Source: Candidatus Gottesmanbacteria bacterium (GTDB lineage: Bacteria; Patescibacteriota; Microgenomatia; UBA10105; UBA927). Taken from it: DNA of 64,000 nt. The stretch is from positions 1,925-65,924 of the forward strand of contig JAUXTO010000017.1 of assembly GCA_030679255.1 (NCBI GenBank). The letters run 5' to 3'. Below are positions 1 to 64,000 of this stretch, piece after piece (positions within the stretch are counted from its first letter, which is position 1; every line of letters begins with the position of its first letter). Both the position numbers and the translations under genes were made by a program. Below the pieces are notes generated by a model. It was given only the letters and a program-made list of their open reading frames with translations, did no database searches and was not told where the DNA came from.

Positions 1-1903
1 GGATTTGCTCGTGGCGTTCTCTCGTCGGAAACCGGGCATCGACGAGATTGACGAGAAACACAACCCCGAACTCAAGACCCTTGGCAGAATGAATCGTGAG
101 GATATTCACGGCATTATTTTCCGTCCAGTCCATATCTGTAGCCGTAGGAGACTCCCCAAGGTTCATGAGTAAATCTATCCAATCGACGACAGCAAAGACG
201 CTAGCGTCATCGTGTTCTCCTTCATACGTCTTGAGTTTCGCGAAAAACTTCGCGATATTTGCCGCGGCTCTCTCTTCTTTCACCGTTTTGTACGTCGTCA
301 TCTGAGTGAGGAGCCCGGTATCCTGCAAAAAATAGTAGAGAATCTGCCCCGCTGTTTCTTTTTTGATAAGCCCCAAATGCCGATGAATCATTGTCACTAT
401 TTTTTTTATATTTTCGTCCGTACTTCCTTCACATACTTCAAATACTGATGTTCCAAACTTTCTGGATTCAATCATGAGCGCGGCTACATCGCGGGGTGAT
501 ACCCCTGCCCATTCCATCGTCAGCACGCGATAGATTGCGACATTATCTTCAAAATTATAGAGAACTTTAAGATACGCAATGAGATCCTTCACTTCGGGCT
601 GCCGAAACAGTTGTCCCGGTCCTAAAAATTGAAACGGTATCCCTGCCCTGCCGAGCGCCCTGGCAAACGGCTCCGCGTGACTATTCGCCCGCACAAGTAT
701 CGCAAAATCCTTCCACTCGTATTCTGCTCCGTCACTTTTGACTTTCCCGTCTGCAACGCTTTGCGTAGCATTGCGGGCAGGTGACTTTTGACTTTTGACT
801 TCCCGCGCCACTTCCTCCGCCTCGTTTTCCACCCTGTCTGTATAAATGACTTCCACCTTCTCGCCCTTTATTCTCCGCATGCTCTCGAGTTTCTTATCGA
901 TGTTTTCCGCGACTTCCAAGCGATCCGGATTATTATGCTGAATAAGGTCATAAGACCGGTCAAGAATTTCTTTGGTCGACCGGTAATTTTTTGTGAGCAC
1001 AATGATCTTGGATTTCGGGAAGCGCTTACGAAACTGAATGATGTTGCTTATGGCCGCTCCCCGCCACCGGTATATGGCCTGATCATCATCCCCCACGACC
1101 GTGATGTTTTTCCGCGTTCCCGCGAGAAGGATAGCCATTTCATTCTGCGCGAAGTTCGTGTCCTGAAATTCATCTATGAGGATGTACTTGAACTGCTCTT
1201 GATACCGGGCCAGGATATTTTTGCGCGTCCGGAAGAGTTTGAGCGTGTTGGCGATGAGGTCAGAATAATCCGCGAGTCCCTCTTTCACCTTCAGCTCTTC
1301 GTAGGTTTTATATGCTTGGGCAAGTTCTTGAAATTTTTCCTTTTCTTCCGCATCTTCACTTTTGACTTTTGACTTTTGACTTTTGACTTTCTGAACATAC
1401 CGTAGGTATTGTTCAGGACTCACATCCTCATCTTTAAGTCTTGAAAAATGTTGCATCATACCGGCAATAAATTTATTCGGGTTGCCAAGCGGGCGAAAAT
1501 ACGTAAGAGTAAACTTGAATATGTTTTTCCGGAAAAAGAGGATGGTTTCTGCCTCTGTCATGAGCCGGAACCCGGGATCCAATCCTATATTGATGCCTTC
1601 ATTGCGGAGAATCCTGTCACAAAACGCGTGGAAGGTGCTGATCCACATCTGTGTAGTGCCAAAGGGAAGCGCCATATCCACGCGCTCTTCCATTTCCCGG
1701 CTGGCTTTCTCTGTGAATGTGAGGGCGAGAATTTCTTGAGGCTTGGCGAGGCCAGACGTGATAAGATGCTTGATCCGCTCGGTAACGACCGTGGTCTTCC
1801 CCGTCCCCGCACCGGCAATGATGAGAAGCGGCCCCTGCCCGAAAACCACGGCCTTTTTCTGCTCAGTATTCAATTGTCTCTCTTCTACAGGAGTCTTTGC
1901 CAT
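1..1903 (-). CDS. UvrD/PcrA-family ATP-dependent DNA helicase (partial; 3' end lies beyond window start)
   Basis: Manual minus-strand translation from ATG at 1901-1903: MAKTPVEERQLNTEQKKAVVFGQGPLLIIAGAGTGKTTVV (Walker A), DEFQDTNFAQ (motif II), VVGDDDQAIYRWRGA (motif III), TKNYRS (motif IV). Frame checked open from 1903 down to about 1080; the rest to position 1 was read less carefully, the far end still giving FPTRER. Absent from the ORF track because no stop occurs inside the window. Contains two in-frame GTCAAAA heptamer arrays. Confidence 0.85.
   Translation of the reverse strand, partial: MAKTPVEERQLNTEQKKAVVFGQGPLLIIAGAGTGKTTVVTERIKHLITSGLAKPQEILALTFTEKASREMEERVDMALPFGTTQMWISTFHAFCDRILRNEGINIGLDPGFRLMTEAETILFFRKNIFKFTLTYFRPLGNPNKFIAGMMQHFSRLKDEDVSPEQYLRYVQKVKSQKSKVKSEDAEEKEKFQELAQAYKTYEELKVKEGLADYSDLIANTLKLFRTRKNILARYQEQFKYILIDEFQDTNFAQNEMAILLAGTRKNITVVGDDDQAIYRWRGAAISNIIQFRKRFPKSKIIVLTKNYRSTKEILDRSYDLIQHNNPDRLEVAENIDKKLESMRRIKGEKVEVIYTDRVENEAEEVAREVKSQKSPARNATQSVADGKVKSDGAEYEWKDFAILVRANSHAEPFARALGRAGIPFQFLGPGQLFRQPEVKDLIAYLKVLYNFEDNVAIYRVLTMEWAGVSPRDVAALMIESRKFGTSVFEVCEGSTDENIKKIVTMIHRHLGLIKKETAGQILYYFLQDTGLLTQMTTYKTVKEERAAANIAKFFAKLKTYEGEHDDASVFAVVDWIDLLMNLGESPTATDMDWTENNAVNILTIHSAKGLEFGVVFLVNLVDARFPTRERHEQI
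783..802. repeat. TTTTGAC/GTCAAAA heptamer tandem repeat (about 2.5 units) inside helicase CDS
   Basis: gacttttgacttttgacttcc read directly; flanked by GCGGG/CCCGC inverted repeat. Confidence 0.8.
1360..1390. repeat. TTTTGAC/GTCAAAA heptamer tandem repeat (4 units) inside helicase CDS, encoding KVKSQKSKVKS
   Basis: ttttgac x4 read directly; the translation stays in frame through the array. Confidence 0.9.
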
Positions 1904-1973
1904 TACAAAGGCATTATAGACGAGTTGCGGGTTTTCTCAAGGCCACACCTTCACCGGACTGGATAGTGATAAA

Positions 1974-2612
1974 ATGAGAAAAATTAGGGAATTTGGGGGA
2001 TTTAGGGTATTTAGTATGAATACACCAATGGGACAGTCGAGGCCGGGTTACGAGTATTTAATCGTCTACATGCTGGGAAAAGTTATTCAGGATCTGACAT
2101 TCCAGTTCTGCCAACGGTTCTTAAAATCCCCCAAAGACCCTACATACCCTAATTTTAAACTCGTTGAACAGGTCAACGGAGCCGCACGCAGTAATCCACA
2201 AAATGTCGCCGAAGGATATACCGGTGAGTCACTTAGTAGTTATATTATGCTCGTGGGAGTCGCCAATGGTTCCAACGAAGAATTGGCCAAAGACCTAGAA
2301 GATTATTTGCGTCAACGCAATCTCCCGATCTGGGGGAAAGACCATCCGAAAGTTAGGGAATTTAGGGCATTTAGGGTTTTTTGGCTCCCAAATTCCCCAA
2401 ACTCCCAAAGCTCTCCAAGTTCCCCAAATTCCCTAAATACCCCAATATTGTCTTCCGACCCCGCAGAAGCCGCCAATATGGTTTTGACTTTTTGCAGGAT
2501 GGAGGGATATTTATTGTCACAACACATCAAAAGTCTGGAGGTAAAACACGCCAAAGAGGGTGGCTTCCGGGAAAACCTCCTCAAAAAACGCTTGGACTAT
2601 CGGAGAAAATAA
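1974..2612 (+). CDS. four-helix-bundle protein (23S rRNA intervening-sequence protein family), with an in-frame repeat-hairpin insertion; true start possibly about 2016
   Basis: EYLIVYMLGKVIQDLTFQFCQRF...SNPQNVAEGYTG...SSYIMLVGVANGSNEELAKDLEDYL matches the family pattern (YxLxVWQKAxxL...IxSNIAEGxGR...FLxIAxGSxxEL). Confidence 0.65.
   Translation: MRKIREFGGFRVFSMNTPMGQSRPGYEYLIVYMLGKVIQDLTFQFCQRFLKSPKDPTYPNFKLVEQVNGAARSNPQNVAEGYTGESLSSYIMLVGVANGSNEELAKDLEDYLRQRNLPIWGKDHPKVREFRAFRVFWLPNSPNSQSSPSSPNSLNTPILSSDPAEAANMVLTFCRMEGYLLSQHIKSLEVKHAKEGGFRENLLKKRLDYRRK
1981..2014. repeat. TTAGGGAAT-type 9-mer repeat block (left arm of inverted repeats flanking the four-helix-bundle core)
   Basis: aattagggaatttgggggatttagggtatttag. 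Confidence 0.7.
2351..2450. repeat. about 100 bp hairpin built of (TTAGGGNAT)n followed by (CCCAAANTC)n units, in-frame inside the four-helix-bundle ORF
   Basis: agttagggaatttagggcatttaggg...ctcccaaattccccaaactcccaaagctctccaagttccccaaattccctaaatacccc; the second half is the reverse complement of the first-half unit type. Confidence 0.75.
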
Positions 2613-2661
2613 AAAAACGTGCGTCGCATCCCTTCTCCTGCACTTTTTTTATCGAGAGAAA

Positions 2662-3228
2662 TCAAGAATGAGTTTTGATAAGAATCTTTTCGAGAAGCTC
2701 CGGGAATTGTTTATATTTATTCCCAGGGCATGTGGTCATACTGAAGTGTCCTTGACCCTTCACAACAACAAGCTCTGCTCCCAGAAGTTGTTGGAGTTTT
2801 CTCCCGTGCCATAATGGAACATAGGGATCATTATCCGAATGAAACAATACAAATTTCTTTGCCCTTCTCCGTATCGTATTCCATACAAATGGTTTAACAA
2901 ACATTTCTTTTACTGGAGGAAAATCCAAATCGTCGGTAAATCCGGCGATCAAAAAAGCTCTATCGATAACGACATCGTCTGGCAATGCTTCCAAAAGCCC
3001 CAAGATTGCAACTGCTCCGGATGAATGACCAACAATAATTGACTCGTGATCAAGCTTCCATTGGGAAAAAATGAATTGATTATAGCGTTCGATGTTAGGT
3101 GTTTCAGCCCCTGGTAAATTTGGCGCCCATACGCGATAATTCCGATTTTCTAATTCTTTTTTCAACCACGGTATCCAGTTTCTCGTAGCATCATTGGCGG
3201 TTCCGTGGAGAATAAGTGCATTTTTCAT
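2662..3228 (-). CDS. alpha/beta serine hydrolase, YdeN/RBBP9-like
   Basis: 188 aa, GHSSG nucleophile elbow, DxD and H near the C-terminus. Confidence 0.6.
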   Translation of the reverse strand: MKNALILHGTANDATRNWIPWLKKELENRNYRVWAPNLPGAETPNIERYNQFIFSQWKLDHESIIVGHSSGAVAILGLLEALPDDVVIDRAFLIAGFTDDLDFPPVKEMFVKPFVWNTIRRRAKKFVLFHSDNDPYVPLWHGRKLQQLLGAELVVVKGQGHFSMTTCPGNKYKQFPELLEKILIKTHS

Positions 3229-3435
3229 ATGCCTTTTTGTATCGACGCAATGTTTTGTCTTTGTTCCTGTCTCTTATACAAATATTGACGAATTGCCTCC
3301 CGAATAAATTCGCTCCTGGTTTTCGATTGCTCTTTAGCAAGGCGATCCATCTGACGTAAAAGGGTTGTAGGGATGGAGAAATTTATCATTTGTGTATCCA
3401 TATAGTGATATTATATAAACTTTATATAACTTTTG

Positions 3436-4479
3436 TCAAGATGCTTTTGGGAGTATCTCGGGACGGTCTTCTTCCGAACGATCCCCAATCACGCGCGTTT
3501 GCACGAGCTTTTGACCAAGAAGGTTAAATGATGACGACACGCTGCTCATGCTGTTATGGGCGTTGGTGATGTGACGGCCGAGGACTCCAAGGTTTTCCTC
3601 GACTTTCCCATAATCTTTTTGGATTGCGCGAAGGAGTTGGAATACCTGCTTGGATTTCTGTTCGAGATCCTTTCCCTGAAAACTTAGCAGCAATACCTGC
3701 AGATGCGCGTACAGCGTATTCGGAGATACGGGATAGACGCGGAGTTTCCGGGCGTATCCCATGAGTTCCTCCATATTGGCTATCTCGTAGTAGACGGATT
3801 CGGAAGGGATGTACATGAGCGCAAAATCCATGGTACCCTCCTCCGGCAAAATATATTTTTTAGATATATCCCCCACATGTTTTTTAACGTCCGCCATAAA
3901 CTCGCGCTTCGCACGGGATCGGATATCTTCCGTTTCCCCTTTATGCATGAGGGAAAAATTTTCCATGGGAAACTTGGAATCAATGCAGAGGAGCCCGGCG
4001 TCAGTCTTAAGCACCGCATCCACTTTCATACCGGATTTGAATGAGTACTGGAGGTGAAATGAATTTTTGGGGAAGGTCTGTCCAATCATATCGGTGAGCA
4101 CCTGTTCGCCGATATTGCCGCGGAGTTTCGGCGACTGGAGGAATTCCTGAAGGCTCCGAATACCACGGCCGACCTCACTCATTTCCCCTAAATTCTTCTT
4201 GAGGTCTCCAATGACTCGAGCGGCAGTATCAAGCCGTTCATTGAGCTGTTTTCCGTTTTCCTGAAGCAATCGAGAGACATCCCCGGTTTGTCCCCGCATC
4301 GCCTCGTTAAGCGTTTTGTTCGTATGCTCAACGGAGGCCTGCATGCTCTTGAGCCATTCCGTCATCGTCGTATCTTCTTTTTTGCTTCCTAGCTTGTCTA
4401 ACCCGCCTCTTACTAACCATCCAAGGACAATAAATCCCATCACAATCACAATAATGAGGATAAGAAAATCCGGTTGCAT
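3436..4479 (-). CDS. rmuC: DNA recombination protein RmuC
   Basis: N-terminal TM, coiled-coil region and conserved C-terminal RmuC-like block (MYIPSESVYYEI...YPVSPNTLYAHL). Confidence 0.75.
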   Translation of the reverse strand: MQPDFLILIIVIVMGFIVLGWLVRGGLDKLGSKKEDTTMTEWLKSMQASVEHTNKTLNEAMRGQTGDVSRLLQENGKQLNERLDTAARVIGDLKKNLGEMSEVGRGIRSLQEFLQSPKLRGNIGEQVLTDMIGQTFPKNSFHLQYSFKSGMKVDAVLKTDAGLLCIDSKFPMENFSLMHKGETEDIRSRAKREFMADVKKHVGDISKKYILPEEGTMDFALMYIPSESVYYEIANMEELMGYARKLRVYPVSPNTLYAHLQVLLLSFQGKDLEQKSKQVFQLLRAIQKDYGKVEENLGVLGRHITNAHNSMSSVSSSFNLLGQKLVQTRVIGDRSEEDRPEILPKAS

Positions 4480-4529
4480 AGTTCACGAGCATTGTATCAC
4501 CTACATAAAACATCCTACAATGAAACGGT

Positions 4530-4838
4530 ATGCTTCGATCTCACCATTCCGTCCGGTGGCTCTTTGTGTGTATTTCCGGCATCAGTGCGCTTGCCTGGTT
4601 TACTAACTCTTATACCCCTGATTCGTGGCAGGCGGTAATCACAATATTTATTATAATCACTATCATCATAACAAGCTTTCTCCTCTATTTTCTCAATACT
4701 GTGCGACATATTCTTCTCATAACCGCAGGTATTCTTATTCTTCTCATTCTCAGATATTGGGGACTCCGGGAGATCATTTACCCCATGCTTCTCATCGCTT
4801 CTCTCCTCTCCCTTGAGCTCATGCTCCGGAAGCGGTAA
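4530..4838 (+). CDS. hypothetical small membrane protein
   Basis: 102 aa, highly hydrophobic, immediately upstream of metG on the same strand; could be spurious. Confidence 0.25.
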   Translation: MLRSHHSVRWLFVCISGISALAWFTNSYTPDSWQAVITIFIIITIIITSFLLYFLNTVRHILLITAGILILLILRYWGLREIIYPMLLIASLLSLELMLRKR

Positions 4839-4847
4839 AATCGCATC

Positions 4848-6308
4848 ATGACAAAAAAATTCTATCTCCACAGCGCGATACCGTATGTAAACGCGGCTCC
4901 GCACATCGGACACGCACAGGAGTTTGTCTACTCAGACGTTATCAGACGATATCACACGCTTCTTGGTGAAGACGTCCTATATCTTTGCGGAGCTGATGAA
5001 AATGGGCTAAAGATTATTCAAGCCGCTCAAAAGGCTGGCGTTGAACCACATAAATTCTGCGATATTCATCAGCAAGAATTTCTTGACGTAGCCAAAAAAC
5101 TCAGTGTTCACTTTGATATCTGGCAGCGCGGGACAAATAAAAATCATTTTTTATCTTCACAAAAACTGTGGGAGCTCTGCGTAAAAAACGGAGATATTTA
5201 TAAAAAATCTTATGAGGGACTCTACTGCGTGGGTTGTGAGGCTTTTTATACATCCGATGAACTCAGTAAAAACGGAGAATGCTTTGAACATCCCGGCAAA
5301 AAACTTGATCGGGTTGCAGAAGAAAATTATTTTTTTCGGTTGTCAAAATATCAAAAATTTTTCGAGGAGTTAATCTTTACTGACACTCTCACGATTATTC
5401 CTCAAAGCAGAAAAAATGAGATGGTAGCCTTAATAAAAAAAGGCTTAGAAGATTTTTCTATTTCGCGCACTAAAGAACGGGCCAAAGGATGGGGAGTGCC
5501 TGTCCCGGGAGATACTGATCAAATTATGTATGTTTGGTTTGACGCAAACAACATCTATTACAGTGGAATTGGTTTAGGCTGGAATGATGAACTTTTTGCC
5601 AAGTGGGCACCGGCCGACCTTATGGTCATAGGCAAAGGAATCTTACGCTTTCATGCAATTTACTGGCCTGCGGTCCTCAAATCCGCAGGACTCCCTTTAC
5701 CTAAACAGCTCTTTGCCCATGGGTATCTCACGGTCGATGGACAAAAAATGAGTAAAACGGTTGGCAACGTAGTAGATCCCATAAAAGTTATTGAACAATA
5801 TGGAACGGACGCAGTCCGGTATTATCTCGCCCGCGAAATACCAAGCTATAGCGATGGGGATTATTCCGACCGGCGATTTAAGGAACTCTACAATGCCGAC
5901 TTGGCAAATGGGTTAGGCAATTTAGTAGCACGGGTGGGAAAAATGGCGGAAGGAAAAAGCTTTCAGCTTTCAGCTACTCGCCTCGCTCAAGCTCCGGCGA
6001 AGCGGGTCAGCTTTCAGCAAGTAAACAGTGGAGACTATAAAAAGGCGCTTGAGCAATATCGGTTTAATGATGCGTTGGCGTATGTATGGGAAAAAGTGAA
6101 AGCCGCGGATAAACATATCGATGAACATGAGCCATGGAAATTGAAGGGCGACGCGCTCCATGACGTTCTTGAAACATCCATCAACCAAATTATAGAAATC
6201 GCGACCCTCCTCCAACCGTTTCTCCCGGATACCGCAGAAAAAGTCTTGAACCAGTTTTCTACACAACCAATACAGCCGCAGCCATCCCTGTTCCCCCGCA
6301 TTACATAA
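4848..6308 (+). CDS. metG: methionyl-tRNA synthetase (short form)
   Basis: PHIGHA (HIGH) motif, KMSKT (KMSKS), CxxC zinc knuckle CVGCEAF. Confidence 0.9.
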   Translation: MTKKFYLHSAIPYVNAAPHIGHAQEFVYSDVIRRYHTLLGEDVLYLCGADENGLKIIQAAQKAGVEPHKFCDIHQQEFLDVAKKLSVHFDIWQRGTNKNHFLSSQKLWELCVKNGDIYKKSYEGLYCVGCEAFYTSDELSKNGECFEHPGKKLDRVAEENYFFRLSKYQKFFEELIFTDTLTIIPQSRKNEMVALIKKGLEDFSISRTKERAKGWGVPVPGDTDQIMYVWFDANNIYYSGIGLGWNDELFAKWAPADLMVIGKGILRFHAIYWPAVLKSAGLPLPKQLFAHGYLTVDGQKMSKTVGNVVDPIKVIEQYGTDAVRYYLAREIPSYSDGDYSDRRFKELYNADLANGLGNLVARVGKMAEGKSFQLSATRLAQAPAKRVSFQQVNSGDYKKALEQYRFNDALAYVWEKVKAADKHIDEHEPWKLKGDALHDVLETSINQIIEIATLLQPFLPDTAEKVLNQFSTQPIQPQPSLFPRIT

Positions 6309-6334
6309 TCGCTATTTGATTATTGGTAGTATTT

Positions 6335-7132
6335 ATGTTCATCGACACTCATTGCCACCTCAATTTTCCCCAATACGATACGGATCAGGCGATGGTCATC
6401 GGTAATGCCAAAAAAGCCGGAGTCAAACAATTTATTAATCCGGGCGTTGATCTCTTTTCTTCGCTGCAAGCCGTCAACCTTGCAAAAAAACACGTGGGCG
6501 TCATATTCGCCGCAGTGGGAATCCACCCGTATGAAGCCCAGCACGACCCCGATGTCCGCGAGTTAGAAAAAATAATTATCGAAACCATGAAAAAACGAGG
6601 TAACGAACCTTCGCCACTCGTCGCTATTGGCGAATGCGGACTGGATTATCATCAATACTCCGGAGAACAAGCTCTTGGTAAAAAAGACAAACAGAAGCGG
6701 CTATTTGCCGAACAACTGGAGCTTGCGCTCAAGTATGATCTCCCGGTCATCTTCCATTGCCGCGATGGGTATGATGATTTTTTTGACGTACTGGACAGCC
6801 TTCCATCGCAACCACGCGGGGTCATCCATTGCTTTTCCGGAGGGCTCCAGGAGGTGCGGCAGGCACAAAAACGGGAATTTTTTGTAGGATTTGACGGCAA
6901 CGTCACCTACTCGAAACACCTCCAATCCATCATCCCTTCCATTCCCCTATCGATGATCCTTCTCGAAACGGATTCCCCGTACTTGACTCCTGCCCCCCAC
7001 CGCGGCTCGCGCAATGAACCCAAGTATATTCCGCTAATAGCCACAGAAATCGCACGACTTCATGGGGTATCCGTCAAAAAAGTCGAGGAGGCAACGACAG
7101 CAAACGCCCGCACCCTCTTCCAAATATCCTAA
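6335..7132 (+). CDS. tatD: TatD family hydrolase/DNase
   Basis: MFIDTHCHL start, conserved His/Asp/Glu metal-ligand blocks (GECGLDY, VIFHCRD, ETDSPY). Confidence 0.9.
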   Translation: MFIDTHCHLNFPQYDTDQAMVIGNAKKAGVKQFINPGVDLFSSLQAVNLAKKHVGVIFAAVGIHPYEAQHDPDVRELEKIIIETMKKRGNEPSPLVAIGECGLDYHQYSGEQALGKKDKQKRLFAEQLELALKYDLPVIFHCRDGYDDFFDVLDSLPSQPRGVIHCFSGGLQEVRQAQKREFFVGFDGNVTYSKHLQSIIPSIPLSMILLETDSPYLTPAPHRGSRNEPKYIPLIATEIARLHGVSVKKVEEATTANARTLFQIS

Positions 7133-7160
7133 GCTCTTAGTAATATAATCAAGGACCTAT

Positions 7161-7225
7161 CATCCTCGGGCTTGACTCGAGGATCCAGCTCAAAAAACTT
7201 GGATTCCCGCTTTCGCGGGAATGAC
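7161..7225. repeat. about 64 bp two-hairpin repeat element (copy A), 5' of a GT2 gene
   Basis: catcctcgggcttgactcgaggatccagctcaaaaaacttggattcccgctttcgcgggaatgac; stems ATCCTCG/CGAGGAT and TTCCCGC/GCGGGAA. Confidence 0.75.
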
Positions 7226-7237
7226 AACAAGAAAAAT

Positions 7238-7936
7238 ATGACTATTTCCGTCATCATTCCGGCTTACAACGAAGAAAAATATCTTCCTCGCACCCTTGAC
7301 TCTATCCATCGTCTCGATAGAATACCTGATGACATCCTCGTCGTAGACGGCGGATCAACGGATAAAACAGCCGCCGTTGCCAAGGCACACGGAGCCCGCG
7401 TCATTACAATCCCTCATCGGGGCATAGGGTTTGCCCGTCAACAAGGATTAGAGGCGGCAAAAAGTGATATTGTTGCATTCACCGATGCTGATACGCTCGT
7501 TCCCACTAATTGGCTCACCATCATTGAGGCCACCCTTTCAAAACCGAATGTGGTAGGTGTATTTGGCAACTTTATCGTCCCCGACGGAAAACTTCCGTAC
7601 AGAATTTACGTCAATACAATACAACAAATTGGCAATTGGCTTTGGTGGCACGTAGTACGCATTCCCTGGGCACCAGGACAAAATACTGCTTTTATCCGTA
7701 CCGCCGGATTAAAGGTTGGCGGATATCCAATTGATTTCAAAATCGCCGAGGATATAGAGATGGCCAGACGTCTCATGAAAATAGGTAAACTCGTATATAG
7801 ACCTGACCTTATCGTCACGAGTTCCGGCCGCCGCGGCAATGAGGGAATTGGGCTGTTGACACGGGCATTAAAAGTATTTATTTATTATTTCCTATTCCGC
7901 CGAGCTGATATCATCGGATTTCCGGACATTCGATAA
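7238..7936 (+). CDS. glycosyltransferase family 2
   Basis: MTISVIIPAYNEE...VVDGGSTD...FTDADT (DxD) typical GT2-A fold motifs. Confidence 0.8.
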   Translation: MTISVIIPAYNEEKYLPRTLDSIHRLDRIPDDILVVDGGSTDKTAAVAKAHGARVITIPHRGIGFARQQGLEAAKSDIVAFTDADTLVPTNWLTIIEATLSKPNVVGVFGNFIVPDGKLPYRIYVNTIQQIGNWLWWHVVRIPWAPGQNTAFIRTAGLKVGGYPIDFKIAEDIEMARRLMKIGKLVYRPDLIVTSSGRRGNEGIGLLTRALKVFIYYFLFRRADIIGFPDIR

Positions 7937-7969
7937 TAATCTTAAGAGTGGTATAATAAGAGCGTATTT

Positions 7970-9451
7970 ATGCGCCAACTCTTTACACGGTATCCCAATA
8001 AAACACGCCGGTTCCTCGAGATTATCGTGCCGGGCACGAGCTGGCTTCTCATTACCATGCCCCTCTGGCTCTCGTTCTCCCATCCGGCGATGGTTGCCTA
8101 CCTCATCATCACATTCGACGTCTACTGGTTATATAAATCCTTTACGCTTGCCATCCACGCAATCAAGTCGTTTCTTACTCTCCAGGCCCATGTCAAAGTC
8201 GATTGGCGCGCGCAGGCCCAAATCACTCCGGGGTTCTCCGGCCTCCATCACGCCATCATCATACCGCAATACAGTGAGCCTATTCATATCCTCCGCCGGA
8301 CTCTTGAAAATTTATTGAAACAAGACTATCCACACGACCGGCTCGTTATTGTGCTTGCCACCGAAGATAAAGATCCTAACGCAAGGGAGACCGGCACCCT
8401 TCTGAAAGAAGAATTTGAGAATAAATTCGGCCATTTCCTCGTCACGCGTCATATCCTCCATCACGGTGAAGTCGCCGGAAAATCAAGTAATATGGCCTGG
8501 GCCGCCAAACGGTTAGTCCGCCAGCTGGCGGATTGGCATATACCCGTCGACCGGATCACCGTCACGTCCTGCGACGCGGACGCACTGCCGCACCCCAAAT
8601 ATTTCTCGGCTCTTACGTGCCAATTTCTTGACGATCCGGATCGGGAGTTCCATTTTTATCAAGGTGCAATTCTTTTTTATTCCAATATCTGGCGGATCCC
8701 GCTCCCTACCCGGGTCATTAACACGTTGGGAAGTATTTGGAATTTGGCGCTCCTGTCCCAACAAAGCAGATTTATCAATTTTTCTACCTACTCCCTATCT
8801 CTGGCGACGGCAGTCCGCGTCGGGTACTGGGATGTGGACGTCATCCCGGAAGATTATCATTTATTTTTTAAAGTGTACTTTGCCTTAGGAGAAAAAGTCG
8901 CCACCCGCGGGATATTTTTGCCTGTCCTGGTTGACGCAGCCGAGAGCCGGACATTTATCGGTACGCTCATCAATCAGTATGAACAATCCAAACGCTGGGC
9001 GTGGGGCGTCTCGGACATCCCCTATGTCATCCGGGGTGTATTTCTCAACAATCACATAGCCCTTCATGACCGGCTGCGACGGCTCCTCTTCCTCCTCGAG
9101 CATCACATTTTCTGGCCCTCCAATTGGTTTATCCTGACGTTGGGAAGCGCTATCCCTCCCATCCTCAATCCCGCGTTCGGCAGGACGGTGTTGGGCCACA
9201 ATCTCGCGCAGATTTCCTCCGGCATTCTCACGCTATCAGCGGTCTTTCTGCTGGTCGTTATTGTAATTGACCTGCGGGTAAAACCCCCGCGACCAAAGGA
9301 GTTTGCTGCCTGGAAACTACCGTTTCTCTATCTCCAATGGCTCACGCTTCCGATCGTTTCATTTTTTCTCGCAGCGCTCCCGGGCCTCGATGCGCACACA
9401 AGACTTATGCTTGGAAAACGTCTGGAATATCGGGTGACAGAAAAGGTATAA
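7970..9451 (+). CDS. membrane-embedded glycosyltransferase family 2 (cellulose-synthase-like architecture)
   Basis: 493 aa, N-terminal TMs, central GT2-like region (TSCDADALP, QxxRW-like QSKRWAWG), C-terminal TMs. Confidence 0.5.
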   Translation: MRQLFTRYPNKTRRFLEIIVPGTSWLLITMPLWLSFSHPAMVAYLIITFDVYWLYKSFTLAIHAIKSFLTLQAHVKVDWRAQAQITPGFSGLHHAIIIPQYSEPIHILRRTLENLLKQDYPHDRLVIVLATEDKDPNARETGTLLKEEFENKFGHFLVTRHILHHGEVAGKSSNMAWAAKRLVRQLADWHIPVDRITVTSCDADALPHPKYFSALTCQFLDDPDREFHFYQGAILFYSNIWRIPLPTRVINTLGSIWNLALLSQQSRFINFSTYSLSLATAVRVGYWDVDVIPEDYHLFFKVYFALGEKVATRGIFLPVLVDAAESRTFIGTLINQYEQSKRWAWGVSDIPYVIRGVFLNNHIALHDRLRRLLFLLEHHIFWPSNWFILTLGSAIPPILNPAFGRTVLGHNLAQISSGILTLSAVFLLVVIVIDLRVKPPRPKEFAAWKLPFLYLQWLTLPIVSFFLAALPGLDAHTRLMLGKRLEYRVTEKV

Positions 9452-9458
9452 TAAACAC

Positions 9459-10808
9459 ATGTTCACTTGGCTCCTTGCCCACTCACCCCTCTTCTACTTT
9501 ACCCAAAGCATTTGGCGGGATGAAGCATTTTCTATCTTTGTCGGAGAAAAATCCCTATCATTTATTCTCCAAAATCTTACCTTTGAGCCTCCCGTGTATT
9601 ATATCCTCCTTCACTTCTGGATCCGCCTTTTTGGGACGGGTGAAATCGCCGTCAGAAGCCTTTCACTGTTAGGATTTAGCCTGGCGACCGTCGTCGTCAT
9701 ATTCTGGAGTGAAAAGCTATTCCGCAAACACTGGCTCTCCTGGGTCACACCCATCCTCTTTTTTACCAATCCCATGCTCGTCTATTACGCATTTGAAATC
9801 CGTACGTATGGCTGGTATATGTTCTTTGCCGTGCTCTCGCTTTATGCGTATGGTGAGTCGCGGTGGCGCTTGTGGGTCATCGCCACTCTATTAGGGTTTT
9901 ATACCCATACATATTTCCTCTTTCTTTTTGCCGCCCAAGGCATTCATTGGATGACATTCCATCGGAATAAACTTATGAAGCCATTTTCCCTTCTCCGCGA
10001 GCCCATGATCGTAAGCTCAATCCTCGCATTCTCCGCGATGATTCCATGGCTGATCCGGGTCATACGTGAAGCGGCAACACTCAAGGATTCCTGGTACTTT
10101 CCGGTTAATTGGAATTTAGTGCGATCAGTGTTGGGCAATATGTATCTGGGATATGAAGGTACACCATGGCACCTCTGGGGATTTACCGCCAATCTATCGC
10201 TACTCCTGCTCGTGATGTTTTTCTTCGCGTTACGGGGTAAAGCAACACGCAGCCGCAATACCATCTTCCTTTTTAGCGCCATTATTCCCCTCGCGATTGT
10301 CATCGGCGTGTCATTCATCAAACCTTTATTCGTCAACCGCTATCTCATCAGTGTCACGATAGCCGAAATATTCCTGATCGCTCTTGCCATAGAAGCCATT
10401 AAAAATTCCTTTATCCAAAAATTTGTTGCTTGGTGCTTTGTGCTTGGTGCGTTAGCATTTAATATGTGGTACCCCTCCCAACACGCCAAACTCGACATCC
10501 GTACGACGATACAGGAAGTCAACGCGCTGAAAGGAAAAAACGATATCATTCTCGCAACAAGTCCTCTCATTTTTTTTGAAACTCAATATTACTCCGACGA
10601 CCGACGCCGGGTATTCCTCTATAACCCCCACAGTGTCCCGTTTCCATGGTATGTGGGAGGCGTATTAGTCACGAACGATCAGATGATCACTGATCTTCCT
10701 GTGTATCCTCCATCCCGCGCATTCTTAGTCGCCGAAGACGGATCATTCACCATCAGCTACCGTGCCCCGCCATACGCACTTGCACAAAAAACAAAAAAAG
10801 GGTTATGA
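9459..10808 (+). CDS. GT-C glycosyltransferase, family 39/83-like (ArnT/PMT-like)
   Basis: multi-TM with early RDEAF motif typical of GT-C PMT/ArnT enzymes. Confidence 0.55.
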   Translation: MFTWLLAHSPLFYFTQSIWRDEAFSIFVGEKSLSFILQNLTFEPPVYYILLHFWIRLFGTGEIAVRSLSLLGFSLATVVVIFWSEKLFRKHWLSWVTPILFFTNPMLVYYAFEIRTYGWYMFFAVLSLYAYGESRWRLWVIATLLGFYTHTYFLFLFAAQGIHWMTFHRNKLMKPFSLLREPMIVSSILAFSAMIPWLIRVIREAATLKDSWYFPVNWNLVRSVLGNMYLGYEGTPWHLWGFTANLSLLLLVMFFFALRGKATRSRNTIFLFSAIIPLAIVIGVSFIKPLFVNRYLISVTIAEIFLIALAIEAIKNSFIQKFVAWCFVLGALAFNMWYPSQHAKLDIRTTIQEVNALKGKNDIILATSPLIFFETQYYSDDRRRVFLYNPHSVPFPWYVGGVLVTNDQMITDLPVYPPSRAFLVAEDGSFTISYRAPPYALAQKTKKGL

Positions 10809-11143
10809 ATATCGAGCAAAATTGGGTTCTTTCATTGAGTCGTAAGCTTAGCTTCGCATGTATTGTCCTCTCTGTACTCCTCCTTTTTTGGCGTTATCCA
10901 CGGCTCCCTCCACTTCTTCCGCTTTGGTACTCAAAACCGTGGGGAGTTGAACGGCTTGCCCATCCATTGTGGCTTATCCTTCTCCCCGTGGGCTCATGGG
11001 TGATCATGATCATCAATGCGTTCGCCGCCCGATTTCTCACCCGGGATATGCTTATATTCACGCAACTATTTGCAGTCACGACACTGTTGGTCGCCATACT
11101 CTCCCTTGTGACGATGGCAAAAATAATATTTCTTGTACTATAA
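10805..11143 (+). CDS. hypothetical small membrane protein
   Basis: 112 aa hydrophobic, ATGA overlap with the upstream gene. Confidence 0.35.
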   Translation: MNIEQNWVLSLSRKLSFACIVLSVLLLFWRYPRLPPLLPLWYSKPWGVERLAHPLWLILLPVGSWVIMIINAFAARFLTRDMLIFTQLFAVTTLLVAILSLVTMAKIIFLVL

Positions 11144-11149
11144 CCATTC

Positions 11150-12235
11150 ATGTCCCAAGCAATTCCGGCTTTTCTTGTTTCCACACTCATCACCCTTCTC
11201 GCCACTCCCATGGTGCGGAGGATTGCTATACGATTTGGCTTGATTGATGACTCTGTCACACGCCCTCATCCTGCGCATACCCACACCGGTATCATCCCCA
11301 GGGCAGGAGGTTTAGCTATCTATCTGGGAACAATCATTACGATCCTTCTATTTTTGCCCGTGACAAAACTCGTCATTGGTATCATGATTGCCATCTCCAT
11401 TCTCACGGTTGTCGGCCTGGCAGACGATAAGGGAGACGTGAATCCCTATCTCCGGTTGGCCACAAATATCACTGCAGCATTGGTCGTCGTCGGAGCCGGC
11501 GCAGGCATACCATACATAACCAATCCTGTAACCGGCGGCGTTATTGCCCTTGATACGTGGCGATTATCATTTGATTTTTGGGGTTACCACTCTATCCTCG
11601 TCTGGGCTGATCTTTTTGCATTTATCTGGATCATCTGGACGATGAATATCGTAGGGTGGTCGGCAGGGGTAGACGGCCAAATGCCCGGATTTGTCGCGAT
11701 AAGCGCGTTCGTACTCGGACTTCTGTCTCTCCGCTATAGCAGCGCTGACCCGACACAAATCTTCGTCACCATCCTGGCTTTCCTGGTCGCAGGCAGTTTC
11801 CTGGGGTTTCTCCCATGGAATGTATACCCGCAAAAAATTATGCCCGGCTATGGGGGGAAAACATTAGCCGGGTTTTTTCTGGCAGTCTTGGGCATCCTTT
11901 CGTTTGGCAAACTCGGAACGGCGATCCTCGTCCTGGGTATCCCCACGATCGACGCAGTGTATACACTCCTCCGGCGTCTCGGTAAAGGCAAATCTCCGGT
12001 CTGGGGAGACCGCGGACACCTCCATCATCGTCTCTTGGATTTAGGATGGGGTAAGCGTCGGATTGCCTTGTTTTACTGGGGGGTGTCCGCTATACTGGGG
12101 TGGATCGCCCTCACGGTCAACAGTCAACAAAAATTATTCACATTATTGTTGGTTGCCGTTATCATTGGAGGATTCCTCACATGGATCAACTTCTTTTCGC
12201 GCTTTTCAAATCCGCCCGACCGCGACAATGGTTGA
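11150..12235 (+). CDS. polyprenyl-phosphate HexNAc-1-phosphate transferase (MraY/WecA family)
   Basis: LADDKGD (DDxxD), NIVGWSAGVDG, multi-TM. Confidence 0.7.
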   Translation: MSQAIPAFLVSTLITLLATPMVRRIAIRFGLIDDSVTRPHPAHTHTGIIPRAGGLAIYLGTIITILLFLPVTKLVIGIMIAISILTVVGLADDKGDVNPYLRLATNITAALVVVGAGAGIPYITNPVTGGVIALDTWRLSFDFWGYHSILVWADLFAFIWIIWTMNIVGWSAGVDGQMPGFVAISAFVLGLLSLRYSSADPTQIFVTILAFLVAGSFLGFLPWNVYPQKIMPGYGGKTLAGFFLAVLGILSFGKLGTAILVLGIPTIDAVYTLLRRLGKGKSPVWGDRGHLHHRLLDLGWGKRRIALFYWGVSAILGWIALTVNSQQKLFTLLLVAVIIGGFLTWINFFSRFSNPPDRDNG

Positions 12236-13119
12236 AAAACTTCGCCATCTTCACGACGATCCTTTTTACCGGACAACTATTCAATGGCGATCTCTTGTGG
12301 CGCACTTCCCTCGCGTTTATTGTTTTCTGTTTATTGTCCTCATCCAACTACATACTCAACGATATCCTTGACGCACCAAAAGATAGAAAACATCCATTTA
12401 AACGATTCCGCCCGATAGCAAGCGGCAAGGTGACGGTGGGACAAGCGATGTTCATGTCTTTTGCCCTCGCAGGAGCCGGACTGTGGATGAGCTACCGGAT
12501 CGGAAATCTCTTTTTTATTTTTGCCGTCGTATTTTTGGCTCTGCAATATGGATACTCGCTGTTTCTTAAACGGTTTACCGTCATAGATATTCTCACGATC
12601 ACGATGGCCTATATCTTGCGTGTGTATGCCGGAGTGGCGGCTACAGGCTATCACATTTCCATATGGCTTGCGCTCGCGGCACTTTCTCTCGCGTTATTTC
12701 TGGCTATCGGAAAGCGCCGGGCAGAACTTACCCTTATACAAAGTTATGAAGGGGTCGTACCAAAAGATACCAGAGTCTCCCTTTCCCATTATTCGGAAAA
12801 ACTCCTGGATACGTATACGGCAATGTTTGCTAATTCAACGTTTCTCACCTACACCTTTTTCACATTTCTTGCCCAACCCTACAATGAAGGATTTTTTCTG
12901 CGCAACTACGGCGAATTTTTTGTTGATATATCAGGCCGGAAATGGATGATGGTCACGATCCCCTTTGTCTTATACGGCATCATGCGCTATATGCAGCTTA
13001 TTTATGAAGGAAAAGGCGAATCACCGGAGAAAATCCTGACCAGCGACCTGCCGCTTCTCACCACCGTCATCCTCTGGGTGGGCATGGTCCTCGTGGTGGT
13101 ATATGGGATAGGAGGATAA
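12181..13119 (+). CDS. UbiA-family prenyltransferase, decaprenyl-phosphate phosphoribosyltransferase-like
   Basis: NDILDAPKDRKHPFKRFRPIASG (NDxxDxxxD) motif, multi-TM; start taken at MDQLLF. Confidence 0.65.
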   Translation: MDQLLFALFKSARPRQWLKNFAIFTTILFTGQLFNGDLLWRTSLAFIVFCLLSSSNYILNDILDAPKDRKHPFKRFRPIASGKVTVGQAMFMSFALAGAGLWMSYRIGNLFFIFAVVFLALQYGYSLFLKRFTVIDILTITMAYILRVYAGVAATGYHISIWLALAALSLALFLAIGKRRAELTLIQSYEGVVPKDTRVSLSHYSEKLLDTYTAMFANSTFLTYTFFTFLAQPYNEGFFLRNYGEFFVDISGRKWMMVTIPFVLYGIMRYMQLIYEGKGESPEKILTSDLPLLTTVILWVGMVLVVVYGIGG

Positions 13120-14040
13120 TTATTCCGTCTTCGTAGCGTACTGCCCCGAAATCCAGCCTTTATTCGTCCCGTCGTATTTGATTTGATACCACGTCGTTCC
13201 CTTTGCATCCGACTGACTGTCTAACAGAGAATACTTTTCTCCAGGCTTGATTTGAGCCGACTCTGTAGCAGACGTCTTCGGCTCCATCCGGACGCGTAAA
13301 AATCCTGTCGGGGTGTCTTTGATAGTCACAAAGGGCTTGACCGGATCGGCAGAAGTTACGGCCTTGGTCGGCGTCAATTTCCCGGTGGGCGTAGGCGTCG
13401 TCTTCCCAGTAGGCGTGGGCGAACCCGATGCCGGTGTTGGGGAAGGAGATGCCTCCTGAGGAGAGCCGGATAATGCCAGCTTGACGACCGCAGATAGTTT
13501 ATATCCGGCGGTCGTTTGTATTTTTATACTCTGACTGACAAATCCGGGGGACGCAAGCGCGAGAACGTGTGGTCCGGCAGCGACACTGGGAAGCGATAAC
13601 GGGGTGATACCCTTCGTCTGTCCGTCAAGGGAAATCGTCGCGCTATCCGGATTGGTGACCACGTCCAGTTCCGATACTTTACTCGAAATTTTTTCGAGCC
13701 ACATGGTCTCGACTGCTGTGGCAAACTCCGATTCTGCTGGGTTGATATTTACATGGGTTAATATATCCGAGGCTATTTTCACACTCCCCTGCCAGGACGC
13801 CAAAGACGCGACCGTGCTCTCCGGAACGATGCGGATCGTATAGTCGCCCGGTACCACCGCATATTTTTGTACCGGTGTCCGCCCAATGTGTTTATTGTCC
13901 AAAAATACGCTTGCCGGTTGGGTGCTTTGGATCGTCAGAGCGCCCTCTTTTGGCTTCATTCCCCCAAAATACTTTGCGACACCCAACAACAGAAGAATAA
14001 TAGCTAAAACCCCGGTGAAAAATCCTATTTTCCGCTTCAT
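13120..14040 (-). CDS. membrane-anchored PEGA-domain protein with Pro/Thr linker and C-terminal SH3b-like domain
   Basis: two PEGA-like blocks (DNKHIGRTP, SLDGQTKGITP), PT-rich linker, C-terminal GTTWYQIKYDGTNKGWISGQY. Confidence 0.55.
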   Translation of the reverse strand: MKRKIGFFTGVLAIILLLLGVAKYFGGMKPKEGALTIQSTQPASVFLDNKHIGRTPVQKYAVVPGDYTIRIVPESTVASLASWQGSVKIASDILTHVNINPAESEFATAVETMWLEKISSKVSELDVVTNPDSATISLDGQTKGITPLSLPSVAAGPHVLALASPGFVSQSIKIQTTAGYKLSAVVKLALSGSPQEASPSPTPASGSPTPTGKTTPTPTGKLTPTKAVTSADPVKPFVTIKDTPTGFLRVRMEPKTSATESAQIKPGEKYSLLDSQSDAKGTTWYQIKYDGTNKGWISGQYATKTE

Positions 14041-14293
14041 AGTAACGACCATCATAGCACAGACAGTAACCCGCTGACAACTTTCTTACCATTGTTTAAA
14101 ATTTGCTTTTAGCGCGTATTTGTGCTATTATTGTCTTCTTGTGCCACTCCAAAAGGAGTGGCTTTTTGATGGTTGGTTAATGAACGAATTCATATTCGCG
14201 AGTTTACCAACCATCAATCCGCCAGGAGCGCTCTTCGAGCCGCGCTACGAATAGTAGGTAAGGCTCGAAGGAAGCGACGGTGGATATACTCAT

Positions 14294-14905
14294 ATGAAAA
14301 ACCTTTTTACTCGAATCACCCGGCATTACCACGGAAGCAATATCGTGAGCTTTATCTTGCGCAAAAAACTGGAGCGGTTTCATGTGCGACAAATACTGGG
14401 TCTAAATCTGGCGAGCCTCGCGTTTGTCGCGGCAATTGTTGTGCCTCAGGTCGACGCCATCACCTCCCAGCTTGAAGTTATGCGGGAGACGGTTGAGACG
14501 ATCGTCGAGGTCGTGCCGACGATGGCCCGCTTTCAGTGGCCACTTACGCGATTCGGACTCACGAGCCGCTTTTCCCCGGGACACCCTGGCCTGGATATGA
14601 CAGATCCCAAAGGGACGCCAGTCAAACCCATCGCTGACGGCACAGTCCTGTCGGTTGAAGCATATCCCTTCGGCTACGGCAAGCACATGCTTATCGAACA
14701 TGATAAAGGCGCGAAGTCTCTGTATGCCCATTTATCGAAAGTGGAGGTCAAAGAGGGACAGATAGTAGACAAAAATACCATACTCGGCGAGGTGGGTTCA
14801 ACCGGATGGTCTACCGGCAACCATTTGCATCTGGAGATCTACCAAGACGGCTTCGCCATCAACCCTCTCGACGCCCTGCCAACCATAACTTCGGTAATTC
14901 CTTAA
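14294..14905 (+). CDS. M23 family metallopeptidase
   Basis: HPGLD, YAHL, GSTGxSTGxHLHLE motifs. Confidence 0.85.
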   Translation: MKNLFTRITRHYHGSNIVSFILRKKLERFHVRQILGLNLASLAFVAAIVVPQVDAITSQLEVMRETVETIVEVVPTMARFQWPLTRFGLTSRFSPGHPGLDMTDPKGTPVKPIADGTVLSVEAYPFGYGKHMLIEHDKGAKSLYAHLSKVEVKEGQIVDKNTILGEVGSTGWSTGNHLHLEIYQDGFAINPLDALPTITSVIP

Positions 14906-14918
14906 AAAGGAATTTGTC

Positions 14919-15287
14919 TTAGATCTTACTATTCCACCACATACGGAACTCCTTGCACAAACCTTTTCCATCTAAGGTCACAAAGAATATTCCATCTAGT
15001 GCTACCCTGTTTCCATTGGAAATCTTTGTGTAAGACGCAGACCAATGAGCTATACCTGTCTGACCTGCCACGGCGATAACATCGGATGAAAAATGAATAT
15101 CTTTTTGAGTTTTCGGAACTTCCTCCCAAATTTTTCGTACAGCCGCACGTCCTTTAAGCGGATCTTGAAATGGATCTTCATAATACAAAACGTTCTCAGC
15201 ACATAGACCCGCGGCCTTTTCAGGATCCCGCATCACCCATGCTTTTCCTAAATGATCGAGCCACTTGGTAAACACAGAATTATTCAT
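14919..15287 (-). CDS. NTF2-like (SnoaL/DUF4440-like) family protein
   Basis: 122 aa, pattern typical of NTF2-fold small proteins; weak. Confidence 0.45.
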   Translation of the reverse strand: MNNSVFTKWLDHLGKAWVMRDPEKAAGLCAENVLYYEDPFQDPLKGRAAVRKIWEEVPKTQKDIHFSSDVIAVAGQTGIAHWSASYTKISNGNRVALDGIFFVTLDGKGLCKEFRMWWNSKI

Positions 15288-15290
15288 GAA

Positions 15291-16046
15291 TTATTTCAGA
15301 CTATATCCCCCATCCACGACCAATGTGTGGCCGGTGATGTAACTTGAATCATCAGAAGCGAGGAATAAAATTGCTTTTGCAAGTTCTTCCGGCTTGGCGA
15401 TCCGCTTGAGTGGCGTTTCCTTACGAAAAAATTCGATAAGGTCGGGTCCGGCACTTTTGGTCATATCCGTCATGACATTGCTTGGCGCGACCGCGTTGAC
15501 CCGTATCTTTGGGGCAAGCTCTTTGGCAAATGCTTTGGTCATCGAGACGAGCCCCCCTTTGGCGCACGAATAAGCGAGAATCGGGGCGACCCCCAGCATG
15601 CCGACGGTCGATGCAAGATTGACAATTGATCCACCATCCTGTTTCTCCATCACGGGAGCAACCTCCTTCGTCATGAGCCACGCCGATGTAAGATTTACAT
15701 CTAAAGTTATTCTCCACGCTTCTATCCCTGTTTTCCATCCTCTCTCGCCGATTGCTCCCGCGTTATTGACGAGAATATCAATTCTACCAAACCGTTTTAT
15801 TGTCTCCTCCACTAATTTTTTGACCCCCTCTTCCGTCGAAACATCCGCCTGAACAAGAAGACAATTATTCTTACCAATAATTTTTTCCACCTCTTCCGCC
15901 TGTTTCTTTTCCTTGATATAGTTAATGACGACCTTCGCCCCTTCTTGAGCAAACAACAGTGCCGTCGCCCGCCCGATCCCCCGCGAGGAACCGGTGATGA
16001 TCGTTACTTTATCTTTAAGTTTCATATCCTTTCTATCCCAACGCAA
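15291..16046 (-). CDS. SDR family oxidoreductase (FabG-like)
   Basis: TGSSRGIGRA, NNAG, YSCAKGG (YxxxK). Confidence 0.85.
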   Translation of the reverse strand: MRWDRKDMKLKDKVTIITGSSRGIGRATALLFAQEGAKVVINYIKEKKQAEEVEKIIGKNNCLLVQADVSTEEGVKKLVEETIKRFGRIDILVNNAGAIGERGWKTGIEAWRITLDVNLTSAWLMTKEVAPVMEKQDGGSIVNLASTVGMLGVAPILAYSCAKGGLVSMTKAFAKELAPKIRVNAVAPSNVMTDMTKSAGPDLIEFFRKETPLKRIAKPEELAKAILFLASDDSSYITGHTLVVDGGYSLK

Positions 16047-17406
16047 TAACTTTTATCTGGCAAAGCTCCTGGAATCCAGGTTTACCGTGCTCTCTTCCCT
16101 TCCCTGATCCCTTGAACCCGCCAAATGGTGTACACGGCTGCCAATGATTTCCTTCGTTGACATCAACGCATCCGGCGTTAATTTTATTGGCCACCCTAAG
16201 GGCCCGATCAACGTCTTTAGAAAACACTTGTGCACCAAGTCCATACGGCGTATCGTTTGCAAGTTCAATCGCTTCTTCTTCCGTTTGAAACGGAATCACA
16301 GGAAGCACCGGGCCGAATACCTCCTCTTTCCAGACTCTCATCGGTCGTTTCACATTGGTGAGTAGCGTTGGTAGATAATAAGCACCGCGTAAACCAACCG
16401 GTCGGCTACCGCCAGAAACAATTCTGGCGCCACGGGTAACCGCATCTGAAACTTGCCCTTCCAATAGTTCCAACTGTCGCTTGGCAACTAAACTACCCAA
16501 CTGTGTGCCTTCACTTTCCGGATCGCCAATCTTGACATCTGCCAATCGTTCCTCAAGCTTTTTCACTAAGGCGCCATATATTGATTTGTGGACGATAAGC
16601 CGTTTTGTCGCGTCGCATACTTGCCCGCAATTCATAAATCTACCCGTATACAGTGTCCCAATAATTGTATCGATATTGACGTCCTCAAAGACAACGGCTG
16701 GATTGGATCCTCCCAATTCCATGACTCCTTTGATAAATTTCTTTCCTGCAATTTCATACAATTTTTTTCCTGTCCCAGTACTTCCGGTAAACCAAATGAG
16801 ATCAATATCACCATTAACCAGTTGCTCCCCAACTTTCCCACCTCCATATATTTGAGAAAAAACTCCCTCTGGCAAATGAAGAGTGTCCATCATCTCGTCA
16901 ATCAACTTCCCCATCAAGGGACATTCCTCGGAGTGTTTAAAAACTACAGTATTACCTGCTATAAGATTGGGGACGACGCCCCATAAAAAATTACCGAATG
17001 GGTAATTCCAGGGGACTATGACTGCGGCGATGCCTAGTGGCTCATAGACCAATCTATGTACTTTCTTATCCTTCTGATAAGAAATCTCATCTTCCAAGTA
17101 TGTTGGACCCTGCTCAAGAAAATCTTGAAAATATCCGTCATCCCAATCTAAATCACTTTTTGATTCCGTAATGGGCTTCCCGATTTCTCTCGTCACGAGC
17201 AATGCTATCTCTTTTTTACGTTTCAAAAATTGTTGATAAAGAGGTTGTAAAAATTCTATGCGCTTGACGACTCCCAATGCCTTCCATGCTGCCGTCGCCG
17301 AACGCGCTTTAGTTATTTTGCTGTTAATTTCTTTTGACGTAGATACATCAACAGAACCTAATACTTCATAATTCTTCGCTGGATTGGTCGAAATTAACTT
17401 TTTCAT
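16033..17406 (-). CDS. aldehyde dehydrogenase family protein
   Basis: 457 aa, ELGGSNP, catalytic Cys region CGQVCDA, GTGK nucleotide motif. Confidence 0.85.
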   Translation of the reverse strand: MKKLISTNPAKNYEVLGSVDVSTSKEINSKITKARSATAAWKALGVVKRIEFLQPLYQQFLKRKKEIALLVTREIGKPITESKSDLDWDDGYFQDFLEQGPTYLEDEISYQKDKKVHRLVYEPLGIAAVIVPWNYPFGNFLWGVVPNLIAGNTVVFKHSEECPLMGKLIDEMMDTLHLPEGVFSQIYGGGKVGEQLVNGDIDLIWFTGSTGTGKKLYEIAGKKFIKGVMELGGSNPAVVFEDVNIDTIIGTLYTGRFMNCGQVCDATKRLIVHKSIYGALVKKLEERLADVKIGDPESEGTQLGSLVAKRQLELLEGQVSDAVTRGARIVSGGSRPVGLRGAYYLPTLLTNVKRPMRVWKEEVFGPVLPVIPFQTEEEAIELANDTPYGLGAQVFSKDVDRALRVANKINAGCVDVNEGNHWQPCTPFGGFKGSGKGREHGKPGFQELCQIKVIALG

Positions 17407-17566
17407 TTAACCTCCTTTAAATAACACATATTTGATCTCTTCTACCACTGCCCCTTCAGACATTCGCGACTTCAATCGGTATCGCTGGAATATCCCGTCC
17501 GAGAAATTTTGTGTCTTTATGTTGTGTATCCATAAAATTTTTTATATATTACTACTCAATAGTTTA

Positions 17567-18001
17567 TCATAACGCCTTATCCATCCAGTGAAATGTAAAT
17601 CCCTGGACAAAGCCGAGTTTTTTGTAGAGGGAGAGGGCTTTGTTGTTTTCGACTTCCGGCTGGATGGAAAGGTTGCGAATTTTCCTTTTTTTTAGTGGCC
17701 CGACCATCTTATTCACGAGCATTGTCCCGATGCCCTGGCCGCGATAGTCCTTTATCACAAACAGCGACTCAAGATATGCCCATCCTTCAAATACCCGGGT
17801 AAGACACATGCCGACGGGCTTTTTGTCGTATCGCGCGATAAAAAAGAGGTCCTCTTTATTTATCCCGATAAGAGCTGCCAGCTCTTCTTTGTTGTACCAC
17901 TTCGATTCCTCTCCACCCCACAGCTCCCAATTCTCCTCCCCCCACCGAAAGAGCGTATCAACATCATTCAAGCTTGCTTCTGTTATCGTCACATCGTTCA
18001 T
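17567..18001 (-). CDS. GNAT family N-acetyltransferase
   Basis: RGQGIGTMLV acetyl-CoA-binding motif; start taken at MNDVTI. Confidence 0.8.
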   Translation of the reverse strand: MNDVTITEASLNDVDTLFRWGEENWELWGGEESKWYNKEELAALIGINKEDLFFIARYDKKPVGMCLTRVFEGWAYLESLFVIKDYRGQGIGTMLVNKMVGPLKKRKIRNLSIQPEVENNKALSLYKKLGFVQGFTFHWMDKAL

Positions 18002-18777
18002 AACGTAAACTTGAACCATTCTACCACTTCTTTTAATAGCTCCTCCCGCATGGAGCGGAGTACGTCAACAATTCCATGATCCCCACCCTTAAAAATTTTT
18101 ATCTTTTTCCGCTTACTTGGAATTGCATCAAATACGCGTTGCGCATCGCTTATTGGTATTTTTGAATCCTGATCTCCGTGGACCATAAAAACAGAAAAGC
18201 GAAGCCTTTTCGCGCGACCGATATCATCAAATGTCTTAATATCTTTCCAAAATTCTTTCCCTACGGTCGTATTTTCCCCACTGGACCTCGGAAGTGAAGT
18301 GTCGCCGTTGTAATTTATCTTTACTCCCTTTTCTGTATACACACGGGCGATACTTTTCAAAGGAAAATACGCACCGCCGACGAAAAGCAGAGTTTGTATT
18401 CGCCTCGTATCGATTCCCAGAACAGTCACTGCGCCATACGATTGGGCTAATACTCCAATTCGTTCTTTTTGCACATCGCTTCGCTTCCGAACCCAAGATA
18501 AAACATCCTCAACAATTTCACCACGTCTTTTTAGAGGTAGTTCTCGACATCTTCCCTCTGCATCAAAGATGGGAAATGTAAATTGCACCGTCATAATCCC
18601 TATATCTATCAACTTCTGTGCAATTTCGTCAAATGAATTTTTCCATTCATGCATCGTCATCCCCAACCCCGATACAAAAATGACCGCCGGAAACGGACCC
18701 TTTCCATCCGGCTTTCTTATTAAACCGTCAAGAGCAATCTTGTGCCTTACAGGAATCTGAACAGATTGTTTTTTCAT
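17998..18777 (-). CDS. alpha/beta hydrolase (dienelactone-hydrolase/peptidase S9-like)
   Basis: AQSYGA nucleophile elbow, HGDQD near the C-terminus. Confidence 0.65.
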   Translation of the reverse strand: MKKQSVQIPVRHKIALDGLIRKPDGKGPFPAVIFVSGLGMTMHEWKNSFDEIAQKLIDIGIMTVQFTFPIFDAEGRCRELPLKRRGEIVEDVLSWVRKRSDVQKERIGVLAQSYGAVTVLGIDTRRIQTLLFVGGAYFPLKSIARVYTEKGVKINYNGDTSLPRSSGENTTVGKEFWKDIKTFDDIGRAKRLRFSVFMVHGDQDSKIPISDAQRVFDAIPSKRKKIKIFKGGDHGIVDVLRSMREELLKEVVEWFKFTL

Positions 18778-19571
18778 AAAGATTTGAGTTTCAGTAATAA
18801 ACGTTGGACCGTTTCATGGCTCGATGCAATAAAACTGACATGATAAAAGTTGCCTGTTACTTTCTTTTTCTCATCAATCCAAACTTCAACTGTGCCGCCC
18901 GCTTCCTCAACTATCGCCCATCCGGCAGCGAGATCCCAAAGCGCATTATTAATGCAAACATACAAATCGTAATGACCGGCGGCAGTATGAGCCAACTGAA
19001 ATATAGCACTCCCTATGCGAAGCATAATGACGTTGTCTTGAGTAAATATATCATGGAGCTTCCGCTCCTGATTACCACTTAATCCGGTATAGCTTAAAAC
19101 GCCTACTGACTTGGCGGGGTATTCGCGCTTTGCAACGTAAATCTTCTTTCGCCCTGAGCATGCTCCACTCCCCTTCTGTGCATGATACAAATCATCAAAC
19201 TTCGGAAGATAAATAAATCCGGCAATGGGTTTCCCTTGCCTCATGAGTCCCACGGAAACGCCAAAAAACGGCAAGTTACGAGAAAACTGAAGCGTCCCAT
19301 CAAGAGGATCTACTATCCAAACCAATTCATTCTCTAATTCCTTTTCCGACTCTTTGGCGGTTTCCTCGCTATAAAATCCCATTGTTGGGAAACGCTTCGT
19401 CAATCGCTCACGAAGAAACGCTTCACTGTCCAAATCGGCTTGAGTGACGAGATCAAGAGCATGGCGCTTGGTGTGAAGAACTGCATTGCTCGTTTGCAGT
19501 AATTTTTTACCGGCTGCAACGACTGCCTCCTGGACATACGCATAATCAGCTGGGGAAAGAATTTGGGGCAT
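18774..19571 (-). CDS. inositol monophosphatase family protein
   Basis: WIVDPLDGT and following metal-binding motifs. Confidence 0.85.
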   Translation of the reverse strand: MPQILSPADYAYVQEAVVAAGKKLLQTSNAVLHTKRHALDLVTQADLDSEAFLRERLTKRFPTMGFYSEETAKESEKELENELVWIVDPLDGTLQFSRNLPFFGVSVGLMRQGKPIAGFIYLPKFDDLYHAQKGSGACSGRKKIYVAKREYPAKSVGVLSYTGLSGNQERKLHDIFTQDNVIMLRIGSAIFQLAHTAAGHYDLYVCINNALWDLAAGWAIVEEAGGTVEVWIDEKKKVTGNFYHVSFIASSHETVQRLLLKLKSL

Positions 19572-19586
19572 AGTGAGGCGATTGTA

Positions 19587-20507
19587 TCAGATTTCCCTCA
19601 CCCAACGGAAAATTGTATGGACGACTGCTTTTTCTTTTCCGCTATAACTATGCAGTGCGTCGCGAATGATGACGCTTTTATAGCGTAGCGACCGGGCGTG
19701 TCGAGCGAAAACATCAAGTACATTCTTTACCGGCCGGTCAAGATATTCATCGTTGGAACCAATAATGACAAGCAATGGCTGTTTGATCGCAGAAAAACAC
19801 GCAAGCTTCGGTGAGGCATCTCCATAATCAAAGACGTCCTCCGTTGAATGCGGCTCAAAGATACTGATAAACCGATTGGACGTCACCGGAAATACATGAA
19901 TGCTGCTCATCAACACATCCCCTTGCCCATCGATAACTTTTTTCTTCATCTCCTCTAATTGCTTTTCAATCACTTCCTTATCCAGAGAGGGCTCCAACCG
20001 GTCGCTCACCGGAGAAAGTAATAATACTCCCGCCACCCTCTTGTCCCTTTTCGTCCCGGCGTAGTAACACACTTTATTCGCGCCGGTGCTATGACCTACC
20101 AGAATAATCTCCGAATATCCTTGTTTAACGAGAAATGAAATACCGGCGTCGATATCATACACACAGTCCTCAAACCGCTCATATCCCGCGCCGCCATTCA
20201 CCCTCGTATATTCATTCGGTTCACGCGGATCAATTTTTTTGATGCCGGTCACAATGTCATGCCCGCGGTTATTAAACGCCGCAAACCCTATTCCTTCTTT
20301 CTCACACGCATCAGCAATCAATTCAAAAAGTTTTACATTGTTATAGAACGTACTCGTCAACCCATGGATCCAAAGGATGGCTTTGCCCGCCGTCTTGCCC
20401 GCCATAGCCTTGGCGAAGGCGGGAGCTTTACGAGAAGGAGAGTAATATATCCCCTGATGAACGAGTTTATCTTTCGTCACAATTTCCGCCAAATAAAACT
20501 GTTTCAT
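19587..20507 (-). CDS. alpha/beta fold hydrolase
   Basis: HGLTS...GHSTGAN nucleophile elbow. Confidence 0.6.
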   Translation of the reverse strand: MKQFYLAEIVTKDKLVHQGIYYSPSRKAPAFAKAMAGKTAGKAILWIHGLTSTFYNNVKLFELIADACEKEGIGFAAFNNRGHDIVTGIKKIDPREPNEYTRVNGGAGYERFEDCVYDIDAGISFLVKQGYSEIILVGHSTGANKVCYYAGTKRDKRVAGVLLLSPVSDRLEPSLDKEVIEKQLEEMKKKVIDGQGDVLMSSIHVFPVTSNRFISIFEPHSTEDVFDYGDASPKLACFSAIKQPLLVIIGSNDEYLDRPVKNVLDVFARHARSLRYKSVIIRDALHSYSGKEKAVVHTIFRWVREI

Positions 20508-20567
20508 CCCCGTAGTATAGCAAAAACGTTTATTGCAAAGCTAAGCTGAAACGGTATACTAAGCACT

Positions 20568-20918
20568 ATGATTGTCACATCTTCACTACCATTAACGACC
20601 GAGCAGGTAGACCAAGCAAAAGAACGATTCGGGATATATATCAAAACGGTTATCGATATACGCAAAAAAATTTGCTGCGCTGGTATGGACCGGCATTTTG
20701 AGGGAGAAAAAATACTCCTCGAATCCGGATCGCATCAATCAGACATTTGGGGAGGAGGCATCGATCTGGAAACGAAAGAGGTAGACTTCAATTCCTTCAT
20801 CAATATCCGCCCGCAAGACCATAATCTGAAAAATGAAATCCAAAGCGAACAGGTGAAAAAAATATATAGCGAATTGACTAAATTTTTCTTCAAGCTCATC
20901 CTATGGCCGCATCCATAA
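20568..20918 (+). CDS. hypothetical protein, possibly DUF5674-like
   Basis: CAGMDRHFEGEKILLESGSHQSDIWGGG resembles the DUF5674 signature from memory; unverified. Confidence 0.3.
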   Translation: MIVTSSLPLTTEQVDQAKERFGIYIKTVIDIRKKICCAGMDRHFEGEKILLESGSHQSDIWGGGIDLETKEVDFNSFINIRPQDHNLKNEIQSEQVKKIYSELTKFFFKLILWPHP

Positions 20919-20987
20919 TACTATGATCATTATCTTTATTGAAGGTGCGGCACAAGGGTTTGTAATCACAAATACCTATGAAGCTAT

Positions 20988-21278
20988 TTGCGAACGAACC
21001 CTATGACAGAAACGAAGATGCTCATCGGATCTCTTTCCAACGATCTCTCTCGCGTGGCGAATATGATGTATAGGAAATCATCTTCTGCCGAAATATTTTT
21101 CCACGAAATGTTCCGCTGGATCAACGCGCTCGATACTGCACCGATAAAACCGTATATTCAAACAATACTGAAAGATTTAAAATCGCATGAACACCATCCA
21201 CAGTTCACTGACGAACGCGCAGAAACCTATCTCATGTACAGCGTCATCCTCCAAAACTACACTCTTCGTATAAAATAA
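20988..21278 (+). CDS. hypothetical protein
   Basis: 96 aa ORF, no recognisable motif. Confidence 0.3.
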   Translation: MRTNPMTETKMLIGSLSNDLSRVANMMYRKSSSAEIFFHEMFRWINALDTAPIKPYIQTILKDLKSHEHHPQFTDERAETYLMYSVILQNYTLRIK

Positions 21279-21280
21279 AT

Positions 21281-21724
21281 TTATCGCTTTGGTTTGAGTT
21301 CGATGCGTCTAGATTGGTAATCAAATTCAATTTTGAATCGATCAAAGAATCCTGTTTGGCCGAGGATGCCATACGGTAGTGATTTCATATCAAAACTGAA
21401 ACCGCAGTAGAGCTTCATGGGCCATCCACTCACTTCTATGTGCACGTCGTGAAAATATGCGGTTTGCGGCGTACCACTGGTGCCATAAAACGTCATTTTC
21501 TTTCCCTGAGTAACAGGAATTCCTAAAATCCCTGCCATTTCCGTATGGAAGATGCAAAAATCAGCACCTGAATCAATCAACACCTGATATTCGATCGATT
21601 TATTGCCGAACACTAAAAGAATATCAATAACGGGTCGATGGACAAATTGCCTGTTGGGAAACGGCTCAAGCGGCGTAGCGGGAAACGATTTATACGCTAC
21701 TCGCAATGAGGATGTAGGTGCCAT
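21281..21724 (-). CDS. retropepsin-like aspartic protease (clan AA)
   Basis: LIDSGADFCIFH active-site DSGA motif, about 147 aa. Confidence 0.6.
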   Translation of the reverse strand: MAPTSSLRVAYKSFPATPLEPFPNRQFVHRPVIDILLVFGNKSIEYQVLIDSGADFCIFHTEMAGILGIPVTQGKKMTFYGTSGTPQTAYFHDVHIEVSGWPMKLYCGFSFDMKSLPYGILGQTGFFDRFKIEFDYQSRRIELKPKR

Positions 21725-21917
21725 ACTCTTTGGGAACTTTCATCATCAAAGGTACTTTGATTCCTTTTATTTGCGACTGTTCGTATGCAAGTTTTGCTGA
21801 TTTCGAGGCTCCAACTACCTTACCGCTTCGAGATTCGACAGCAACCCACTGATCAGGATATTTTTTCGATAAAAAATTATAGTTTGTATCTTTCATATCT
21901 CCTCTAGTATACCACAA
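21690..21917 (-). CDS. small protein, DUF5678-like
   Basis: 75 aa, KYPDQWVAVE...GKVVGASKS pattern; overlaps the protease start by about 35 nt. Confidence 0.4.
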   Translation of the reverse strand: MWYTRGDMKDTNYNFLSKKYPDQWVAVESRSGKVVGASKSAKLAYEQSQIKGIKVPLMMKVPKEYGTYILIASSV

Positions 21918-21991
21918 CTACCAAAAGCCCCCGCCGTGGCGGGAGCTCATTGGATTATTCGTTTATTTACTTATTCTATTATTCAATTATT

Positions 21992-24009
<2,018 letters not shown>

Positions 24010-24091
24010 ATATATCCTCCTTTGAAATAAACCAGTGAATAGTTCTGAAACGGTGCAAACTTCTTGGCAGTCTTATGAAGTGACTGCTATC

Positions 24092-25093
24092 TTACCGCGC
24101 ATAAAAAATCTTGTCAAGGGGTATATTAAAACGCGCCAACCGTTCTCCTAATTTTTTCTTTATCCATTCCCTGGCGTCCTGGGGATGGAAACGGATGACC
24201 GTATCCGTGACAACCTCCGAAGAGCGGCGTTTGCTCATATACCACAGCTGAAGTACACGAGCGGGTACTTCAGTAAATCTCAATAACCAAATCACAATGA
24301 CCAATGCAAACATTTTTTGCGTCTTACTTTTGACTTTTGACTTTTGTCCCGCGGAGCTGGATCCCGCTTCGCGGGAACTTTTGACTTTTTCCTCCCATGC
24401 ATTCGGCAAAAACTTCTTCACCCATCGATTAGCAAGTAAAAATTTTTGATGCATCTCTCCCTGTTGCCATAGTGGCGTCATCAAGAGCACTTCGTGCGCA
24501 GAAAACAGATCCCTCTCCCGAGCAGGTAACGCGAGACCTTCCTCACTCATAAACATATTAAGACAGATGAGATTGCTGACATTCTTATCGTTTGGACGAC
24601 GCCGGAGATGAAAAATATCAAGAAGAATAGTCGTTAATGCGCGGGTAATCCATACTGTTTTCGGACTACAGAGAATAAAAAAGTCTATATCATCTTGTTC
24701 GTTGGCGTTGGACCGCGCAAGTCCTCCGGTCACCCCGACGAGGGTTATCGATCGAATACACCGGAGTAATCCGGCAATCCATCGGGCACGCTTCCATTTT
24801 TTTGAGGATAACTTCAAACGTTTGCTTCGTAACGCAACGAACCGCTTGCCCGGACGTATTGAGTAGTACGTAATGTTATCGGCGATACTATGATAGCCTT
24901 GCAAGACATGCTCTTGCGAGGCTGCAAGAGAGTGTCTTGCAGGAATAAATGGCAACCACGTTTGGAGTTCATCAACCGTCAATGGATAATCAAAAATATC
25001 GGCATACGATAGACCCGTGATCAACGCATCACGTTTTGTTATGTTCATGAAATTATTGAGGAGTAGATGGGGCAGTACTACTCGTGAGTCCAT
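24092..25093 (-). CDS. Pol-beta-superfamily nucleotidyltransferase-like protein (uncharacterised) with in-frame repeat insertion
   Basis: GVTGGLARSNANEQDDIDFFIL fits the G[SG]x9-13DxD NTase motif; internal SSREAGSSSAGQKSKVKSK is encoded by hairpin and heptamer repeats. Confidence 0.4.
   Translation of the reverse strand: MDSRVVLPHLLLNNFMNITKRDALITGLSYADIFDYPLTVDELQTWLPFIPARHSLAASQEHVLQGYHSIADNITYYSIRPGKRFVALRSKRLKLSSKKWKRARWIAGLLRCIRSITLVGVTGGLARSNANEQDDIDFFILCSPKTVWITRALTTILLDIFHLRRRPNDKNVSNLICLNMFMSEEGLALPARERDLFSAHEVLLMTPLWQQGEMHQKFLLANRWVKKFLPNAWEEKVKSSREAGSSSAGQKSKVKSKTQKMFALVIVIWLLRFTEVPARVLQLWYMSKRRSSEVVTDTVIRFHPQDAREWIKKKLGERLARFNIPLDKIFYAR
24326..24392. repeat. heptamer TTTTGAC repeats flanking a GC hairpin (third partial copy of the two-hairpin element) inside a CDS
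   Basis: cttttgacttttgacttttgtcccgcggagctggatcccgcttcgcgggaacttttgactttttcc. Confidence 0.8.
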
Positions 25094-26360
25094 ACTGACT
25101 CAACACCTGCCGGAATCCTTGGGCAGCTGTAGCGAGCGCACCGTTTGGCGCCGATCCGGCAGCAACGCTGTTTACGGCATCTTCGAGATACTTTATCAGT
25201 TTATCATTCAAGCCATTATCAAATGTCCGTGACGCGAGAGGGAACGATTTCGCGCTCTTCCCTTGTTTGGCGTATGCTCCGGCAAAAGGATCTGCCTCAA
25301 TCGTACTGCCTAACGCAGTGCGCGCATACACTTCACCAAAAAGCCTCGTTTTGGCTGCCTCTGAGTAAAGTTTCGTTGCCGCTTCCGAACTCGTTATGTA
25401 TTGAAGAAACGTAAACGCCTGTCGTTGAAGTTTGCTTTTCCCGGATACGCCCTCTACCCAATACGAAGCCCAACTCACGGTGTTACCGGGAAGCTGCGGC
25501 ACCGGTACAATTTTAAACCGGAGATCCGGACTGATTTGCTTTATGTCAAACACTCGCCACGAAGGAGCAAGGATCATGGCCGTCTTACCGATGGCAAAGG
25601 CGTAGATACTGTTATCAAGCGTTTCATTCCAGGTATACATGGGGTCAACGGGATCAGCAAATTTTCGGTAAAAGAGTATAGTCTCTTCCGCTTCCTTTCC
25701 GGAAAGTCCCACGAGATTGGCCCCATTTTGAAGCATCATGAGGCCTAATATATCACTCCAATTTTCGACATTGCCGGTAGTACCCAAAGCAATTGCCGAT
25801 GTCGTGATATTTGTGCCGTTTTTGACGGTCAATCTGGGGACAATCGTCAAGACATCCTCCCATGTTACGGGTTCACTCACTCCAGCCTTCGCAAACAGCT
25901 CTTCATTTATATAAAGACCCAAGCCATCAATCATCAGGGGAATGCCGTAGATCGTAGTACCCGCGACTAAATCATTGGATGCTACCGGGTAAAATGAAGA
26001 GGCAAAATCCGCAGGGGTCATGATAGTTTTTGGGATAGGTGCCAAATCTTTTGCGATCATGGCAACCCACGTATTGTGGAAACGGAATACATCAGGACCC
26101 TCGCCACGGTCAATGGCGGCAGACAAGCGTTCGCGGTACTGACGGGGAGATTGCTTCGTATACGCCACTTTTATCTTAGGATTTTTTGCTTCAAATTCAG
26201 CAATTATCGATCGCACGGTGGCGTCATTTTCCCACAGCCCCCAATAGTTGATGGTGACTTCTTTGGATCCGGCTAACAACGTCATGACAAATCTTCCGCC
26301 GGCAATGAGGCCTCCGATAAGCAAAATAAATACGAGTACCATAAACATACGTTTTTTCAT
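25053..26360 (-). CDS. ABC transporter extracellular solute-binding protein (family 1, sugar-type)
   Basis: N-terminal signal anchor MKKRMFMVLVFILLIGG, about 430 aa SBP-like body; start chosen at the ATG preceded by GGGAGG. The ORF extends upstream to 26636 with a Pro-rich sequence that may be non-coding. Confidence 0.65.
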   Translation of the reverse strand: MKKRMFMVLVFILLIGGLIAGGRFVMTLLAGSKEVTINYWGLWENDATVRSIIAEFEAKNPKIKVAYTKQSPRQYRERLSAAIDRGEGPDVFRFHNTWVAMIAKDLAPIPKTIMTPADFASSFYPVASNDLVAGTTIYGIPLMIDGLGLYINEELFAKAGVSEPVTWEDVLTIVPRLTVKNGTNITTSAIALGTTGNVENWSDILGLMMLQNGANLVGLSGKEAEETILFYRKFADPVDPMYTWNETLDNSIYAFAIGKTAMILAPSWRVFDIKQISPDLRFKIVPVPQLPGNTVSWASYWVEGVSGKSKLQRQAFTFLQYITSSEAATKLYSEAAKTRLFGEVYARTALGSTIEADPFAGAYAKQGKSAKSFPLASRTFDNGLNDKLIKYLEDAVNSVAAGSAPNGALATAAQGFRQVLSQYGLTSSTAPSTPQ

Positions 26361-26659
26361 CGGACCTCCCCCAGCTGTCGCAATATGTTCCCCTGCTTGT
26401 GACACCACAACCTGTGGAACAAAGGGGTTATCGCTCGCCGCGTTTGGCGGCGGGGACGGAGGAACTGGTTCATCTTGCGGAGGATTATCACCTGACGGTA
26501 TTCCGGTATCCATTGCGATGGATACAGGATCAAACGTTATACCACCCTCCGGTATGACCGTTGGCACAACAAACGTTTCCTGAGGTGAAGCCTCTTCTGG
26601 ATTTTGCGATGTATTCGGTGTAGGTGGTTCGTCCATAAATCAAGTACAATTATCATACC

Positions 26660-28051
26660 ATGGGAGAGAGAAAGCACAAGGGAATTCGTGACAGCATCAT
26701 CGCACTCCTGCTGAGCGCAGTAATCTTAGGACTCGGAACCGTCGTCACAATCCGCGTATTTGATGCCGTGTATGCCGGACGGGTGTATCCGAATGTTACC
26801 ATCAATGGCACAAATTTCGGCGGTAAAACTCCTCATGAAGTAAAGAGCTTCTGGACGGCCAAAAATATCCCGTTTGAAAAAGCAACGTTCACGTTTGTCT
26901 TTGAAAATAATGTCGCGACGGTGTCCGGCACGGACCTGGGGCTTGGATATGATGCGACACTTTCAGCCACCCAAGCCTACCTCGTCGGCCGTTCCGGCAA
27001 TCTCCTCACCGATCTCATTACTAAATTTTCACCCAATCCCACAAACCTCACTCCGCTCTTCCGATTTCAGGAGGACGTGCTGTCCGACACGCTTAACAAT
27101 CTTTCCCTTGCCATCAATATACCGGTGACTGATGCATTATTTGAGTTTCGTAGCGGTAAAGTGACTGCATTCCGTTTATCGAAAGATGGCCGTGAGGTAG
27201 ATCTGGCGGAAACTAAAAAGCGGTTCAGCGATGCCGTTTCCGGTATCCCGACTGCTGATATCACTACGATCGTCATTTCCCTCCCGGTCAATCCCGTAAA
27301 ACCTTCAATGACGACGGACCGCGTCAACGCATTTGGTATCAAAGAACTCATCGGACGGGGATACTCGGAATTTGCCCACTCCATCCCGGGACGTGTCCAC
27401 AATGTGGCGCTGGCTAGTGCAAAACTCCATGGACTTCTTATCAAGCCCGGTGATACGTTTTCTTTTAATGATGCGCTCGGCGATGTATCTGCTGCGACAG
27501 GATTTCAGCCGGCCTACATCATAAAAGACGGACGGACGGTCCTGGGAGACGGAGGCGGCGTATGCCAGGTATCGACGACACTATTTCGTGCGGCACTCGC
27601 CGCTGGGCTTCCGATCATCGACCGGCGCGCGCACGCCTATCGCGTGGCCTACTACGAACAAGCAGGATACAAAGCGGGCCTCGATGCCACAGTTTTTGCG
27701 CCATCAGTCGACCTCAAGATCAAAAACGACACACCAGGATATATCCTCATACAAACAAAGACTGATACGAAAAATATGACCCTGACGTTTGAGCTCTACG
27801 GCACGAGCGACGGAAGAAAAGCGGAAATCTACAATCACGTCGTTAGCGGCATCACTCCTCCCCCGCCGGACCTCTATCAGGATGACCCGACCCTACCGGC
27901 TGGCGTCGTGAAGCAGGTAGACTTTGCCGCATGGGGAGCAAAGACAAATTTCCAATATAAAGTCACCCGGGGCAGCGAAGTGTTGCAGAACACGAGTTTT
28001 GCTTCAAACTTTCGCTCGTGGCAGGCTGTGTTCCTAAGAGGAACAAAATAA
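26660..28051 (+). CDS. VanW family protein
   Basis: N-terminal TM and conserved VanW core (GGGVCQVSTTLFRAALAAGLPIIDRRAHAY). Confidence 0.8.
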   Translation: MGERKHKGIRDSIIALLLSAVILGLGTVVTIRVFDAVYAGRVYPNVTINGTNFGGKTPHEVKSFWTAKNIPFEKATFTFVFENNVATVSGTDLGLGYDATLSATQAYLVGRSGNLLTDLITKFSPNPTNLTPLFRFQEDVLSDTLNNLSLAINIPVTDALFEFRSGKVTAFRLSKDGREVDLAETKKRFSDAVSGIPTADITTIVISLPVNPVKPSMTTDRVNAFGIKELIGRGYSEFAHSIPGRVHNVALASAKLHGLLIKPGDTFSFNDALGDVSAATGFQPAYIIKDGRTVLGDGGGVCQVSTTLFRAALAAGLPIIDRRAHAYRVAYYEQAGYKAGLDATVFAPSVDLKIKNDTPGYILIQTKTDTKNMTLTFELYGTSDGRKAEIYNHVVSGITPPPPDLYQDDPTLPAGVVKQVDFAAWGAKTNFQYKVTRGSEVLQNTSFASNFRSWQAVFLRGTK

Positions 28052-28093
28052 GTACCAATCCGACCAATAAATCATTGCTTCATTACGACATTC

Positions 28094-28129
28094 ATTGGTA
28101 GTATTGGATAATTGGATTATTGGATAATT
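28094..28129. promoter_or_regulatory. tandem (T/A)ATTGGAT(A/T) 8-mer repeats upstream of the cytidylyltransferase gene (TGGATAA is DnaA-box-like)
   Basis: attggtagtattggataattggattattggataattcc. Confidence 0.4.
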
Positions 28130-28151
28130 CCAGCGAGGATGACTATTTTAC

Positions 28152-28610
28152 ATGAAACATCTTCAGGACGAATCAGTCAACAAGGATGATGAGAAGCGGA
28201 CCGTGCTGGTAGGCGGCTGTTTTGATCTCCTCCACTACGGACATATCCGGTTTCTTGAGGAAGCAAAAAAGTTGGGTGACCATCTTGTGGTGGCCCTGGA
28301 ATCGGACGAAAACGTCCGAAAGAAAAAAGGGGAGAGTCGTCCCATCCACACGCAGGAACAACGAAAAACAATGCTCGAGTCTCTCTCTTGTGTTGACGAA
28401 GTGATCGCGCTTCCTGTGATGAATACCCACCAACAATACTTTGACCTTGTAGAGCGCGTCCATCCGCAAATTATCGCAATCACCCAAGGGGACCCGGTCG
28501 AAACTAACAAGCGGGAACAGGCCACCAAGATCGATGCCGAGCTCGTCGTCGTCTCCAAAGTCCCCACTCCTTCCACCTCGCAACTAGCGAAGCTCCTTGG
28601 ACTCGAGTAA
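28152..28610 (+). CDS. cytidylyltransferase-like nucleotidyltransferase (TagD/RfaE domain-II-like)
   Basis: GGCFDLLHYGH (HxGH) motif, about 150 aa. Confidence 0.8.
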   Translation: MKHLQDESVNKDDEKRTVLVGGCFDLLHYGHIRFLEEAKKLGDHLVVALESDENVRKKKGESRPIHTQEQRKTMLESLSCVDEVIALPVMNTHQQYFDLVERVHPQIIAITQGDPVETNKREQATKIDAELVVVSKVPTPSTSQLAKLLGLE

Positions 28611-28619
28611 AATTCGGTC

Positions 28620-29807
28620 ATGAATATCCTCGCAATCGAAACATCGTTCGATGAAACGGCTTGTGCGATTATTGAGGATGGAACGAAAATCATCAGTAAT
28701 GTTCTGGCAACGAGTCACGAAATGCATGATAAATACGGCGGGGTCGTGCCCGAAATCGCCGCACGCAGGCAACTCGAGTGCATCATCCCCGTGATCTCAG
28801 AATCTCTCCAACCCCTCGCCACTAGCAATTCTACACTTCTCCATAGAAGTGGAGAATTATTTCCTGATTGGATAAGAAAAACGATTAAAGAATCAATTGA
28901 TGCTATTGCCGTCACAGTCGGACCGGGACTCATTGGATCGCTTTTGGTCGGCGTGGAAACCGCCAAGACCATCGCATTCGTCACTGACAAGCCGATCATC
29001 CCCGTCAACCATGTACTTGCCCATATGTATGCGAATTTTCTCGATTCCAATCGTGAAAATTCGTCCCGAGCGCAGTCGAGGAAAACACTTATTGAATTCC
29101 CCTCCATCTCCCTCGTCGTATCCGGCGGACACACAGAACTTTATTTGATGAAGTCAGCCAAAGACCTGACGTGGATAGGAGGGACGCTGGATGATGCAGC
29201 AGGAGAATGTTTTGACAAAACTGCCCGTCTGTTGGGTTTCGGCCACGGCGGTGGAGTGGCAATAGAAGCTGCTGCTTCAAAATATCAAATAGCAAATAGC
29301 AAAAATCAAATAAAATTGCCTAGACCAATGATGGATGATAAAACGCTCAATTTTTCCTTCAGCGGACTGAAAACCGCGGTCATGAGGGAATGGAAAAAGT
29401 GTCATCCCGGACTTGATCCGGGATCCAGTTCAAAAAAAGATTCCGGCTCGGAGGCCGGAATGACAAGCGCCTTCGCCCACGAAATACAGGAAGCCATTAC
29501 CGATGTTCTTGTCAAAAAAACAATTCGCGCGGCAAAACAATATGAGGCAAAATCCATTCTCCTCTCCGGCGGTGTGGCAGCCAACACACGTCTCCGAGAA
29601 AAGTTTCTCTCTACACTTTCCACTTTACACTCTCCACTTTTTTTCGCGCCTCCCCCGTCTCTCTGCACCGATAACGCCGTCATGATCGCCGCGTGCGCCT
29701 ACTTCAATGGTGAATCCACAAATTGGCGCAACATTACTGCTGCGCCTGATTTGTCCGTTGAGCTTTTCAATTCTTCGCTCACAGATCAACTCCCAGATTC
29801 CTCTTGA
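28620..29807 (+). CDS. tsaD: tRNA N6-adenosine threonylcarbamoyltransferase TsaD (Kae1/Gcp family) with several in-frame insertions
   Basis: MNILAIETSFDETACAI, VSGGHTELY, DDAAGECFDKTARLLG, SGGVAANTRLR, CTDNAVMIA; extra segments relative to canonical TsaD are encoded by hairpin repeats. Confidence 0.85.
   Translation: MNILAIETSFDETACAIIEDGTKIISNVLATSHEMHDKYGGVVPEIAARRQLECIIPVISESLQPLATSNSTLLHRSGELFPDWIRKTIKESIDAIAVTVGPGLIGSLLVGVETAKTIAFVTDKPIIPVNHVLAHMYANFLDSNRENSSRAQSRKTLIEFPSISLVVSGGHTELYLMKSAKDLTWIGGTLDDAAGECFDKTARLLGFGHGGGVAIEAAASKYQIANSKNQIKLPRPMMDDKTLNFSFSGLKTAVMREWKKCHPGLDPGSSSKKDSGSEAGMTSAFAHEIQEAITDVLVKKTIRAAKQYEAKSILLSGGVAANTRLREKFLSTLSTLHSPLFFAPPPSLCTDNAVMIAACAYFNGESTNWRNITAAPDLSVELFNSSLTDQLPDSS
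29402..29465. repeat. about 64 bp two-hairpin repeat element (copy B), in-frame inside tsaD, encoding PGLDPGSSSKKDSGSEAGMT
   Basis: tcatcccggacttgatccgggatccagttcaaaaaaagattccggctcggaggccggaatgac; both stems keep pairing relative to copy A through compensatory changes. Confidence 0.8.
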
Positions 29808-30182
29808 TAAACAACAGACGCTCTCTTTGATCCGCTACTAGAATATATAAACAAAACCTCATCTTCACCAAAAAGATCAACAAAATCAAAAACTGCTTCA
29901 GCTTGCATGATACAGTCTAATGTTTTTGGTTCTGCGTCATAACGTCCATTTAATAGAGGCACCACCACAGAATCTCTACTACCGTCGTTCTCAACACCAC
30001 GCATAAAAATAGTAATCGATTCGGCCCCTACATTGACTGGAACGTTAACGCTATCGAATCCAACATCTTGTTTTCCCTTTTTTAGTACTGCTGAATCTTT
30101 AAATTTTAACCACTCTGGAACATCAGCCTTGTCATGAGCTTTTGGATTTCTCTGTTCATAGTCTACTCTAAAAACTGCCATC
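29786..30182 (-). CDS. hypothetical acidic protein
   Basis: start chosen at MAVFRVDYEQ with GGAGG RBS; no recognisable motif. Confidence 0.4.
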
Positions 30183-30221
30183 TCAAACACCTCCTCCGGG
30201 CAGATAGATAATCTGGAAGGT

Positions 30222-30231
30222 ACTCTCTCTC
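30222..30231. repeat. (CT)5 dinucleotide tract in bidirectional promoter region
   Basis: ctctctctct, read directly. Confidence 0.9.
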
Positions 30232-30258
30232 TGGGCAAAAGTCAAGAAAATGGGGTAT

Positions 30259-30330
30259 CCAGGTAGTAGAAACTCGACTGCATCCCAAAGTGATGCACGA
30301 TCTATCACTTGTCGAGTTTTCACTACCTGG
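30259..30330. mobile_element. 72 bp MITE-like element with 20 bp terminal inverted repeats, flanked by TAT
   Basis: ccaggtagtagaaactcgac...gtcgagttttcactacctgg; an identical copy sits at 33182-33253; absent from the otherwise homologous leader at 31290-31330. Confidence 0.65.
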
Positions 30331-30344
30331 TATACTTGGGATAT

Positions 30345-30668
30345 ATGGCTCACCCACCGAAGTCACTGCAAGGGACACTCTGGTCAAGCGATGTCAATCA
30401 ACTTGATCTCGACAAACACAGGGCCTACATCATCCACCAAATCCTCACGTTTGGCACCATGGATGAGCTCAAGTGGTTATTTGGGACCTACCCGAAACGG
30501 GAAATTGTCGATACATTTGTCCATCAACCAATGAAAATGTACCCAAATCATATCTATTGGTTCACAAAAAACCACCTCCTTTCTCTCCAACATACCCAGC
30601 TTGACGAACAAAACTATGTCACATCTCTTTTTGGACCAACTCGACCCCGAGCGGCAGCGGGTGTTTGA
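30345..30668 (+). CDS. small partner protein of AbiEii-like NTase (putative antitoxin/regulator), module 1
   Basis: MAHPPKSLQG...LDLDKHRAYIIHQIL...; paralogous to 31331 and 33268; 3' end overlaps the downstream NTase gene by about 53 nt. Confidence 0.6.
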   Translation: MAHPPKSLQGTLWSSDVNQLDLDKHRAYIIHQILTFGTMDELKWLFGTYPKREIVDTFVHQPMKMYPNHIYWFTKNHLLSLQHTQLDEQNYVTSLFGPTRPRAAAGV

Positions 30669-31263
30669 TAAACTCGCCGCGTTTGCCGATACCTTCGTCC
30701 TGGCCGGAGGCACTGCCATCATGCTTCAGATTGGTCATCGGAAGTCATTTGACTTCGATTGTTTTTCTCTCGACTCGCCTCCCAAAACAATTCTTCCCAA
30801 AGTGAAGCGCGTATTCGGCACGAACGTCTATCCAACGATCCAAACCCGAGACTTTCTCACCGTCTATACGCCGGAGCATGTTGAACTAACTTTTGCAAAA
30901 CACCCTTTTAAACCACTACGGCCTATCATGCAAACATCGTCCATCCCGCTCTTTCATATGGATGATCTCGTTGCAAACAAAGCCTATACCATCGGCAGGC
31001 GTCCGGCGTGGAGGGACTACGTCGATCTATTTTTTGTTCTGAAATGGAATCTCTATACGCTGGAAAATGTGATACAACTCGCAGAAAGAAAATTTTCAGG
31101 AGAATTCAACGCAAAGCTTCTCCTCCCTCAACTTACCTATTTTGAAGATATAAAACCCGCAGAAACTACATTTTTGAAAGAATCCTACAACGATGAGGAG
31201 ATCAAGGCGTTTCTCAACGATCAGGTGGACACCTACCTGGCAACCATCTTGCCACAAAAATAA
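30616..31263 (+). CDS. nucleotidyltransferase, AbiEii/AbiGii toxin-like (DUF1814-type), module 1
   Basis: FVLAGGTAIMLQIGHRKSFDFDCF matches the AbiEii N-terminal GGTAL...R.S.D.D motif; about 215 aa. Confidence 0.65.
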   Translation: MSHLFLDQLDPERQRVFDKLAAFADTFVLAGGTAIMLQIGHRKSFDFDCFSLDSPPKTILPKVKRVFGTNVYPTIQTRDFLTVYTPEHVELTFAKHPFKPLRPIMQTSSIPLFHMDDLVANKAYTIGRRPAWRDYVDLFFVLKWNLYTLENVIQLAERKFSGEFNAKLLLPQLTYFEDIKPAETTFLKESYNDEEIKAFLNDQVDTYLATILPQK

Positions 31264-31330
31264 CTTGTAGGATATTCAGGGACCGTCCCTAAATTACAAA
31301 AGTCAAGAAAATGGGGTATACTTCCTCTAT

Positions 31331-31630
31331 ATGGCTCATCCGCCGAAGTCGCTCCAAGCAGTACTGAAATCTGCAGCAATAGAAGACCTTGATTTGGAAA
31401 AAAATAAAGCCTATATCGTACACCAAATACTGGCATTCGGCTCGTGGGAACAAATGGTATGGTTACTCAATTATTACGGAGCCAATATGGTGCGGGAAGT
31501 CTTTCAAAAACAACCGATGAAACTCTATTCTCCGCAGGCCTTTCACTTTTCTCAACTTATTCTCAATACCCCTGATGCGCTAACACACAAAAATCATTAT
31601 GACCAAACTCTTTCTCGAGATCTTGGATGA
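31331..31630 (+). CDS. small partner protein, module 2
   Basis: MAHPPKSLQAVLKSAAIEDLDLEKNKAYIVHQILAFGS... Confidence 0.6.
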   Translation: MAHPPKSLQAVLKSAAIEDLDLEKNKAYIVHQILAFGSWEQMVWLLNYYGANMVREVFQKQPMKLYSPQAFHFSQLILNTPDALTHKNHYDQTLSRDLG

Positions 31631-32243
31631 CGCGCGGATATCTGTTCTAAAAAAATTAAGCGCATGCGCAAAAGACGCAGTACTTGCCGGTGGCACTTCT
31701 CTTGCTCTCCAGATAGGACACAGAAGATCCTTTGATTTTGATCTTTTTATCCCACGACCCATTCCGCGTACGCTCTACAAATCCATCCAAGAACTGTTCC
31801 ATGAATCACCCATGAAACATGTCGACACAGGAGACCAACTCACCGTAGAACTATCCTCCGGGATAGAAATCACATTTCTCTATTACTGGTACGCACCGCT
31901 TTATCCACCAATTCCCATGGCTGCACTTCCGCTTTGCGACAAGAGCGATATAGCCACAGACAAAGCAATGACCATCGGGAGACGCAATGCATGGCGCGAT
32001 TATGTAGATTTCTTTTTTCTTTTGAAAGACCGGCATGTCACACTCGCACAAATCATCACTGATGCCGAAAAACGCTTCGGAAATGAATTTTCGAAAAAAC
32101 TCTTTTTACAACAACTCTCCTACACTGGAGACATAAAAGATTTTTCTATTACCTATATCGGTGGCATTCATACACCACAGGAAATTACAGAATTTTTGGA
32201 ACGGCAAGCAAAAAATTACGCAACATCATCATTGCCGCTGTAG
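31599..32243 (+). CDS. nucleotidyltransferase, AbiEii-like, module 2
   Basis: AVLAGGTSLALQIGHRRSFDFDLF. Confidence 0.65.
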   Translation: MTKLFLEILDDARISVLKKLSACAKDAVLAGGTSLALQIGHRRSFDFDLFIPRPIPRTLYKSIQELFHESPMKHVDTGDQLTVELSSGIEITFLYYWYAPLYPPIPMAALPLCDKSDIATDKAMTIGRRNAWRDYVDFFFLLKDRHVTLAQIITDAEKRFGNEFSKKLFLQQLSYTGDIKDFSITYIGGIHTPQEITEFLERQAKNYATSSLPL

Positions 32244-32272
32244 CCGCCTCCTTCTTCATATCTGACTATCAC

Positions 32273-32734
32273 TTAAGAAGATTTTTTTATGACAAAGGCA
32301 TCGGTCAGAAGCCGCGACTGCCAATCGTACGCTTGGGCGACGTGTTCGGGGTTGCCTAATTTGACGAGCTCCTGGCTGATGAGTCGCGCCAAGTGATATC
32401 CTCCCAACGCTTCGCGATCAGCAGTTTGGACAAACAACGGGTGATCACGGTTGATAAAAATGATGCCTCCCTCCACAAAGCTCTAGCATGCCAAATTCAT
32501 GCCACCGATTTTGACGACACTCGCATCAGCGTCGTAGGCGTTGGCGACCAACTCCCGCACGAGATCCAGGCTCTCCGCACAGAGCCGGGTGCCGATAGTC
32601 GTCAGATGCGACTTATCAAGGGTAATGGGGATGGTAGACTGCTGCGCGGGGCTATTATATACCAAATATTCTGACAACGCCGTCATGATCGGAGCTGCTG
32701 CCTTTTTTAAAGGTATATCCACAGATTGGCCCAC
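32273..32734 (-). pseudogene. GHKL-ATPase N-terminal remnant with in-frame TAG (copy 1)
   Basis: LVRELVANAYDADASVVKIGGMNLAC-TAG-SFVEGGIIFINRDHP: Bergerat N-box (ELVxNAxDA) followed by a degenerate G1 box; truncated at both ends; its 5' part is antisense to the tsaD-3' duplicate. Confidence 0.5.
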
Positions 32735-32771
32735 AATTACTGCTACTCCTGATCTGGTTGTAGAAATATAG
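32665..32771 (+). repeat. duplicated tsaD 3'-end fragment (att-like scar)
   Basis: encodes DNAVMIGAAAFFKGISTDWPTITATPDLVVEI, close at both nt and aa level to the tsaD C-terminus DNAVMIAACAYFNGESTNWRNITAAPDLSVEL at 29680-29780. Confidence 0.7.
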
Positions 32772-32782
32772 ATATAAAATTT

Positions 32783-33091
32783 TTATTCTTTGGGAACGGA
32801 AGCCACGCTAACGCGAGGAAGAATACCTTTTTTATGATCTGCTATCTGCTCTACCGATGGGTTAAATACAACATATGATACCGGTCTTCCAGTTGTCAAA
32901 TCGATGACAGATCCACTAATCACGGGACTCCCGTCCGATAAATTTTCAGCGAAATTTGTTAGTGCGGCACCAAGACTTCCTGTGTCGAACAGCGTATTCA
33001 TCCCATCATGTTTTGCCTTTTCAACTCGCGCCTCTAAAACAATTTTCTCGAACGCATCTTCAACTCGTTCTAAGTCTCCTAGATTTGACAT
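32783..33091 (-). CDS. hypothetical protein
   Basis: 102 aa ORF divergent from module 3; no motif. Confidence 0.35.
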   Translation of the reverse strand: MSNLGDLERVEDAFEKIVLEARVEKAKHDGMNTLFDTGSLGAALTNFAENLSDGSPVISGSVIDLTTGRPVSYVVFNPSVEQIADHKKGILPRVSVASVPKE

Positions 33092-33143
33092 ATAAAACTC
33101 CTCCCTTTTTCTACTTGGTAATCTTAATTAATTTAAAATCCTA

Positions 33144-33155
33144 CTCTCTCTCTCT
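33144..33155. repeat. (CT)6 dinucleotide tract
   Basis: ctctctctctct. Confidence 0.9.
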
Positions 33156-33181
33156 GGAAAAATGTCAAGGAAGTGGGGTAT

Positions 33182-33253
33182 CCAGGTAGTAGAAACTCGA
33201 CTGCATCCCAAAGTGATGCACGATCTATCACTTGTCGAGTTTTCACTACCTGG
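33182..33253. mobile_element. 72 bp MITE-like element, second identical copy
   Basis: identical to 30259-30330; the surrounding roughly 113 nt is identical between copies although the downstream CDSs are only about 40-50% identical. Confidence 0.65.
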
Positions 33254-33267
33254 TATACTTGGGATAT

Positions 33268-33573
33268 ATGGCTCACCCACCGAAAGATCTCCAAGGGGCC
33301 CTCTGGTCAGCAGAGGTCAACACAATGGATTTGGAGAAAGATAAAAATTACATCATCCATCAGGTCTTTTCACACGGATCACTGGAGGATATGTTCTGGG
33401 TCTTGCGAACCTATCCCCGAGATAGCATCCGGCACGTCTTCGCCACAGTACCGTATAAAGACTACCGCGCACCACGGTTTTACTTCATAAAAAACTTCCT
33501 TCTTAATCTGCGAGATACTCCCATGAACGAACATCGTTATGTCAAAAATATTCCTCGAGATATTAGATCCTGA
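33268..33573 (+). CDS. small partner protein, module 3
   Basis: MAHPPKDLQGALWSAEVNTMDLEKDKNYIIHQVF... Confidence 0.6.
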   Translation: MAHPPKDLQGALWSAEVNTMDLEKDKNYIIHQVFSHGSLEDMFWVLRTYPRDSIRHVFATVPYKDYRAPRFYFIKNFLLNLRDTPMNEHRYVKNIPRDIRS

Positions 33574-34189
33574 ACGACAAAAAGTGTTTAGACAGCTCGC
33601 CGAGTTCCGTGGCGACGGGTATCTTGCCGGCGGCACCGCCCTTGCGCTACAACTTGGTCACCGCGTGTCGATTGATTTTGATGTATTCACCTATAAAGAG
33701 GTAAGTACGCGCCTCCGATCTGCCATTGCAAAACATTTTTCCATACAACAGGTTCATCTCAACACATCCGATCAATACACCTTCACGACCCATGGGAATA
33801 TCGAAGTGACCTTCGTATGGTTTGACTACCCGCTCATCCGTCCACTTATACCAACGCCATCTATCTCACTGGCTACAATAGTAGATATCGCAGCAAATAA
33901 AGCAAACACGCTCGGACTTCGCGCGGTGTGGCGGGACTATGTAGATCTTTTCTGGCTTTTGCGCGAAGAGGGCATGGTACTCCAAGATATTATTGCCTGG
34001 GCAAAACAAAAATACCCTACACAGTTCGTCGAAGCGCAATTTTTGGAACAGCTCTGCTACTTTGCTGATCTTACCGTAACGCCAATACAATTTTTCAAAA
34101 AACGCTATAGCACTAACGATATCCAATCATTCCTTCAAAAAGGAGTTGGTGCCTACCTGGACACAAGGAGAAAACAAGAGCTGCGATAA
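33539..34189 (+). CDS. nucleotidyltransferase, AbiEii-like, module 3
   Basis: YLAGGTALALQLGHRVSIDFDVF. Confidence 0.7.
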   Translation: MSKIFLEILDPERQKVFRQLAEFRGDGYLAGGTALALQLGHRVSIDFDVFTYKEVSTRLRSAIAKHFSIQQVHLNTSDQYTFTTHGNIEVTFVWFDYPLIRPLIPTPSISLATIVDIAANKANTLGLRAVWRDYVDLFWLLREEGMVLQDIIAWAKQKYPTQFVEAQFLEQLCYFADLTVTPIQFFKKRYSTNDIQSFLQKGVGAYLDTRRKQELR

Positions 34190-34279
34190 TCTCACCGGAC
34201 AACGCCGCCGCCTACTTCCTTGCATCTCGCATCTGGCCATCACAAAACTATGCACGTGCATAATATTGTGATCTTCTGA

Positions 34280-34675
34280 TTATGAAGAAGATTTCTTTAT
34301 GACAAAAGCATCGGTCAGAAGCCGCGACTGCCAATCGTACGCCTGAGCAATCTCTCCGGAACGGGCAAGTTTGACGAGCTCCTGGGTGATGAGTCGCGCC
34401 AAGTGATACCCTCCCAACCCTTCGCGGTCAGCAGTTTGGACAAACAACGGGTGATCACGGTTGATAAAAATGATGCCTCCCTCCACAAAGCTCTAGCATG
34501 CCAGATTCATGCCACCGGTTTTGACGACACTCGCATCAGCATCGTAGGCGTTGGCGACGAGCTCTCGCACGAGATCCAGGCTCTCCGCATAGAGCCGGGT
34601 GCCAATAGTAGTCAAGTGTGATTTATCAAACGTAATAGGGATCGTGGATTGCTGCACGGGACTATTATATACCAA
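34280..34675 (-). pseudogene. GHKL-ATPase N-terminal remnant with the same in-frame TAG (copy 2)
   Basis: about 90% nt identity to copy 1; LVRELVANAYDADASVVKTGGMNLAC-TAG-SFVEGGIIFINRDHP. Confidence 0.5.
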
Positions 34676-34808
34676 ACGCTCCTACAATTCCCCCAGCGAA
34701 AAAATCATGCCAATTTCCCTCCGGTCGGGAGTAAAATAGCATGATTTATTTTATGCCACCAATTCCGTCATGATCAGCGCCGCCGGACCGTCCCGAAATT
34801 CACTCTCA

Positions 34809-35141
34809 TTATTCCACCGAAACTACTGATATTGATCCATGTCCGTTCACATTACTCAATGTCACAGAAGGAACGCCATTATCAGGAAAAACCGTCACGC
34901 TTTTCAAGGATTCTGTATGTAATATACTCTCAAGGGTTTCCTGGGATACACGGTTCAAATCCAAACGAACTTTATCATCAGGAACATATTGAAAGGTAAC
35001 AACTAATACTTCATCATTTTCATTCGCCTCAATTATGCACTTCGCTTCACCATATGCTAGGTATTGTCTTTCTCCTGGCACCAATATTCCATGAAGAATT
35101 TCTTTGCCATCTTCTCCAATTTCAATCTTTTGAATTGCCAT
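34809..35141 (-). CDS. hypothetical acidic protein
   Basis: 110 aa ORF divergent from valS; shares an upstream region with 29786-30182 but not its sequence. Confidence 0.35.
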   Translation of the reverse strand: MAIQKIEIGEDGKEILHGILVPGERQYLAYGEAKCIIEANENDEVLVVTFQYVPDDKVRLDLNRVSQETLESILHTESLKSVTVFPDNGVPSVTLSNVNGHGSISVVSVE

Positions 35142-35183
35142 ATCATTTCACCTCCTCCAGGCAGATAGATAACTGGGAAGGTA

Positions 35184-35199
35184 CTCTCTCTCTCTCTCT
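35184..35199. repeat. (CT)8 dinucleotide tract
   Basis: ctctctctctctctct. Confidence 0.9.
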
Positions 35200-35233
35200 G
35201 CAAAAGTCAAGAAAAACAGTTACAATATGGAAC

Positions 35234-37507
35234 ATGGACAAAGCGTATAATCCGCAAGCAGTTGAGGAAGCCATATATAAGATGTGGGAAACCGGGGGAT
35301 ATTTTACCCCGAAATTAATTCCTAAAGAAGCCCTGCCTGCCGGCAGGCAGCCATTTTCCATCCTTCTCCCTCCACCCAACGCTAACGCTGACCTGCACGT
35401 CGGGCATGCGATGTATGTGGTCGAGGACATTATGATCCGCTATCACCGCATGAAGGGCGACCCCACGCTCTGGATGCCCGGGGCCGACCACGCAGGATTT
35501 GAGACGCAGTATGTGTATGAAAAACATTTGGCTAAACAGGGAAAGAGCCGGTTTGATTTTGACCGGGAGACACTGTATAAAGATATCTGGAACTTTGTCC
35601 ACACAAACCGCGGCTCGATGGAAAACCAACTCCGAAGGTTAGGGTTTTCGCTCGATTGGAGTCGAAACGTTTTTACCCTGGATCCTAGCATAGTTGAAAC
35701 GGTATACAAATCTTTTAAGCAGCTTTTTGACGAAGGACTTGTGTACCGCGATAAACGTCTGGTCAATTACTGCACCAAAGACGGTACCGGATTTTCGGAC
35801 CTCGAAGTCCTTTACGTCGAGCGCAATGACCCTCTCTACTATATTAAGTACGGCCCCTTCACTATCGCCACCGCCCGGCCGGAAACGAAATTCCGCGACA
35901 CGGCTCTCGCTGTCAACCCCAAAGACAAGCGCTATAAAAAGTACATCGGACAAACATTAGAAATTATGGGGCTCCTGGGTCCCATCACGATGACGGTCAT
36001 CCCTGATCCGCACGTCGATCCCAAATTTGGTACCGGCATCATGAAAGTGACACCGGCCCATGACCCGCATGATTTTGAGCTTGGACGGCAATTTAATCTG
36101 CCCGTCACTCCCATCATCGATTTCCGCGGAAAGATGGACTTTTCGTGGTTTCTCTCCCAAAAAGACATTGATCCTAAATATAGGGCACGGGCAGAAAATT
36201 ACCATGGTAAAAAAGTGGCCATCGTCCGGCCGCTCATGGTTGAAGATCTCAAAGCTGATGGACTGATGATAAAAATCGATGAAGCCTACACCCATCGGAT
36301 CGGTACCTGCTGGAAATGCGGAACCGTCATCGAGCCGCTTCCCCTGGAACAGTGGTATGTGAAAGTTGCCCCGATGACAAAAAAGGCAATCGAGGCGATC
36401 AATAAAAAACAAGTGACGTTTGTTCCGAAGCGGTTTGAAAAAACAGCCAAACAGTGGCTCACGAACTTCCATGACTGGAACATCAGCCGTCAAAATGTAT
36501 GGGGAATCCGGATCCCGGCATGGCACTGCGCACTTTGTGCGCAGAATCCGACCCGCTTCGCCAAAGCGATAGCGAGGCGAGCAAATACTACCAATAAGTC
36601 AAACGCTCAATCAATAAGACTCTCCGGATGGGTTGTGACGGATGGGGAAAAGCCAGAAACGTGTCCGACGTGCGGGGGCCGCGATCTCACCCAGGACACG
36701 GATACATTTGATACATGGTTTAGCTCGGGACAATGGCCCTTCGCAACGCTTCGCGCAACAAGAGACTTTGACTATTTCTATCCGACGACGGTCATGGAAA
36801 CGGGATATGACATCCTCCCCTGGTGGGTATGCCGGATGCTTATGCTCGGCATTCATTTAACCGGCAGCGTGCCGTTCACCACCGTCTATCTTCATGGACT
36901 CGTCCGGGATGCACAAGGTCAAAAAATGAGTAAGAGCAAAGGCAATGTCATCAATCCTCTCAAAATGGTTGATCAATACGGTGCCGATGCGCTCCGGATG
37001 GCGCTCGTGTTTGGCACGGGAGCGGGAAACGATCAGGCGCTCTCGGAAGACAAAATCCGTGGGATGCGGAATTTTGCCAATAAATTGTGGAACATTGGAC
37101 GGTTCATTGAAATGAACCTTCAAATCTCAAATCCCTATGACCAAATCACAATATACGATGAAAACATGCATAAAATGCTCAAAAATCCCAATGATAAACG
37201 GATCATTTCCCAAACGAATATGCTTGTTGCCGGAGTCACGAAGGATCTTGATCGATACCGATTCTCCGATGCTGCTCAGAAAATCTATAACTTTACCTGG
37301 CATACGCTCGCCGATGTGCATTTGGAAAAAAATAAAGAACGGTTTAAAGAAGGTGATGGTCAGGCAATAGCGGTTCTTCGACACGTCTTCCTCACGATCA
37401 TGAAACTTCTCCACCCGTTCATGCCTTTTGTGACGGAAGAAATCTGGAGCAAACTACCGAGAAAAACGACTGATCCTCTCATCATCTCCCCTTGGCCCGG
37501 GAATTGA
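35234..37507 (+). CDS. valS: valyl-tRNA synthetase (compact, no C-terminal coiled coil)
   Basis: PPPNANADLHVGHA (HIGH), KMSKSKGN (KMSKS), editing (CP1) and anticodon-binding regions. Confidence 0.9.
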   Translation: MDKAYNPQAVEEAIYKMWETGGYFTPKLIPKEALPAGRQPFSILLPPPNANADLHVGHAMYVVEDIMIRYHRMKGDPTLWMPGADHAGFETQYVYEKHLAKQGKSRFDFDRETLYKDIWNFVHTNRGSMENQLRRLGFSLDWSRNVFTLDPSIVETVYKSFKQLFDEGLVYRDKRLVNYCTKDGTGFSDLEVLYVERNDPLYYIKYGPFTIATARPETKFRDTALAVNPKDKRYKKYIGQTLEIMGLLGPITMTVIPDPHVDPKFGTGIMKVTPAHDPHDFELGRQFNLPVTPIIDFRGKMDFSWFLSQKDIDPKYRARAENYHGKKVAIVRPLMVEDLKADGLMIKIDEAYTHRIGTCWKCGTVIEPLPLEQWYVKVAPMTKKAIEAINKKQVTFVPKRFEKTAKQWLTNFHDWNISRQNVWGIRIPAWHCALCAQNPTRFAKAIARRANTTNKSNAQSIRLSGWVVTDGEKPETCPTCGGRDLTQDTDTFDTWFSSGQWPFATLRATRDFDYFYPTTVMETGYDILPWWVCRMLMLGIHLTGSVPFTTVYLHGLVRDAQGQKMSKSKGNVINPLKMVDQYGADALRMALVFGTGAGNDQALSEDKIRGMRNFANKLWNIGRFIEMNLQISNPYDQITIYDENMHKMLKNPNDKRIISQTNMLVAGVTKDLDRYRFSDAAQKIYNFTWHTLADVHLEKNKERFKEGDGQAIAVLRHVFLTIMKLLHPFMPFVTEEIWSKLPRKTTDPLIISPWPGN

Positions 37508-37516
37508 AAATTTCTC

Positions 37517-38443
37517 TCAAGGAGTAGGTTGTAGCGTCCCCGTCGGAGTGACTACCCGCGTCGGTGTTGGTGTAAGGGTCGTGAGAGACTGCAGATTTTT
37601 TTCGACCGTTGCGACGATTTTTGTAAATACCGCCTCATCGCCCACAAAGTCTACCGTTAATCCCGCTGGGGCGAAATTATTCATCTCAAGAGTCATTCCG
37701 TCATCAATTTCGATCATAAACCCATGCATACTGCTAAATGTATATCCACCGACGGTAGACCCTCCAAAATTTCCGGTATATTCGAGCGCTTTCTTTCCAT
37801 TCGTCAGCACCACCTGCTTTATGACAAATGATTTGCCGGATGCGTCGGTGAGCCCTACATTGCCCCGCGCATCAACGAGGAGCTGTCCCCGCCCACGGGG
37901 AGCGACGGTGAAACGCGATCCACCCGGAAGATATGTCCCCTGCGACGCGCAGTTTCCACCATCACAGATTGGCGGCAGGACGTCAGGAGGAAGTTGAAAG
38001 GTGACCCCTACAATCGGTTGTTTGGTTGTACCACTGACGACCGGATAGGATATCCACGCGTCCGATCGCGGTGCTATCGTGGCTGTGGGAGTCGCTGTGG
38101 GAGACAAGAGATTAATAACATAGGGCGTTGGGGACGAAGTCGGCGTGGGCTGAATCGTTTCCGCGACTGTTGAACGTTCAGACCGCGAACCCAAATATTG
38201 ACGTAAAAACACACTTATCCCCATCCCGACGGCAAAAAGTAACAAAAAAAGGATCATCATGCCGATCGTACTTCCAAACGAATGATGTATGGGTTTTGGC
38301 AGCTCGGACGGAAATGGTATTTCCTGTGGAGGTTCCTGGGGGACGGACTCAATGACCGGCGTTTCTTCGTAGGTTAAGGATGATGGTTGTGCTACGTTCG
38401 AGTTTTGCGGTTGAGACGAGACTCCGGCAGGTTGATCGTCCAT
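37517..38443 (-). CDS. hypothetical membrane-anchored protein with Pro/Thr-rich segments
   Basis: 308 aa, one TM, PT-rich linkers; no motif. Confidence 0.35.
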   Translation of the reverse strand: MDDQPAGVSSQPQNSNVAQPSSLTYEETPVIESVPQEPPQEIPFPSELPKPIHHSFGSTIGMMILFLLLFAVGMGISVFLRQYLGSRSERSTVAETIQPTPTSSPTPYVINLLSPTATPTATIAPRSDAWISYPVVSGTTKQPIVGVTFQLPPDVLPPICDGGNCASQGTYLPGGSRFTVAPRGRGQLLVDARGNVGLTDASGKSFVIKQVVLTNGKKALEYTGNFGGSTVGGYTFSSMHGFMIEIDDGMTLEMNNFAPAGLTVDFVGDEAVFTKIVATVEKNLQSLTTLTPTPTRVVTPTGTLQPTP

Positions 38444-38494
38444 ATTCTATGATTGTGACATCGGTACCCCTCCCATGTCAACGAAGTGAACTAT

Positions 38495-39283
38495 TTAGAT
38501 CCGCTTCATGAGGCACACCGTCATATTATCGGTGACGCCAGAGTCCTGCGCGCAGTGGAGTATAGTCGCCGCCACATTGGAAAGTTCTGTCGCGCTTATT
38601 TCGCTTTGCTTCAAGAGTTCCGAACATTTTATTGTATTCATAACCTGCCCAACTCCGTCCGTCACCATGATCAGGCTATCACCTGCAATAAAATCTCCGG
38701 TAACGACCGATGGGATAAGTCCATAACGGGTTGTCCCAATAGCCTTTGTCAAAGATCCTGATGCATCAACATCTTCTGTAGTCAATTTTGTCATCACGCC
38801 CCCCCGCACGAGATATGCACTACTGTCGCCTACGCTCCCGATATAAAAATGCCGGTCGATAATAATGCAGACAAGCATCGTAGTCCCCATGCCTCCTCCA
38901 AATCCTTCTTCCCGTTGTTTCTGCCAAACGCTCATGTTGGTTGTGCGGAATATTCTTTGCAGTAATAATTTCCGGTCTTTCCAGTACGTATGCTTTTGCC
39001 GGACAAGACGATAGGCCCACACGGCCGTATCTCCGGCAAGCTGGGACGCTACCTCCCCTTGAGGGAGTCCTCCAACCCCGTCACACACGACAAAACACTC
39101 ATCGTTAAAATTGATGAAATAATCTTCCTGTGTCTCTCGCCCGCCCTGGAGTTGACTGGCAGCAAAAATGATGGGAGCGGCGGGGGGACGCTCATGAAGA
39201 AATGATGAATCGGAGATGGCCACTGTATCAGGATTGTACTGCTTCTTTATAGCGCCTTTCAACTTCTGCCCAATGAACGACAT
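38495..39283 (-). CDS. PP2C-family Ser/Thr protein phosphatase
   Basis: CDGVGG, MVTDGV metal-binding motifs; the N-terminus overlaps the sodA 3' end by about 56 nt, so the true start may be downstream. Confidence 0.75.
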
Positions 39284-39848
39284 TCCACCACGCTTTCACA
39301 TAATCAGCACGGACATTTTGGTACTTGAGATAATACGCATGTTCCCACACGTCTAACCCTAAAATAGGGGTCTTTACTGCCATCAATGGGTTATCCTGGT
39401 TAGGCGTATCCATGATGACGAGTTTCCTCGCGTCCACCACAAGCCATACCCAACCGCTACCAAACCGCGCCATGGCAGCCGCACTAAATTGCTCTTGAAA
39501 TTTTTCCAGACTTCCAAACGCGGCGTCCATAACGGTGGCAAACCGTTCGCTCGGCACCCTGAGTTCTCCGCTGATGTTGGGAGCCATCACGGTCCAAAAA
39601 AGGGTGTGGTTGTAGTGTCCTCCCCCATTATTTCTCACTTTCATCCGCACATCTTCCGGCACTTGAGCTAGTTGGGTCATCAATTGTTGTATTGTGGTAT
39701 TGTTAAATTGTGACAAGCTCGCAAGTGCGTCATTCACGTTTTTCACGTATGCCGCGTGGTGTTTGTCATGATGAATCTGCATCGTCGCCGCATCAATATA
39801 CGGCTCCAGTGCATTATAGGCGTAGGGTAGTTCGGGAAGTGTATACAT
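39228..39848 (-). CDS. sodA: superoxide dismutase [Fe/Mn]
   Basis: [14 protein letters not shown] metal ligands. Confidence 0.95.
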
Positions 39849-39971
39849 AATTATTTATCGCCTTCTGTTTGTAGTTTAACATACATTAGATAATTCTGCA
39901 GTTACTTTTTTTAAACTCTCGAGTGACGACACACAACGGGTATTTATCTGTTTCGTTATATAATAGGAAGC

Positions 39972-42179
39972 ATGAAACCCACACAAACAAATTCCAAGCT
40001 TCTTACGCCCAAAAAAAAACTGCCCCGGTGGACGAAATATTTTTTTTGGCTTTTGCCCATTGGACTTGTCCTTGTCTCGTACCTCCTTATCCTCAAAGAC
40101 CTCCCTTCTCCCACCAAGCTTGGGAATTATGACGTCCCGGTCGCAACAAAAGTTTATGACCGCAACGGACATTTGCTCTACGACATCTTCGCCGACCAAA
40201 ACAGATCTCCGATACCACTCGCCCACATCCCTAAATATCTCCAACAGGCAACCATTGCCATCGAAGATAAAGATTTTTACCGGCACGGAGGGATCAGTCC
40301 GGTGGGCGGCATGATCCGAGCAATAGTCGCCTCCGTCACGCGAAACAAACTCCAGGGCGGTTCAACGATCACCCAACAGCTTGTTAAATCAGCACTCTTA
40401 ACTTCTGAGCGCACCGTCACGCGTAAAATTAAAGAAATCATCCTCGCCTTTTGGGTCGAAATCCTCTACCCCAAAGATAAAATCCTTGAGATGTATCTCA
40501 ACCAAGTCCCCTATGGGGGTACGGCATGGGGCATAGAAACCGCATCAGAAAAATATTTCGGAAAATCCGCAAGTGAATTGACGCTTGCCGAAGCCTCACT
40601 TCTTGCCGGTCTTCCCCAGGCACCAACGCTCTATTCGCCCTACGGTGCCCATCCGGAATATGCCAAGACCCGCCAAAAAGAAGTGCTCCGCAGAATGGTC
40701 GAAGACCGCTATATCACGCAAGAAGAGTCCGACGCTGTCGACGCACAAACGCTCATCTATAAAAACGCACCGAACATCAAAGCTCCCCACTTTGTCATGT
40801 ATGTCAAACAAGAACTTGTTGACCGATTCGGAGAAGCACTCGTGGAACGCGGGGGGCTCAAAGTCACAACGACCTTAGATCTCCCGCTCCAGGAATATGC
40901 CCAGGCGACCGTAGCCGGAGAGGTCAAAGACTTAGCGAGGCTTGCGGTGACCAACGGCGCCGCTCTCGTCACGAAGCCCGCCACCGGCGAAATTCTTGCC
41001 ATGGTGGGGTCTACGGATTATTTTGCCTCCCCTTCCGGAACGTTTAATGTGACGACCGCCCTCCGGCAACCCGGATCTTCCATCAAACCCATTAATTATG
41101 CCATCGGCCTGGAAAAACGCATCGTCACCCCGGCGACGATGTTTTTGGATATTCCGACGTGTTTTAAAAACTTTGACCAGCCCAATTACTGCCCCAAAAA
41201 TTATGACGGGAAATTCCGCGGTCCTGTTCAGCTCCGGCTGGCGCTCGGAAACTCTTACAATATCCCGTCCGTCAAAATGCTGTACCTCAACTCAGTCCGC
41301 GATATGGTGGCTTCGGCGAGCGCCTTCGGCTTGGATACCCTCACTGATGCTGACCGCTATGGACTCTCATTGGCCCTTGGCGGTGGCGAGGTTCGCATGA
41401 CGGATATGGCCGAAGCATTTGGAGTGTTTGCAAATGGCGGAATACGCAAAAATTTAGTATCAATCCTGAAGGTCGTAGATAAACAAGGCTCCGTGCTCTT
41501 TGAATATAAAGATCCAAATCTCCAAAAAGAAATCCCTTCCCAACTCTTGCTCCAGGGACCACGGGCGGTAAGCGCGGAAACCGCATTTCTCATCTCGCAC
41601 ATACTTCTCGACAACAATGCGCGCCAGGATTCATTCGGTCCCCGTTCTAATCTCTATATTCCCAATCATGCCGTATCCGTCAAAACCGGCACCACGGATG
41701 ACCTCCGGGATAACTGGACCATCGGATTTACCCCTCAGGTGTTGGTAGCGGCTTGGGTCGGCAACAACGATAATTCAAAAATGAATCAAGCGCTTGTCTC
41801 CGGCGTGACCGGAGCCGCTCCCATCTGGAACAAGATTATGACACAAACACTAAACGGAAAGCCCGATGTGTGGCCCAAGCAGCCCGACGGCATCGTCGGA
41901 TCCCAAATCTGTGCGGTTTCCGGACTTCAGGCGCCCAACCCTGATGGCGAGGACAAAGGATGTCCAATGCGATTTGAATATTTTATCAATGGAACCGTAC
42001 CCAAGGAACGTGAAAATCTGAAGCGTTCGGTACTCATAGATAAAGAAACCGGCGATCTAGCACCCGCCGGTAAAACAGACAATGTGGAAATGCAGGAACA
42101 CACCGTGCTCTCCGATGGTATATCCACCTATTGCTTGGACTGCCCGCACGCGGAGGGCAGGGCTATATTAATCAAATGA
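39972..42179 (+). CDS. class A penicillin-binding protein (PBP1A family: transglycosylase + transpeptidase)
   Basis: EDKDFYRHGG, GGSTITQQL (GT51), SSIKP (SxxK), KTGTT. Confidence 0.85.
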   Translation: MKPTQTNSKLLTPKKKLPRWTKYFFWLLPIGLVLVSYLLILKDLPSPTKLGNYDVPVATKVYDRNGHLLYDIFADQNRSPIPLAHIPKYLQQATIAIEDKDFYRHGGISPVGGMIRAIVASVTRNKLQGGSTITQQLVKSALLTSERTVTRKIKEIILAFWVEILYPKDKILEMYLNQVPYGGTAWGIETASEKYFGKSASELTLAEASLLAGLPQAPTLYSPYGAHPEYAKTRQKEVLRRMVEDRYITQEESDAVDAQTLIYKNAPNIKAPHFVMYVKQELVDRFGEALVERGGLKVTTTLDLPLQEYAQATVAGEVKDLARLAVTNGAALVTKPATGEILAMVGSTDYFASPSGTFNVTTALRQPGSSIKPINYAIGLEKRIVTPATMFLDIPTCFKNFDQPNYCPKNYDGKFRGPVQLRLALGNSYNIPSVKMLYLNSVRDMVASASAFGLDTLTDADRYGLSLALGGGEVRMTDMAEAFGVFANGGIRKNLVSILKVVDKQGSVLFEYKDPNLQKEIPSQLLLQGPRAVSAETAFLISHILLDNNARQDSFGPRSNLYIPNHAVSVKTGTTDDLRDNWTIGFTPQVLVAAWVGNNDNSKMNQALVSGVTGAAPIWNKIMTQTLNGKPDVWPKQPDGIVGSQICAVSGLQAPNPDGEDKGCPMRFEYFINGTVPKERENLKRSVLIDKETGDLAPAGKTDNVEMQEHTVLSDGISTYCLDCPHAEGRAILIK

Positions 42180-42182
42180 ATT

Positions 42183-42297
42183 AATCCGACCAATTTACCA
42201 ATCCGACAAATGAATAATCCAATGACGTAATGATTCAATCATTTTTCCTCATCGTTCCAATAATTGGGTTATTGGTCTGGATTGGTCGGATTCCAAC
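42183..42297. repeat. long imperfect inverted repeat (about 45 nt arms) rich in CCAAT/ATTGG between the two PBP genes
   Basis: aatccgaccaatttaccaatccgac...gtctggattggtcggatt; candidate terminator/attenuator or regulator binding site. Confidence 0.6.
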
Positions 42298-42347
42298 TAT
42301 TTTTCTGCTTGTATCCGACCCATAGTCTGTGGTATAACGCGTCCATC

Positions 42348-44678
42348 ATGCTTCCTAAACCAAAAAACATAAAAAGGACTACATCTGCACCGTCCCGACC
42401 GGTCGTTTTTTTTCTTGCGCTTGCCTATATTCTTATGGCTCTCGGAGATGGAGTACGGATGGGTTTTTGGTGGGTCATACGATTGATAATCGTATCCTAT
42501 AAAAAAATTTCCTTACAATCCCGTCCGGTCAAAATATTGGTAACAACGATACGGATGCGTATGCGCGTGGCAATAAGCGTCCGGAAGTTATTCCTCCGTC
42601 AATGGATACAACGGGTAATACCATCAACCAAACCGAAGAAATACGCACGCAAGAACAGACGATGGAACGACATACTTCCCAAATTTTCCCTACCGCAATT
42701 TATTGGGCTCCATCCACTCATGGTTTTCATCTTAGGATCTCTCTCAACGATATTTTTTATCGCGATTCCGCTCATTGCCTATCTCTGGCTCCGCTCTCTC
42801 CCGAACCCTACTCTCCTTACAGTCCGCGATCTTGATGTGACGACAAAGGTCTTTGACCGAAATGGGGCGCTCTTGTATGAAATTTACGCCGATCAAAACC
42901 GCACGCCACTTGCTTTGAGCGACATTCCAAAATACGTCATCCAGGCAACGATAGCCATTGAAGATAAAAATTTTTATTCCCACCAGGGATTTTCCCTCTC
43001 CGGCATGGCCCGCGCCGCACGGGAAACCATGCTCAAGGGCCGCGTTCAAGGAGGATCGACTATTACACAACAGCTCATAAAGTCAGCGCTCCTCACCCCG
43101 GAAATAAACGTTTCCAGAAAGATTAAAGAGATCATTCTCGCTTTTTGGGCAGAACGTCTGTACACAAAAAATCAATTATTAGAAATGTACCTCAATCAAG
43201 TGCCGTATGGGGGCACTGCGTGGGGTATAGAATCCGCGGCACAAACGTATTTTAGTAAATCGGCAAAAAACCTAACCCTCGCTGAAGCTTCACTTTTAGC
43301 AGGACTTCCTGCTGCTCCGAGCGAATATTCACCATTTGGCACGCATGTCGACCGGGCGTTTTCCCGCCAGGGAGAAGTGCTCCGGAGAATGGTCGAAGAC
43401 CGGTATATTACTGAATCTCAAGCCCGGGAAGCCCTCGCGCAGGAAATCCGCTTTGCAAAACCCCGGATCGGTATCCGCGCTCCGCACTTTGTCATGTATA
43501 TTAAAGAAATTCTTGAACGCCGCTACGGCCCGAGGCTCGTCGAACGCGGGGGCCTGCGAATAAAAACGTCGCTTGATCTGGGCCTCCAGGAACGTGTCGA
43601 AGAAATAGTCAATACCAATATTACAAAGCTTGCCTCCCTTCGCGTCGGCAACGGAGCGGCGATCGTCACGAATCCAAAAACCGGAGAAATACTTGCGATG
43701 GTCGGAAGCCGGGACTATTTTGATACCACGCGTGAAGGCAACGTCAATGTCACGGTTGCACACCGGCAACCAGGATCATCCATCAAGGTGGTGACCTATG
43801 CCGCCGCTATGGAAAAAGGGTTTACTGCCGGCTCAATTCTTGATGATAGTCCGGTTTCCTATCCGCAAATCGGTGCACCTGCTTATACCCCGGTCAATTA
43901 TGACAGTAAATTCCATGGCTTTGTGCCTCTCCGGTACGCGCTGGGAAATTCTTATAATATCCCGGCAATACGCACGATAGCCGCAATCGGCGTCCCGGCT
44001 GTCATCCAAAAGGGTCGGGCTATGGGCATCACTTCTTGGATCGACGAAAGTAGGTATGGACTCGCGCTTACGTTAGGCGGCGGAGAAGTCACTATGCTTG
44101 ATATGGCTTCAGTCTTTGGTACATTAGCAAATTTGGGAACGAGAGTAGAATTATTACCCATCACAGAGGTGAGCGATTATACGGGCAGAATTCTCGAAAA
44201 AAATAAATCAAACGAACGCCCACAGGCAGTCAAACCGGAAGTTGCCTGGATCATTGGAAATATCTTAAGTGATAATAATGCGCGGACTGCTGCCTTCGGC
44301 CCCAACTCGATGCTCGTCATCCCCGGTAAAACGGTGTCAGTCAAAACCGGCACGACCGATAACCTGCGGGACAACTGGACCATCGGCTACACGCCAAGCG
44401 TTGTTGCTTCCGTCTGGGTGGGAAACAACAACAACAGCCCGATGAATCCCTACCTTGTCTCCGGAGTTACCGGCGCCGCGCCGATCTGGAATGCCATCAT
44501 GACGGATATCCTCAAAGACCGACCTGATGAAACACTCCCGCGTCCTGACGGCGTCATCAGTGTCCCCTGCTACTATGGCCGCCCTGAATATTTTCTCATC
44601 GGTACCCAACCCACGAGCGGCCAGTGCGCTCCACTCCCTACACCACGACCAACCGAAAGTCCTACGCCTACTCCGTAA
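42348..44678 (+). CDS. class A penicillin-binding protein, second paralog
   Basis: EDKNFYSHQG, GGSTITQQL, SSIKV, KTGTT; start chosen at MLPKPKN. Confidence 0.85.
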   Translation: MLPKPKNIKRTTSAPSRPVVFFLALAYILMALGDGVRMGFWWVIRLIIVSYKKISLQSRPVKILVTTIRMRMRVAISVRKLFLRQWIQRVIPSTKPKKYARKNRRWNDILPKFSLPQFIGLHPLMVFILGSLSTIFFIAIPLIAYLWLRSLPNPTLLTVRDLDVTTKVFDRNGALLYEIYADQNRTPLALSDIPKYVIQATIAIEDKNFYSHQGFSLSGMARAARETMLKGRVQGGSTITQQLIKSALLTPEINVSRKIKEIILAFWAERLYTKNQLLEMYLNQVPYGGTAWGIESAAQTYFSKSAKNLTLAEASLLAGLPAAPSEYSPFGTHVDRAFSRQGEVLRRMVEDRYITESQAREALAQEIRFAKPRIGIRAPHFVMYIKEILERRYGPRLVERGGLRIKTSLDLGLQERVEEIVNTNITKLASLRVGNGAAIVTNPKTGEILAMVGSRDYFDTTREGNVNVTVAHRQPGSSIKVVTYAAAMEKGFTAGSILDDSPVSYPQIGAPAYTPVNYDSKFHGFVPLRYALGNSYNIPAIRTIAAIGVPAVIQKGRAMGITSWIDESRYGLALTLGGGEVTMLDMASVFGTLANLGTRVELLPITEVSDYTGRILEKNKSNERPQAVKPEVAWIIGNILSDNNARTAAFGPNSMLVIPGKTVSVKTGTTDNLRDNWTIGYTPSVVASVWVGNNNNSPMNPYLVSGVTGAAPIWNAIMTDILKDRPDETLPRPDGVISVPCYYGRPEYFLIGTQPTSGQCAPLPTPRPTESPTPTP

Positions 44679-45165
44679 CCACGACTGTTCCGAAATCTGA
44701 TGCCAATACGTGATTGTGGTACTTCCATGTACCGACCTTCACAAACGTGTACTCATACGTACCGCCGTTTGTGACGCTTTTCAACTGATCAAAACCAGGA
44801 AGCAATTGATGCGTCGGATGCATGGCGGAGGCAACCCACATACCTTGCGTTCCTTTATTGGCCCATCGCACAGTGCTTCCCACTTTAACGGTGACACTTT
44901 TTGGGGTAAATCCCTGCGCATCATAGGTAACCGTGGCACTTGCTTTTGTCGCTCCACCTTTCTCCATCGCGCCACCAGAGGCTCCCGTCGCTGAATCATC
45001 TGATCCTAACGAAACGGTTGGTTCAACCGCCGGAGTTTCCTTTGTCACGACGCTTGTATCTTTTTTTGTCATGTCCGGATACGTAGAATTCCCTTTCAGG
45101 AAATACCACCCCGCGCCGACCCCGACAAGAAGAACGAGCAATCCTACTACTAATTTATTGTTCAT
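44668..45165 (-). CDS. hypothetical secreted protein, possibly cupredoxin-like
   Basis: signal anchor, beta-rich C-terminal domain with His residues (MHPTH, YHNH); weak. Confidence 0.3.
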   Translation of the reverse strand: MNNKLVVGLLVLLVGVGAGWYFLKGNSTYPDMTKKDTSVVTKETPAVEPTVSLGSDDSATGASGGAMEKGGATKASATVTYDAQGFTPKSVTVKVGSTVRWANKGTQGMWVASAMHPTHQLLPGFDQLKSVTNGGTYEYTFVKVGTWKYHNHVLASDFGTVVVTE

Positions 45166-45414
45166 TATGTATTCACCACCTTTTAGAAACACTTAACGAA
45201 TAAAATGAGTTTAGTGTTTCTTAAACCCGCCGCCCCGCTTCGCTATGGCTTCAGCGAGGCGAGTCACGCGCCCTTTACGACGTGTACGAATAGTACTGAA
45301 AAGTCGTAAAGCAAGCGTAGGCGGGCTATGAAAAATCGTCAACTTTGTATTTTATCTCACCCATCATAGTACATCCAAACAGCAAAAAACAATCACTCAA
45401 AAACATGACAAGTT

Positions 45415-45442
45415 TTGACACTGGGAAAATATATGGTATACT
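45415..45442 (+). promoter_or_regulatory. sigma70-like promoter (TTGACA-16-TATACT)
   Basis: ttgacactgggaaaatatatggtatact, read directly. Confidence 0.6.
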
Positions 45443-45772
45443 ACCCTTTACAATTCAATATGGCGATGAAGGAGAAAGCCCTGAGCTAGTCGAAGGGCCT
45501 CGAGCTCCCGAGCCAGTTTCCGAAAAAATCCGAAAGGAAATTAGGAAACATATAAGGTAATCTTTATCTCTGTCAAGGCAAAGTCCCGAGCGAAGTCGAG
45601 GGGCTGACACAGAGGTTTTTATGTAGCCATTTTGGTCTACTCGGATTACGAAGAAGCGTGGCACCGCGTATATTGCTAAGCTAGTCCGTCTTTGGCGGAC
45701 GAAGCTTTAGCGAAGTCCGCCGCTTCAGGGTTTCACACACGGTTGTGAGATTCTGAACCGGCGGATTTTTTG
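45443..45772 (+). promoter_or_regulatory. about 330 nt structured leader of the arg operon with alternative hairpins; contains a T-box-core-like GCGUGGCACCGCG (45656-45668)
   Basis: hairpin ggcggac...gtccgcc (45695-45720) shares its 3' arm with the terminator 5' arm, so the two structures exclude each other; riboswitch/T-box class not established. Confidence 0.4.
45714..45772 (+). terminator. intrinsic terminator immediately upstream of the argG RBS (attenuator)
   Basis: tccgccg...cggcgga stem followed by TTTTTTGTT, then GGAG-N7-ATG. Confidence 0.55.
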
Positions 45773-45784
45773 TTGGAGAAAAAT

Positions 45785-46990
45785 ATGAAAAAAATCGTTT
45801 TAGCATTTTCGGGTGGACTCGATACATCATTTTGCGTGCCATATCTTAAAGAAAAAGGGTACGAGGTTTATGCTGCTACGGTCGATACCGGTGGATTTAC
45901 ACAAAAAGATATTCTAAAAATTAAAGATAGGGCAAAAGAGTTGGATGTCAAAAAACACTACGTTATCGACGGAAAAATATCTCTGTATGACAAGATAGTC
46001 TCCTACGTCATCAAAGGAAATATTCTCAGAGGCGGCGTCTACCCGCTCTGTGCCGGTCCGGAAAGAATTATCCAGGCGATAGAAGTTATAAAAATTGCAA
46101 AAAAAATTGGCGCACAAGCAGTCGCCCACGGGTCAACAGGAGCCGGAAACGATCAGGTGAGATTTGATGTGGCCATCCAAACGCTCGCGCCGGAACTGGA
46201 AATCATTACACCGATCAGAGAGCTGGGAATTACTAGAGGAGGAGAAGTCGCGTTTTTAGAAAAACACGGGATAGCCGTTGAAAAATCCTCGAAAGATTAC
46301 TCAATCAACAAGGGAATGCTTGGTACGACAATCGGCGGCAAGGAGACAAAAAACTCCTGGGAATTACCGCCGGACGAAGTGTACCCGACAGTCGTAAGCA
46401 TTGATACTGCTCCCAAAAACGGTGAGGAAATTATTATTTCTTTTGAAAAAGGATTACCGATGGCTCTAAATGGCAAACCGATGAGTGGAATAGAAATAAT
46501 GAATTATTTAGACAACCTCGGCGCCAAACATGGTGTAGGAAAAGGAATGCATTTGGGAAATACGATTTTAGGAATCAAAGGAAGGGTTGTCTTTGAAGCT
46601 CCAGCAGCCCTGATCCTCATCAAGGCCCATAAGGAACTGGAAAAACTCGTGCTCACAAAGTGGCAGTCATATTGGAAAGATAGTGTATCGGAAGCATACG
46701 GAAATTTTATCCATGAAGGATTGTATTTCGATCCGGTCGTGAATGATATTGAGGCAATGATTGATAGTAGCCAAACGGTAGTCACTGGTGACGTAAAAAT
46801 GAAACTTCATAAAGGAAACATCGTCGTCGTTGGCGTCAAGAGCCCGTATTCGCTTATGGATAAAAGCATCGCGACGTACGGCGAACAAAATCTTCTTTGG
46901 ACCGCGGCTGATGCGGCAGGTTTCAGCAAAATTTATGGGTTGCAAGGAGTTCTGGCGGGAAAGGCAAAAACGTTAGGAGGATCGATATGA
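45785..46990 (+). CDS. argG: argininosuccinate synthase
   Basis: AFSGGLDTS, GSTGAGNDQVRFD. Confidence 0.9.
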   Translation: MKKIVLAFSGGLDTSFCVPYLKEKGYEVYAATVDTGGFTQKDILKIKDRAKELDVKKHYVIDGKISLYDKIVSYVIKGNILRGGVYPLCAGPERIIQAIEVIKIAKKIGAQAVAHGSTGAGNDQVRFDVAIQTLAPELEIITPIRELGITRGGEVAFLEKHGIAVEKSSKDYSINKGMLGTTIGGKETKNSWELPPDEVYPTVVSIDTAPKNGEEIIISFEKGLPMALNGKPMSGIEIMNYLDNLGAKHGVGKGMHLGNTILGIKGRVVFEAPAALILIKAHKELEKLVLTKWQSYWKDSVSEAYGNFIHEGLYFDPVVNDIEAMIDSSQTVVTGDVKMKLHKGNIVVVGVKSPYSLMDKSIATYGEQNLLWTAADAAGFSKIYGLQGVLAGKAKTLGGSI

Positions 46991-47229
46991 AAGAATTATA
47001 TTTCTTTCTCCAAACAGGAACTATTCTCAAAACTCTATCACCAGCAGGAATGTTTATATCAATCGAAGAAGATGAAGTTGATGCTACGCGTGATTATGAA
47101 GTTGATGGCCTTTGGTGGTATGGAACCAAACAAAATCGTGAACGGACAATTTTATTTAGGCATCAAGTACCATTTGTAACAATCGTTTCAGAAAAAGAAG
47201 CATGGGAAAAAGCATTTAAAGTCGGATAA
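46987..47229 (+). CDS. hypothetical small protein
   Basis: 80 aa, ATGA overlap with argG stop; no motif. Confidence 0.3.
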   Translation: MKELYFFLQTGTILKTLSPAGMFISIEEDEVDATRDYEVDGLWWYGTKQNRERTILFRHQVPFVTIVSEKEAWEKAFKVG

Positions 47230-47233
47230 ATAT

Positions 47234-48259
47234 ATGAAACTTAAAAAAATACCATCAATAGTCAAAAATGTTCCGTTGTCCGACGAGGTACAGGTCGGAA
47301 GGTCTATCGTGCCAGAAGAAGGACTCATTATTCTTGTGGAAGCGCTTGACGATGAAGGGAAAAATAATGTGCTGGAATTTACCACTGGCAGATTGGGAAA
47401 ACTGATAAAGGGCGACGTGGTGCCGGCCGTACTCGGAAAAAGAAGGGCCCTCAAAGAATTTGCCGGTGACATACCGCAGGCACTCAAGCCCGGCGATGAG
47501 TTGTATTGGCTTTGTGAAAGCGGACTCGTGGGAGAAATAGTCGGCGTCAACGAGCGCTGGGGAACGCCCATGAAAGTAAAAGTATTGGGAGCCTTGCTTC
47601 ATCACGGAAAAACGCTCAATATTAAACATTCCGCTATTCCCTGGCAAAATGATGTTGTCAAAAGCGCTCCGATTGTGGCGGTTCTCGCCACCTGTATGGA
47701 TTCGGGCAAGACGACGCTCGTTTGTAAACTGGCAGAACACTTTAGAAATAATGGGTTAACCGTTATGGGTGCCAAGCTCACGGGAGTCGCGTTTATGCAG
47801 GATCCTTTTAAGATGAAAGATAACGGACTGGATACCGTTATGGATTTCGTCGATGCCGGGCTGCCTTCGACTTGCGGGAATGCTGAGGATGCGATCAAGG
47901 CCGCCTGTGGAATCATCACGGAATTGAACAACGGAGAGCCCGACCTCATCCTTGCAGAATTTGGAGACGGCATCATCGGAGAATATAACGTGGCGTCAAT
48001 TATCACCCATCCCTCTATCAAAAAACATGTTGTGATGACCGTGGTCGCCGCCAATGATTTGATGGCCGCCTGGGGAGCAAAAAAGAAAATGACGGAATTA
48101 GGATTCACGATCGACATGCTTACCGGACCGGTCGCCAACAGTCACGTCGGCGTTGAGTATATCGAACATAATTTCGGGATACCGGCCGAAAGCAATCAAC
48201 ACGCCATCCCCAAAACAATCGCCATTTTGGAAAAGAAAATGAAGGAGGCAAGTGTATGA
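47234..48259 (+). CDS. uncharacterised P-loop protein (DUF1611-like?)
   Basis: Walker-A-like VAVLATCMDSGKTTL in the C-terminal half; DUF1611 assignment is from memory only. Confidence 0.3.
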   Translation: MKLKKIPSIVKNVPLSDEVQVGRSIVPEEGLIILVEALDDEGKNNVLEFTTGRLGKLIKGDVVPAVLGKRRALKEFAGDIPQALKPGDELYWLCESGLVGEIVGVNERWGTPMKVKVLGALLHHGKTLNIKHSAIPWQNDVVKSAPIVAVLATCMDSGKTTLVCKLAEHFRNNGLTVMGAKLTGVAFMQDPFKMKDNGLDTVMDFVDAGLPSTCGNAEDAIKAACGIITELNNGEPDLILAEFGDGIIGEYNVASIITHPSIKKHVVMTVVAANDLMAAWGAKKKMTELGFTIDMLTGPVANSHVGVEYIEHNFGIPAESNQHAIPKTIAILEKKMKEASV

Positions 48260-49296
48260 ACAAGCATATAAAACATTTCTATTCGGCACTTGATTATTCG
48301 TCGTCCGAAATACAATATCTCGTCAATCTTGCGCTCAAAATGAAATCCGGATCGGTAAAGAAATCGCTCGCCGGAAAAACACTTGGCATGCTTTTCTTTA
48401 ACCCATCGCTCAGAACCAGGGTTTCTTTTGCCGTCGCGATGCTAAAACTTGGCGGATGTGCCATAGATTTGCCAATCAAGGAAAGTTATACGTTTGAATA
48501 CGGCAATGGAATAGTTATGGACAAGAGCACCATTGAACACGTCAAGGACGCGGCTGGGGTGCTCTCCCGCTATTGTGATGCATTGGCAATCAGATCAAGC
48601 GACCTTATCACGACATCATCGGACAGTGTTGAGGTATCCAGTTGGGAAATGTTGAAAAAAGATACCGTTATCAAAAAATTCATGGAGTATGCCACCGTAC
48701 CGGTCATCAATATGGAATCCAACGTCTACCACCCATGCCAGGGTCTGGGAGACGCTTTGACGATCAAAGAAAAATTGGGAAATCCTAAGGGGAAAAAATA
48801 TGTACTCACGTGGGCCTATCATCCCAAAGCGCTCCCCATGGCAACCCCCAATTCTCAAATACTCGCCGCCTGCGACCTGGGCATGGACGTTGTCATCGCC
48901 AATCCTCCGGGCTGGGAGCTGGAACCATCGATAATAAACGCCATGGCGCTCAGAGCCAAACAAAGTGGCGGCTCGCTTGCCTTCAGTGATTCTATGAATG
49001 AAGCAATTAAGGGAAGCGACGTGGTTTGCGCCAAAAGCTGGGGAGCATTAAAATGCTATGGTAATTGGTCAGAAGAAAAAAAATTAAGAGATCAGCTAAA
49101 ACATTGGATCGTGACCAAAGAAAAAATGTCACTCACTCATCACGCCCTCTTTATGCACTGCTTGCCCGTCAGAAGAAACGTGGAGGCAACCGAAGAAGTA
49201 CTCGATAGTAAAAATTCAGTCATCCTGGATGAAGCGGAAAATAGAATGTGGGCCCAAATGGCGATACTCGAAACAGTATTAGGAGAAACAGTATGA
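48256..49296 (+). CDS. carbamoyltransferase, OTC/ATC superfamily, atypical (acyl-ornithine transcarbamylase-like)
   Basis: SLRTR (STRTR-like), HPCQ, HCLP; canonical ornithine SMG motif replaced by KSWG. Confidence 0.75.
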   Translation: MNKHIKHFYSALDYSSSEIQYLVNLALKMKSGSVKKSLAGKTLGMLFFNPSLRTRVSFAVAMLKLGGCAIDLPIKESYTFEYGNGIVMDKSTIEHVKDAAGVLSRYCDALAIRSSDLITTSSDSVEVSSWEMLKKDTVIKKFMEYATVPVINMESNVYHPCQGLGDALTIKEKLGNPKGKKYVLTWAYHPKALPMATPNSQILAACDLGMDVVIANPPGWELEPSIINAMALRAKQSGGSLAFSDSMNEAIKGSDVVCAKSWGALKCYGNWSEEKKLRDQLKHWIVTKEKMSLTHHALFMHCLPVRRNVEATEEVLDSKNSVILDEAENRMWAQMAILETVLGETV

Positions 49297-50789
49297 AAAA
49301 ACCTAACCTTGTGACCGCGGGATTTATCGTTTCAGAAAAACAATTAGCGCTGGACCACCAGATGGTGTCGTATGATATCTGGGGGACACTGGCGCATGTC
49401 CTTATGCTCTATAAAGAAAACATTCTTAAGAAAGAGTTCGTCAAGCCCATCCTTCAAGCGCTCACTGATATACAAAAAGAAGTGGATGCGGATCAGTTCA
49501 CGATCGACCCAAAAAAAGGAGCGCAACTTTCTCTGGAAGCAAAAATTGTGGAAAAAGCGGGAGATGCCGGATATAGCGTGCACACCGGAAGGAGTAGAAA
49601 CGATCAAGTGATGGTGACCGAACAGCTTTATCTTCGCGACACAATGATCGGGCTCATTGAAAACACGCAGCCAGTTCTTGCGGCACTTCTATCACTCGCA
49701 AAAAAACATCAAGGAACGGTTATGCCGGGCTACACACATATGCAACCGGCCAAGGCAACAAGTTTTGGCCAGTGGGCACTTGCGTATCTTCATGGATTTA
49801 CGAGAGCAATAAAAACCATTACGGACCAATACGAAACGTATAATCTCTGTCCATTGGGTGCATGTGAATCCTATGGAACGAGCTGGCCGCTCGACCGCAC
49901 CTATACCGCGGACCTTCTTGGTTTTCCCAAGGTTTGGGAAATACCGCAGGATGTCGTATCGTCCAGAGGATTTGTGCAACTTGGATATCTGACGGGCATG
50001 CGGGACATCTGCCTGGTAGCGAGTAAACTTGCCCAGGATCTCCTGCTGTTTACGACATTTGAATACGGCATGATAAATCTTGGAGACGACGTCGCTCAGC
50101 GTATGCATCCAATTACCGGTTCGTCCGTCATGGCACAAAAGAAAAACCCTGACGCGTTGGAACTCGTGCGCGCAACAGCACCCCAACTCATAGGATTCAC
50201 GTCGATAGTTGGTAATATTCTGTCCGGGTTACCCATGGGATATAACCGGGATAGCCGCGAGGTGAAAGAATATATTGACCTGGGATTATCAAAAACATTA
50301 TCTATGGTGGGGACGCTTGCATCCGTACTCGCGAGCCTGACGGTCAACAAAAAAAGAATGATGGAATTGGTCACCGCAAACTATTCGATGACGACGGACG
50401 TAGCCGATGCTATCTCGCAGTCATCCGGCGTGGGATACAGGCTTGTCTATAAAGTAGTAGGCCAGGTCGTGGACGAATCCATGAAACGCGGAAAACTTCT
50501 GTCTCTTATATCTGCTCAGGATATTATGAAAAAAGCGTCTACGCTAGGCATTACGCTTCGTGTGACGAACACACAACTCAAAGACGCCATGGACCCACAG
50601 AGGGCGCTTGAAAAGCGGACACACATCGGAGGAAGTACCAAAAAAACCATGGCGATATCTCTTGCACACGGACAAACGTTTATCCACGACGCACGCAAAT
50701 GGGTATCGACCAAAAAACAGATGGTGAGCAATGCAAAATCAAAAACATGGGCTATTGCAAAAAAAATTATTGAGGAAGGAACTCTATGA
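49293..50789 (+). CDS. argH: argininosuccinate lyase
   Basis: GSSVMAQKKNPD signature (GSSxMPQKKNPD); start chosen at MKKPNL overlapping the upstream stop (ATGA). Confidence 0.9.
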   Translation: MKKPNLVTAGFIVSEKQLALDHQMVSYDIWGTLAHVLMLYKENILKKEFVKPILQALTDIQKEVDADQFTIDPKKGAQLSLEAKIVEKAGDAGYSVHTGRSRNDQVMVTEQLYLRDTMIGLIENTQPVLAALLSLAKKHQGTVMPGYTHMQPAKATSFGQWALAYLHGFTRAIKTITDQYETYNLCPLGACESYGTSWPLDRTYTADLLGFPKVWEIPQDVVSSRGFVQLGYLTGMRDICLVASKLAQDLLLFTTFEYGMINLGDDVAQRMHPITGSSVMAQKKNPDALELVRATAPQLIGFTSIVGNILSGLPMGYNRDSREVKEYIDLGLSKTLSMVGTLASVLASLTVNKKRMMELVTANYSMTTDVADAISQSSGVGYRLVYKVVGQVVDESMKRGKLLSLISAQDIMKKASTLGITLRVTNTQLKDAMDPQRALEKRTHIGGSTKKTMAISLAHGQTFIHDARKWVSTKKQMVSNAKSKTWAIAKKIIEEGTL

Positions 50790-51889
50790 GCACACAAACA
50801 TTACTTACTCGTCTCGTAAAGATTCCGTCATATTCCGGCCAGGAACGCGCATTGGCCGCTTTTATCATGGACTGGGCCAGTGCCCACGGTATGCAAACTA
50901 TATTGCAACAGGGCAATGTCATAATTCCATTTGCGGCGCATGCAAACAAGGCGTTAATCTTTAACGCGCACATGGACACGGTGAAACCCGGACAGGAAAA
51001 CCTCTGGACCTATCCTCCATCAGGACAAAACGCCGGTGTCGTAAAGAACGGAAAATTATATGGATTAGGCGCAAGCGATGACAAAGCTGCGATCGCGTCA
51101 TTCCTACTGTTGGCGTTACAACTCCAAGCGTCTCCCCCGCCCATAGATGTGTTTATTGTTTTTGTGACAGGCGAAGAAACGGACGGATCGGGAAGTCAAT
51201 CGTTTGTACAGTATTTTCAAAAAAAATATGCTACGAAGTACCAAAAAGTGGCAGCCATTATCGGCGAACCCACAGACCTTCAAACGATAGAAATTGGTCA
51301 CAGGGGTAATATGTTCTTACAAATTACGACACAGGGCGATGCTGGCCATGGATCTCAACCAAAAAATATCAAGACCCATGCCGTTATAGAAAACATAAAA
51401 GCGATTGAAAAAATTGTTTCGTTGGAAAAATCGTTCATCAATAAATTTTCCGATCCAATACTCGGTAGTCCATCATGTTGTTTAACGGGCATACAAAGCG
51501 ACACTTCATCACCAAACTCAGTGTCTTCCACCTGCTCATCACTGTGGGATGTCAGAACGACCCCAAAAATACATTCCGAAGTTATTCCTCTCATGCAGAA
51601 AGCGCTGGGAAAAACCGTTGAAATAACCCTCGTTGGGAAACCCGCGTCCTTTGGGTTTACCAAGCCGGATTCTAAAATCGTAACAAAACTCAAGGAGCTT
51701 ATTCCGAGTGTGAAGGTTGCCATCTCCCCCGGCTCCAATGACATTTGTGCCTTTACTGCCGCAGGAATCAGCGCTGTTACATTTGGACCCGGCCAAAAAG
51801 ATACTATACATAAACCCGATGAGTACGTACAATTACAAAAAATTGACGATGCAGTTGATGTATATAAACAGCTCATCTACTCGTGGTAA
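50786..51889 (+). CDS. M20 family deacylase (ArgE/DapE-like)
   Basis: HMDTV, GEETDG metal-binding motifs. Confidence 0.75.
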   Translation: MSTQTLLTRLVKIPSYSGQERALAAFIMDWASAHGMQTILQQGNVIIPFAAHANKALIFNAHMDTVKPGQENLWTYPPSGQNAGVVKNGKLYGLGASDDKAAIASFLLLALQLQASPPPIDVFIVFVTGEETDGSGSQSFVQYFQKKYATKYQKVAAIIGEPTDLQTIEIGHRGNMFLQITTQGDAGHGSQPKNIKTHAVIENIKAIEKIVSLEKSFINKFSDPILGSPSCCLTGIQSDTSSPNSVSSTCSSLWDVRTTPKIHSEVIPLMQKALGKTVEITLVGKPASFGFTKPDSKIVTKLKELIPSVKVAISPGSNDICAFTAAGISAVTFGPGQKDTIHKPDEYVQLQKIDDAVDVYKQLIYSW

Positions 51890-51893
51890 TGCT

Positions 51894-53066
51894 ATGAACA
51901 ATCTAAACAAGCTTCATCTATCCGGTTACGGTCGTGACTTTCTGCGGACGTGGGACAAATCCGCGGATCATCTTAAAGCCACGCTTGCTGTCGCCCAGAC
52001 CTTGCGCGACTGGCACCGCAAAGGAATATCACCAAAAGTTTTTTCCTCCAGCATGGCCGTCTCCATATTCCGCGATAAATCTACGCGCACAAAATACAGC
52101 TACTCTGCAGCGGCAAATTTACTGGGTCTGGAAATTGAAGACCTCGATGAAAAAAAGTCCCAAATCGCTCATGGGGAAACGATTATGGAAACAGTGAACA
52201 TGCTCTCGTTTCTTACGCGTACGATAGGCATCCGCGACGACATCTTTTTAGGGTTGGGCCACAGCTATATGACAGAAGTGGCCCTAGCTGCCGATTGGGG
52301 ATACGCCAATGGCGTACTCGACCAGCGCCCGAGTGTCATCAATCTCCAATGCGACGAGGACCACCCGACGCAATCATTGTCCGATCTTCTCCACCTCTCC
52401 AATTATTTTGGCGGGTTAGATAAGCTCCGTGGGAAAAACCTCACCATGAGTTGGGCCTACTCCCCTTCCTACGGAAAACCCCTGTCCGTGCCGCAGGGAA
52501 TTATTGCCCTCCTCCCCCGCTTTGGCATTAACGTAACCCTTTCCTATCCCAAGGGCTACAACCTCATTCCGGAGATTGAAAGCCTTGCTACGCGGGAAGC
52601 CAAAAAGGACGGCAGCACATTTCGGATCACCCATGACATGAGAGAGGCATTTATAGATGCAGACATCGTCTATCCCAAGTCATGGGCATCGTATGCCGTG
52701 ATGAGTCGCCGCACCGAGCTCTTGAAAAAAAACTATGTGAAGGGGCTTGAACATCTCGAGGGCGAAGCGCTCGCCCAAAATGCGAAACACAAAGACTGGA
52801 CGTGTACCGAAAAACTCATGAAACAAACGCGTAACGGTAATGCGCTCTATATGCACTGTCTCCCTGCCGATATCAGTGGCGTGAGCTGCAAAGAAGGAGA
52901 GGTTGATGCAAAAGTATTTGAAAAATATAAAAAACAAACGTATACCCAGGCCGGCTACAAACCGTATATTATTGCTGCCATGATCCTCCTCACCCAATTT
53001 GGAGAAAAGACACCGAAAATTCTCCGTTCAATCGGACAAAGAAACCAATCGGTCTTCAATTTTTGA
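51894..53066 (+). CDS. carbamoyltransferase superfamily protein, YgeW-like (about 390 aa)
   Basis: STRTK, HPTQ, HCLP; SMG replaced by KSWA; longer than OTC/ATC, consistent with YgeW-type. Confidence 0.6.
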   Translation: MNNLNKLHLSGYGRDFLRTWDKSADHLKATLAVAQTLRDWHRKGISPKVFSSSMAVSIFRDKSTRTKYSYSAAANLLGLEIEDLDEKKSQIAHGETIMETVNMLSFLTRTIGIRDDIFLGLGHSYMTEVALAADWGYANGVLDQRPSVINLQCDEDHPTQSLSDLLHLSNYFGGLDKLRGKNLTMSWAYSPSYGKPLSVPQGIIALLPRFGINVTLSYPKGYNLIPEIESLATREAKKDGSTFRITHDMREAFIDADIVYPKSWASYAVMSRRTELLKKNYVKGLEHLEGEALAQNAKHKDWTCTEKLMKQTRNGNALYMHCLPADISGVSCKEGEVDAKVFEKYKKQTYTQAGYKPYIIAAMILLTQFGEKTPKILRSIGQRNQSVFNF

Positions 53067-53097
53067 CTTTTAACTTTTGACTTTAGACTTTTGACTT
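53061..53097. repeat. degenerate TTTTGAC heptamer array between convergent genes
   Basis: ttttgacttttaacttttgactttagacttttgac. Confidence 0.8.
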
Positions 53098-53566
53098 ATG
53101 TATACCTATCCGCCACCTTGCTCGCCGCATAACTTTCCGGCTTAATCTTCACCGCGTACCCTGACCCCCGAATCATACCGACGATCTCCGTGATCATCTC
53201 ACGGGTCTTGCCAAATTGTCCGATATCCACATGAATTTCCACGTCATATTTGGTCACCCCATCTTTATGAAGGAGGGCCACGACCGTCTCTGCCATCTCG
53301 AGAGACATCGTCGCTTCTTCATACATCCGTTGCCGCAGGACGTACTTTTTTTTGATGACGATCCGTTTCCAAAAATAAATACCACCACGTCCCACGCGAT
53401 GCACGACAATCGTCGTGACAAAATCCACACCCGCCGCATTGTGTGGCTGAGAATCGGTCCCAACCACCAACTGATACTTACTTTCGGGGTCCGCAGCAAG
53501 AAACGCGAGGATATGTTCGCGAATTTGAGGTAATTCTAAATTTCCGTAGGTAGGACTTTGGAACAT
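53096..53566 (-). CDS. RNase-H-like YkuK family protein (DUF458)
   Basis: YQLVVGTDSQ...TTIVVHRVGRGGIYFWKR matches B. subtilis YkuK pattern (VVGTDS...IVIHRIGKGGTYF). Confidence 0.6.
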   Translation of the reverse strand: MFQSPTYGNLELPQIREHILAFLAADPESKYQLVVGTDSQPHNAAGVDFVTTIVVHRVGRGGIYFWKRIVIKKKYVLRQRMYEEATMSLEMAETVVALLHKDGVTKYDVEIHVDIGQFGKTREMITEIVGMIRGSGYAVKIKPESYAASKVADRYT

Positions 53567-53655
53567 GATGAGCCGTATCGTACCAAAAAAAGCCACCCCC
53601 ACGCAAACAACCCCGCCTCATCGGCGGGGTTGTTTTTTACGAATTTCTTTTTATC

Positions 53656-53922
53656 TTATCTTCGTGGTCGCTCTTCCCGTGGTCGTGCTTCATTGACAAC
53701 GAGTGCACGTCCTTCGACATCCTTGCCATTGAGCATTTCAATAGCTTTTTTTGTCTCTTCATCGGTTGCCATTTCGACAAATCCGAAGCCTCGTGATTTA
53801 CCGGAATACTTATCCGAGATCACTTTGGCAGACGTGACAGTTCCTGCTTGAGCAAACAACTGCCCCAAGCCGTCGCTGTCCATGGTGTAGGGAAGATTCC
53901 CAACAAATAAATTGGTAGCCAT
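53656..53922 (-). CDS. RRM-domain RNA-binding protein
   Basis: LFVGNL (RNP-2) and KGFGFVEM (RNP-1). Confidence 0.85.
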   Translation of the reverse strand: MATNLFVGNLPYTMDSDGLGQLFAQAGTVTSAKVISDKYSGKSRGFGFVEMATDEETKKAIEMLNGKDVEGRALVVNEARPREERPRR

Positions 53923-54068
53923 ATTTGGATTTCCTTTCTCCTTAGGTCTTGAAGTGGACACGTAAACGCCTAAGGAGCGTTATCGAGAAGTTTCCCGTTA
54001 ATTCTCCCACAGGGATTGGTCACTTGCCTTTGTTCCCAGGACCGCCTGAGTATAGCAGATTACTCAGG

Positions 54069-54170
54069 AATCTACAAATTTCAAATGGCAAATCTACAAG
54101 ATTGAACCATTAAATTATTTGATATTTCGACATTCATTTGTTTATTTGCAGATTTGTAGATTGGTAGATT
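54069..54170. promoter_or_regulatory. operator-like repeats AATCTACAA (x2 direct) and TTGTAGATT/TGGTAGATT (inverted) upstream of the RRM gene
   Basis: read directly; AT-rich intergenic. Confidence 0.4.
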
Positions 54171-54172
54171 TA

Positions 54173-54823
54173 TCATTCTATAACCACTTCCTCATCTACC
54201 GCCACATCTTCTGACGTAGACGCTGGTTCCGCAGAGGATTCTGATACCGACGTTTTTGGCGCGGCGAATACAAATGTATTGACCATGGTGCCCTGCGTAC
54301 TCGTCCAAAATTCCGCATCTTCAAGCTTCGCTTCGACCGTCCAGACGATCGAATCAAAAACCGTCCCCGTCACCAACATGCGGGTCACTCCTTCAAGTAT
54401 CGCTTTCTTCCCTGGTTTCCCTCCCAACACCGTATCGAGTATGGCCGCCCCGATAAAACGCTTTTCATTTTTTATCCAACTTGCTGCATCGGAGACGCCC
54501 TTTGCAGCATCTTTACCCCATACGACGACATTCCCGGGGTGAGCCGGGTGAGTAAACTCGAGATGTGCATAGTTTTCGCGGTCTTCGTCATGTTTATTAA
54601 CCACCAATCCTTCAGGATACTGAAATGAAAAACCATTGGGATCATTCCAAGTCAGAAGCTTGACGGGAGCTGATGTTGGAGATACTAGCGATACTGGAGA
54701 TACTGCCTGCTGCGTCGAAATCGGAGCATTCACCACGCGGCTTTTTACCCAAACAAGATATCCGGCGCTCAATATTCCTCCGATAAGCAAACCAACGAAT
54801 ATCGGAAGTCCAAATTTCTTCAT
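54173..54823 (-). CDS. hypothetical membrane-anchored protein
   Basis: N-terminal TM; no motif. Confidence 0.35.
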   Translation of the reverse strand: MKKFGLPIFVGLLIGGILSAGYLVWVKSRVVNAPISTQQAVSPVSLVSPTSAPVKLLTWNDPNGFSFQYPEGLVVNKHDEDRENYAHLEFTHPAHPGNVVVWGKDAAKGVSDAASWIKNEKRFIGAAILDTVLGGKPGKKAILEGVTRMLVTGTVFDSIVWTVEAKLEDAEFWTSTQGTMVNTFVFAAPKTSVSESSAEPASTSEDVAVDEEVVIE

Positions 54824-54861
54824 TACCTCCTATTATCGGTGTGCTATACTCATAATGCAAT

Positions 54862-55299
54862 ATGAAAACAATCCGTCTCATGTTTATGGTGATCATCGTC
54901 CTCACGTTTTTTCTTCTCTCCGTGCCGGTTCATGCCGCTAAATCCCGGGTGATCAAAAGTGTTCCTGTCGCCCGGGCAAAAGTTGTCGCCGGTGTTTCCT
55001 ATTCCAGTGCCAAGCTATCATCTTCTTCGAGGAGTGTGATCATAACATTCGCCAATCTCGATAAAATCGCCAAGATTTCCTATATGTTAAGTTACTCCGG
55101 GTCCGGCCAGACACAGGGAGTAGGAGGAGCGATCACTCCAAGTGGGACAACCGATAGCCGGGATCTCTACTTTGGTACCTGCAGCAAAGGAGTCTGCACG
55201 CCGCATTCCTCCATAAAAAATGCCGCGCTCACCGTCACCGCAACACTTAAATCCGGCGGCACGAGAACAAAACGCTACACCCTCCGCCCAAAATGGTAA
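54862..55299 (+). CDS. hypothetical secreted protein
   Basis: signal peptide, Ser/Gly-rich. Confidence 0.35.
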   Translation: MKTIRLMFMVIIVLTFFLLSVPVHAAKSRVIKSVPVARAKVVAGVSYSSAKLSSSSRSVIITFANLDKIAKISYMLSYSGSGQTQGVGGAITPSGTTDSRDLYFGTCSKGVCTPHSSIKNAALTVTATLKSGGTRTKRYTLRPKW

Positions 55300-55356
55300 A
55301 TTTGATGCCGGGGCTTGACTTTATTCTGCGTTTGAGGCCACACTACTAGTAGGTAT

Positions 55357-55656
55357 ATGAAACTTGCTATTGCCATTCTTTCGTTTGCCGTCATCGGAGT
55401 ATTGGGGTATTTTGGTTATAATTATTACCTCTCAGTCCGCCAACCTTCGAGCGAAACATCAGCGAGTACCCCGATCCCCGCGTTTCAAAATCCCTTTGAC
55501 GAATCAAAACCCGCGACATCATTTGGTAAAACGACAACTCCTTCCCCCACCCCCATTAATCCGTTTGCCGAACCAACGACCAGCTATCAAAATCCTTTTT
55601 CCTCCAGTCCATCAGGATCAACCAAATATACAAACCCGTTTGATGCACTGAGATAA
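55357..55656 (+). CDS. hypothetical small membrane/secreted protein with repeated NPF motifs
   Basis: N-terminal TM then QNPFDE, INPFAE, QNPFSS, TNPFDA repeats. Confidence 0.4.
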   Translation: MKLAIAILSFAVIGVLGYFGYNYYLSVRQPSSETSASTPIPAFQNPFDESKPATSFGKTTTPSPTPINPFAEPTTSYQNPFSSSPSGSTKYTNPFDALR

Positions 55657-55658
55657 CT

Positions 55659-56954
55659 ATGAAAAAAAACCTGCTCATTTTTCTTTTGCCTTTTGCCGTT
55701 TTCCTTTTTCCGTCTCTGGTCTCCGCTCAGTCCCGCCTTACGTACCCTATCCCCGAACTCGGATATTGCCGTGACGCGAAGGAATGCTCCCTTTATTGCG
55801 AAATTCCCCAAAACAAAGCCACGTGCTGGAGTTATGGGAAGTACAAACTGGAAAGTAATGTTTTGGGAGTCACCACCATAAGTGTGGAAGAGAAGCAGAT
55901 GATGGAAACGAAAGCAAAAGAATACAATATCACTTTCCCCATCGTTGATTTAGGCAATTGTGCCGGACCGCAGGAATGCCGAGACTTCTGCGAAGAGTCG
56001 AGTAATCAAACAACCTGCATGGACTTTGCTAAAAAGAAAGGGTTCCAAAAAGAAGTCGGGCGTCCCGACGGAATGGATCCTAAAAAACGTACCGAACTCA
56101 TGGAAAAGGCTAAAACGGAATTGGGCTGCACGTCCATGGATTCATGTAAAAACATATGTGAAACCGATCAAACCCGTTGTGAAGCGTTTGCCAAAAAAAA
56201 CGGCATATACCAGGGGCCTCCTTCTCAAGAGAAAGAACGGTATAATCCTCAGGAAAAAATGAAACTTATTGACAACGCAAAAGTCGAACTTGGATGCACA
56301 TCCATGGAATCGTGTAAATCTGTCTGTGAGCAAAACCCCGAGCGCTGCATGAACTTTGCCAAAAAACATGGATTTGACCGTCCGGAGCTGCCTGAACGGC
56401 GAGAAAAACAAGAGGAAAATGATGAAATGAATGGCCCGGAAGAAATGGAGATAGAGAGCCGTAAAAAGGAATTCATGGCAGGAAAATGCGACAGTGATGA
56501 CTCATGTAAAAAGTACTGCCAAGAAAATCCCGATGAGTGTCCCGGATTCCGGGGTAACGATCGCAACAGCATCCAACAGCCGTCATCCGGCGTTCAATCA
56601 ATCGGCGGCATGAAAAATTATGTTGGTCCTTCCGGCTGCCGGACTGAAGCTGAATGCAAAAACTGGTGCACCGATCACCCGGAAAAATGTCCGGGGTTTA
56701 CCGAAGGCAAAATACGTGAAGAATCTTCCAAACGCGAGTATGAACTCAAGAAAAAACAAATAGAACAGAATCAAGAAACTCAAAAGCGGCAGTTTGAAAC
56801 GAATCGCGAGATGATGCAACAAAACTACGAGTATCGGCCCCCGAGCGGCGGATCACCAAGCTACCCCTCTACTTCGACACAGCCTGCATATACCGGCACC
56901 TCGCCATCCCAGGGAACTTACACACCGCCTTCCACACAGCCTGCTGCTCCATAA
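55659..56954 (+). CDS. secreted protein with six tandem 4-Cys repeat modules (C-x5-C-x3-C-x6-8-C-x2-FAKK-like)
   Basis: signal peptide; repeats e.g. LGCTSMDSCKNICETDQTRCEAFAKKNG / LGCTSMESCKSVCEQNPERCMNFAKKHG. Confidence 0.55.
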   Translation: MKKNLLIFLLPFAVFLFPSLVSAQSRLTYPIPELGYCRDAKECSLYCEIPQNKATCWSYGKYKLESNVLGVTTISVEEKQMMETKAKEYNITFPIVDLGNCAGPQECRDFCEESSNQTTCMDFAKKKGFQKEVGRPDGMDPKKRTELMEKAKTELGCTSMDSCKNICETDQTRCEAFAKKNGIYQGPPSQEKERYNPQEKMKLIDNAKVELGCTSMESCKSVCEQNPERCMNFAKKHGFDRPELPERREKQEENDEMNGPEEMEIESRKKEFMAGKCDSDDSCKKYCQENPDECPGFRGNDRNSIQQPSSGVQSIGGMKNYVGPSGCRTEAECKNWCTDHPEKCPGFTEGKIREESSKREYELKKKQIEQNQETQKRQFETNREMMQQNYEYRPPSGGSPSYPSTSTQPAYTGTSPSQGTYTPPSTQPAAP

Positions 56955-57016
56955 AGAAACACAGTTGTGGATCGAAACGTGCAAAAACTAGCTTCGCAAG
57001 GCCAGGCCTTGCGAAG

Positions 57017-57638
57017 CTAATATTTCGAATATATCAGCGATACTACTTCAAGCATTGCAACTGCGCTAATCATCACGCTCCATACGCTTACCCGCTGGAG
57101 AATAGTGTGAAAAAGAATAAGCCAGACGATGACATAGACAAACCGGTGGAGCCGTTTCCACCAGAGGCCAAGACGTCCGACACTCCAGTCGTTTGAGGTG
57201 ATAAACAGAAAAAATAACAAGGATAACGCGAGAGATCCGAACAATTCAAATAACGGCGCGCGACTGATAGGATACCATCCAAGCGCAATGCGGGCCACGA
57301 TTCGCACGAGCATCCCGTGGGTAAATGACAGGAGAAACGTGGTGATTCCCAATTGCCTCCGGTAAAACGTGAACACCCGAGTCACTTTTATCTGTATCCC
57401 GAAGCGACCCAATATGCCGGGAATAAGAACAACCGCAAGCATGGTGACCGCCGCTCTCCCCGACCAGACCCCCAGATTATACGCAAATGATGCATTGGGC
57501 GTCTGACGGATAATCTCTAAGCTCCCCCACACAAAAACCCAGAAAATGATGATATATGCCAAATAAAATAACCGATAGATAATGCGTTTTTCTTTTGCTG
57601 CTATCTGAAAAAATTTTTCCTGAAGATCTCTAACCATA
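57017..57638 (-). CDS. ferric-reductase-like transmembrane heme-binding protein (MsrQ/YedZ-like)
   Basis: 6 TM with conserved His pairs (SFTHGM, LFHTIL). Confidence 0.5.
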
Positions 57639-58907
57639 TCACCCTTCATGATACACCTTCCGGCGGAGTGGATTATGAAACACAAAAATAAACAACAACC
57701 ATGAGAGAAACACTATGGTAGCTCCGACCACGATTGGCATCTCCGGATTAAATTGGGCGGCAACCATCCCTGAAAGTATGGGTGGTATGGACTGCCCCAA
57801 CGCTTGGAGACTTGAATTAATTCCCATAATCTCTCCCTGTATGGATGCGTCAGCAGAACGGCTGATGAGACTTAACAGATTTGCGTACGTCAACCCGTTG
57901 TTGATAGCCAATACCGGCGCGACGAGTAGGAGTTGCCAGGATACGCGGGGCACAAAAAATAACATAAATGCAATCGCCGTCCCCAGCATGGTAAAACGGA
58001 GAATGTTCGACTCGCTCACCCGTGCACTTAATTTTCGTGTGATCACCGCTTGGGTGAACGCAATCCAAATCCCGAGATATGCAAAAAAATCCCCGATATT
58101 GCCCTGACTAAATCCGAACCGGCGGATAAGATACACGCTAAAAAATGCCGTCATAAATGAAAACCCGCTGGTATAGAGAAATGACACAGTAAAAAGTCCC
58201 CGCATACCCCGGGCGGTGAATGCCTGGAAAATATTATGAAATGATTGTGCCCACCGAATATGCAAGATCTTCTCAATAGACTCCCGTGTTTCTGGAAAAA
58301 AGAAGACAACGGAGAGAACATTCAAACCGCTTAGCATTGCTGCAAACCAAAACGGGGTCGCAGCACTAAACCAGGAAACCAGGGTGTGATCGGATAACTT
58401 GCCGCCCAGATACGGACCGATGATAAATCCCAGCCCAAACATGCTTCCGATGAGACCAAATGTTTTTGCGCGGTTTTGAGGGGTGGTCACGTCAGCGGCA
58501 GCAGCTTGTGCCACAGCAATATTTCCTCCCGTAATCCCATCGACCATCCGGGAGAAAAAAAGGAGGGGGATATTGCGCATAATGATACCTATGGCAAAAA
58601 TGCCATACGAAAGAAATGTCCCAAACAGCGAAAAGGCGAGAATTCTGCGTCTTCCGAAGACATCGGATAATTGACCCAATATGGGAGCTGCCAAAAACAT
58701 CATGAACGGATAGGAAGCCGTAAGAAATCCGAGAAGTACAAATCCCTGCTGCATGCTATAGCCGCCAGGAAGTAAATAATACGGCGACCGGGGATCCGCC
58801 AAAAGGAGTGGTATAACCGGAATAAGGATGCCAATCCCCAACATATCAACAAATATCGTGAAGAGAATAGCAAGAAGCGCGCGATTGGCACGTATTTTTT
58901 GAAACAT
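57639..58907 (-). CDS. MFS transporter
   Basis: 12 TM, GxLSDxxGRR motif (GQLSDVFGRRR). Confidence 0.85.
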   Translation of the reverse strand: MFQKIRANRALLAILFTIFVDMLGIGILIPVIPLLLADPRSPYYLLPGGYSMQQGFVLLGFLTASYPFMMFLAAPILGQLSDVFGRRRILAFSLFGTFLSYGIFAIGIIMRNIPLLFFSRMVDGITGGNIAVAQAAAADVTTPQNRAKTFGLIGSMFGLGFIIGPYLGGKLSDHTLVSWFSAATPFWFAAMLSGLNVLSVVFFFPETRESIEKILHIRWAQSFHNIFQAFTARGMRGLFTVSFLYTSGFSFMTAFFSVYLIRRFGFSQGNIGDFFAYLGIWIAFTQAVITRKLSARVSESNILRFTMLGTAIAFMLFFVPRVSWQLLLVAPVLAINNGLTYANLLSLISRSADASIQGEIMGINSSLQALGQSIPPILSGMVAAQFNPEMPIVVGATIVFLSWLLFIFVFHNPLRRKVYHEG

Positions 58908-58963
58908 AAAGAATATGGATGTTTATTATATCTCCCTCTTCTCTATTGTGATACAACGAACGT

Positions 58964-59752
58964 TTAATAAGGCTTGGTCAGAAGTCCATTAGATTTGGCA
59001 TACCGGAAGGTCCGGTAAAAAAAGATAACAGAGAGTATAAGATACACAGCATTGAGTGCCATCGATATCATGATATCGCCCGACCGGACCGGGGTACCTG
59101 ATATAATCGCACGCATCTGTTCAAAGAGATACATCGACGGAAAAGCCCGCGCCACCCACTGCGCCCAAACCGGCAGGGCGCTGAGCGGATAAAAGACACA
59201 GGAAAACGGCTGGAGGAGTACGGTCACTGCCCAGATAAAAACTTCCACCGTATGCCCATACCGGAGCACAAACGATTGAATAAAAAAGCTCACACTCCAT
59301 CCAAATATCATAAGTCCGGCCATGATACCGATGACCGGCCACCCTAGGAGGCTGATCTCAAATCCATAAAATATTTTTGACAAGACCAGCAGAAATATAC
59401 TTCCGATCACGAGTTTCACAAATGCAACCGTTAATACACCTGCAAGGTACTCGGTCAAGGTCAGCGGAGTAGAAAATAAATTTGGCAAATTCCGGCTCCA
59501 GAGTTCCTCGACCATAGACCGGGAAATGTCACGGCTTGCGCGGTCAAAAAAAGACCAAAAGATCGTACCGGCAAGAAACAAGAGGACAAAATTGACGGAT
59601 CCTTTGGACAATTGTGTGAGATAGGTGCTCAATAGTCCCCAGACAAATAAATTAAATGCGGGCCACCAAAACACGTCAAAGAGACGGAACATGTCCCGCT
59701 TGGTATCAAACCAAAACTTCACAATGATAGCCCACACACGCATGATGTTCAT
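58964..59752 (-). CDS. ABC-2 type transporter permease
   Basis: 6 TM, 262 aa, translationally coupled to the upstream ATPase. Confidence 0.75.
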   Translation of the reverse strand: MNIMRVWAIIVKFWFDTKRDMFRLFDVFWWPAFNLFVWGLLSTYLTQLSKGSVNFVLLFLAGTIFWSFFDRASRDISRSMVEELWSRNLPNLFSTPLTLTEYLAGVLTVAFVKLVIGSIFLLVLSKIFYGFEISLLGWPVIGIMAGLMIFGWSVSFFIQSFVLRYGHTVEVFIWAVTVLLQPFSCVFYPLSALPVWAQWVARAFPSMYLFEQMRAIISGTPVRSGDIMISMALNAVYLILSVIFFYRTFRYAKSNGLLTKPY

Positions 59753-60663
59753 ATGTTCCTCCGGGACTCGGCAATGAAATAATCTTCAAGCGTGGGTTTA
59801 TCAATCGTTATCTGACCGTACTGCACTCCTTTGTCTGCAAGCCCCGCAAGCAAATACGCAATGTCATCCTCGTCTACATCAATCGTCACGAACCTGCCAT
59901 TTGCCGTAACGGGAAATCCGGCGCGCTTGGCGTAGGCAATGGTGCGCTTTTGGCCGTCCGTCATCATGAGCTGAACCCGGGCCTTCCTGACTTTCTGCGC
60001 CAGACCCTCCGGCGTATCTTCCGCGACAATTTTTCCGTGGTTAATAAATAACACCCGGTCACATATTTCTTCAACTTCGGCCATGTTATGCGACGTGATG
60101 ATGACGCTTACCCCACGGTTTTTTGCGTCGAGAATATGCTTTCGCACCGTCACGGATATATCCGGATCCAAACTTGCCGTGGGCTCATCAAGGAGCAAAA
60201 TCTCGGGAGAGCTCAAAAATGCTTTACACATTTGTGCACGGGTTTTTTGGCCTGCAGAGAGCTTTTGGTATTCCTGCCCAAGTATCGATTCTATTCCCAT
60301 GGATTGAGCCCAAACGATGATGACCTGCCGGGGATTTTTTACCTGATAGAGCATCGCCATGATGAGCAAATTTTCCATGATGGTCATCCGGGGAACCATA
60401 TCCATATACGCGGAGGCAAAATTTACCCGTTGTAAAATCTTCTCCCGGTCTTGGGCATACCGCATGCCAAACATCGTCAAATCACCTGACGTCGGGGTTA
60501 TCAGATCAAGAAGCATAAAAAGTGTGGTCGTTTTTCCGGCACCGTTTGGGCCTAAAATACCCAATACTTCGCCTTCCTTCAGGGAAAAGGAAATGTGGTC
60601 AACAGCAGTAAATCCGCCGAAGGTCTTCGTTAACCCCCGCGTGGAGAGCACGATTTTGTCCAT
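59749..60663 (-). CDS. ABC transporter ATP-binding protein
   Basis: GPNGAGKTT, LSAGQ, LLLDEP, SHNM. Confidence 0.9.
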   Translation of the reverse strand: MDKIVLSTRGLTKTFGGFTAVDHISFSLKEGEVLGILGPNGAGKTTTLFMLLDLITPTSGDLTMFGMRYAQDREKILQRVNFASAYMDMVPRMTIMENLLIMAMLYQVKNPRQVIIVWAQSMGIESILGQEYQKLSAGQKTRAQMCKAFLSSPEILLLDEPTASLDPDISVTVRKHILDAKNRGVSVIITSHNMAEVEEICDRVLFINHGKIVAEDTPEGLAQKVRKARVQLMMTDGQKRTIAYAKRAGFPVTANGRFVTIDVDEDDIAYLLAGLADKGVQYGQITIDKPTLEDYFIAESRRNI

Positions 60664-60760
60664 AATAAAAACTCCTTACAAGTGTACCTTAACGGAAAAT
60701 CTCGAGTCGCAGCAGACGCAGAAGATGTTTCTGAGGTAATAATGATTATAGCATAAACCC

Positions 60761-61660
60761 TTACCAACTGCCACTGGCGCCACCTCCGCCGGAGCTTCCA
60801 CCCCCAAAGCCGCCGAACCCGCTACTCTTGCCACTCGTGCCTCCTCCCCAGAATCCACCTCCAGTCGACCACCAATCTGTGGGCTTTCCGGTCTCTTTAA
60901 GTGTTGTGTATCGTTTTGATAAAAAACTATCTAAAATGAATCCGAGGCCGCCCAATGCCCCTCCCGCAATTATTCCTGTTGTGAACGAAGGAAGAATGAG
61001 CCCGATCACCATGCCCAATCCCCCTCCCACCAGACCTCCCAACCAGATGCTTTTGCTGCGCGCCAGATATGAACAAAAATAGACAAATATCCCATGCAGG
61101 CAAAACAATGCGATAAGCACGATGACGACCATCAGATTGCTATAGGTATCATCCTGTTTGGTCGAAGCTGAACCCCCTCCCGTTACCGATCCCGAAAGTT
61201 GCCCTTCAATTGCACTGATGCCCGCTGAGATTCCGCCGGCATAATGAGTTTTTTTAAACTCCGGAGCGATCGTATTTCGTATGATCTCCCCTGCCTCTCC
61301 GTCGGTGAGAAGTGGCTCCAAGCCGTACCCCACTTCGATACGCATTTTGCGGTCGTCTATGGCAGCTAACAATAACACACCATTATCTTTTCCTTTTTTT
61401 CCTATCTTCCATGCCTCAAAAAGACGTACTGCTTTTTCTTCAATCGTGTCTCCATCAAGCGAACGGATAAGAGCAACGGCAATTTCGTTTCCGGATGATT
61501 CCTGGTAGGATAGAAGTGTATCTTCAATCGATTGTTTTTCGGTAGGGCTCAACACTCCGGTAACATCAGTAACATGACCCGTGGGGGCGGAAATCGTGGT
61601 GGCGGCAACTATGCGTACGGCAAAAATCGCAGAGGCGAACACCACAAAAAGTCGTGACAT
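60761..61660 (-). CDS. TPM-domain protein (YgcG-like) with TM and Gly-rich C-terminal tail
   Basis: signal peptide, TPM core (GHVTDVTGVLS...NGVLLLAAIDDRKMRIEVGYGLE), TM, GGxGG tail. Confidence 0.75.
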   Translation of the reverse strand: MSRLFVVFASAIFAVRIVAATTISAPTGHVTDVTGVLSPTEKQSIEDTLLSYQESSGNEIAVALIRSLDGDTIEEKAVRLFEAWKIGKKGKDNGVLLLAAIDDRKMRIEVGYGLEPLLTDGEAGEIIRNTIAPEFKKTHYAGGISAGISAIEGQLSGSVTGGGSASTKQDDTYSNLMVVIVLIALFCLHGIFVYFCSYLARSKSIWLGGLVGGGLGMVIGLILPSFTTGIIAGGALGGLGFILDSFLSKRYTTLKETGKPTDWWSTGGGFWGGGTSGKSSGFGGFGGGSSGGGGASGSW

Positions 61661-61669
61661 AGTGTGGGA

Positions 61670-62224
61670 TTAAAATTGGACTTTCGGAGATTCTTGACTT
61701 CCTTCGGTTGATTCAAAATATGCCCGACGGGAAAATCCGAAGATGCCAGCCAAGATATTGCCGGGGACCACCGAGAGCGACGTGTTGTAGCTTTGAACGA
61801 TTTCATTATATCTCCTGCGCTCGACAGCCACCCTATTTTCCGTACCGGCAAGTTCGTCCATGAGTCGGGCAACCGCTGTATCGCTTTTGAGCTCCGGATA
61901 ATTTTCCATGATGACGAGCAACCGTCCCAATGCGGACTCAAGTTGAGTAGCAGCTCCGGCTTTTTCATTGACTGTTGAGGCCCCGCTATAGCGCGTGCGC
62001 GCCTCGGCAATATCGCCGAAAACTTTCTGTTCCTGCTTCTGGAGACCCTTCACCGACTCGACGAGATTGGGGACGAGATCAAACCTGCGTTGGTACTGGA
62101 CCTCGACCTGTTTCCATTGGCCGTCTATCGCATTGCCCTGCGTCACAAATCCGTTATAACTGCCCACCAGCCATACACCGAGAAGGAGGACAACGCCGAC
62201 AATTGCAAGTGCTATTTTATTCAT
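61670..62224 (-). CDS. lemA: LemA family protein
   Basis: N-terminal TM, GSYNGFVTQGNAIDGQWKQVEVQYQRRFDLVPNLV. Confidence 0.85.
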   Translation of the reverse strand: MNKIALAIVGVVLLLGVWLVGSYNGFVTQGNAIDGQWKQVEVQYQRRFDLVPNLVESVKGLQKQEQKVFGDIAEARTRYSGASTVNEKAGAATQLESALGRLLVIMENYPELKSDTAVARLMDELAGTENRVAVERRRYNEIVQSYNTSLSVVPGNILAGIFGFSRRAYFESTEGSQESPKVQF

Positions 62225-62278
62225 ATCCAGTAGTCTACTATACCACATATTGTTTCGTCTGTACGCTCCAACACAATG

Positions 62279-63373
62279 TTAGACGTCAAAATATGTGAAC
62301 ACTTCTTGCAGGGCCTCAAGCCCTCGGGTAAGATTACCCCGAAGAAACTCGGAATCTTCGACACGTGAACGCTTTTTTCGAAGGTGAAGCTTGGATACGA
62401 GATATCGAAGCTTATATAATTCAAGTTTTTCTTTCCAGTCACCGAGTTTCTTCACTTCTTCGTACCCACGGACGAACCAACGCATCCGACGTTCACCATA
62501 AAAAAGATTATATGCAGCAAGTTCCATGATCGGATCGCCTCCCACACATTCGTCCCAATCCATCATCCCGGTGATTTGCTTCCCATCGGTCAATTGGTTC
62601 CAATCAGCAATGTCATTATGTATAAGAACCGGTGTTGCTCCAGTAAAAAGTGACGCATGACGATGAAATAATAATTCGATCGTTTTGCTTTGTGCAAACA
62701 AAATCGTTTGTGTATCGACAAGGAAAGCAAGATCTTCGGCAAGTGCCGCATGAATATGCTCCTCAAGTGCATCGTACTGCCCTACCAATTTTCCTTCCTT
62801 TTTTGCGATATCGTTACGGAAAAATCCAAAACCCTCCGGCTTGACCGAATGAATGAGAGCTGCGTACCGGCCGGTTTGTATCACTAACGTTTCTTCAAGA
62901 TTCATGGGCATCGGCAGCAATTCTTGTATGGATTTTCCCTTCTCCCTCGTCATTATCATATAGTCAAAAGGAACGTCCCCGCGCGTATCATCAACGACTA
63001 TGGTGGCATACGTCGGGACGCCTGAAGCTTTAGCGAGTTTGGTGGCAAGTGCTTCTACCCAAAAGTAACCATTTTTGACTTCAGGCGGATGCATACGAAT
63101 GACGATAGTACGACCGCTCTTGAGCCTAATCGGTACGGCGGTATTGACGGATCCCAAAGCGAGGATGGGGTCGCTCGCGGCAACGATTGTATCGTCTCCG
63201 GAAAATCCTGCCTTCTTCATGCCCGCTGAAACCGCCAGCAGGAGCAACGCGTCATTCAGTCGCGCGTGTCGTGTGAGAAAAATATCCTTTTGCTGCTCGG
63301 CCGTAATCCTCCGGTTCGTCTGCCAATAGAACATGTTCGTGCGATCAGTTAGATCAAGAATAGGTACAGTCAT
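62279..63373 (-). CDS. phosphotransferase (APH/CotS-like kinase) family protein
   Basis: LIHNDIADWN (HxDxxxxN) and MMDWDE (DxD). Confidence 0.6.
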   Translation of the reverse strand: MTVPILDLTDRTNMFYWQTNRRITAEQQKDIFLTRHARLNDALLLLAVSAGMKKAGFSGDDTIVAASDPILALGSVNTAVPIRLKSGRTIVIRMHPPEVKNGYFWVEALATKLAKASGVPTYATIVVDDTRGDVPFDYMIMTREKGKSIQELLPMPMNLEETLVIQTGRYAALIHSVKPEGFGFFRNDIAKKEGKLVGQYDALEEHIHAALAEDLAFLVDTQTILFAQSKTIELLFHRHASLFTGATPVLIHNDIADWNQLTDGKQITGMMDWDECVGGDPIMELAAYNLFYGERRMRWFVRGYEEVKKLGDWKEKLELYKLRYLVSKLHLRKKRSRVEDSEFLRGNLTRGLEALQEVFTYFDV

Positions 63374-63377
63374 GGGG

Positions 63378-63944
63378 TTATGTTGGGAATAGACGTCTCC
63401 AAGCGTGCCAAATATTCATACGAAGCCGCATCACCGGAGAGATGCGACCTCCTTCAAGAGGAATGCGAATCTCGAGATAAAGCTTCTGGAGATGACGCAA
63501 AAGACACAAAAAAAGTTCATCTTTTCCTTCTGTTTTACTCCGGCAAATGTGATGATGCGCCCCGATGGCAACCGTCTGAATCGGCACCGTAAGTGTAATG
63601 CCTGCCATATCGTTTCGATCCAGAGTGCCGTCTTCGTTATGCGCCGCTTCCACCTGCATGGCCGCATACCGGGCTTCTAGTTTATCCTCACTATATTGCC
63701 GATAACGCATAGCAATTAGCTTGTCCCAAAGATCCAAATACTGTTTTTCGATCCCGTATCCGGCAAGGGTCTCCCTATGCAGCTTCGGAATTTCATCGCG
63801 GACTAATGAAAAAAATTTTCCCATCTCCTCGACGGTTCGAAGGTCTTTTGCATCAAGCGTGAGCATAATAAGCGTAATGGTCGCCACCACGAGCTCATTG
63901 AATACCCGATCTTGTTCGATTTTCTCCAAATTTTCAAACCCCAC
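63378..63944 (-). CDS. hypothetical protein
   Basis: 188 aa ORF, no motif; an upstream in-frame ATG exists at 63985. Confidence 0.3.
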   Translation of the reverse strand: MGFENLEKIEQDRVFNELVVATITLIMLTLDAKDLRTVEEMGKFFSLVRDEIPKLHRETLAGYGIEKQYLDLWDKLIAMRYRQYSEDKLEARYAAMQVEAAHNEDGTLDRNDMAGITLTVPIQTVAIGAHHHICRSKTEGKDELFLCLLRHLQKLYLEIRIPLEGGRISPVMRLRMNIWHAWRRLFPT

Positions 63945-64000
63945 AAGCTTTCGAAATGTTTTATCTTCATATATCCGAAATGCAAAATTGCTTGCAGCCT

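Follow-up and report, generated by a model that had tools for sequence, protein, structure and literature searches.

The window analysed here is a 64,000-nucleotide stretch of DNA from Candidatus Gottesmanbacteria, a member of the Patescibacteria/Microgenomates group. It contains an arginine biosynthesis operon on the forward strand, headed by argG, a gene call made in a preliminary description of this DNA and confirmed by Pfam; the encoded ArgG has 100% identity to a 'Candidatus Gottesmanbacteria bacterium' protein at NCBI. Downstream of argG follow, in order, an 80-aa ORF, a 341-aa ORF without a family, OTCase, argH, an ArgE/DapE-type deacylase and a YgeW-like carbamoyltransferase, the operon ending at about 53066 (Pfam and NCBIfam assignments). 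Between the promoter and argG lies a long structured leader (Table 1), which folds with a predicted free energy of -124.5 kcal/mol (z = -6.1; none of 100 shuffles was equally stable). Homologous leaders were gathered from contigs encoding ArgG relatives.

Table 1. Elements of the argG leader and its surroundings, in positions of the window
Feature	Position	Strand	Sequence or composition	Support or remark
Sigma-70-type promoter	45415..45442	+	TTGACA, 16-nt spacer, TG-extended TATACT	11/12 matches; same distance from invariant leader start in homologs
Invariant leader 5' end	45450..45461	+	ACAAUUCAAUAU	11/12 positions invariant (10 aligned leaders); same motif in L088
Stem I, truncated type	45461..45515	+		Rfam alignment; RNAalifold (P1, P2); covariation (P1, cap)
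P1 and P2 of Stem I	within 45461..45515	+	P1 UGGC/GCCA; P2 GGAG/CUCC	both predicted independently by RNAalifold
K-turn	45465-69 opposite 45509-11	+	GAUGA opposite CGA	aligns to Rfam consensus
Specifier internal loop	within Stem I	+	AAA on 5' side, CU-CGA-G on 3' side
Cap hairpin of Stem I	45478-45498	+		small, variable
Specifier codon and conserved purine	45501..45504	+	CGA (Arg) + G	directly 5' of the CUCC strand (lower helix)
Stem II	45516..45549	+	lower helix GUUUCC/GGAAAC, cap CC-GAAA-GG
Stem II S-turn region	45522-29 opposite 45538-43	+	GAAAAAAU opposite AAAUUA
Px, Stem III-like long-range helix	45557..45649	+	GUAAUC 45557-62 with GAUUAC 45644-49	register set by hand
Hairpin Hb	45567..45615	+	UCUCUGU/ACAGAGG, invariant loop start CAAGGC, then U-run	RNAalifold
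Tandem-GA hairpin inserted in Hb	45585-45603	+
Hairpin Hc	45623..45640	+	GUAG...CUAC	small, variable junction element; in some relatives, absent from L081 and L084
Antiterminator (discriminator core)	45653..45726	+		constrained folds, covariation
A1	45653-58 with 45721-26	+	GAAGCG with CGCUUC
T-box-like core	45656-45668	+	GCGTGGCACCGCG
T-box bulge, 7 nt	45659-65	+	UGGCACC
A2	45666-68 with 45718-20	+	GCG with CGC	extended by 40-nt insertion
Tip of A2 insertion	45684-45700	+	GUCCGUC-UUU-GGCGGAC
Intrinsic terminator	45716..45774	+	long hairpin 45716-45765, then UUUUUU GUU
Terminator arms and T6	45716-45728, 45753-45765; T6 45766-45771	+	TCCGCCG(C)TTCAG and CTGAA(C)CGGCGGA
Shine-Dalgarno	45775-45778	+	GGAG
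argG, first gene of the regulated operon	ATG 45785 to 46990	+		Pfam, NCBIfam

The promoter named in the preliminary description is present. The region has no excess of promoter-like sites (3 found against 2.6 expected), and in the homologous leaders the promoter keeps its position, 7–8 nt upstream of an invariant ACAATTNAATAT; transcription probably starts within the invariant 5' end of the leader. An ARG-box operator within ACAATTNAATAT was considered and rejected by eye, as a variable position breaks the TGAAT half-site. At the other end of the leader, the terminator described earlier was also recovered, with its arms, T6, the adjacent GGAG and the ATG all located, the start codon lying 13 nt after the U-tract. 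A simple terminator scan had missed it because of its long stem with an inner hairpin.

We then compared the alternative folds of the expression platform. The preliminary description had pointed out a T-box-like core and judged its arrangement relative to the terminator non-canonical. The core is where it was reported, and the 11-mer GTGGNACCRYG has a single exact match in the window; when a mismatch is permitted, however, the motif is no commoner than chance (7 found, 10 expected) and by itself proves nothing. The judgement on its arrangement did not survive: the GAAGCG 5' of UGGCACC pairs with CGCUUC in the terminator 5' arm, and GCG pairs with the adjacent CGC to form A2, which is the exact T-box layout, the 5' arm of the terminator including the 3' strands of both A2 and A1. 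A 40-nt insertion in A2 accounts for the unusual spacing between core and terminator; it is absent from the close relatives L081 and L096 and common to the window and L100, where its pairing is kept. In constrained folds the A1/7-nt bulge/A2 structure forms in all 11 leaders, and both helices covary (A1: GAAGCG/CGCUUC, UAAGGG/CCCUUU, UUAAGG/CCUUGA; A2: GCG/CGC, ACG/CGU, GUG/CAC). All homologs have a terminator followed by U6–U8. The terminator state of the window is predicted at -61.9 kcal/mol versus -44.9 kcal/mol for the antiterminator state, and this cost of 17 kcal/mol compares with 3.5–21 kcal/mol over the 11 leaders. A different antiterminator had been proposed earlier, the hairpin GGCGGAC/GUCCGCC. 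The hairpin itself (45694-45700 with 45715-21) and its overlap with the terminator 5' arm stand, but its role as main antiterminator was rejected: at -35.5 kcal/mol it is about 9 kcal/mol less stable than the A1/A2 fold, and it leaves the conserved GAAGCG/CGCUUC pairing unexplained.

An Rfam scan, suggested in the preliminary description, was carried out on the leader region alone and on the whole window. In the leader, the T-box family RF00230 was the only cis-regulatory family to match, with an alignment over the full model at 26.4 bits (E = 8e-4). This score and those of the homologs lie below the Rfam gathering threshold of 93, which is a curated cut-off rather than a biological property; they fall short of it mainly because the distal part of Stem I is deleted. 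Sub-threshold RF00230 matches of 23–44 bits were found before argG in 10 related contigs from the Candidate Phyla Radiation (CPR), and relatives with a different leader type gave no RF00230 match. Over the whole window, nothing reached the gathering thresholds, and at E <= 1 a single unrelated, weak sRNA match appeared elsewhere. The ykkC, guanidine and all other small-molecule riboswitch families gave no Rfam match in the leader even at E <= 10. Three candidates had been named before: a T-box variant, an amino-acid or guanidine-type riboswitch and a protein-mediated attenuator. The first was upheld, the second found no matching family, and nothing in the leader requires the third. We therefore consider it very unlikely that a small-molecule riboswitch (for arginine, guanidine or similar) or a protein acts on the same terminator and antiterminator, with the T-box-like motifs being coincidental; the chance frequency of the 11-mer and the low RF00230 score would fit such a coincidence, but the match spans the whole model and is found again in all homologs.

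The Rfam alignment places GCGAUGAAGGAGAA...CUCCCGAGC at the base of T-box Stem I, with the distal part of the stem shortened from 74 to 28 nt. A search for a specifier loop and K-turn, also suggested earlier, located both upstream, as CGA plus purine and as GAUGA/CGA. The K-turn, which in the window has the sequence pattern GGC-GAU-GA-A...C-GA-GCC, is kept as a pattern in 10/10 leaders of the window type, and its C-stem covaries (GGC/GCC, GAC/GUC, GGU/ACC). At the specifier position, CGA followed by A or G is invariant (10/10 leaders), whereas the cap hairpin above it is completely variable. The codon complements the UCG anticodon of tRNA-Arg(UCG), and as an Arg codon CGA fits the regulated genes, since argG, argF and argH lie 3' of the leader. 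[quoted passage not shown] The distal elbow platform of Stem I, formed by interdigitated double T-loops, is absent; nothing but the variable cap tops the specifier loop, and in L091 it comes down to GGC-AAAA-GCC. A review describes the distal double-T-loop platform as a general requirement of transcriptional T-boxes, which counts against a T-box reading here; however, the platform is also missing in accepted actinobacterial T-boxes and is thus not family-defining (PMC7583486).

Conservation of the leader in relatives, a further check proposed at the outset, was quantified over 10 leaders. The covariation table covers 7 helices with 35 base pairs. Pairing is kept in 98.6% of its cells, versus 77% in shuffles and about 45% with slid partners, and 23 of the 35 pairs show compensatory double changes; none of 500 shuffles reached the observed values. 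In this table the registers of Px and of the cap hairpin were placed by hand, and RNAalifold recovered P1, P2, Stem II and Hb unaided. A leave-one-out covariance model of Stems I and II, built from 8 homologs, scored the window leader at 97 bits (E = 1e-19) and found nothing else in the 64-kb window, a second T-box included. No extra T-box copies were found in the flanks of related loci. Three sites with a discriminator plus terminator pattern were dismissed, those at 53462 (-) and 34604 (-) lying in ORF or pseudogene-like sequence and that at 22183 (+) having a weak AAA/TTT A2. A genome scan for argG loci yielded one CPR relative (L001); the other loci were mostly from Bacteroidota and Gemmatimonadota, without a leader of the window type.

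Downstream of Stem I, the lower helix of Stem II has 6/6 pairs in 9/10 leaders and 5/6 in L001, with double changes at 5 pairs. Beside this covarying helix, nine homologs show the loop-E (AGUA/GAA) motif typical of T-box Stem II, in the form GAAGAAAU / AAAGUA. In the window the 3' strand reads AUUA in place of AGUA, the bulged G being replaced by U, and AUUA occurs also in L088. Helix Px closes a junction that encloses hairpins Hb and Hc, with GAA and then A1 on its 3' side. In its hand-set register, Px is found in 10/10 leaders with five unrelated, covarying sequences; its flanks are also kept in 10/10 leaders, (A/U)(A/G)AG on the 5' side and RAA plus A1 on the 3' side. The 3' strand of Px coincides with the Stem III of Rfam and ends 3–4 nt before A1 in all leaders, but Px differs from a canonical T-box Stem III in enclosing further hairpins. 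Of the 8 pairs of Hb, which RNAalifold predicts independently, 4 show compensatory changes and none is broken; the GUCAAGG of the Hb loop is invariant among the aligned leaders. Several pairings were inspected by eye for a Stem IIA/B pseudoknot, and in the window-type leaders no convincing, conserved one was found; the candidate elements, the Hb loop GUCAAGG and the U-run, are invariant, so covariation is uninformative about them. L088 carries a canonical ACGG...CCGUAA (Stem IIA/B, F-box).

The conservation of these helices also bears on ribosome-mediated attenuation through a leader peptide. The short ORF MAMKEKALS* overlaps Stem I, and three CPR ArgG relatives (L097, L099, L103) do share a short ORF that is conserved among them; it ends in ...S-R-R-x-F-G-E-(D/G)*, includes two Arg codons and precedes a terminator. 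The window ORF, however, has no Arg codon, as noted in the preliminary description, and among the T-box-type leaders neither frame nor length of the ORF is conserved, whereas the RNA helices are. Judged from these sequences, the absence of both Arg codons and peptide conservation effectively refutes a leader peptide for the window, and we regard this mechanism as the least probable of those considered, although it is used by other CPR relatives.

The neighborhoods of the homologous leaders provide an indication of the cognate tRNA. In L091 and L101, genes for tRNA-Arg(UCU) and tRNA-Arg(UCG) lie between the T-box terminator and argG. The tRNA-Arg(UCG), with G73, is directly 3' of the terminator; the bulge reads UGGU in L091 and UGGC in L101, and G73 can pair with either C or U at bulge position 4. 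In L088 an ultrashort Stem I loop contains CGC-A, the bulge reads UGGU, and the adjoining tRNA-like gene has anticodon GCG and A73-CCA. The 64-kb window contains no tRNA genes, and the match of codon and discriminator is one observed in relatives. The order T-box, tRNA-Arg genes, argG in these relatives suggests a loop with the ligand inside the regulated transcript. A small-molecule or protein switch is further opposed by three features that a T-box alone explains: the invariance of the Arg codon in the specifier loop, the UGGN bulge between covarying helices and the adjacent cognate tRNA genes.

Collectively, the analysis shows how the leader is built, that its helices are conserved and covary, that the Arg codon is invariant, that the two folds exclude each other and that relatives encode matching tRNA genes. 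It is very probable that 45450-45771 forms a tRNA-Arg-specific T-box riboswitch, controlling the argG operon by transcription attenuation. The leader is a divergent T-box that most likely senses uncharged tRNA-Arg to set transcription read-through; tRNA binding, charging discrimination and read-through are what we infer. In the proposed mechanism, RNA synthesis would begin about 7 nt 3' of the -10 element, and the nascent RNA would form the short Stem I, with the K-turn at its base and CGA plus purine displayed on the 3' side of the internal loop. Stem II would come next, and tRNA-Arg with anticodon UCG would bind the CGA specifier, the S-turn docking on the codon–anticodon duplex. If this tRNA is uncharged, its 3' end (G73-C-C-A) would pair with the UGGC of the 7-nt bulge and stabilise the antiterminator, in which A1 (GAAGCG/CGCUUC) is joined by the extended A2. 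The antiterminator would sequester the terminator 5' arm and let RNA polymerase continue into argG and the arginine genes behind it. With charged tRNA, or with none, the terminator hairpin and its U6, the more stable of the two folds, would form instead, and transcription would stop 13 nt before the start codon.

The S-turn substitution and the A2 insertion could weaken the T-box function in the window. Together with the lack here of tRNA-Arg genes behind the T-box, where relatives have them, the bulged G-to-U change (AAAUUA versus AAAGUA in 9 homologs) and the 40-nt insertion would be expected if the leader descended from a T-box and had lost its tRNA response in this genome, leaving a partial terminator that acts constitutively or a simple structured 5' UTR. 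We consider such decay unlikely, as the helices, specifier, K-turn and bulge are all intact, and so is the competition of A1 and A2 with the terminator; moreover, AUUA recurs in L088, the insertion recurs with its pairing kept in L100, and the 17 kcal/mol gap between terminator and antiterminator falls inside the range of the homologs.

If the assignment as a functional T-box is correct, tRNA-sensing riboswitches would reach the Candidate Phyla Radiation, in which, to our knowledge, gene regulation is almost unknown, and at least one CPR lineage would both make arginine and tune the pathway to tRNA charging. Our search of a literature library found no paper linking T-boxes with CPR or Patescibacteria. 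Since their scores fall far below the Rfam threshold, CPR T-boxes would be missed by standard annotation, and a dedicated model for the variant could reveal many more. As a tentative proposal, which we hold with less than even confidence, these leaders may constitute an unrecognised T-box subclass, systematically missed by annotation in CPR genomes, in which co-transcriptional tRNA sensing acts on an intrinsic terminator without an elbow platform, an 'actinobacterial'-type decoding module is joined to a junction with the invariant GUCAAGG loop, and in some members tRNA-Arg genes head the regulated transcript, so that the riboswitch would control its own ligand. The leaders would also offer a natural test case for whether a kinetically controlled (transcriptional) T-box can catch tRNA fast enough without the elbow contact.

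With the canonical transcriptional T-boxes of Firmicutes (RF00230) the leader has in common the K-turn at the base of Stem I, an internal loop whose 3' side holds the specifier and a purine, the Stem II S-turn, a Stem III followed by AA, and an A1/UGGNACC/A2 antiterminator opposed to an intrinsic terminator. It differs from them in that Stem I is reduced to a 3–8 bp cap above the specifier loop, without the distal bulge/loop elbow platform, in having no clear IIA/B pseudoknot, in its scores (23–44 bits versus a threshold of 93), and in its CPR/Patescibacteria rather than Gram-positive host. The actinobacterial ileS T-boxes of Mycobacterium and Nocardia ('class II', with intermediate or ultrashort Stem I) share the truncated Stem I without an elbow platform and a decoding module of comparable size, about 100 nt, consisting of a short Stem I and the Stem II S-turn (PMC7583486, PMC10651847). 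Those T-boxes, however, are translational, sequester the Shine-Dalgarno and are Ile-specific, whereas the window leader has an intrinsic terminator with a U-tract, a free Shine-Dalgarno and an Arg codon; and the region from Stem II to A1 is a three-way junction here, versus a compact pseudoknot and a simple Stem III there. A lineage-specific extra stem in the expression platform (antiterminator/terminator domain) of a T-box that is otherwise canonical is also reported for staphylococcal glyS ('stem Sa'; PMC9177973), although insertion position, sequence and host differ, the extra 40 nt of A2 being confined here to the window and L100. The expectation in the preliminary description that RNA control of an arg-type operon would be unusual in a CPR-like genome stands, yet in Clostridioides difficile T-boxes precede argG, argC and argH, and arginine biosynthesis genes are thus regulated in both systems (PMC11477304). 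T-box control of argG is therefore already known; what is unusual here is the combination of a truncated Stem I without elbow platform, an intrinsic terminator and a Patescibacteria/CPR host.

The leader upstream of argG (~45450-45771) is very probably a T-box riboswitch for tRNA-Arg, and a variant of the class that is new both structurally and phylogenetically. The preliminary description had noted a strong promoter, a T-box-like core, a terminator beside a GGAG Shine-Dalgarno sequence and a single short ORF, and the region reads as described, the ORF encoding MAMKEKALS*. It had also judged the host to be CPR-like; ArgG, whose identity is backed by Pfam, is identical to a protein annotated in a Candidatus Gottesmanbacteria MAG of the Patescibacteria/Microgenomates group. 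The leader (342 nt) folds at -124.5 kcal/mol (z = -6.1).

Features of the argG leader and operon in the window, and tRNA genes at two related loci (L091, L101)
Feature	Position	Sequence or remark
Promoter	45415-45442	TTGACA-16-TATACT, near-consensus, TG-extended
Leader start	45450-45461	ACAAUUNAAUAU, first 12 nt
P1 (Stem I)		UGGC/GCCA
K-turn		GGC-GAU-GA ... C-GA-GCC
P2 (Stem I)		GGAG/CUCC
Specifier internal loop	45501-04	5' side 3 nt; 3' side 1-2 nt, then CGA and a purine (position given for CGA plus purine)
Stem I cap hairpin		small, variable
Tandem G.A module, copy 1	45480-45497	Stem I cap
Stem II	45516-49	lower helix that covaries; above it, the homologs have GAAGAAAU opposite AAAGUA, the AGUA/GAA S-turn pattern
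Px, Stem III-like long-range helix		GUAAUC/GAUUAC; 3' strand 3-4 nt before A1, the expected place of Stem III
Hb, hairpin inside Px		invariant loop start GUCAAGG
Tandem G.A module, copy 2	45585-45603	inside Hb loop
T-box-like core	45656-45668	GCGTGGCACCGCG
Discriminator		GAAGCG-UGGCACC-GCG ... CGC-CGCUUC, then terminator
Terminator	45716-45765	long hairpin, then T6; U-tract ends 13 nt before argG
Shine-Dalgarno	45775-78	GGAG
argG start	45785	ATG
80-aa ORF	46987-47229
341-aa ORF	47234-48259	no family
Rest of operon, in order		ornithine-carbamoyltransferase-type gene; argH; ArgE/DapE deacylase; YgeW-like carbamoyltransferase
tRNA-Arg genes, L091	2139-2212, 2225-2298
tRNA-Arg genes, L101	2322-2394, 2400-2473

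With Rfam curated thresholds, no match was obtained across the window. When the leader alone was scanned with Rfam, as the preliminary description had proposed, the one meaningful match was the T-box family (RF00230), which spanned the whole model (45457-45696) at 26.4 bits and E = 8e-4, below the gathering score of 93; guanidine, ykkC and amino-acid riboswitches were absent from the leader even at E <= 10. The alignment fitted well in three places, namely the Stem I base (GCGAUGAAGGAGAA ... CUCCCGAGC), part of the Stem II region and the T-box sequence itself, and most of distal Stem I was deleted (74 to 28 nt).

A genome-collection scan with ArgG yielded one CPR relative, L001 (Gottesmanbacteria, ArgG 62% identical), and other homologous leaders were taken from contigs of ArgG relatives found by protein search. 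Conservation of the leader, a further check suggested at the outset, extended to ten further distinct leaders with the same layout or a variant of it (ArgG 62-90% identical to that of the window), all starting with invariant ACAAUUNAAUAU 7-8 nt downstream of a conserved promoter and ending in a hairpin and U6-U8. In each of them RF00230 was the only cis-regulatory family match, at 23-44 bits. A covariance model of Stem I and Stem II from eight of the further leaders, with the window left out, recovered the leader of the window with a score of 97 bits (E = 1e-19) and no other match across the 64 kb, and also picked up L001, which was absent from the seed. The invariance of ACAAUUNAAUAU in all 11 T-box-type leaders, including that of locus L088 despite its different Stem I, is accounted for by neither a pairing partner nor a known operator.

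In a condensed alignment of ten leaders, the 35 pairs of seven helices were formed in 98.6% of cells, compared with 77% in shuffles; 23 of them had changed on both sides, the observed values were reached by 0/500 shuffles, and sliding the partners by 1-3 columns reduced pairing to ~45%. For Px and the cap the register was chosen manually, the remaining helices being anchored by invariant flanks, and RNAalifold on plain MAFFT alignments independently recovered P1, P2, the lower helix of Stem II and Hb. The specifier loop and K-turn that the preliminary description had recommended looking for were both located. CGA with A or G after it is kept without exception in the 10/10 leaders aligned, although the hairpin directly above it occurs in six different sequences; this is what an Arg specifier codon upstream of arginine-biosynthesis genes should look like. 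A tandem G.A hairpin module (YYYGAGY-N3-6-YCGARGGR) is present at two sites of the window, both within the leader, and also in L096, L084 and L107; some relatives have it at the tip of Stem I, Stem II or Hb, whereas L091 and L101 lack it. It behaves like a modular insert that the leaders can do without, perhaps serving protein binding or a tertiary contact.

When the 3' arm of the terminator was removed and the bulge held single-stranded, every leader folded into helix A1, the 7-nt T-box bulge and helix A2. Compared with the terminator of the same segment, this antiterminator was weaker by 3.5-21 kcal/mol across the leaders (-44.9 vs -61.9 kcal/mol in the window, a gap of 17), as is usual for T-boxes. 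The A2 of L081 and L096 is a hairpin of 6 bp (GCGGAU-CAC-AUCCGC), and the stretch between the bulge and the 3' strand of A1 measures 15 nt there, compared with 55 nt in the window, where the extra 40 nt form an A2 extension with the tip GUCCGUC-UUU-GGCGGAC; the insertion recurs in L100, its pairing kept via G-U changes. It was because of this insertion that the T-box sequence had initially seemed too far from the terminator. The GGCGGAC/GUCCGCC antiterminator proposed at that stage is a possible alternative fold, 9 kcal/mol less stable than the A1/A2 fold.

Sequence, covariation and energy show the structural steps of a T-box mechanism. By analogy with the family, uncharged tRNA-Arg would bind with its anticodon paired to CGA, the Stem II S-turn would stabilize the codon-anticodon duplex, and the free tRNA 3' end would pair with UGGC and lock the antiterminator, so that RNA polymerase would read into argG; otherwise the terminator would form. 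In L091 and L101, the T-box U-tract is immediately followed by genes for tRNA-Arg(UCU) and tRNA-Arg(UCG), and these by argG. The anticodon UCG is the exact complement of CGA, and G73 of this tRNA pairs with bulge position 4, C in L101 and the window or U in L091. The first tRNA gene begins 3-13 nt past the U-tract, leaving no room for a promoter of the tRNA genes' own, and the riboswitch would thus govern how its own ligand is transcribed. In the L088 T-box, Stem I is ultrashort and ends in the loop CGCA, the Stem IIA/F-box is canonical (ACGG...CCGUAA) and the bulge reads UGGU. This T-box adjoins a tRNA-like gene (2387-2460, identical in L089 and L090; three samples), to which the Rfam tRNA model gives 45.8 bits, with the anticodon loop CCGCGGA (GCG, C33), an encoded A73-CCA and a mismatched acceptor stem in which 3-4/7 pairs form. 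The gene resembles a chimera of the tRNA-Arg(UCU) and tRNA-Arg(UCG) genes. Codon (CGC-A) and bulge (UGGU) change together with the neighboring tRNA, matching the T-box prediction.

No tRNA gene was found within the 64-kb window, which has lost the tRNA-Arg genes seen between T-box and argG in L091 and L101. This loss, together with the A2 insertion and an S-turn reading AUUA in place of AGUA, would fit a decayed, non-responsive element, but AUUA also occurs in L088 and may be tolerated, and we consider decay improbable. A functional tRNA-Arg T-box is the reading that we retain.

Other CPR loci with ArgG 67-70% identical to that of the window, one named Roizmanbacteria, have argG leaders without a T-box (L097/L098, ~2340-2480; L099, ~1150-1300; L103-L106, ~2330-2480). 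What they contain instead is a short ORF, M..(S)SRR(L/T)FGE(D/G)*, that is conserved and has two Arg codons side by side, with one or two terminators downstream; they look like classical arginine leader-peptide attenuators, suggesting two attenuation mechanisms for the same operon within Microgenomates.

Within the operon, the 341-aa protein has no Pfam family and a sole weak match (P-loop/MobB-like, 25 bits); it is kept between argG and a carbamoyltransferase or argC gene in all related CPR arginine operons, and is a candidate for a missing arginine-pathway enzyme. A strongly structured minus-strand element (45193-45345; -62.7 kcal/mol, z = -5.45), located within the presumed 5' UTR of a divergent cupredoxin-like gene (44668-45192, minus strand), matched no Rfam family and is kept in L081 except for a 30-nt hairpin indel. 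On the minus strand at 34300-34700, an intergenic stretch of short broken ORFs resembling ATPase-type gene fragments, probably a pseudogene, matched the pattern for the T-box discriminator by chance.

Within the library searched, no paper linking T-boxes with CPR or Patescibacteria was found, which is absence of evidence only. T-boxes are present upstream of argG, argC and argH in C. difficile (PMC11477304), and RNA control of arginine genes therefore has a precedent; the differences lie in architecture and host. Transcriptional T-boxes generally need a long Stem I with a tRNA-elbow platform, and short ones are typically found in the ileS T-boxes of actinobacteria, which act on translation (reviewed in PMC7583486). 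In contrast to the former, the leaders described here lack the distal tRNA-elbow platform, the cap in L091 being just GGC-AAAA-GCC; unlike the latter, they combine a short Stem I with a clear intrinsic terminator and leave the Shine-Dalgarno sequence free. The region from Stem II to A1 forms a three-way junction here, rather than a compact pseudoknot with a simple Stem III after it.

Follow-up and report, generated by a model that had tools for sequence, protein, structure and literature searches.

An arginine-specific T-box operon of a Gottesmanbacterium with a predicted succinylornithine-type transcarbamylase, a P-loop protein, and a YgeW orthologue

Organization of the operon and its leader

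We analyzed a 64-kb window of a Candidatus Gottesmanbacteria genome (64,000 nucleotides; contig JAUXTO010000017.1, positions 1,925 to 65,924). An open-reading-frame check of this window found seven co-directional, mostly overlapping genes between positions 45785 and 53066, in the order argG, an 80-residue ORF, a P-loop gene, ArgF', argH, an M20 deacylase gene, and YgeW, all on the + strand (as are all features given below) and at the positions assigned to them in a preliminary description of this DNA. Neighboring genes overlap by 4 nt or are spaced by 1–5 nt, and a GGAG-type ribosome-binding site precedes the ATG of each of the seven. The argG product (argininosuccinate synthase, 45785..46990, 401 aa) matched NF001770 at 377 bits (cutoff 334) and contains both Pfam ArgG domains, and the argH product (argininosuccinate lyase, 49293..50789, 498 aa) matched TIGR00838 at 341 bits (cutoff 279.5). 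The last gene is present, but the start first given for it is not a start codon, as base 51891 begins a GCT; ATG codons at 51894 (390 aa) and 51858 (402 aa, as picked by the gene caller) are the candidates, and the N-termini of orthologues favor 51894. With translations judged by eye, argB, argC, argD, argJ, carbamate kinase, and CPS were not seen elsewhere in the 64-kb window.

The operon is preceded by an arginine-specific T-box leader (45457..45772) and, 15 nt upstream of it, by a promoter-like site (45415..45442; TTGACA-16-TATACT with an upstream TG), which was recognized by consensus match alone, with 11 of 12 consensus positions, the best in the region. In the leader, Stem I (45462-45514) carries a CGA specifier (45501-45503) and is followed by the T-box motif AAGAAGCGUGGCACCGCG (45651-45668). 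A terminator hairpin with U-run (45715-45772; –42.9 kcal/mol, z=–7.3) completes it and lies immediately ahead of the argG ribosome-binding site. The leader scored 26.4 bits against RF00230, with E-values of 0.01 in a 9.6-kb scan and 4.5e-4 in a 421-nt scan; the shortening of Stem I explains why this is far under the gathering threshold of 93. As in RF00230 T-boxes, Stem I has a GA motif and a specifier codon with a purine after it, GCGUGGCACCGCG contains the UGGN bulge, and terminator and antiterminator compete; the short Stem I, the Patescibacteria host, and the use of an Arg codon over arginine biosynthesis set it apart. The element is kept upstream of argG in at least seven other Microgenomates loci, among them L004 (70 bits), L090 (38), L092 and L089 (35.7 each), L087 (35), and L093 (23). 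CGA, a purine, and CUCC are invariant in succession across six loci, and the distal stem varies in sequence, with the hairpin still formed. This leader was not part of the preliminary description. Because a T-box specific for arginine (CGA) stands before argG, we take the operon to be anabolic.

ArgF' has a succinylornithine-type residue pattern

Both transcarbamylases have the motifs originally reported for them (SLRT/STRT, HPCQ/HPTQ, and HCLP, together with AKSWG/PKSWA and no DxxxSMG), and family models and PDB matches agree with the earlier view that both lie outside the canonical OTCs and ATCs: the first is a knotted acyl-ornithine enzyme of the ArgF' type, and the second is YgeW. ArgF' (48256..49296, 346 aa) matched NF003384, the model for N-acetylornithine carbamoyltransferase, at 400 bits (cutoff 288). 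Its best PDB match was Xanthomonas campestris AOTCase (3kzc and others), a member of the same knotted fold family, at 299 bits over the full length. Similarity to Bacteroides fragilis SOTCase (2fg6) was much lower, at 157 bits, which places the window ArgF' in the Xanthomonas-like branch. The carbamoyl-phosphate motifs and the substrate anchors E144 and K252 are common to ArgF' and the X. campestris enzyme, and both are clustered with ArgG/ArgH and an M20 deacylase (acetylcitrulline deacetylase in X. campestris). By contrast, positions 92/185/302 are E/N/K in AOTCase and I/P/E in the window protein, W77 is replaced by Tyr, and the window cluster lacks argB/C/D and contains a P-loop gene and YgeW.

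Residues that tell SOTCase from AOTCase have been formulated as a rule (PMC4581275, section 8), and the mutations E92V/A/S/P turn X. campestris AOTCase into a SOTCase (PMC4581275; GapMind 2026 preprint). Window ArgF' matches the Pro185 and Glu/Val/Ile302 SOTCase signature; its Ile92 differs from V, A, S, and P, the substitutions with experimental data. The I-P-E combination is the pattern of the ArgF' clade in the window, Pro185 is present and Glu92 missing in 71/71 tabulated ArgF' proteins encoded beside P-loop homologues, and the top PDB matches of the window protein are the E92V and K302E mutant chains of AOTCase. ArgF' thus carries the N-succinylornithine pattern, and we predict that it acts on N-succinyl-L-ornithine, with succinyl and not acetyl as the acyl group.

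The M20 gene (50786..51889, 367 aa) encodes a predicted N-succinyl(acyl)citrulline deacylase (ArgE'). Its product scored 164 bits on the ArgE/DapE family model, under the cutoff of 218, and its best PDB match was 3ct9, named 'acetylornithine deacetylase' (102 bits). Orthologues occur in full-pathway Gottesmanbacteria clusters (56% identity in L093, 42% in L087) and also in clusters without YgeW. The pairing of ArgF' with a deacylase, pointed out in the preliminary description, is conserved in many genomes.

N-succinylated intermediates, the chemistry predicted for the window, are also those of the B. fragilis SOTCase pathway. The first enzyme in Bacteroides is presumably of the GNAT type and not the P-loop protein.

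Two types of P-loop gene and a proposed route from ornithine to arginine

Homologues of the P-loop gene (47234..48259, 341 aa) were found at 80 genome loci, in arginine clusters of Patescibacteria, Chloroflexota, Acidobacteriota, Bacteroidota/Balneolales, Myxococcota, Pseudomonadota, and one Woesearchaeote, and the family occurs almost only in such clusters. In the cluster argG-P-argC-argD-argF'-argB-M20-argH (L052), step 1 alone is missing. The homologues fall into two types, with a median identity of 0.32 across types, as against 0.49 and 0.41 for members of one type, and with eight clade-specific positions, including G75 in type b and E75 in type a. ArgF' directly follows the P-loop gene in 24 of 26 type-a loci, whereas argC does so in 40 of 52 type-b loci. 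Three type-b genes stand directly before ArgF', and context therefore separates the types imperfectly.

Both layouts occur inside Gottesmanbacteria, which amounts to a natural experiment. The window and four other loci (L007, L008, L090, and L092) have argG-orf-Pa-ArgF'-argH-M20-YgeW, where Pa is type a; with type b (Pb), L087 has argG-Pb-argC-argD-argB-ArgF'-argH-M20 and L093 has argG-ArgF'-argH-M20-Pb-argC-argD-argB-YgeW. ArgF' is 68–72% identical across these layouts. Type-a clusters of Daviesbacteria adjoin genes for the citrulline hydrolase CtlX, an ADI-like protein, and ArgRS, and free ornithine and citrulline thus appear to be handled close by. That type a succinylates ornithine would be the most economical reading of these subfamily contexts.

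The explanation that we prefer, at about an even chance of being correct, is an anabolic, salvage-type succinyl arginine operon that is controlled by the T-box, leads from ornithine to arginine, and is fed with carbamoyl phosphate by YgeW. Uncharged tRNA-Arg would switch the operon on through the leader. The type-a P-loop enzyme, a predicted N-succinyl(acyl)transferase, would then N-alpha-succinylate L-ornithine, with succinyl-CoA or succinate plus NTP as donor; ArgF' would carbamoylate N-succinylornithine with carbamoyl phosphate; the M20 enzyme would remove the succinyl group to give citrulline; and ArgG and ArgH would convert citrulline and aspartate to arginine. If so, the P-loop enzyme stands in for the missing early steps of arginine synthesis in the tiny genomes of Gottesmanbacteria. 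A biochemical precedent for the first step is AruFG, the arginine/ornithine succinyltransferase of Pseudomonas aeruginosa (AstA family), which uses succinyl-CoA to N2-succinylate free ornithine; AruFG differs from the P-loop protein in belonging to an unrelated protein family and in its catabolic role. A self-contained acylate-carbamoylate-deacylate route from ornithine had already been suggested for this locus, and comparative genomics favors it, as type-a clusters lack argB/C/D; the condition attached to it, that the P-loop protein be DUF1611/DgcN-like, was not borne out, as a PF07755 search gave no match.

Several points count against this explanation. A route that puts a succinyl group on ornithine and takes it off citrulline spends an acyl donor, although an ordinary OTC would suffice, and many CPR bacteria lack a TCA cycle, which makes the supply of succinyl-CoA doubtful. 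The charge switch from R189 in type b to Q189 in type a has exceptions in both clades, and the genome may encode argB/C/D, along with a type-b gene, outside the window.

The last point bears on a possible, though in our view doubtful, alternative, in which the P-loop protein is an N-succinylglutamate synthase (an alternative ArgA) of a de novo succinyl pathway, argB/C/D are encoded elsewhere, and the operon is the late half of the pathway plus step 1 only. A protein of Steroidobacter denitrificans, ACG33_RS14135 (UniProt A0A127FCT3), has been predicted to have this activity from its operon context, the lack of any genome shared with ArgA, and a remote Foldseek match to DgcN (7XRJ) (GapMind 2026 preprint, Appendix 2). 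By description, this hypothetical protein resembles the P-loop family, and type b above all, in being almost confined to arginine operons, in adjoining an ArgF' without Glu92, and in being remotely P-loop/DgcN-like, and its predicted acceptor, glutamate and not ornithine, speaks against the ornithine route. The de novo alternative also gains from the frequency of type-b genes right ahead of argC, from a type-a-like gene beside argB in a Chloroflexia locus (L020), which again counts against our explanation, from the presence of argB/C/D in other Gottesmanbacteria, and from free-living Ktedonobacteria, which have type a only in the loci found and presumably synthesize arginine de novo. Against it, argC was found within 10 kb in 0 of 26 non-redundant type-a loci; in compact CPR relatives, by contrast, Pb-argC-argD-argB stay together. 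In addition, argB/C/D were not seen in the 64-kb window, and contigs bearing ArgF', matched between lists by their length, appear either in the type-a list or in the ArgC list and never in both, a weak proxy for genome content. Finally, the window protein is of type a, comes from clusters without argB/C/D, is never beside argC, and is only about 32% identical to type b, with fixed differences in conserved motifs.

YgeW as a candidate supplier of carbamoyl phosphate

The second transcarbamylase (51894..53066, 390 aa) had been taken for an arginine-pathway paralogue but proved to be an orthologue of YgeW, scoring 586 bits on the equivalog-level model NF005538 (cutoff 453) and aligning without gaps over 369 aa to E. 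coli YgeW (3q98) at 59% identity. In the active site, 17 of 18 checked positions are identical (PMC4581275, Table 1 and section 5), and K363 maps one residue off, with a neighboring Lys conserved. The known reaction of YgeW is phosphorolysis of 2,3-diureidopropanoate, and carbamoyl phosphate is formed by YgeW in vitro.

In the anabolic explanation, YgeW would phosphorolyze a ureido compound, which homology suggests is 2,3-diureidopropanoate, and would replace CarAB. The position of the gene suggests such a supply role, as the place after M20 that YgeW takes in the window is filled by carA-carB in a sister lineage (L089); Ktedonobacteria have Pa-ArgF'-carA-carB. Transcarbamylase equilibria favor ureido formation, and YgeW would therefore need the pull of ArgF' and the downstream steps. 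If YgeW does supply the operon, its carbamoyl phosphate would go to biosynthesis and not to ATP formation, and 2 ATP would be saved per carbamoyl phosphate relative to CarAB. Genes for making the known substrate of YgeW were not found in the window, which weighs against our explanation.

YgeW could instead act outside arginine synthesis, either in catabolism, as in the 2,8-dioxopurine (anaerobic urate) pathway of E. coli and Clostridium sporogenes, or in a YgeW/YgeY-like partnership with M20 that uses a ureido compound. We regard this as possible but unlikely. Its characterized role is catabolic, with carbamate kinase as the usual neighbor, the active site is as in E. coli, and the YgeY model gives M20 137 bits. 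That score, however, is far under the cutoff of 321, and M20 is conserved in clusters without YgeW. Moreover, carbamate kinase, ssnA, hyuA, ygeX, and ygeY are not found near YgeW in the 64-kb window, and the gene ends an operon controlled by an Arg T-box, about 5 nt past M20 with no intervening terminator. It is also the terminal gene in arginine operons of two layouts, that of the window and the full operon of L093, and carA-carB takes its place in L089.

The P-loop protein and the choice of acyl group

The AlphaFold2 model of the P-loop protein (pLDDT 95.3) has a β-rich N-domain (residues 1–125) and a SIMIBI P-loop C-domain, with a Walker A motif (CMDSGKTT) at about residues 155–161 and an invariant E242. 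Foldseek and PDB sequence searches returned only generic SIMIBI P-loops, among them FtsY, HypB, and dethiobiotin synthetase, and all matches to MobB models were sub-threshold (25.5 bits with E=1e-5 for TIGR00176, whose cutoff is 76.2, and E=1.4e-3 for PF03205). Weak PF07755 matches were obtained with 37 of 66 homologues, the best at E=4.6e-5, and Ktedonobacteria members are named 'DUF1611 domain-containing' by UniRef; the window protein is at most a distant relative of DUF1611. DgcN, the DUF1611 D-glutamate N-acetyltransferase (7XRJ), shares a P-loop C-terminal domain and provides a precedent for N-acylation of an amino acid by a P-loop protein, but it was missed by the PDB profile search and lay outside the top 50 Foldseek matches. 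The N-terminal domain of DgcN/DUF1611, which we take to be Rossmann-like, differs from the β-rich N-domain of the window protein.

Given these generic matches, the protein might not be an acyltransferase but a SIMIBI NTPase serving, for example, as an ATP-dependent ligase joining free succinate to an amine, a metallochaperone or assembly factor for M20 or ArgF', or a regulator. The Lys and Thr of Walker A and the acidic residue after a β-strand are invariant, as in NTP-hydrolyzing enzymes, the link to DUF1611 is weak, and one homologue is labeled a Ni-binding GTPase by JGI. We nevertheless consider this improbable, as the gene is kept in Ktedonobacteria clusters without an adjacent M20 gene, fills the sole missing enzymatic step of full clusters, and encodes an invariant, motif-rich N-domain surface (L67, G68, R70, A72, G78, and P81) typical of a substrate site. 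The ligase variant would fit the succinyl-ornithine explanation too, because only the acyl donor differs.

An acetyl version, in which ArgF' is an N-acetylornithine transcarbamylase and M20 an acetylcitrulline deacetylase, as annotated by NCBI, agrees with the NF003384 match, with the nearest solved structure, and with the greater plausibility of acetyl-CoA than succinyl-CoA in a fermentative CPR cell but is quite improbable, as all three discriminating residues are non-AOTCase, replacement of Glu92 alone makes a SOTCase of AOTCase, and the best PDB matches are mutant chains altered at these positions.

A small ORF between argG and the P-loop gene

The 80-residue ORF (46987..47229), for which the gene caller took an internal start giving 59 aa, had no family match in Pfam and NCBI family-model searches. 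In the five loci of the window layout, an ORF of 77–92 aa nevertheless occupies this position, with 22–40% identity and a kept C-terminal V(T/S)E(E/K)EAWxxA motif, and the ORF is thus a genuine, fast-evolving gene.

The operon and its neighbourhood

Seven co-directional ORFs occupy plus-strand positions 45785–53066, with ATGA overlaps of 4 nt or spacings of 1–5 nt at the junctions and with a GGAG-like ribosome-binding site before each ORF. They encode ArgG, an 80-residue protein, a P-loop protein of 341 residues, a knotted transcarbamylase of 346 residues (ArgF′), ArgH, an M20 protein, and a second transcarbamylase. The operon is real: the gene order, ORF lengths and motif readings of a preliminary description were confirmed on the translated ORFs, with one correction, as the start codon of the last gene is ATG 51894 (possibly ATG 51858) and does not lie at 51891. 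ArgG and ArgH both exceeded curated NCBIfam cutoffs. The M20 protein is an ArgE/DapE-type deacylase that fell under every curated cutoff, and its top PDB match was 3ct9, named "acetylornithine deacetylase". Both transcarbamylases carry the carbamoyl-phosphate motifs (SLRT51, HPCQ159 and HCLP301 in ArgF′; STRT, HPTQ and HCLP in the last protein). As had been proposed, both are non-canonical, the first being of the N-acetylornithine transcarbamylase (AOTCase) type and the second YgeW. The latter, noted earlier for its YgeW-like length, scored as a YgeW equivalog; its placement as an arginine-pathway paralogue did not hold.

The small ORF (46987–47229), between argG and the P-loop gene, matched no family in profile searches. 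Counterparts lie at about 2200–2440, about 9730–10000, 9771–10004 and 1784–2050 in the related loci L007, L008, L090 and L092, respectively. These fast-evolving proteins have 77–92 residues, 22–40% identity and a conserved C-terminal TEEEAWxxA. The ORF is constant in the YgeW-bearing sub-lineage and absent from the loci L089 and L091. A role as a LysW-like amino-group carrier was rejected, as the protein has neither an acidic C-terminus nor zinc-finger cysteines and occurs in one sub-lineage only. Upstream of the operon, three paralogous genes of ~215 codons stand in a row (30601–31263, 31599–32243 and 33539–34189), followed by two tandem genes for class-A penicillin-binding proteins (39972–42179 and 42264–44678); the PP2C-SOD-PBP-PBP block is syntenic in L090 and L091.

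Predicted control by an arginine T-box

The preliminary description overlooked an Arg T-box upstream of argG. A promoter-like site (45415–45442) is followed by a T-box leader (45457–45696), which matched RF00230 with 26.4 bits against a gathering threshold of 93 (E=4.5e-4 in a local scan). The Arg specifier CGA and its following purine (CGA-G, 45501–45504) lie in the loop of a GA-motif Stem I, the T-box sequence AAGAAGCGUGGCACCGCG with its UGGN bulge spans 45651–45668, and a terminator hairpin with a U6 tract (45715–45772; –42.9 kcal/mol, z=–7.3) ends 3 nt short of the argG ribosome-binding site. T-boxes also precede argG in at least seven related loci of the Candidate Phyla Radiation (CPR), among them L090, L092, L089, L004 (70 bits), L087 and L093, with RF00230 scores of 23–70 bits for the orthologous leaders. 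Across six loci the string CGA-purine-CUCC is invariant and the distal Stem I hairpin differs in sequence. The predicted control by uncharged tRNA-Arg identifies the whole operon, with its YgeW gene, as a supplier of arginine and not as a catabolic unit.

Two loci carry a tRNA gene between the terminator and argG: a tRNA-Arg(TCT) in L091 (8693–8770) and, in L089 (8686–8759), a tRNA found by Rfam only with the anticodon loop CCGCGGA (GCG), where the T-box specifier loop reads CGC. Because these genes lie inside the T-box unit, the tRNAs may be co-regulated with the arg operon. A literature search returned nothing useful on T-box riboswitches in the CPR; an Arg T-box in Patescibacteria, sometimes enclosing a tRNA-Arg gene, enlarges the range over which such regulatory RNAs are known.

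Predicted acyl specificity of ArgF′

ArgF′ scored 400 bits against the N-acetylornithine carbamoyltransferase model NF003384 (cutoff 288), with at most 224 bits for ornithine transcarbamylase (OTC) models and at most 106 bits for aspartate transcarbamylase (ATC) models. Its top solved relative was the Xanthomonas campestris AOTCase (3kzc-type chains; 299 bits over residues 4–344); the Bacteroides fragilis N-succinylornithine transcarbamylase (SOTCase) and OTCs scored about 157 bits. AOTCases are specified by Glu92, Asn185 and Lys302 (X. campestris numbering), whereas SOTCases have Ala, Ser, Pro, Val or Gln at 92, Pro at 185, and Val, Ile or Glu at 302, and mutation of Glu92 by itself swaps acetyl and succinyl specificity (PMC4581275).

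Several observations bear on which acyl group the window protein accepts. First, in a MAFFT alignment to the X. campestris sequence, it has Ile, Pro and Glu at positions 92, 185 and 302, so that the AOTCase triad is absent, and it keeps the anchors E144 and K252 common to both enzyme types. The same three residues can be read in the PDB match alignment ("kstIeh", "kaLP" and "rrnvEat"). Pro185 and Glu302 fit the SOTCase set; Ile92 falls outside the published list, is chemically near Val, and is accepted as Val-like in the appendix of the GapMind 2026 preprint. Second, the top PDB matches were E92V and K302E mutant chains, consistent with the Ile/Pro/Glu reading. As to the residues that anchor succinyl in the B. 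fragilis SOTCase, H176, R178 and R278, the window protein has, by motif register alone as read from the translation, H-P-K in YHPKALP and an Arg three residues past HCLP in HCLPVRR. Finally, all 71 ArgF′ proteins tabulated beside P-loop genes lack Glu92 and have Pro185. From the Ile/Pro/Glu residues and the mutant-chain matches, we therefore predict that the substrate is N-succinylornithine or, failing that, an acyl-ornithine whose acyl group is not acetyl. An acylate-carbamoylate-deacylate route, the core of the preliminary description, remains the best-supported reading, with succinyl, not acetyl, as the predicted group. On these residues we would also argue that the PGAP/NCBI name "N-acetylornithine carbamoyltransferase", given to ArgF′ (48256–49296, protein P0121) and its CPR relatives, misdescribes the entire I-P-E clade.

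A P-loop family with two subtypes

The AlphaFold model of the P-loop protein (pLDDT 95.3) has an N-terminal domain (~1–125) that is nearly all beta and a C-terminal SIMIBI P-loop domain. Invariant in the family are the Walker A residues G158-K159-T160, K181, D190 and E242, as well as the N-domain motif L67-G68-x-R70-x-A72...G78..P81. Foldseek and PDB sequence searches returned generic relatives only (FtsY, HypB, MobB and dethiobiotin synthetase), and PDB searches with the sequence alone or with a 66-sequence profile gave only chance or Walker-A-level matches. Profile searches found sub-threshold MobB and CbiA matches, and NCBIfam sub-threshold MobB only, with no DgcN-type match. The suggestion that the protein is a DUF1611 member failed the HMM check, with no PF07755 (DUF1611_C) match at E<=0.1, although that model weakly matches 37 of 66 homologues (best E 4.6e-5). 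DUF1611_N is Rossmann-like, unlike the nearly all-beta N-terminal domain here, and neither the PDB profile search nor the top 50 Foldseek matches brought up 7XRJ, the solved structure of DgcN. "DUF1611-like" thus describes a distant relationship at best. A literature search gave nothing useful on DUF1611, on DgcN, or on argininosuccinate in Microgenomates.

The family comprises 1,706 representatives at 50% identity (E<=0.001). Scanning a single genome for each species gave 80 P-loop loci, spread over Patescibacteria, Ktedonobacteria/Chloroflexia, Acidobacteriota, Balneolales/Bacteroidota, Myxococcota, Pseudomonadota, Oligoflexia and a Woesearchaeote; arg genes adjoin the P-loop gene in ~75 of them. 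The NCBIfam-confirmed locus L052 reads argG-P-argC-argD-ArgF′-argB-M20-argH, the linear pathway minus the first acylation step. An intronless fungal homologue with 43% identity lies on a 6-Mb contig of Penicillium frequentans (L094, 10001–11095) among genes for MFS transporters, a FolC-like ligase, an NmrA-like protein and a P450, with no arginine genes; copies in a cyanobacterial locus (L032) and a Peribacteria locus (L034) also lack arg neighbours.

Non-redundant loci fall into type b (n=52) and type a (n=26), the latter including the window gene. Median identity is 0.41 within type b, 0.49 within type a and 0.32 between them, and at positions 75, 94, 96, 102, 189, 302, 320 and 321 type b has the signature G, N, G, C, R, D, N and A, whereas type a has E, C, S, I, Q, N, S and N. 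Genomic context differs as well: argC directly follows the type-b gene in 40/52 loci and is present in the locus in 40/52, whereas ArgF′ directly follows the type-a gene in 24/26 and argC is present in 0/26.

Glutamate or ornithine as acceptor

The only published annotation of the P-loop family is its prediction as a "missing ArgA": the GapMind 2026 preprint (bioRxiv 10.1101/2024.10.14.618325, Appendix 2) offers, as a prediction only, that Steroidobacter ACG33_RS14135 (A0A127FCT3) is an alternative N-succinylglutamate synthase. The context of that protein (arg operons, ArgF′ without Glu92) fits the window family, as judged from the preprint's description alone. With such a function one would expect argB, argC and argD, whose products consume N-succinylglutamate, to co-occur, which is true of type b and not of type a.

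Type-a clusters read argG-Pa-ArgF′-argH-M20 in Microgenomates-type CPR bacteria and Pa-ArgF′-carA-carB(-argH-argG) in Ktedonobacteria (Pa and Pb denoting the two P-loop types); both layouts are ornithine-to-arginine modules. Gottesmanbacteria, a single candidate phylum with both types, provide a natural comparison. L087, on a 1.1-Mb contig, has argG-Pb-argC-argD-argB-ArgF′-argH-M20, L093 has argG-ArgF′-argH-M20-Pb-argC-argD-argB-YgeW, and the window, L007, L008, L090 and L092 have argG-orf-Pa-ArgF′-argH-M20-YgeW, with ArgF′ 68–72% and M20 42–56% identical across layouts. Pa is thus present precisely in the layouts without the Pb-argC-argD-argB block. Weak evidence in addition is that argC, common in Gottesmanbacteria, apparently never occurs on contigs carrying type-a genes, as judged by matching the contigs on length. 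Daviesbacteria type-a clusters adjoin a CtlX citrulline hydrolase (333.6 bits, cutoff 334), genes resembling arginine deiminase (ADI) and ArgRS, and these bacteria therefore handle free citrulline and ornithine. Layouts and neighbours are most simply explained if Pa makes N-succinylornithine directly from ornithine.

The main rival, that the type-a protein fills the ArgA role with argB, argC and argD encoded elsewhere in the genome, seems to us improbable, though worth keeping in mind. A type-a-like gene (R189) in L020 lies beside argB and an M20 gene, which favours the rival. It counts against ornithine as the acceptor, as do three type-b genes that directly precede ArgF′ and the variability of position 189 inside both types. 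Against the rival, argC is missing from every type-a locus, argB occurs in 1/26, and the search for argB, argC, argD and argJ that the preliminary description had called for found none in the rest of the 64-kb window (translations judged by eye). R189 to Q189 as a marker of the glutamate-to-ornithine switch was weakened by exceptions in L059, L073, L082 and L086 (type b) and L016, L020 and L032 (type a), leaving G75 (type b) versus E75 (type a) as the only clean difference. The idea that the P-loop protein is a novel carbamate kinase or carbamoyl-phosphate-forming enzyme was dropped, since step 1 alone is missing from full clusters and the P-loop gene co-occurs with carAB or YgeW.

The Daviesbacteria locus L004 carries CtlX, an M20 gene, ArgRS and a distant arginine-deiminase-like protein at 13567–20008, on the strand opposite to the type-a cluster; the same neighbourhood recurs beside type-a clusters in L005, L006, L022, L024, L025 and L030. 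A further gene there codes for a "methanogenesis marker protein 11" homologue (280 bits, cutoff 256), which is odd in a bacterium. The small-subunit rRNA gene of L004 (1977–4285) spans 2.3 kb with a LAGLIDADG endonuclease ORF inside (2535–3116), an insertion of a kind known from CPR bacteria.

YgeW and its proposed supply of carbamoyl phosphate

The last protein of the operon exceeded the YgeW cutoffs (NF005538, 586 bits versus 453; TIGR03316, 572 versus 500) and aligned without a gap to E. coli YgeW (3q98; 497 bits, 59% identity). All 17 active-site residues listed in PMC4581275 are identical (S71, T72, R73, T74, Q98, R122, D124, Q160, H165, Q168, S200, K203, K270, C330, L331, D334 and E344). 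E. coli YgeW catalyses phosphorolysis of a ureido group of 2,3-diureidopropanoate to carbamoyl phosphate, from which carbamate kinase then makes ATP (two 2025 studies). Neither carbamate kinase nor ssnA, hyuA, ygeX or ygeY was found in the 64-kb window or the L090, L092 and L093 loci. YgeW closes the arg operon in two layouts, that of the window and that of L093; L089, whose Pa is 73% identical to the window's when aligned, has carA-carB in the slot after M20, and in Ktedonobacteria carA-carB come right after ArgF′. From this positional alternation, we propose that YgeW supplies carbamoyl phosphate in the arg operon. M20 as the YgeY partner of YgeW was rejected, as M20 is kept in clusters without YgeW and scores far under the YgeY cutoff. 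In the Roizmanbacteria locus L009, a 328-residue transcarbamylase gene (7362–8348) follows argH, in the slot of M20-YgeW or M20-carAB elsewhere; with near-equal scores on three models, below cutoff in each case (OTC 253, AOTC 240, YgeW 236), its product is an unclassified family member.

A proposed route from ornithine to arginine

In the proposed mechanism, Pa would make N-succinylornithine directly from ornithine, and Pa, a SOTCase-type ArgF′ and an M20 desuccinylase would together be a three-enzyme stand-in for OTC. YgeW and ArgF′ would relay a carbamoyl group between two ureido compounds, a transfer that would be drawn forward by desuccinylation and by the reaction of ArgG. We give the complete mechanism, from ornithine to arginine, an even chance. 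Doubtful, and offered tentatively, is the wider proposal that joins a type-a ornithine N-alpha-succinyltransferase, replacement of OTC by ArgF′ and M20, arginine synthesis from scavenged ornithine in reduced genomes and Ktedonobacteria, YgeW as an ATP-free anabolic carbamoyl-phosphate donor, and the Arg T-box in the CPR.

The AOTCase/SOTCase-type pathway, the reaction of YgeW and what the preprint predicts for the P-loop family were known before. New are the type-a subfamily in clusters without argB, argC and argD, the way carAB and YgeW alternate within arg operons, and an Arg T-box in Patescibacteria. The split into types poses a sharp hypothesis on the acceptor, ornithine versus glutamate, and should ornithine be what type a succinylates, such genomes would be mis-called by pathway-annotation tools such as GapMind and PGAP. 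The operon suggests that some CPR bacteria are not simple arginine auxotrophs and may convert ornithine to arginine. Ornithine is a common excreted fermentation product. To our knowledge, only a catabolic, ATP-yielding role of YgeW has been described so far; the proposed role, if true, would be a second, anabolic function for a protein whose first was worked out only in 2025. Upstream of the carAB-type cluster, L089 (1–2978) has an ADP-forming acyl-CoA synthetase-like gene (CoA_binding/Succ_CoA_lig/ATP-grasp_5) and a two-subunit 2-oxoacid:ferredoxin oxidoreductase, which are possible sources of an acyl-CoA donor.
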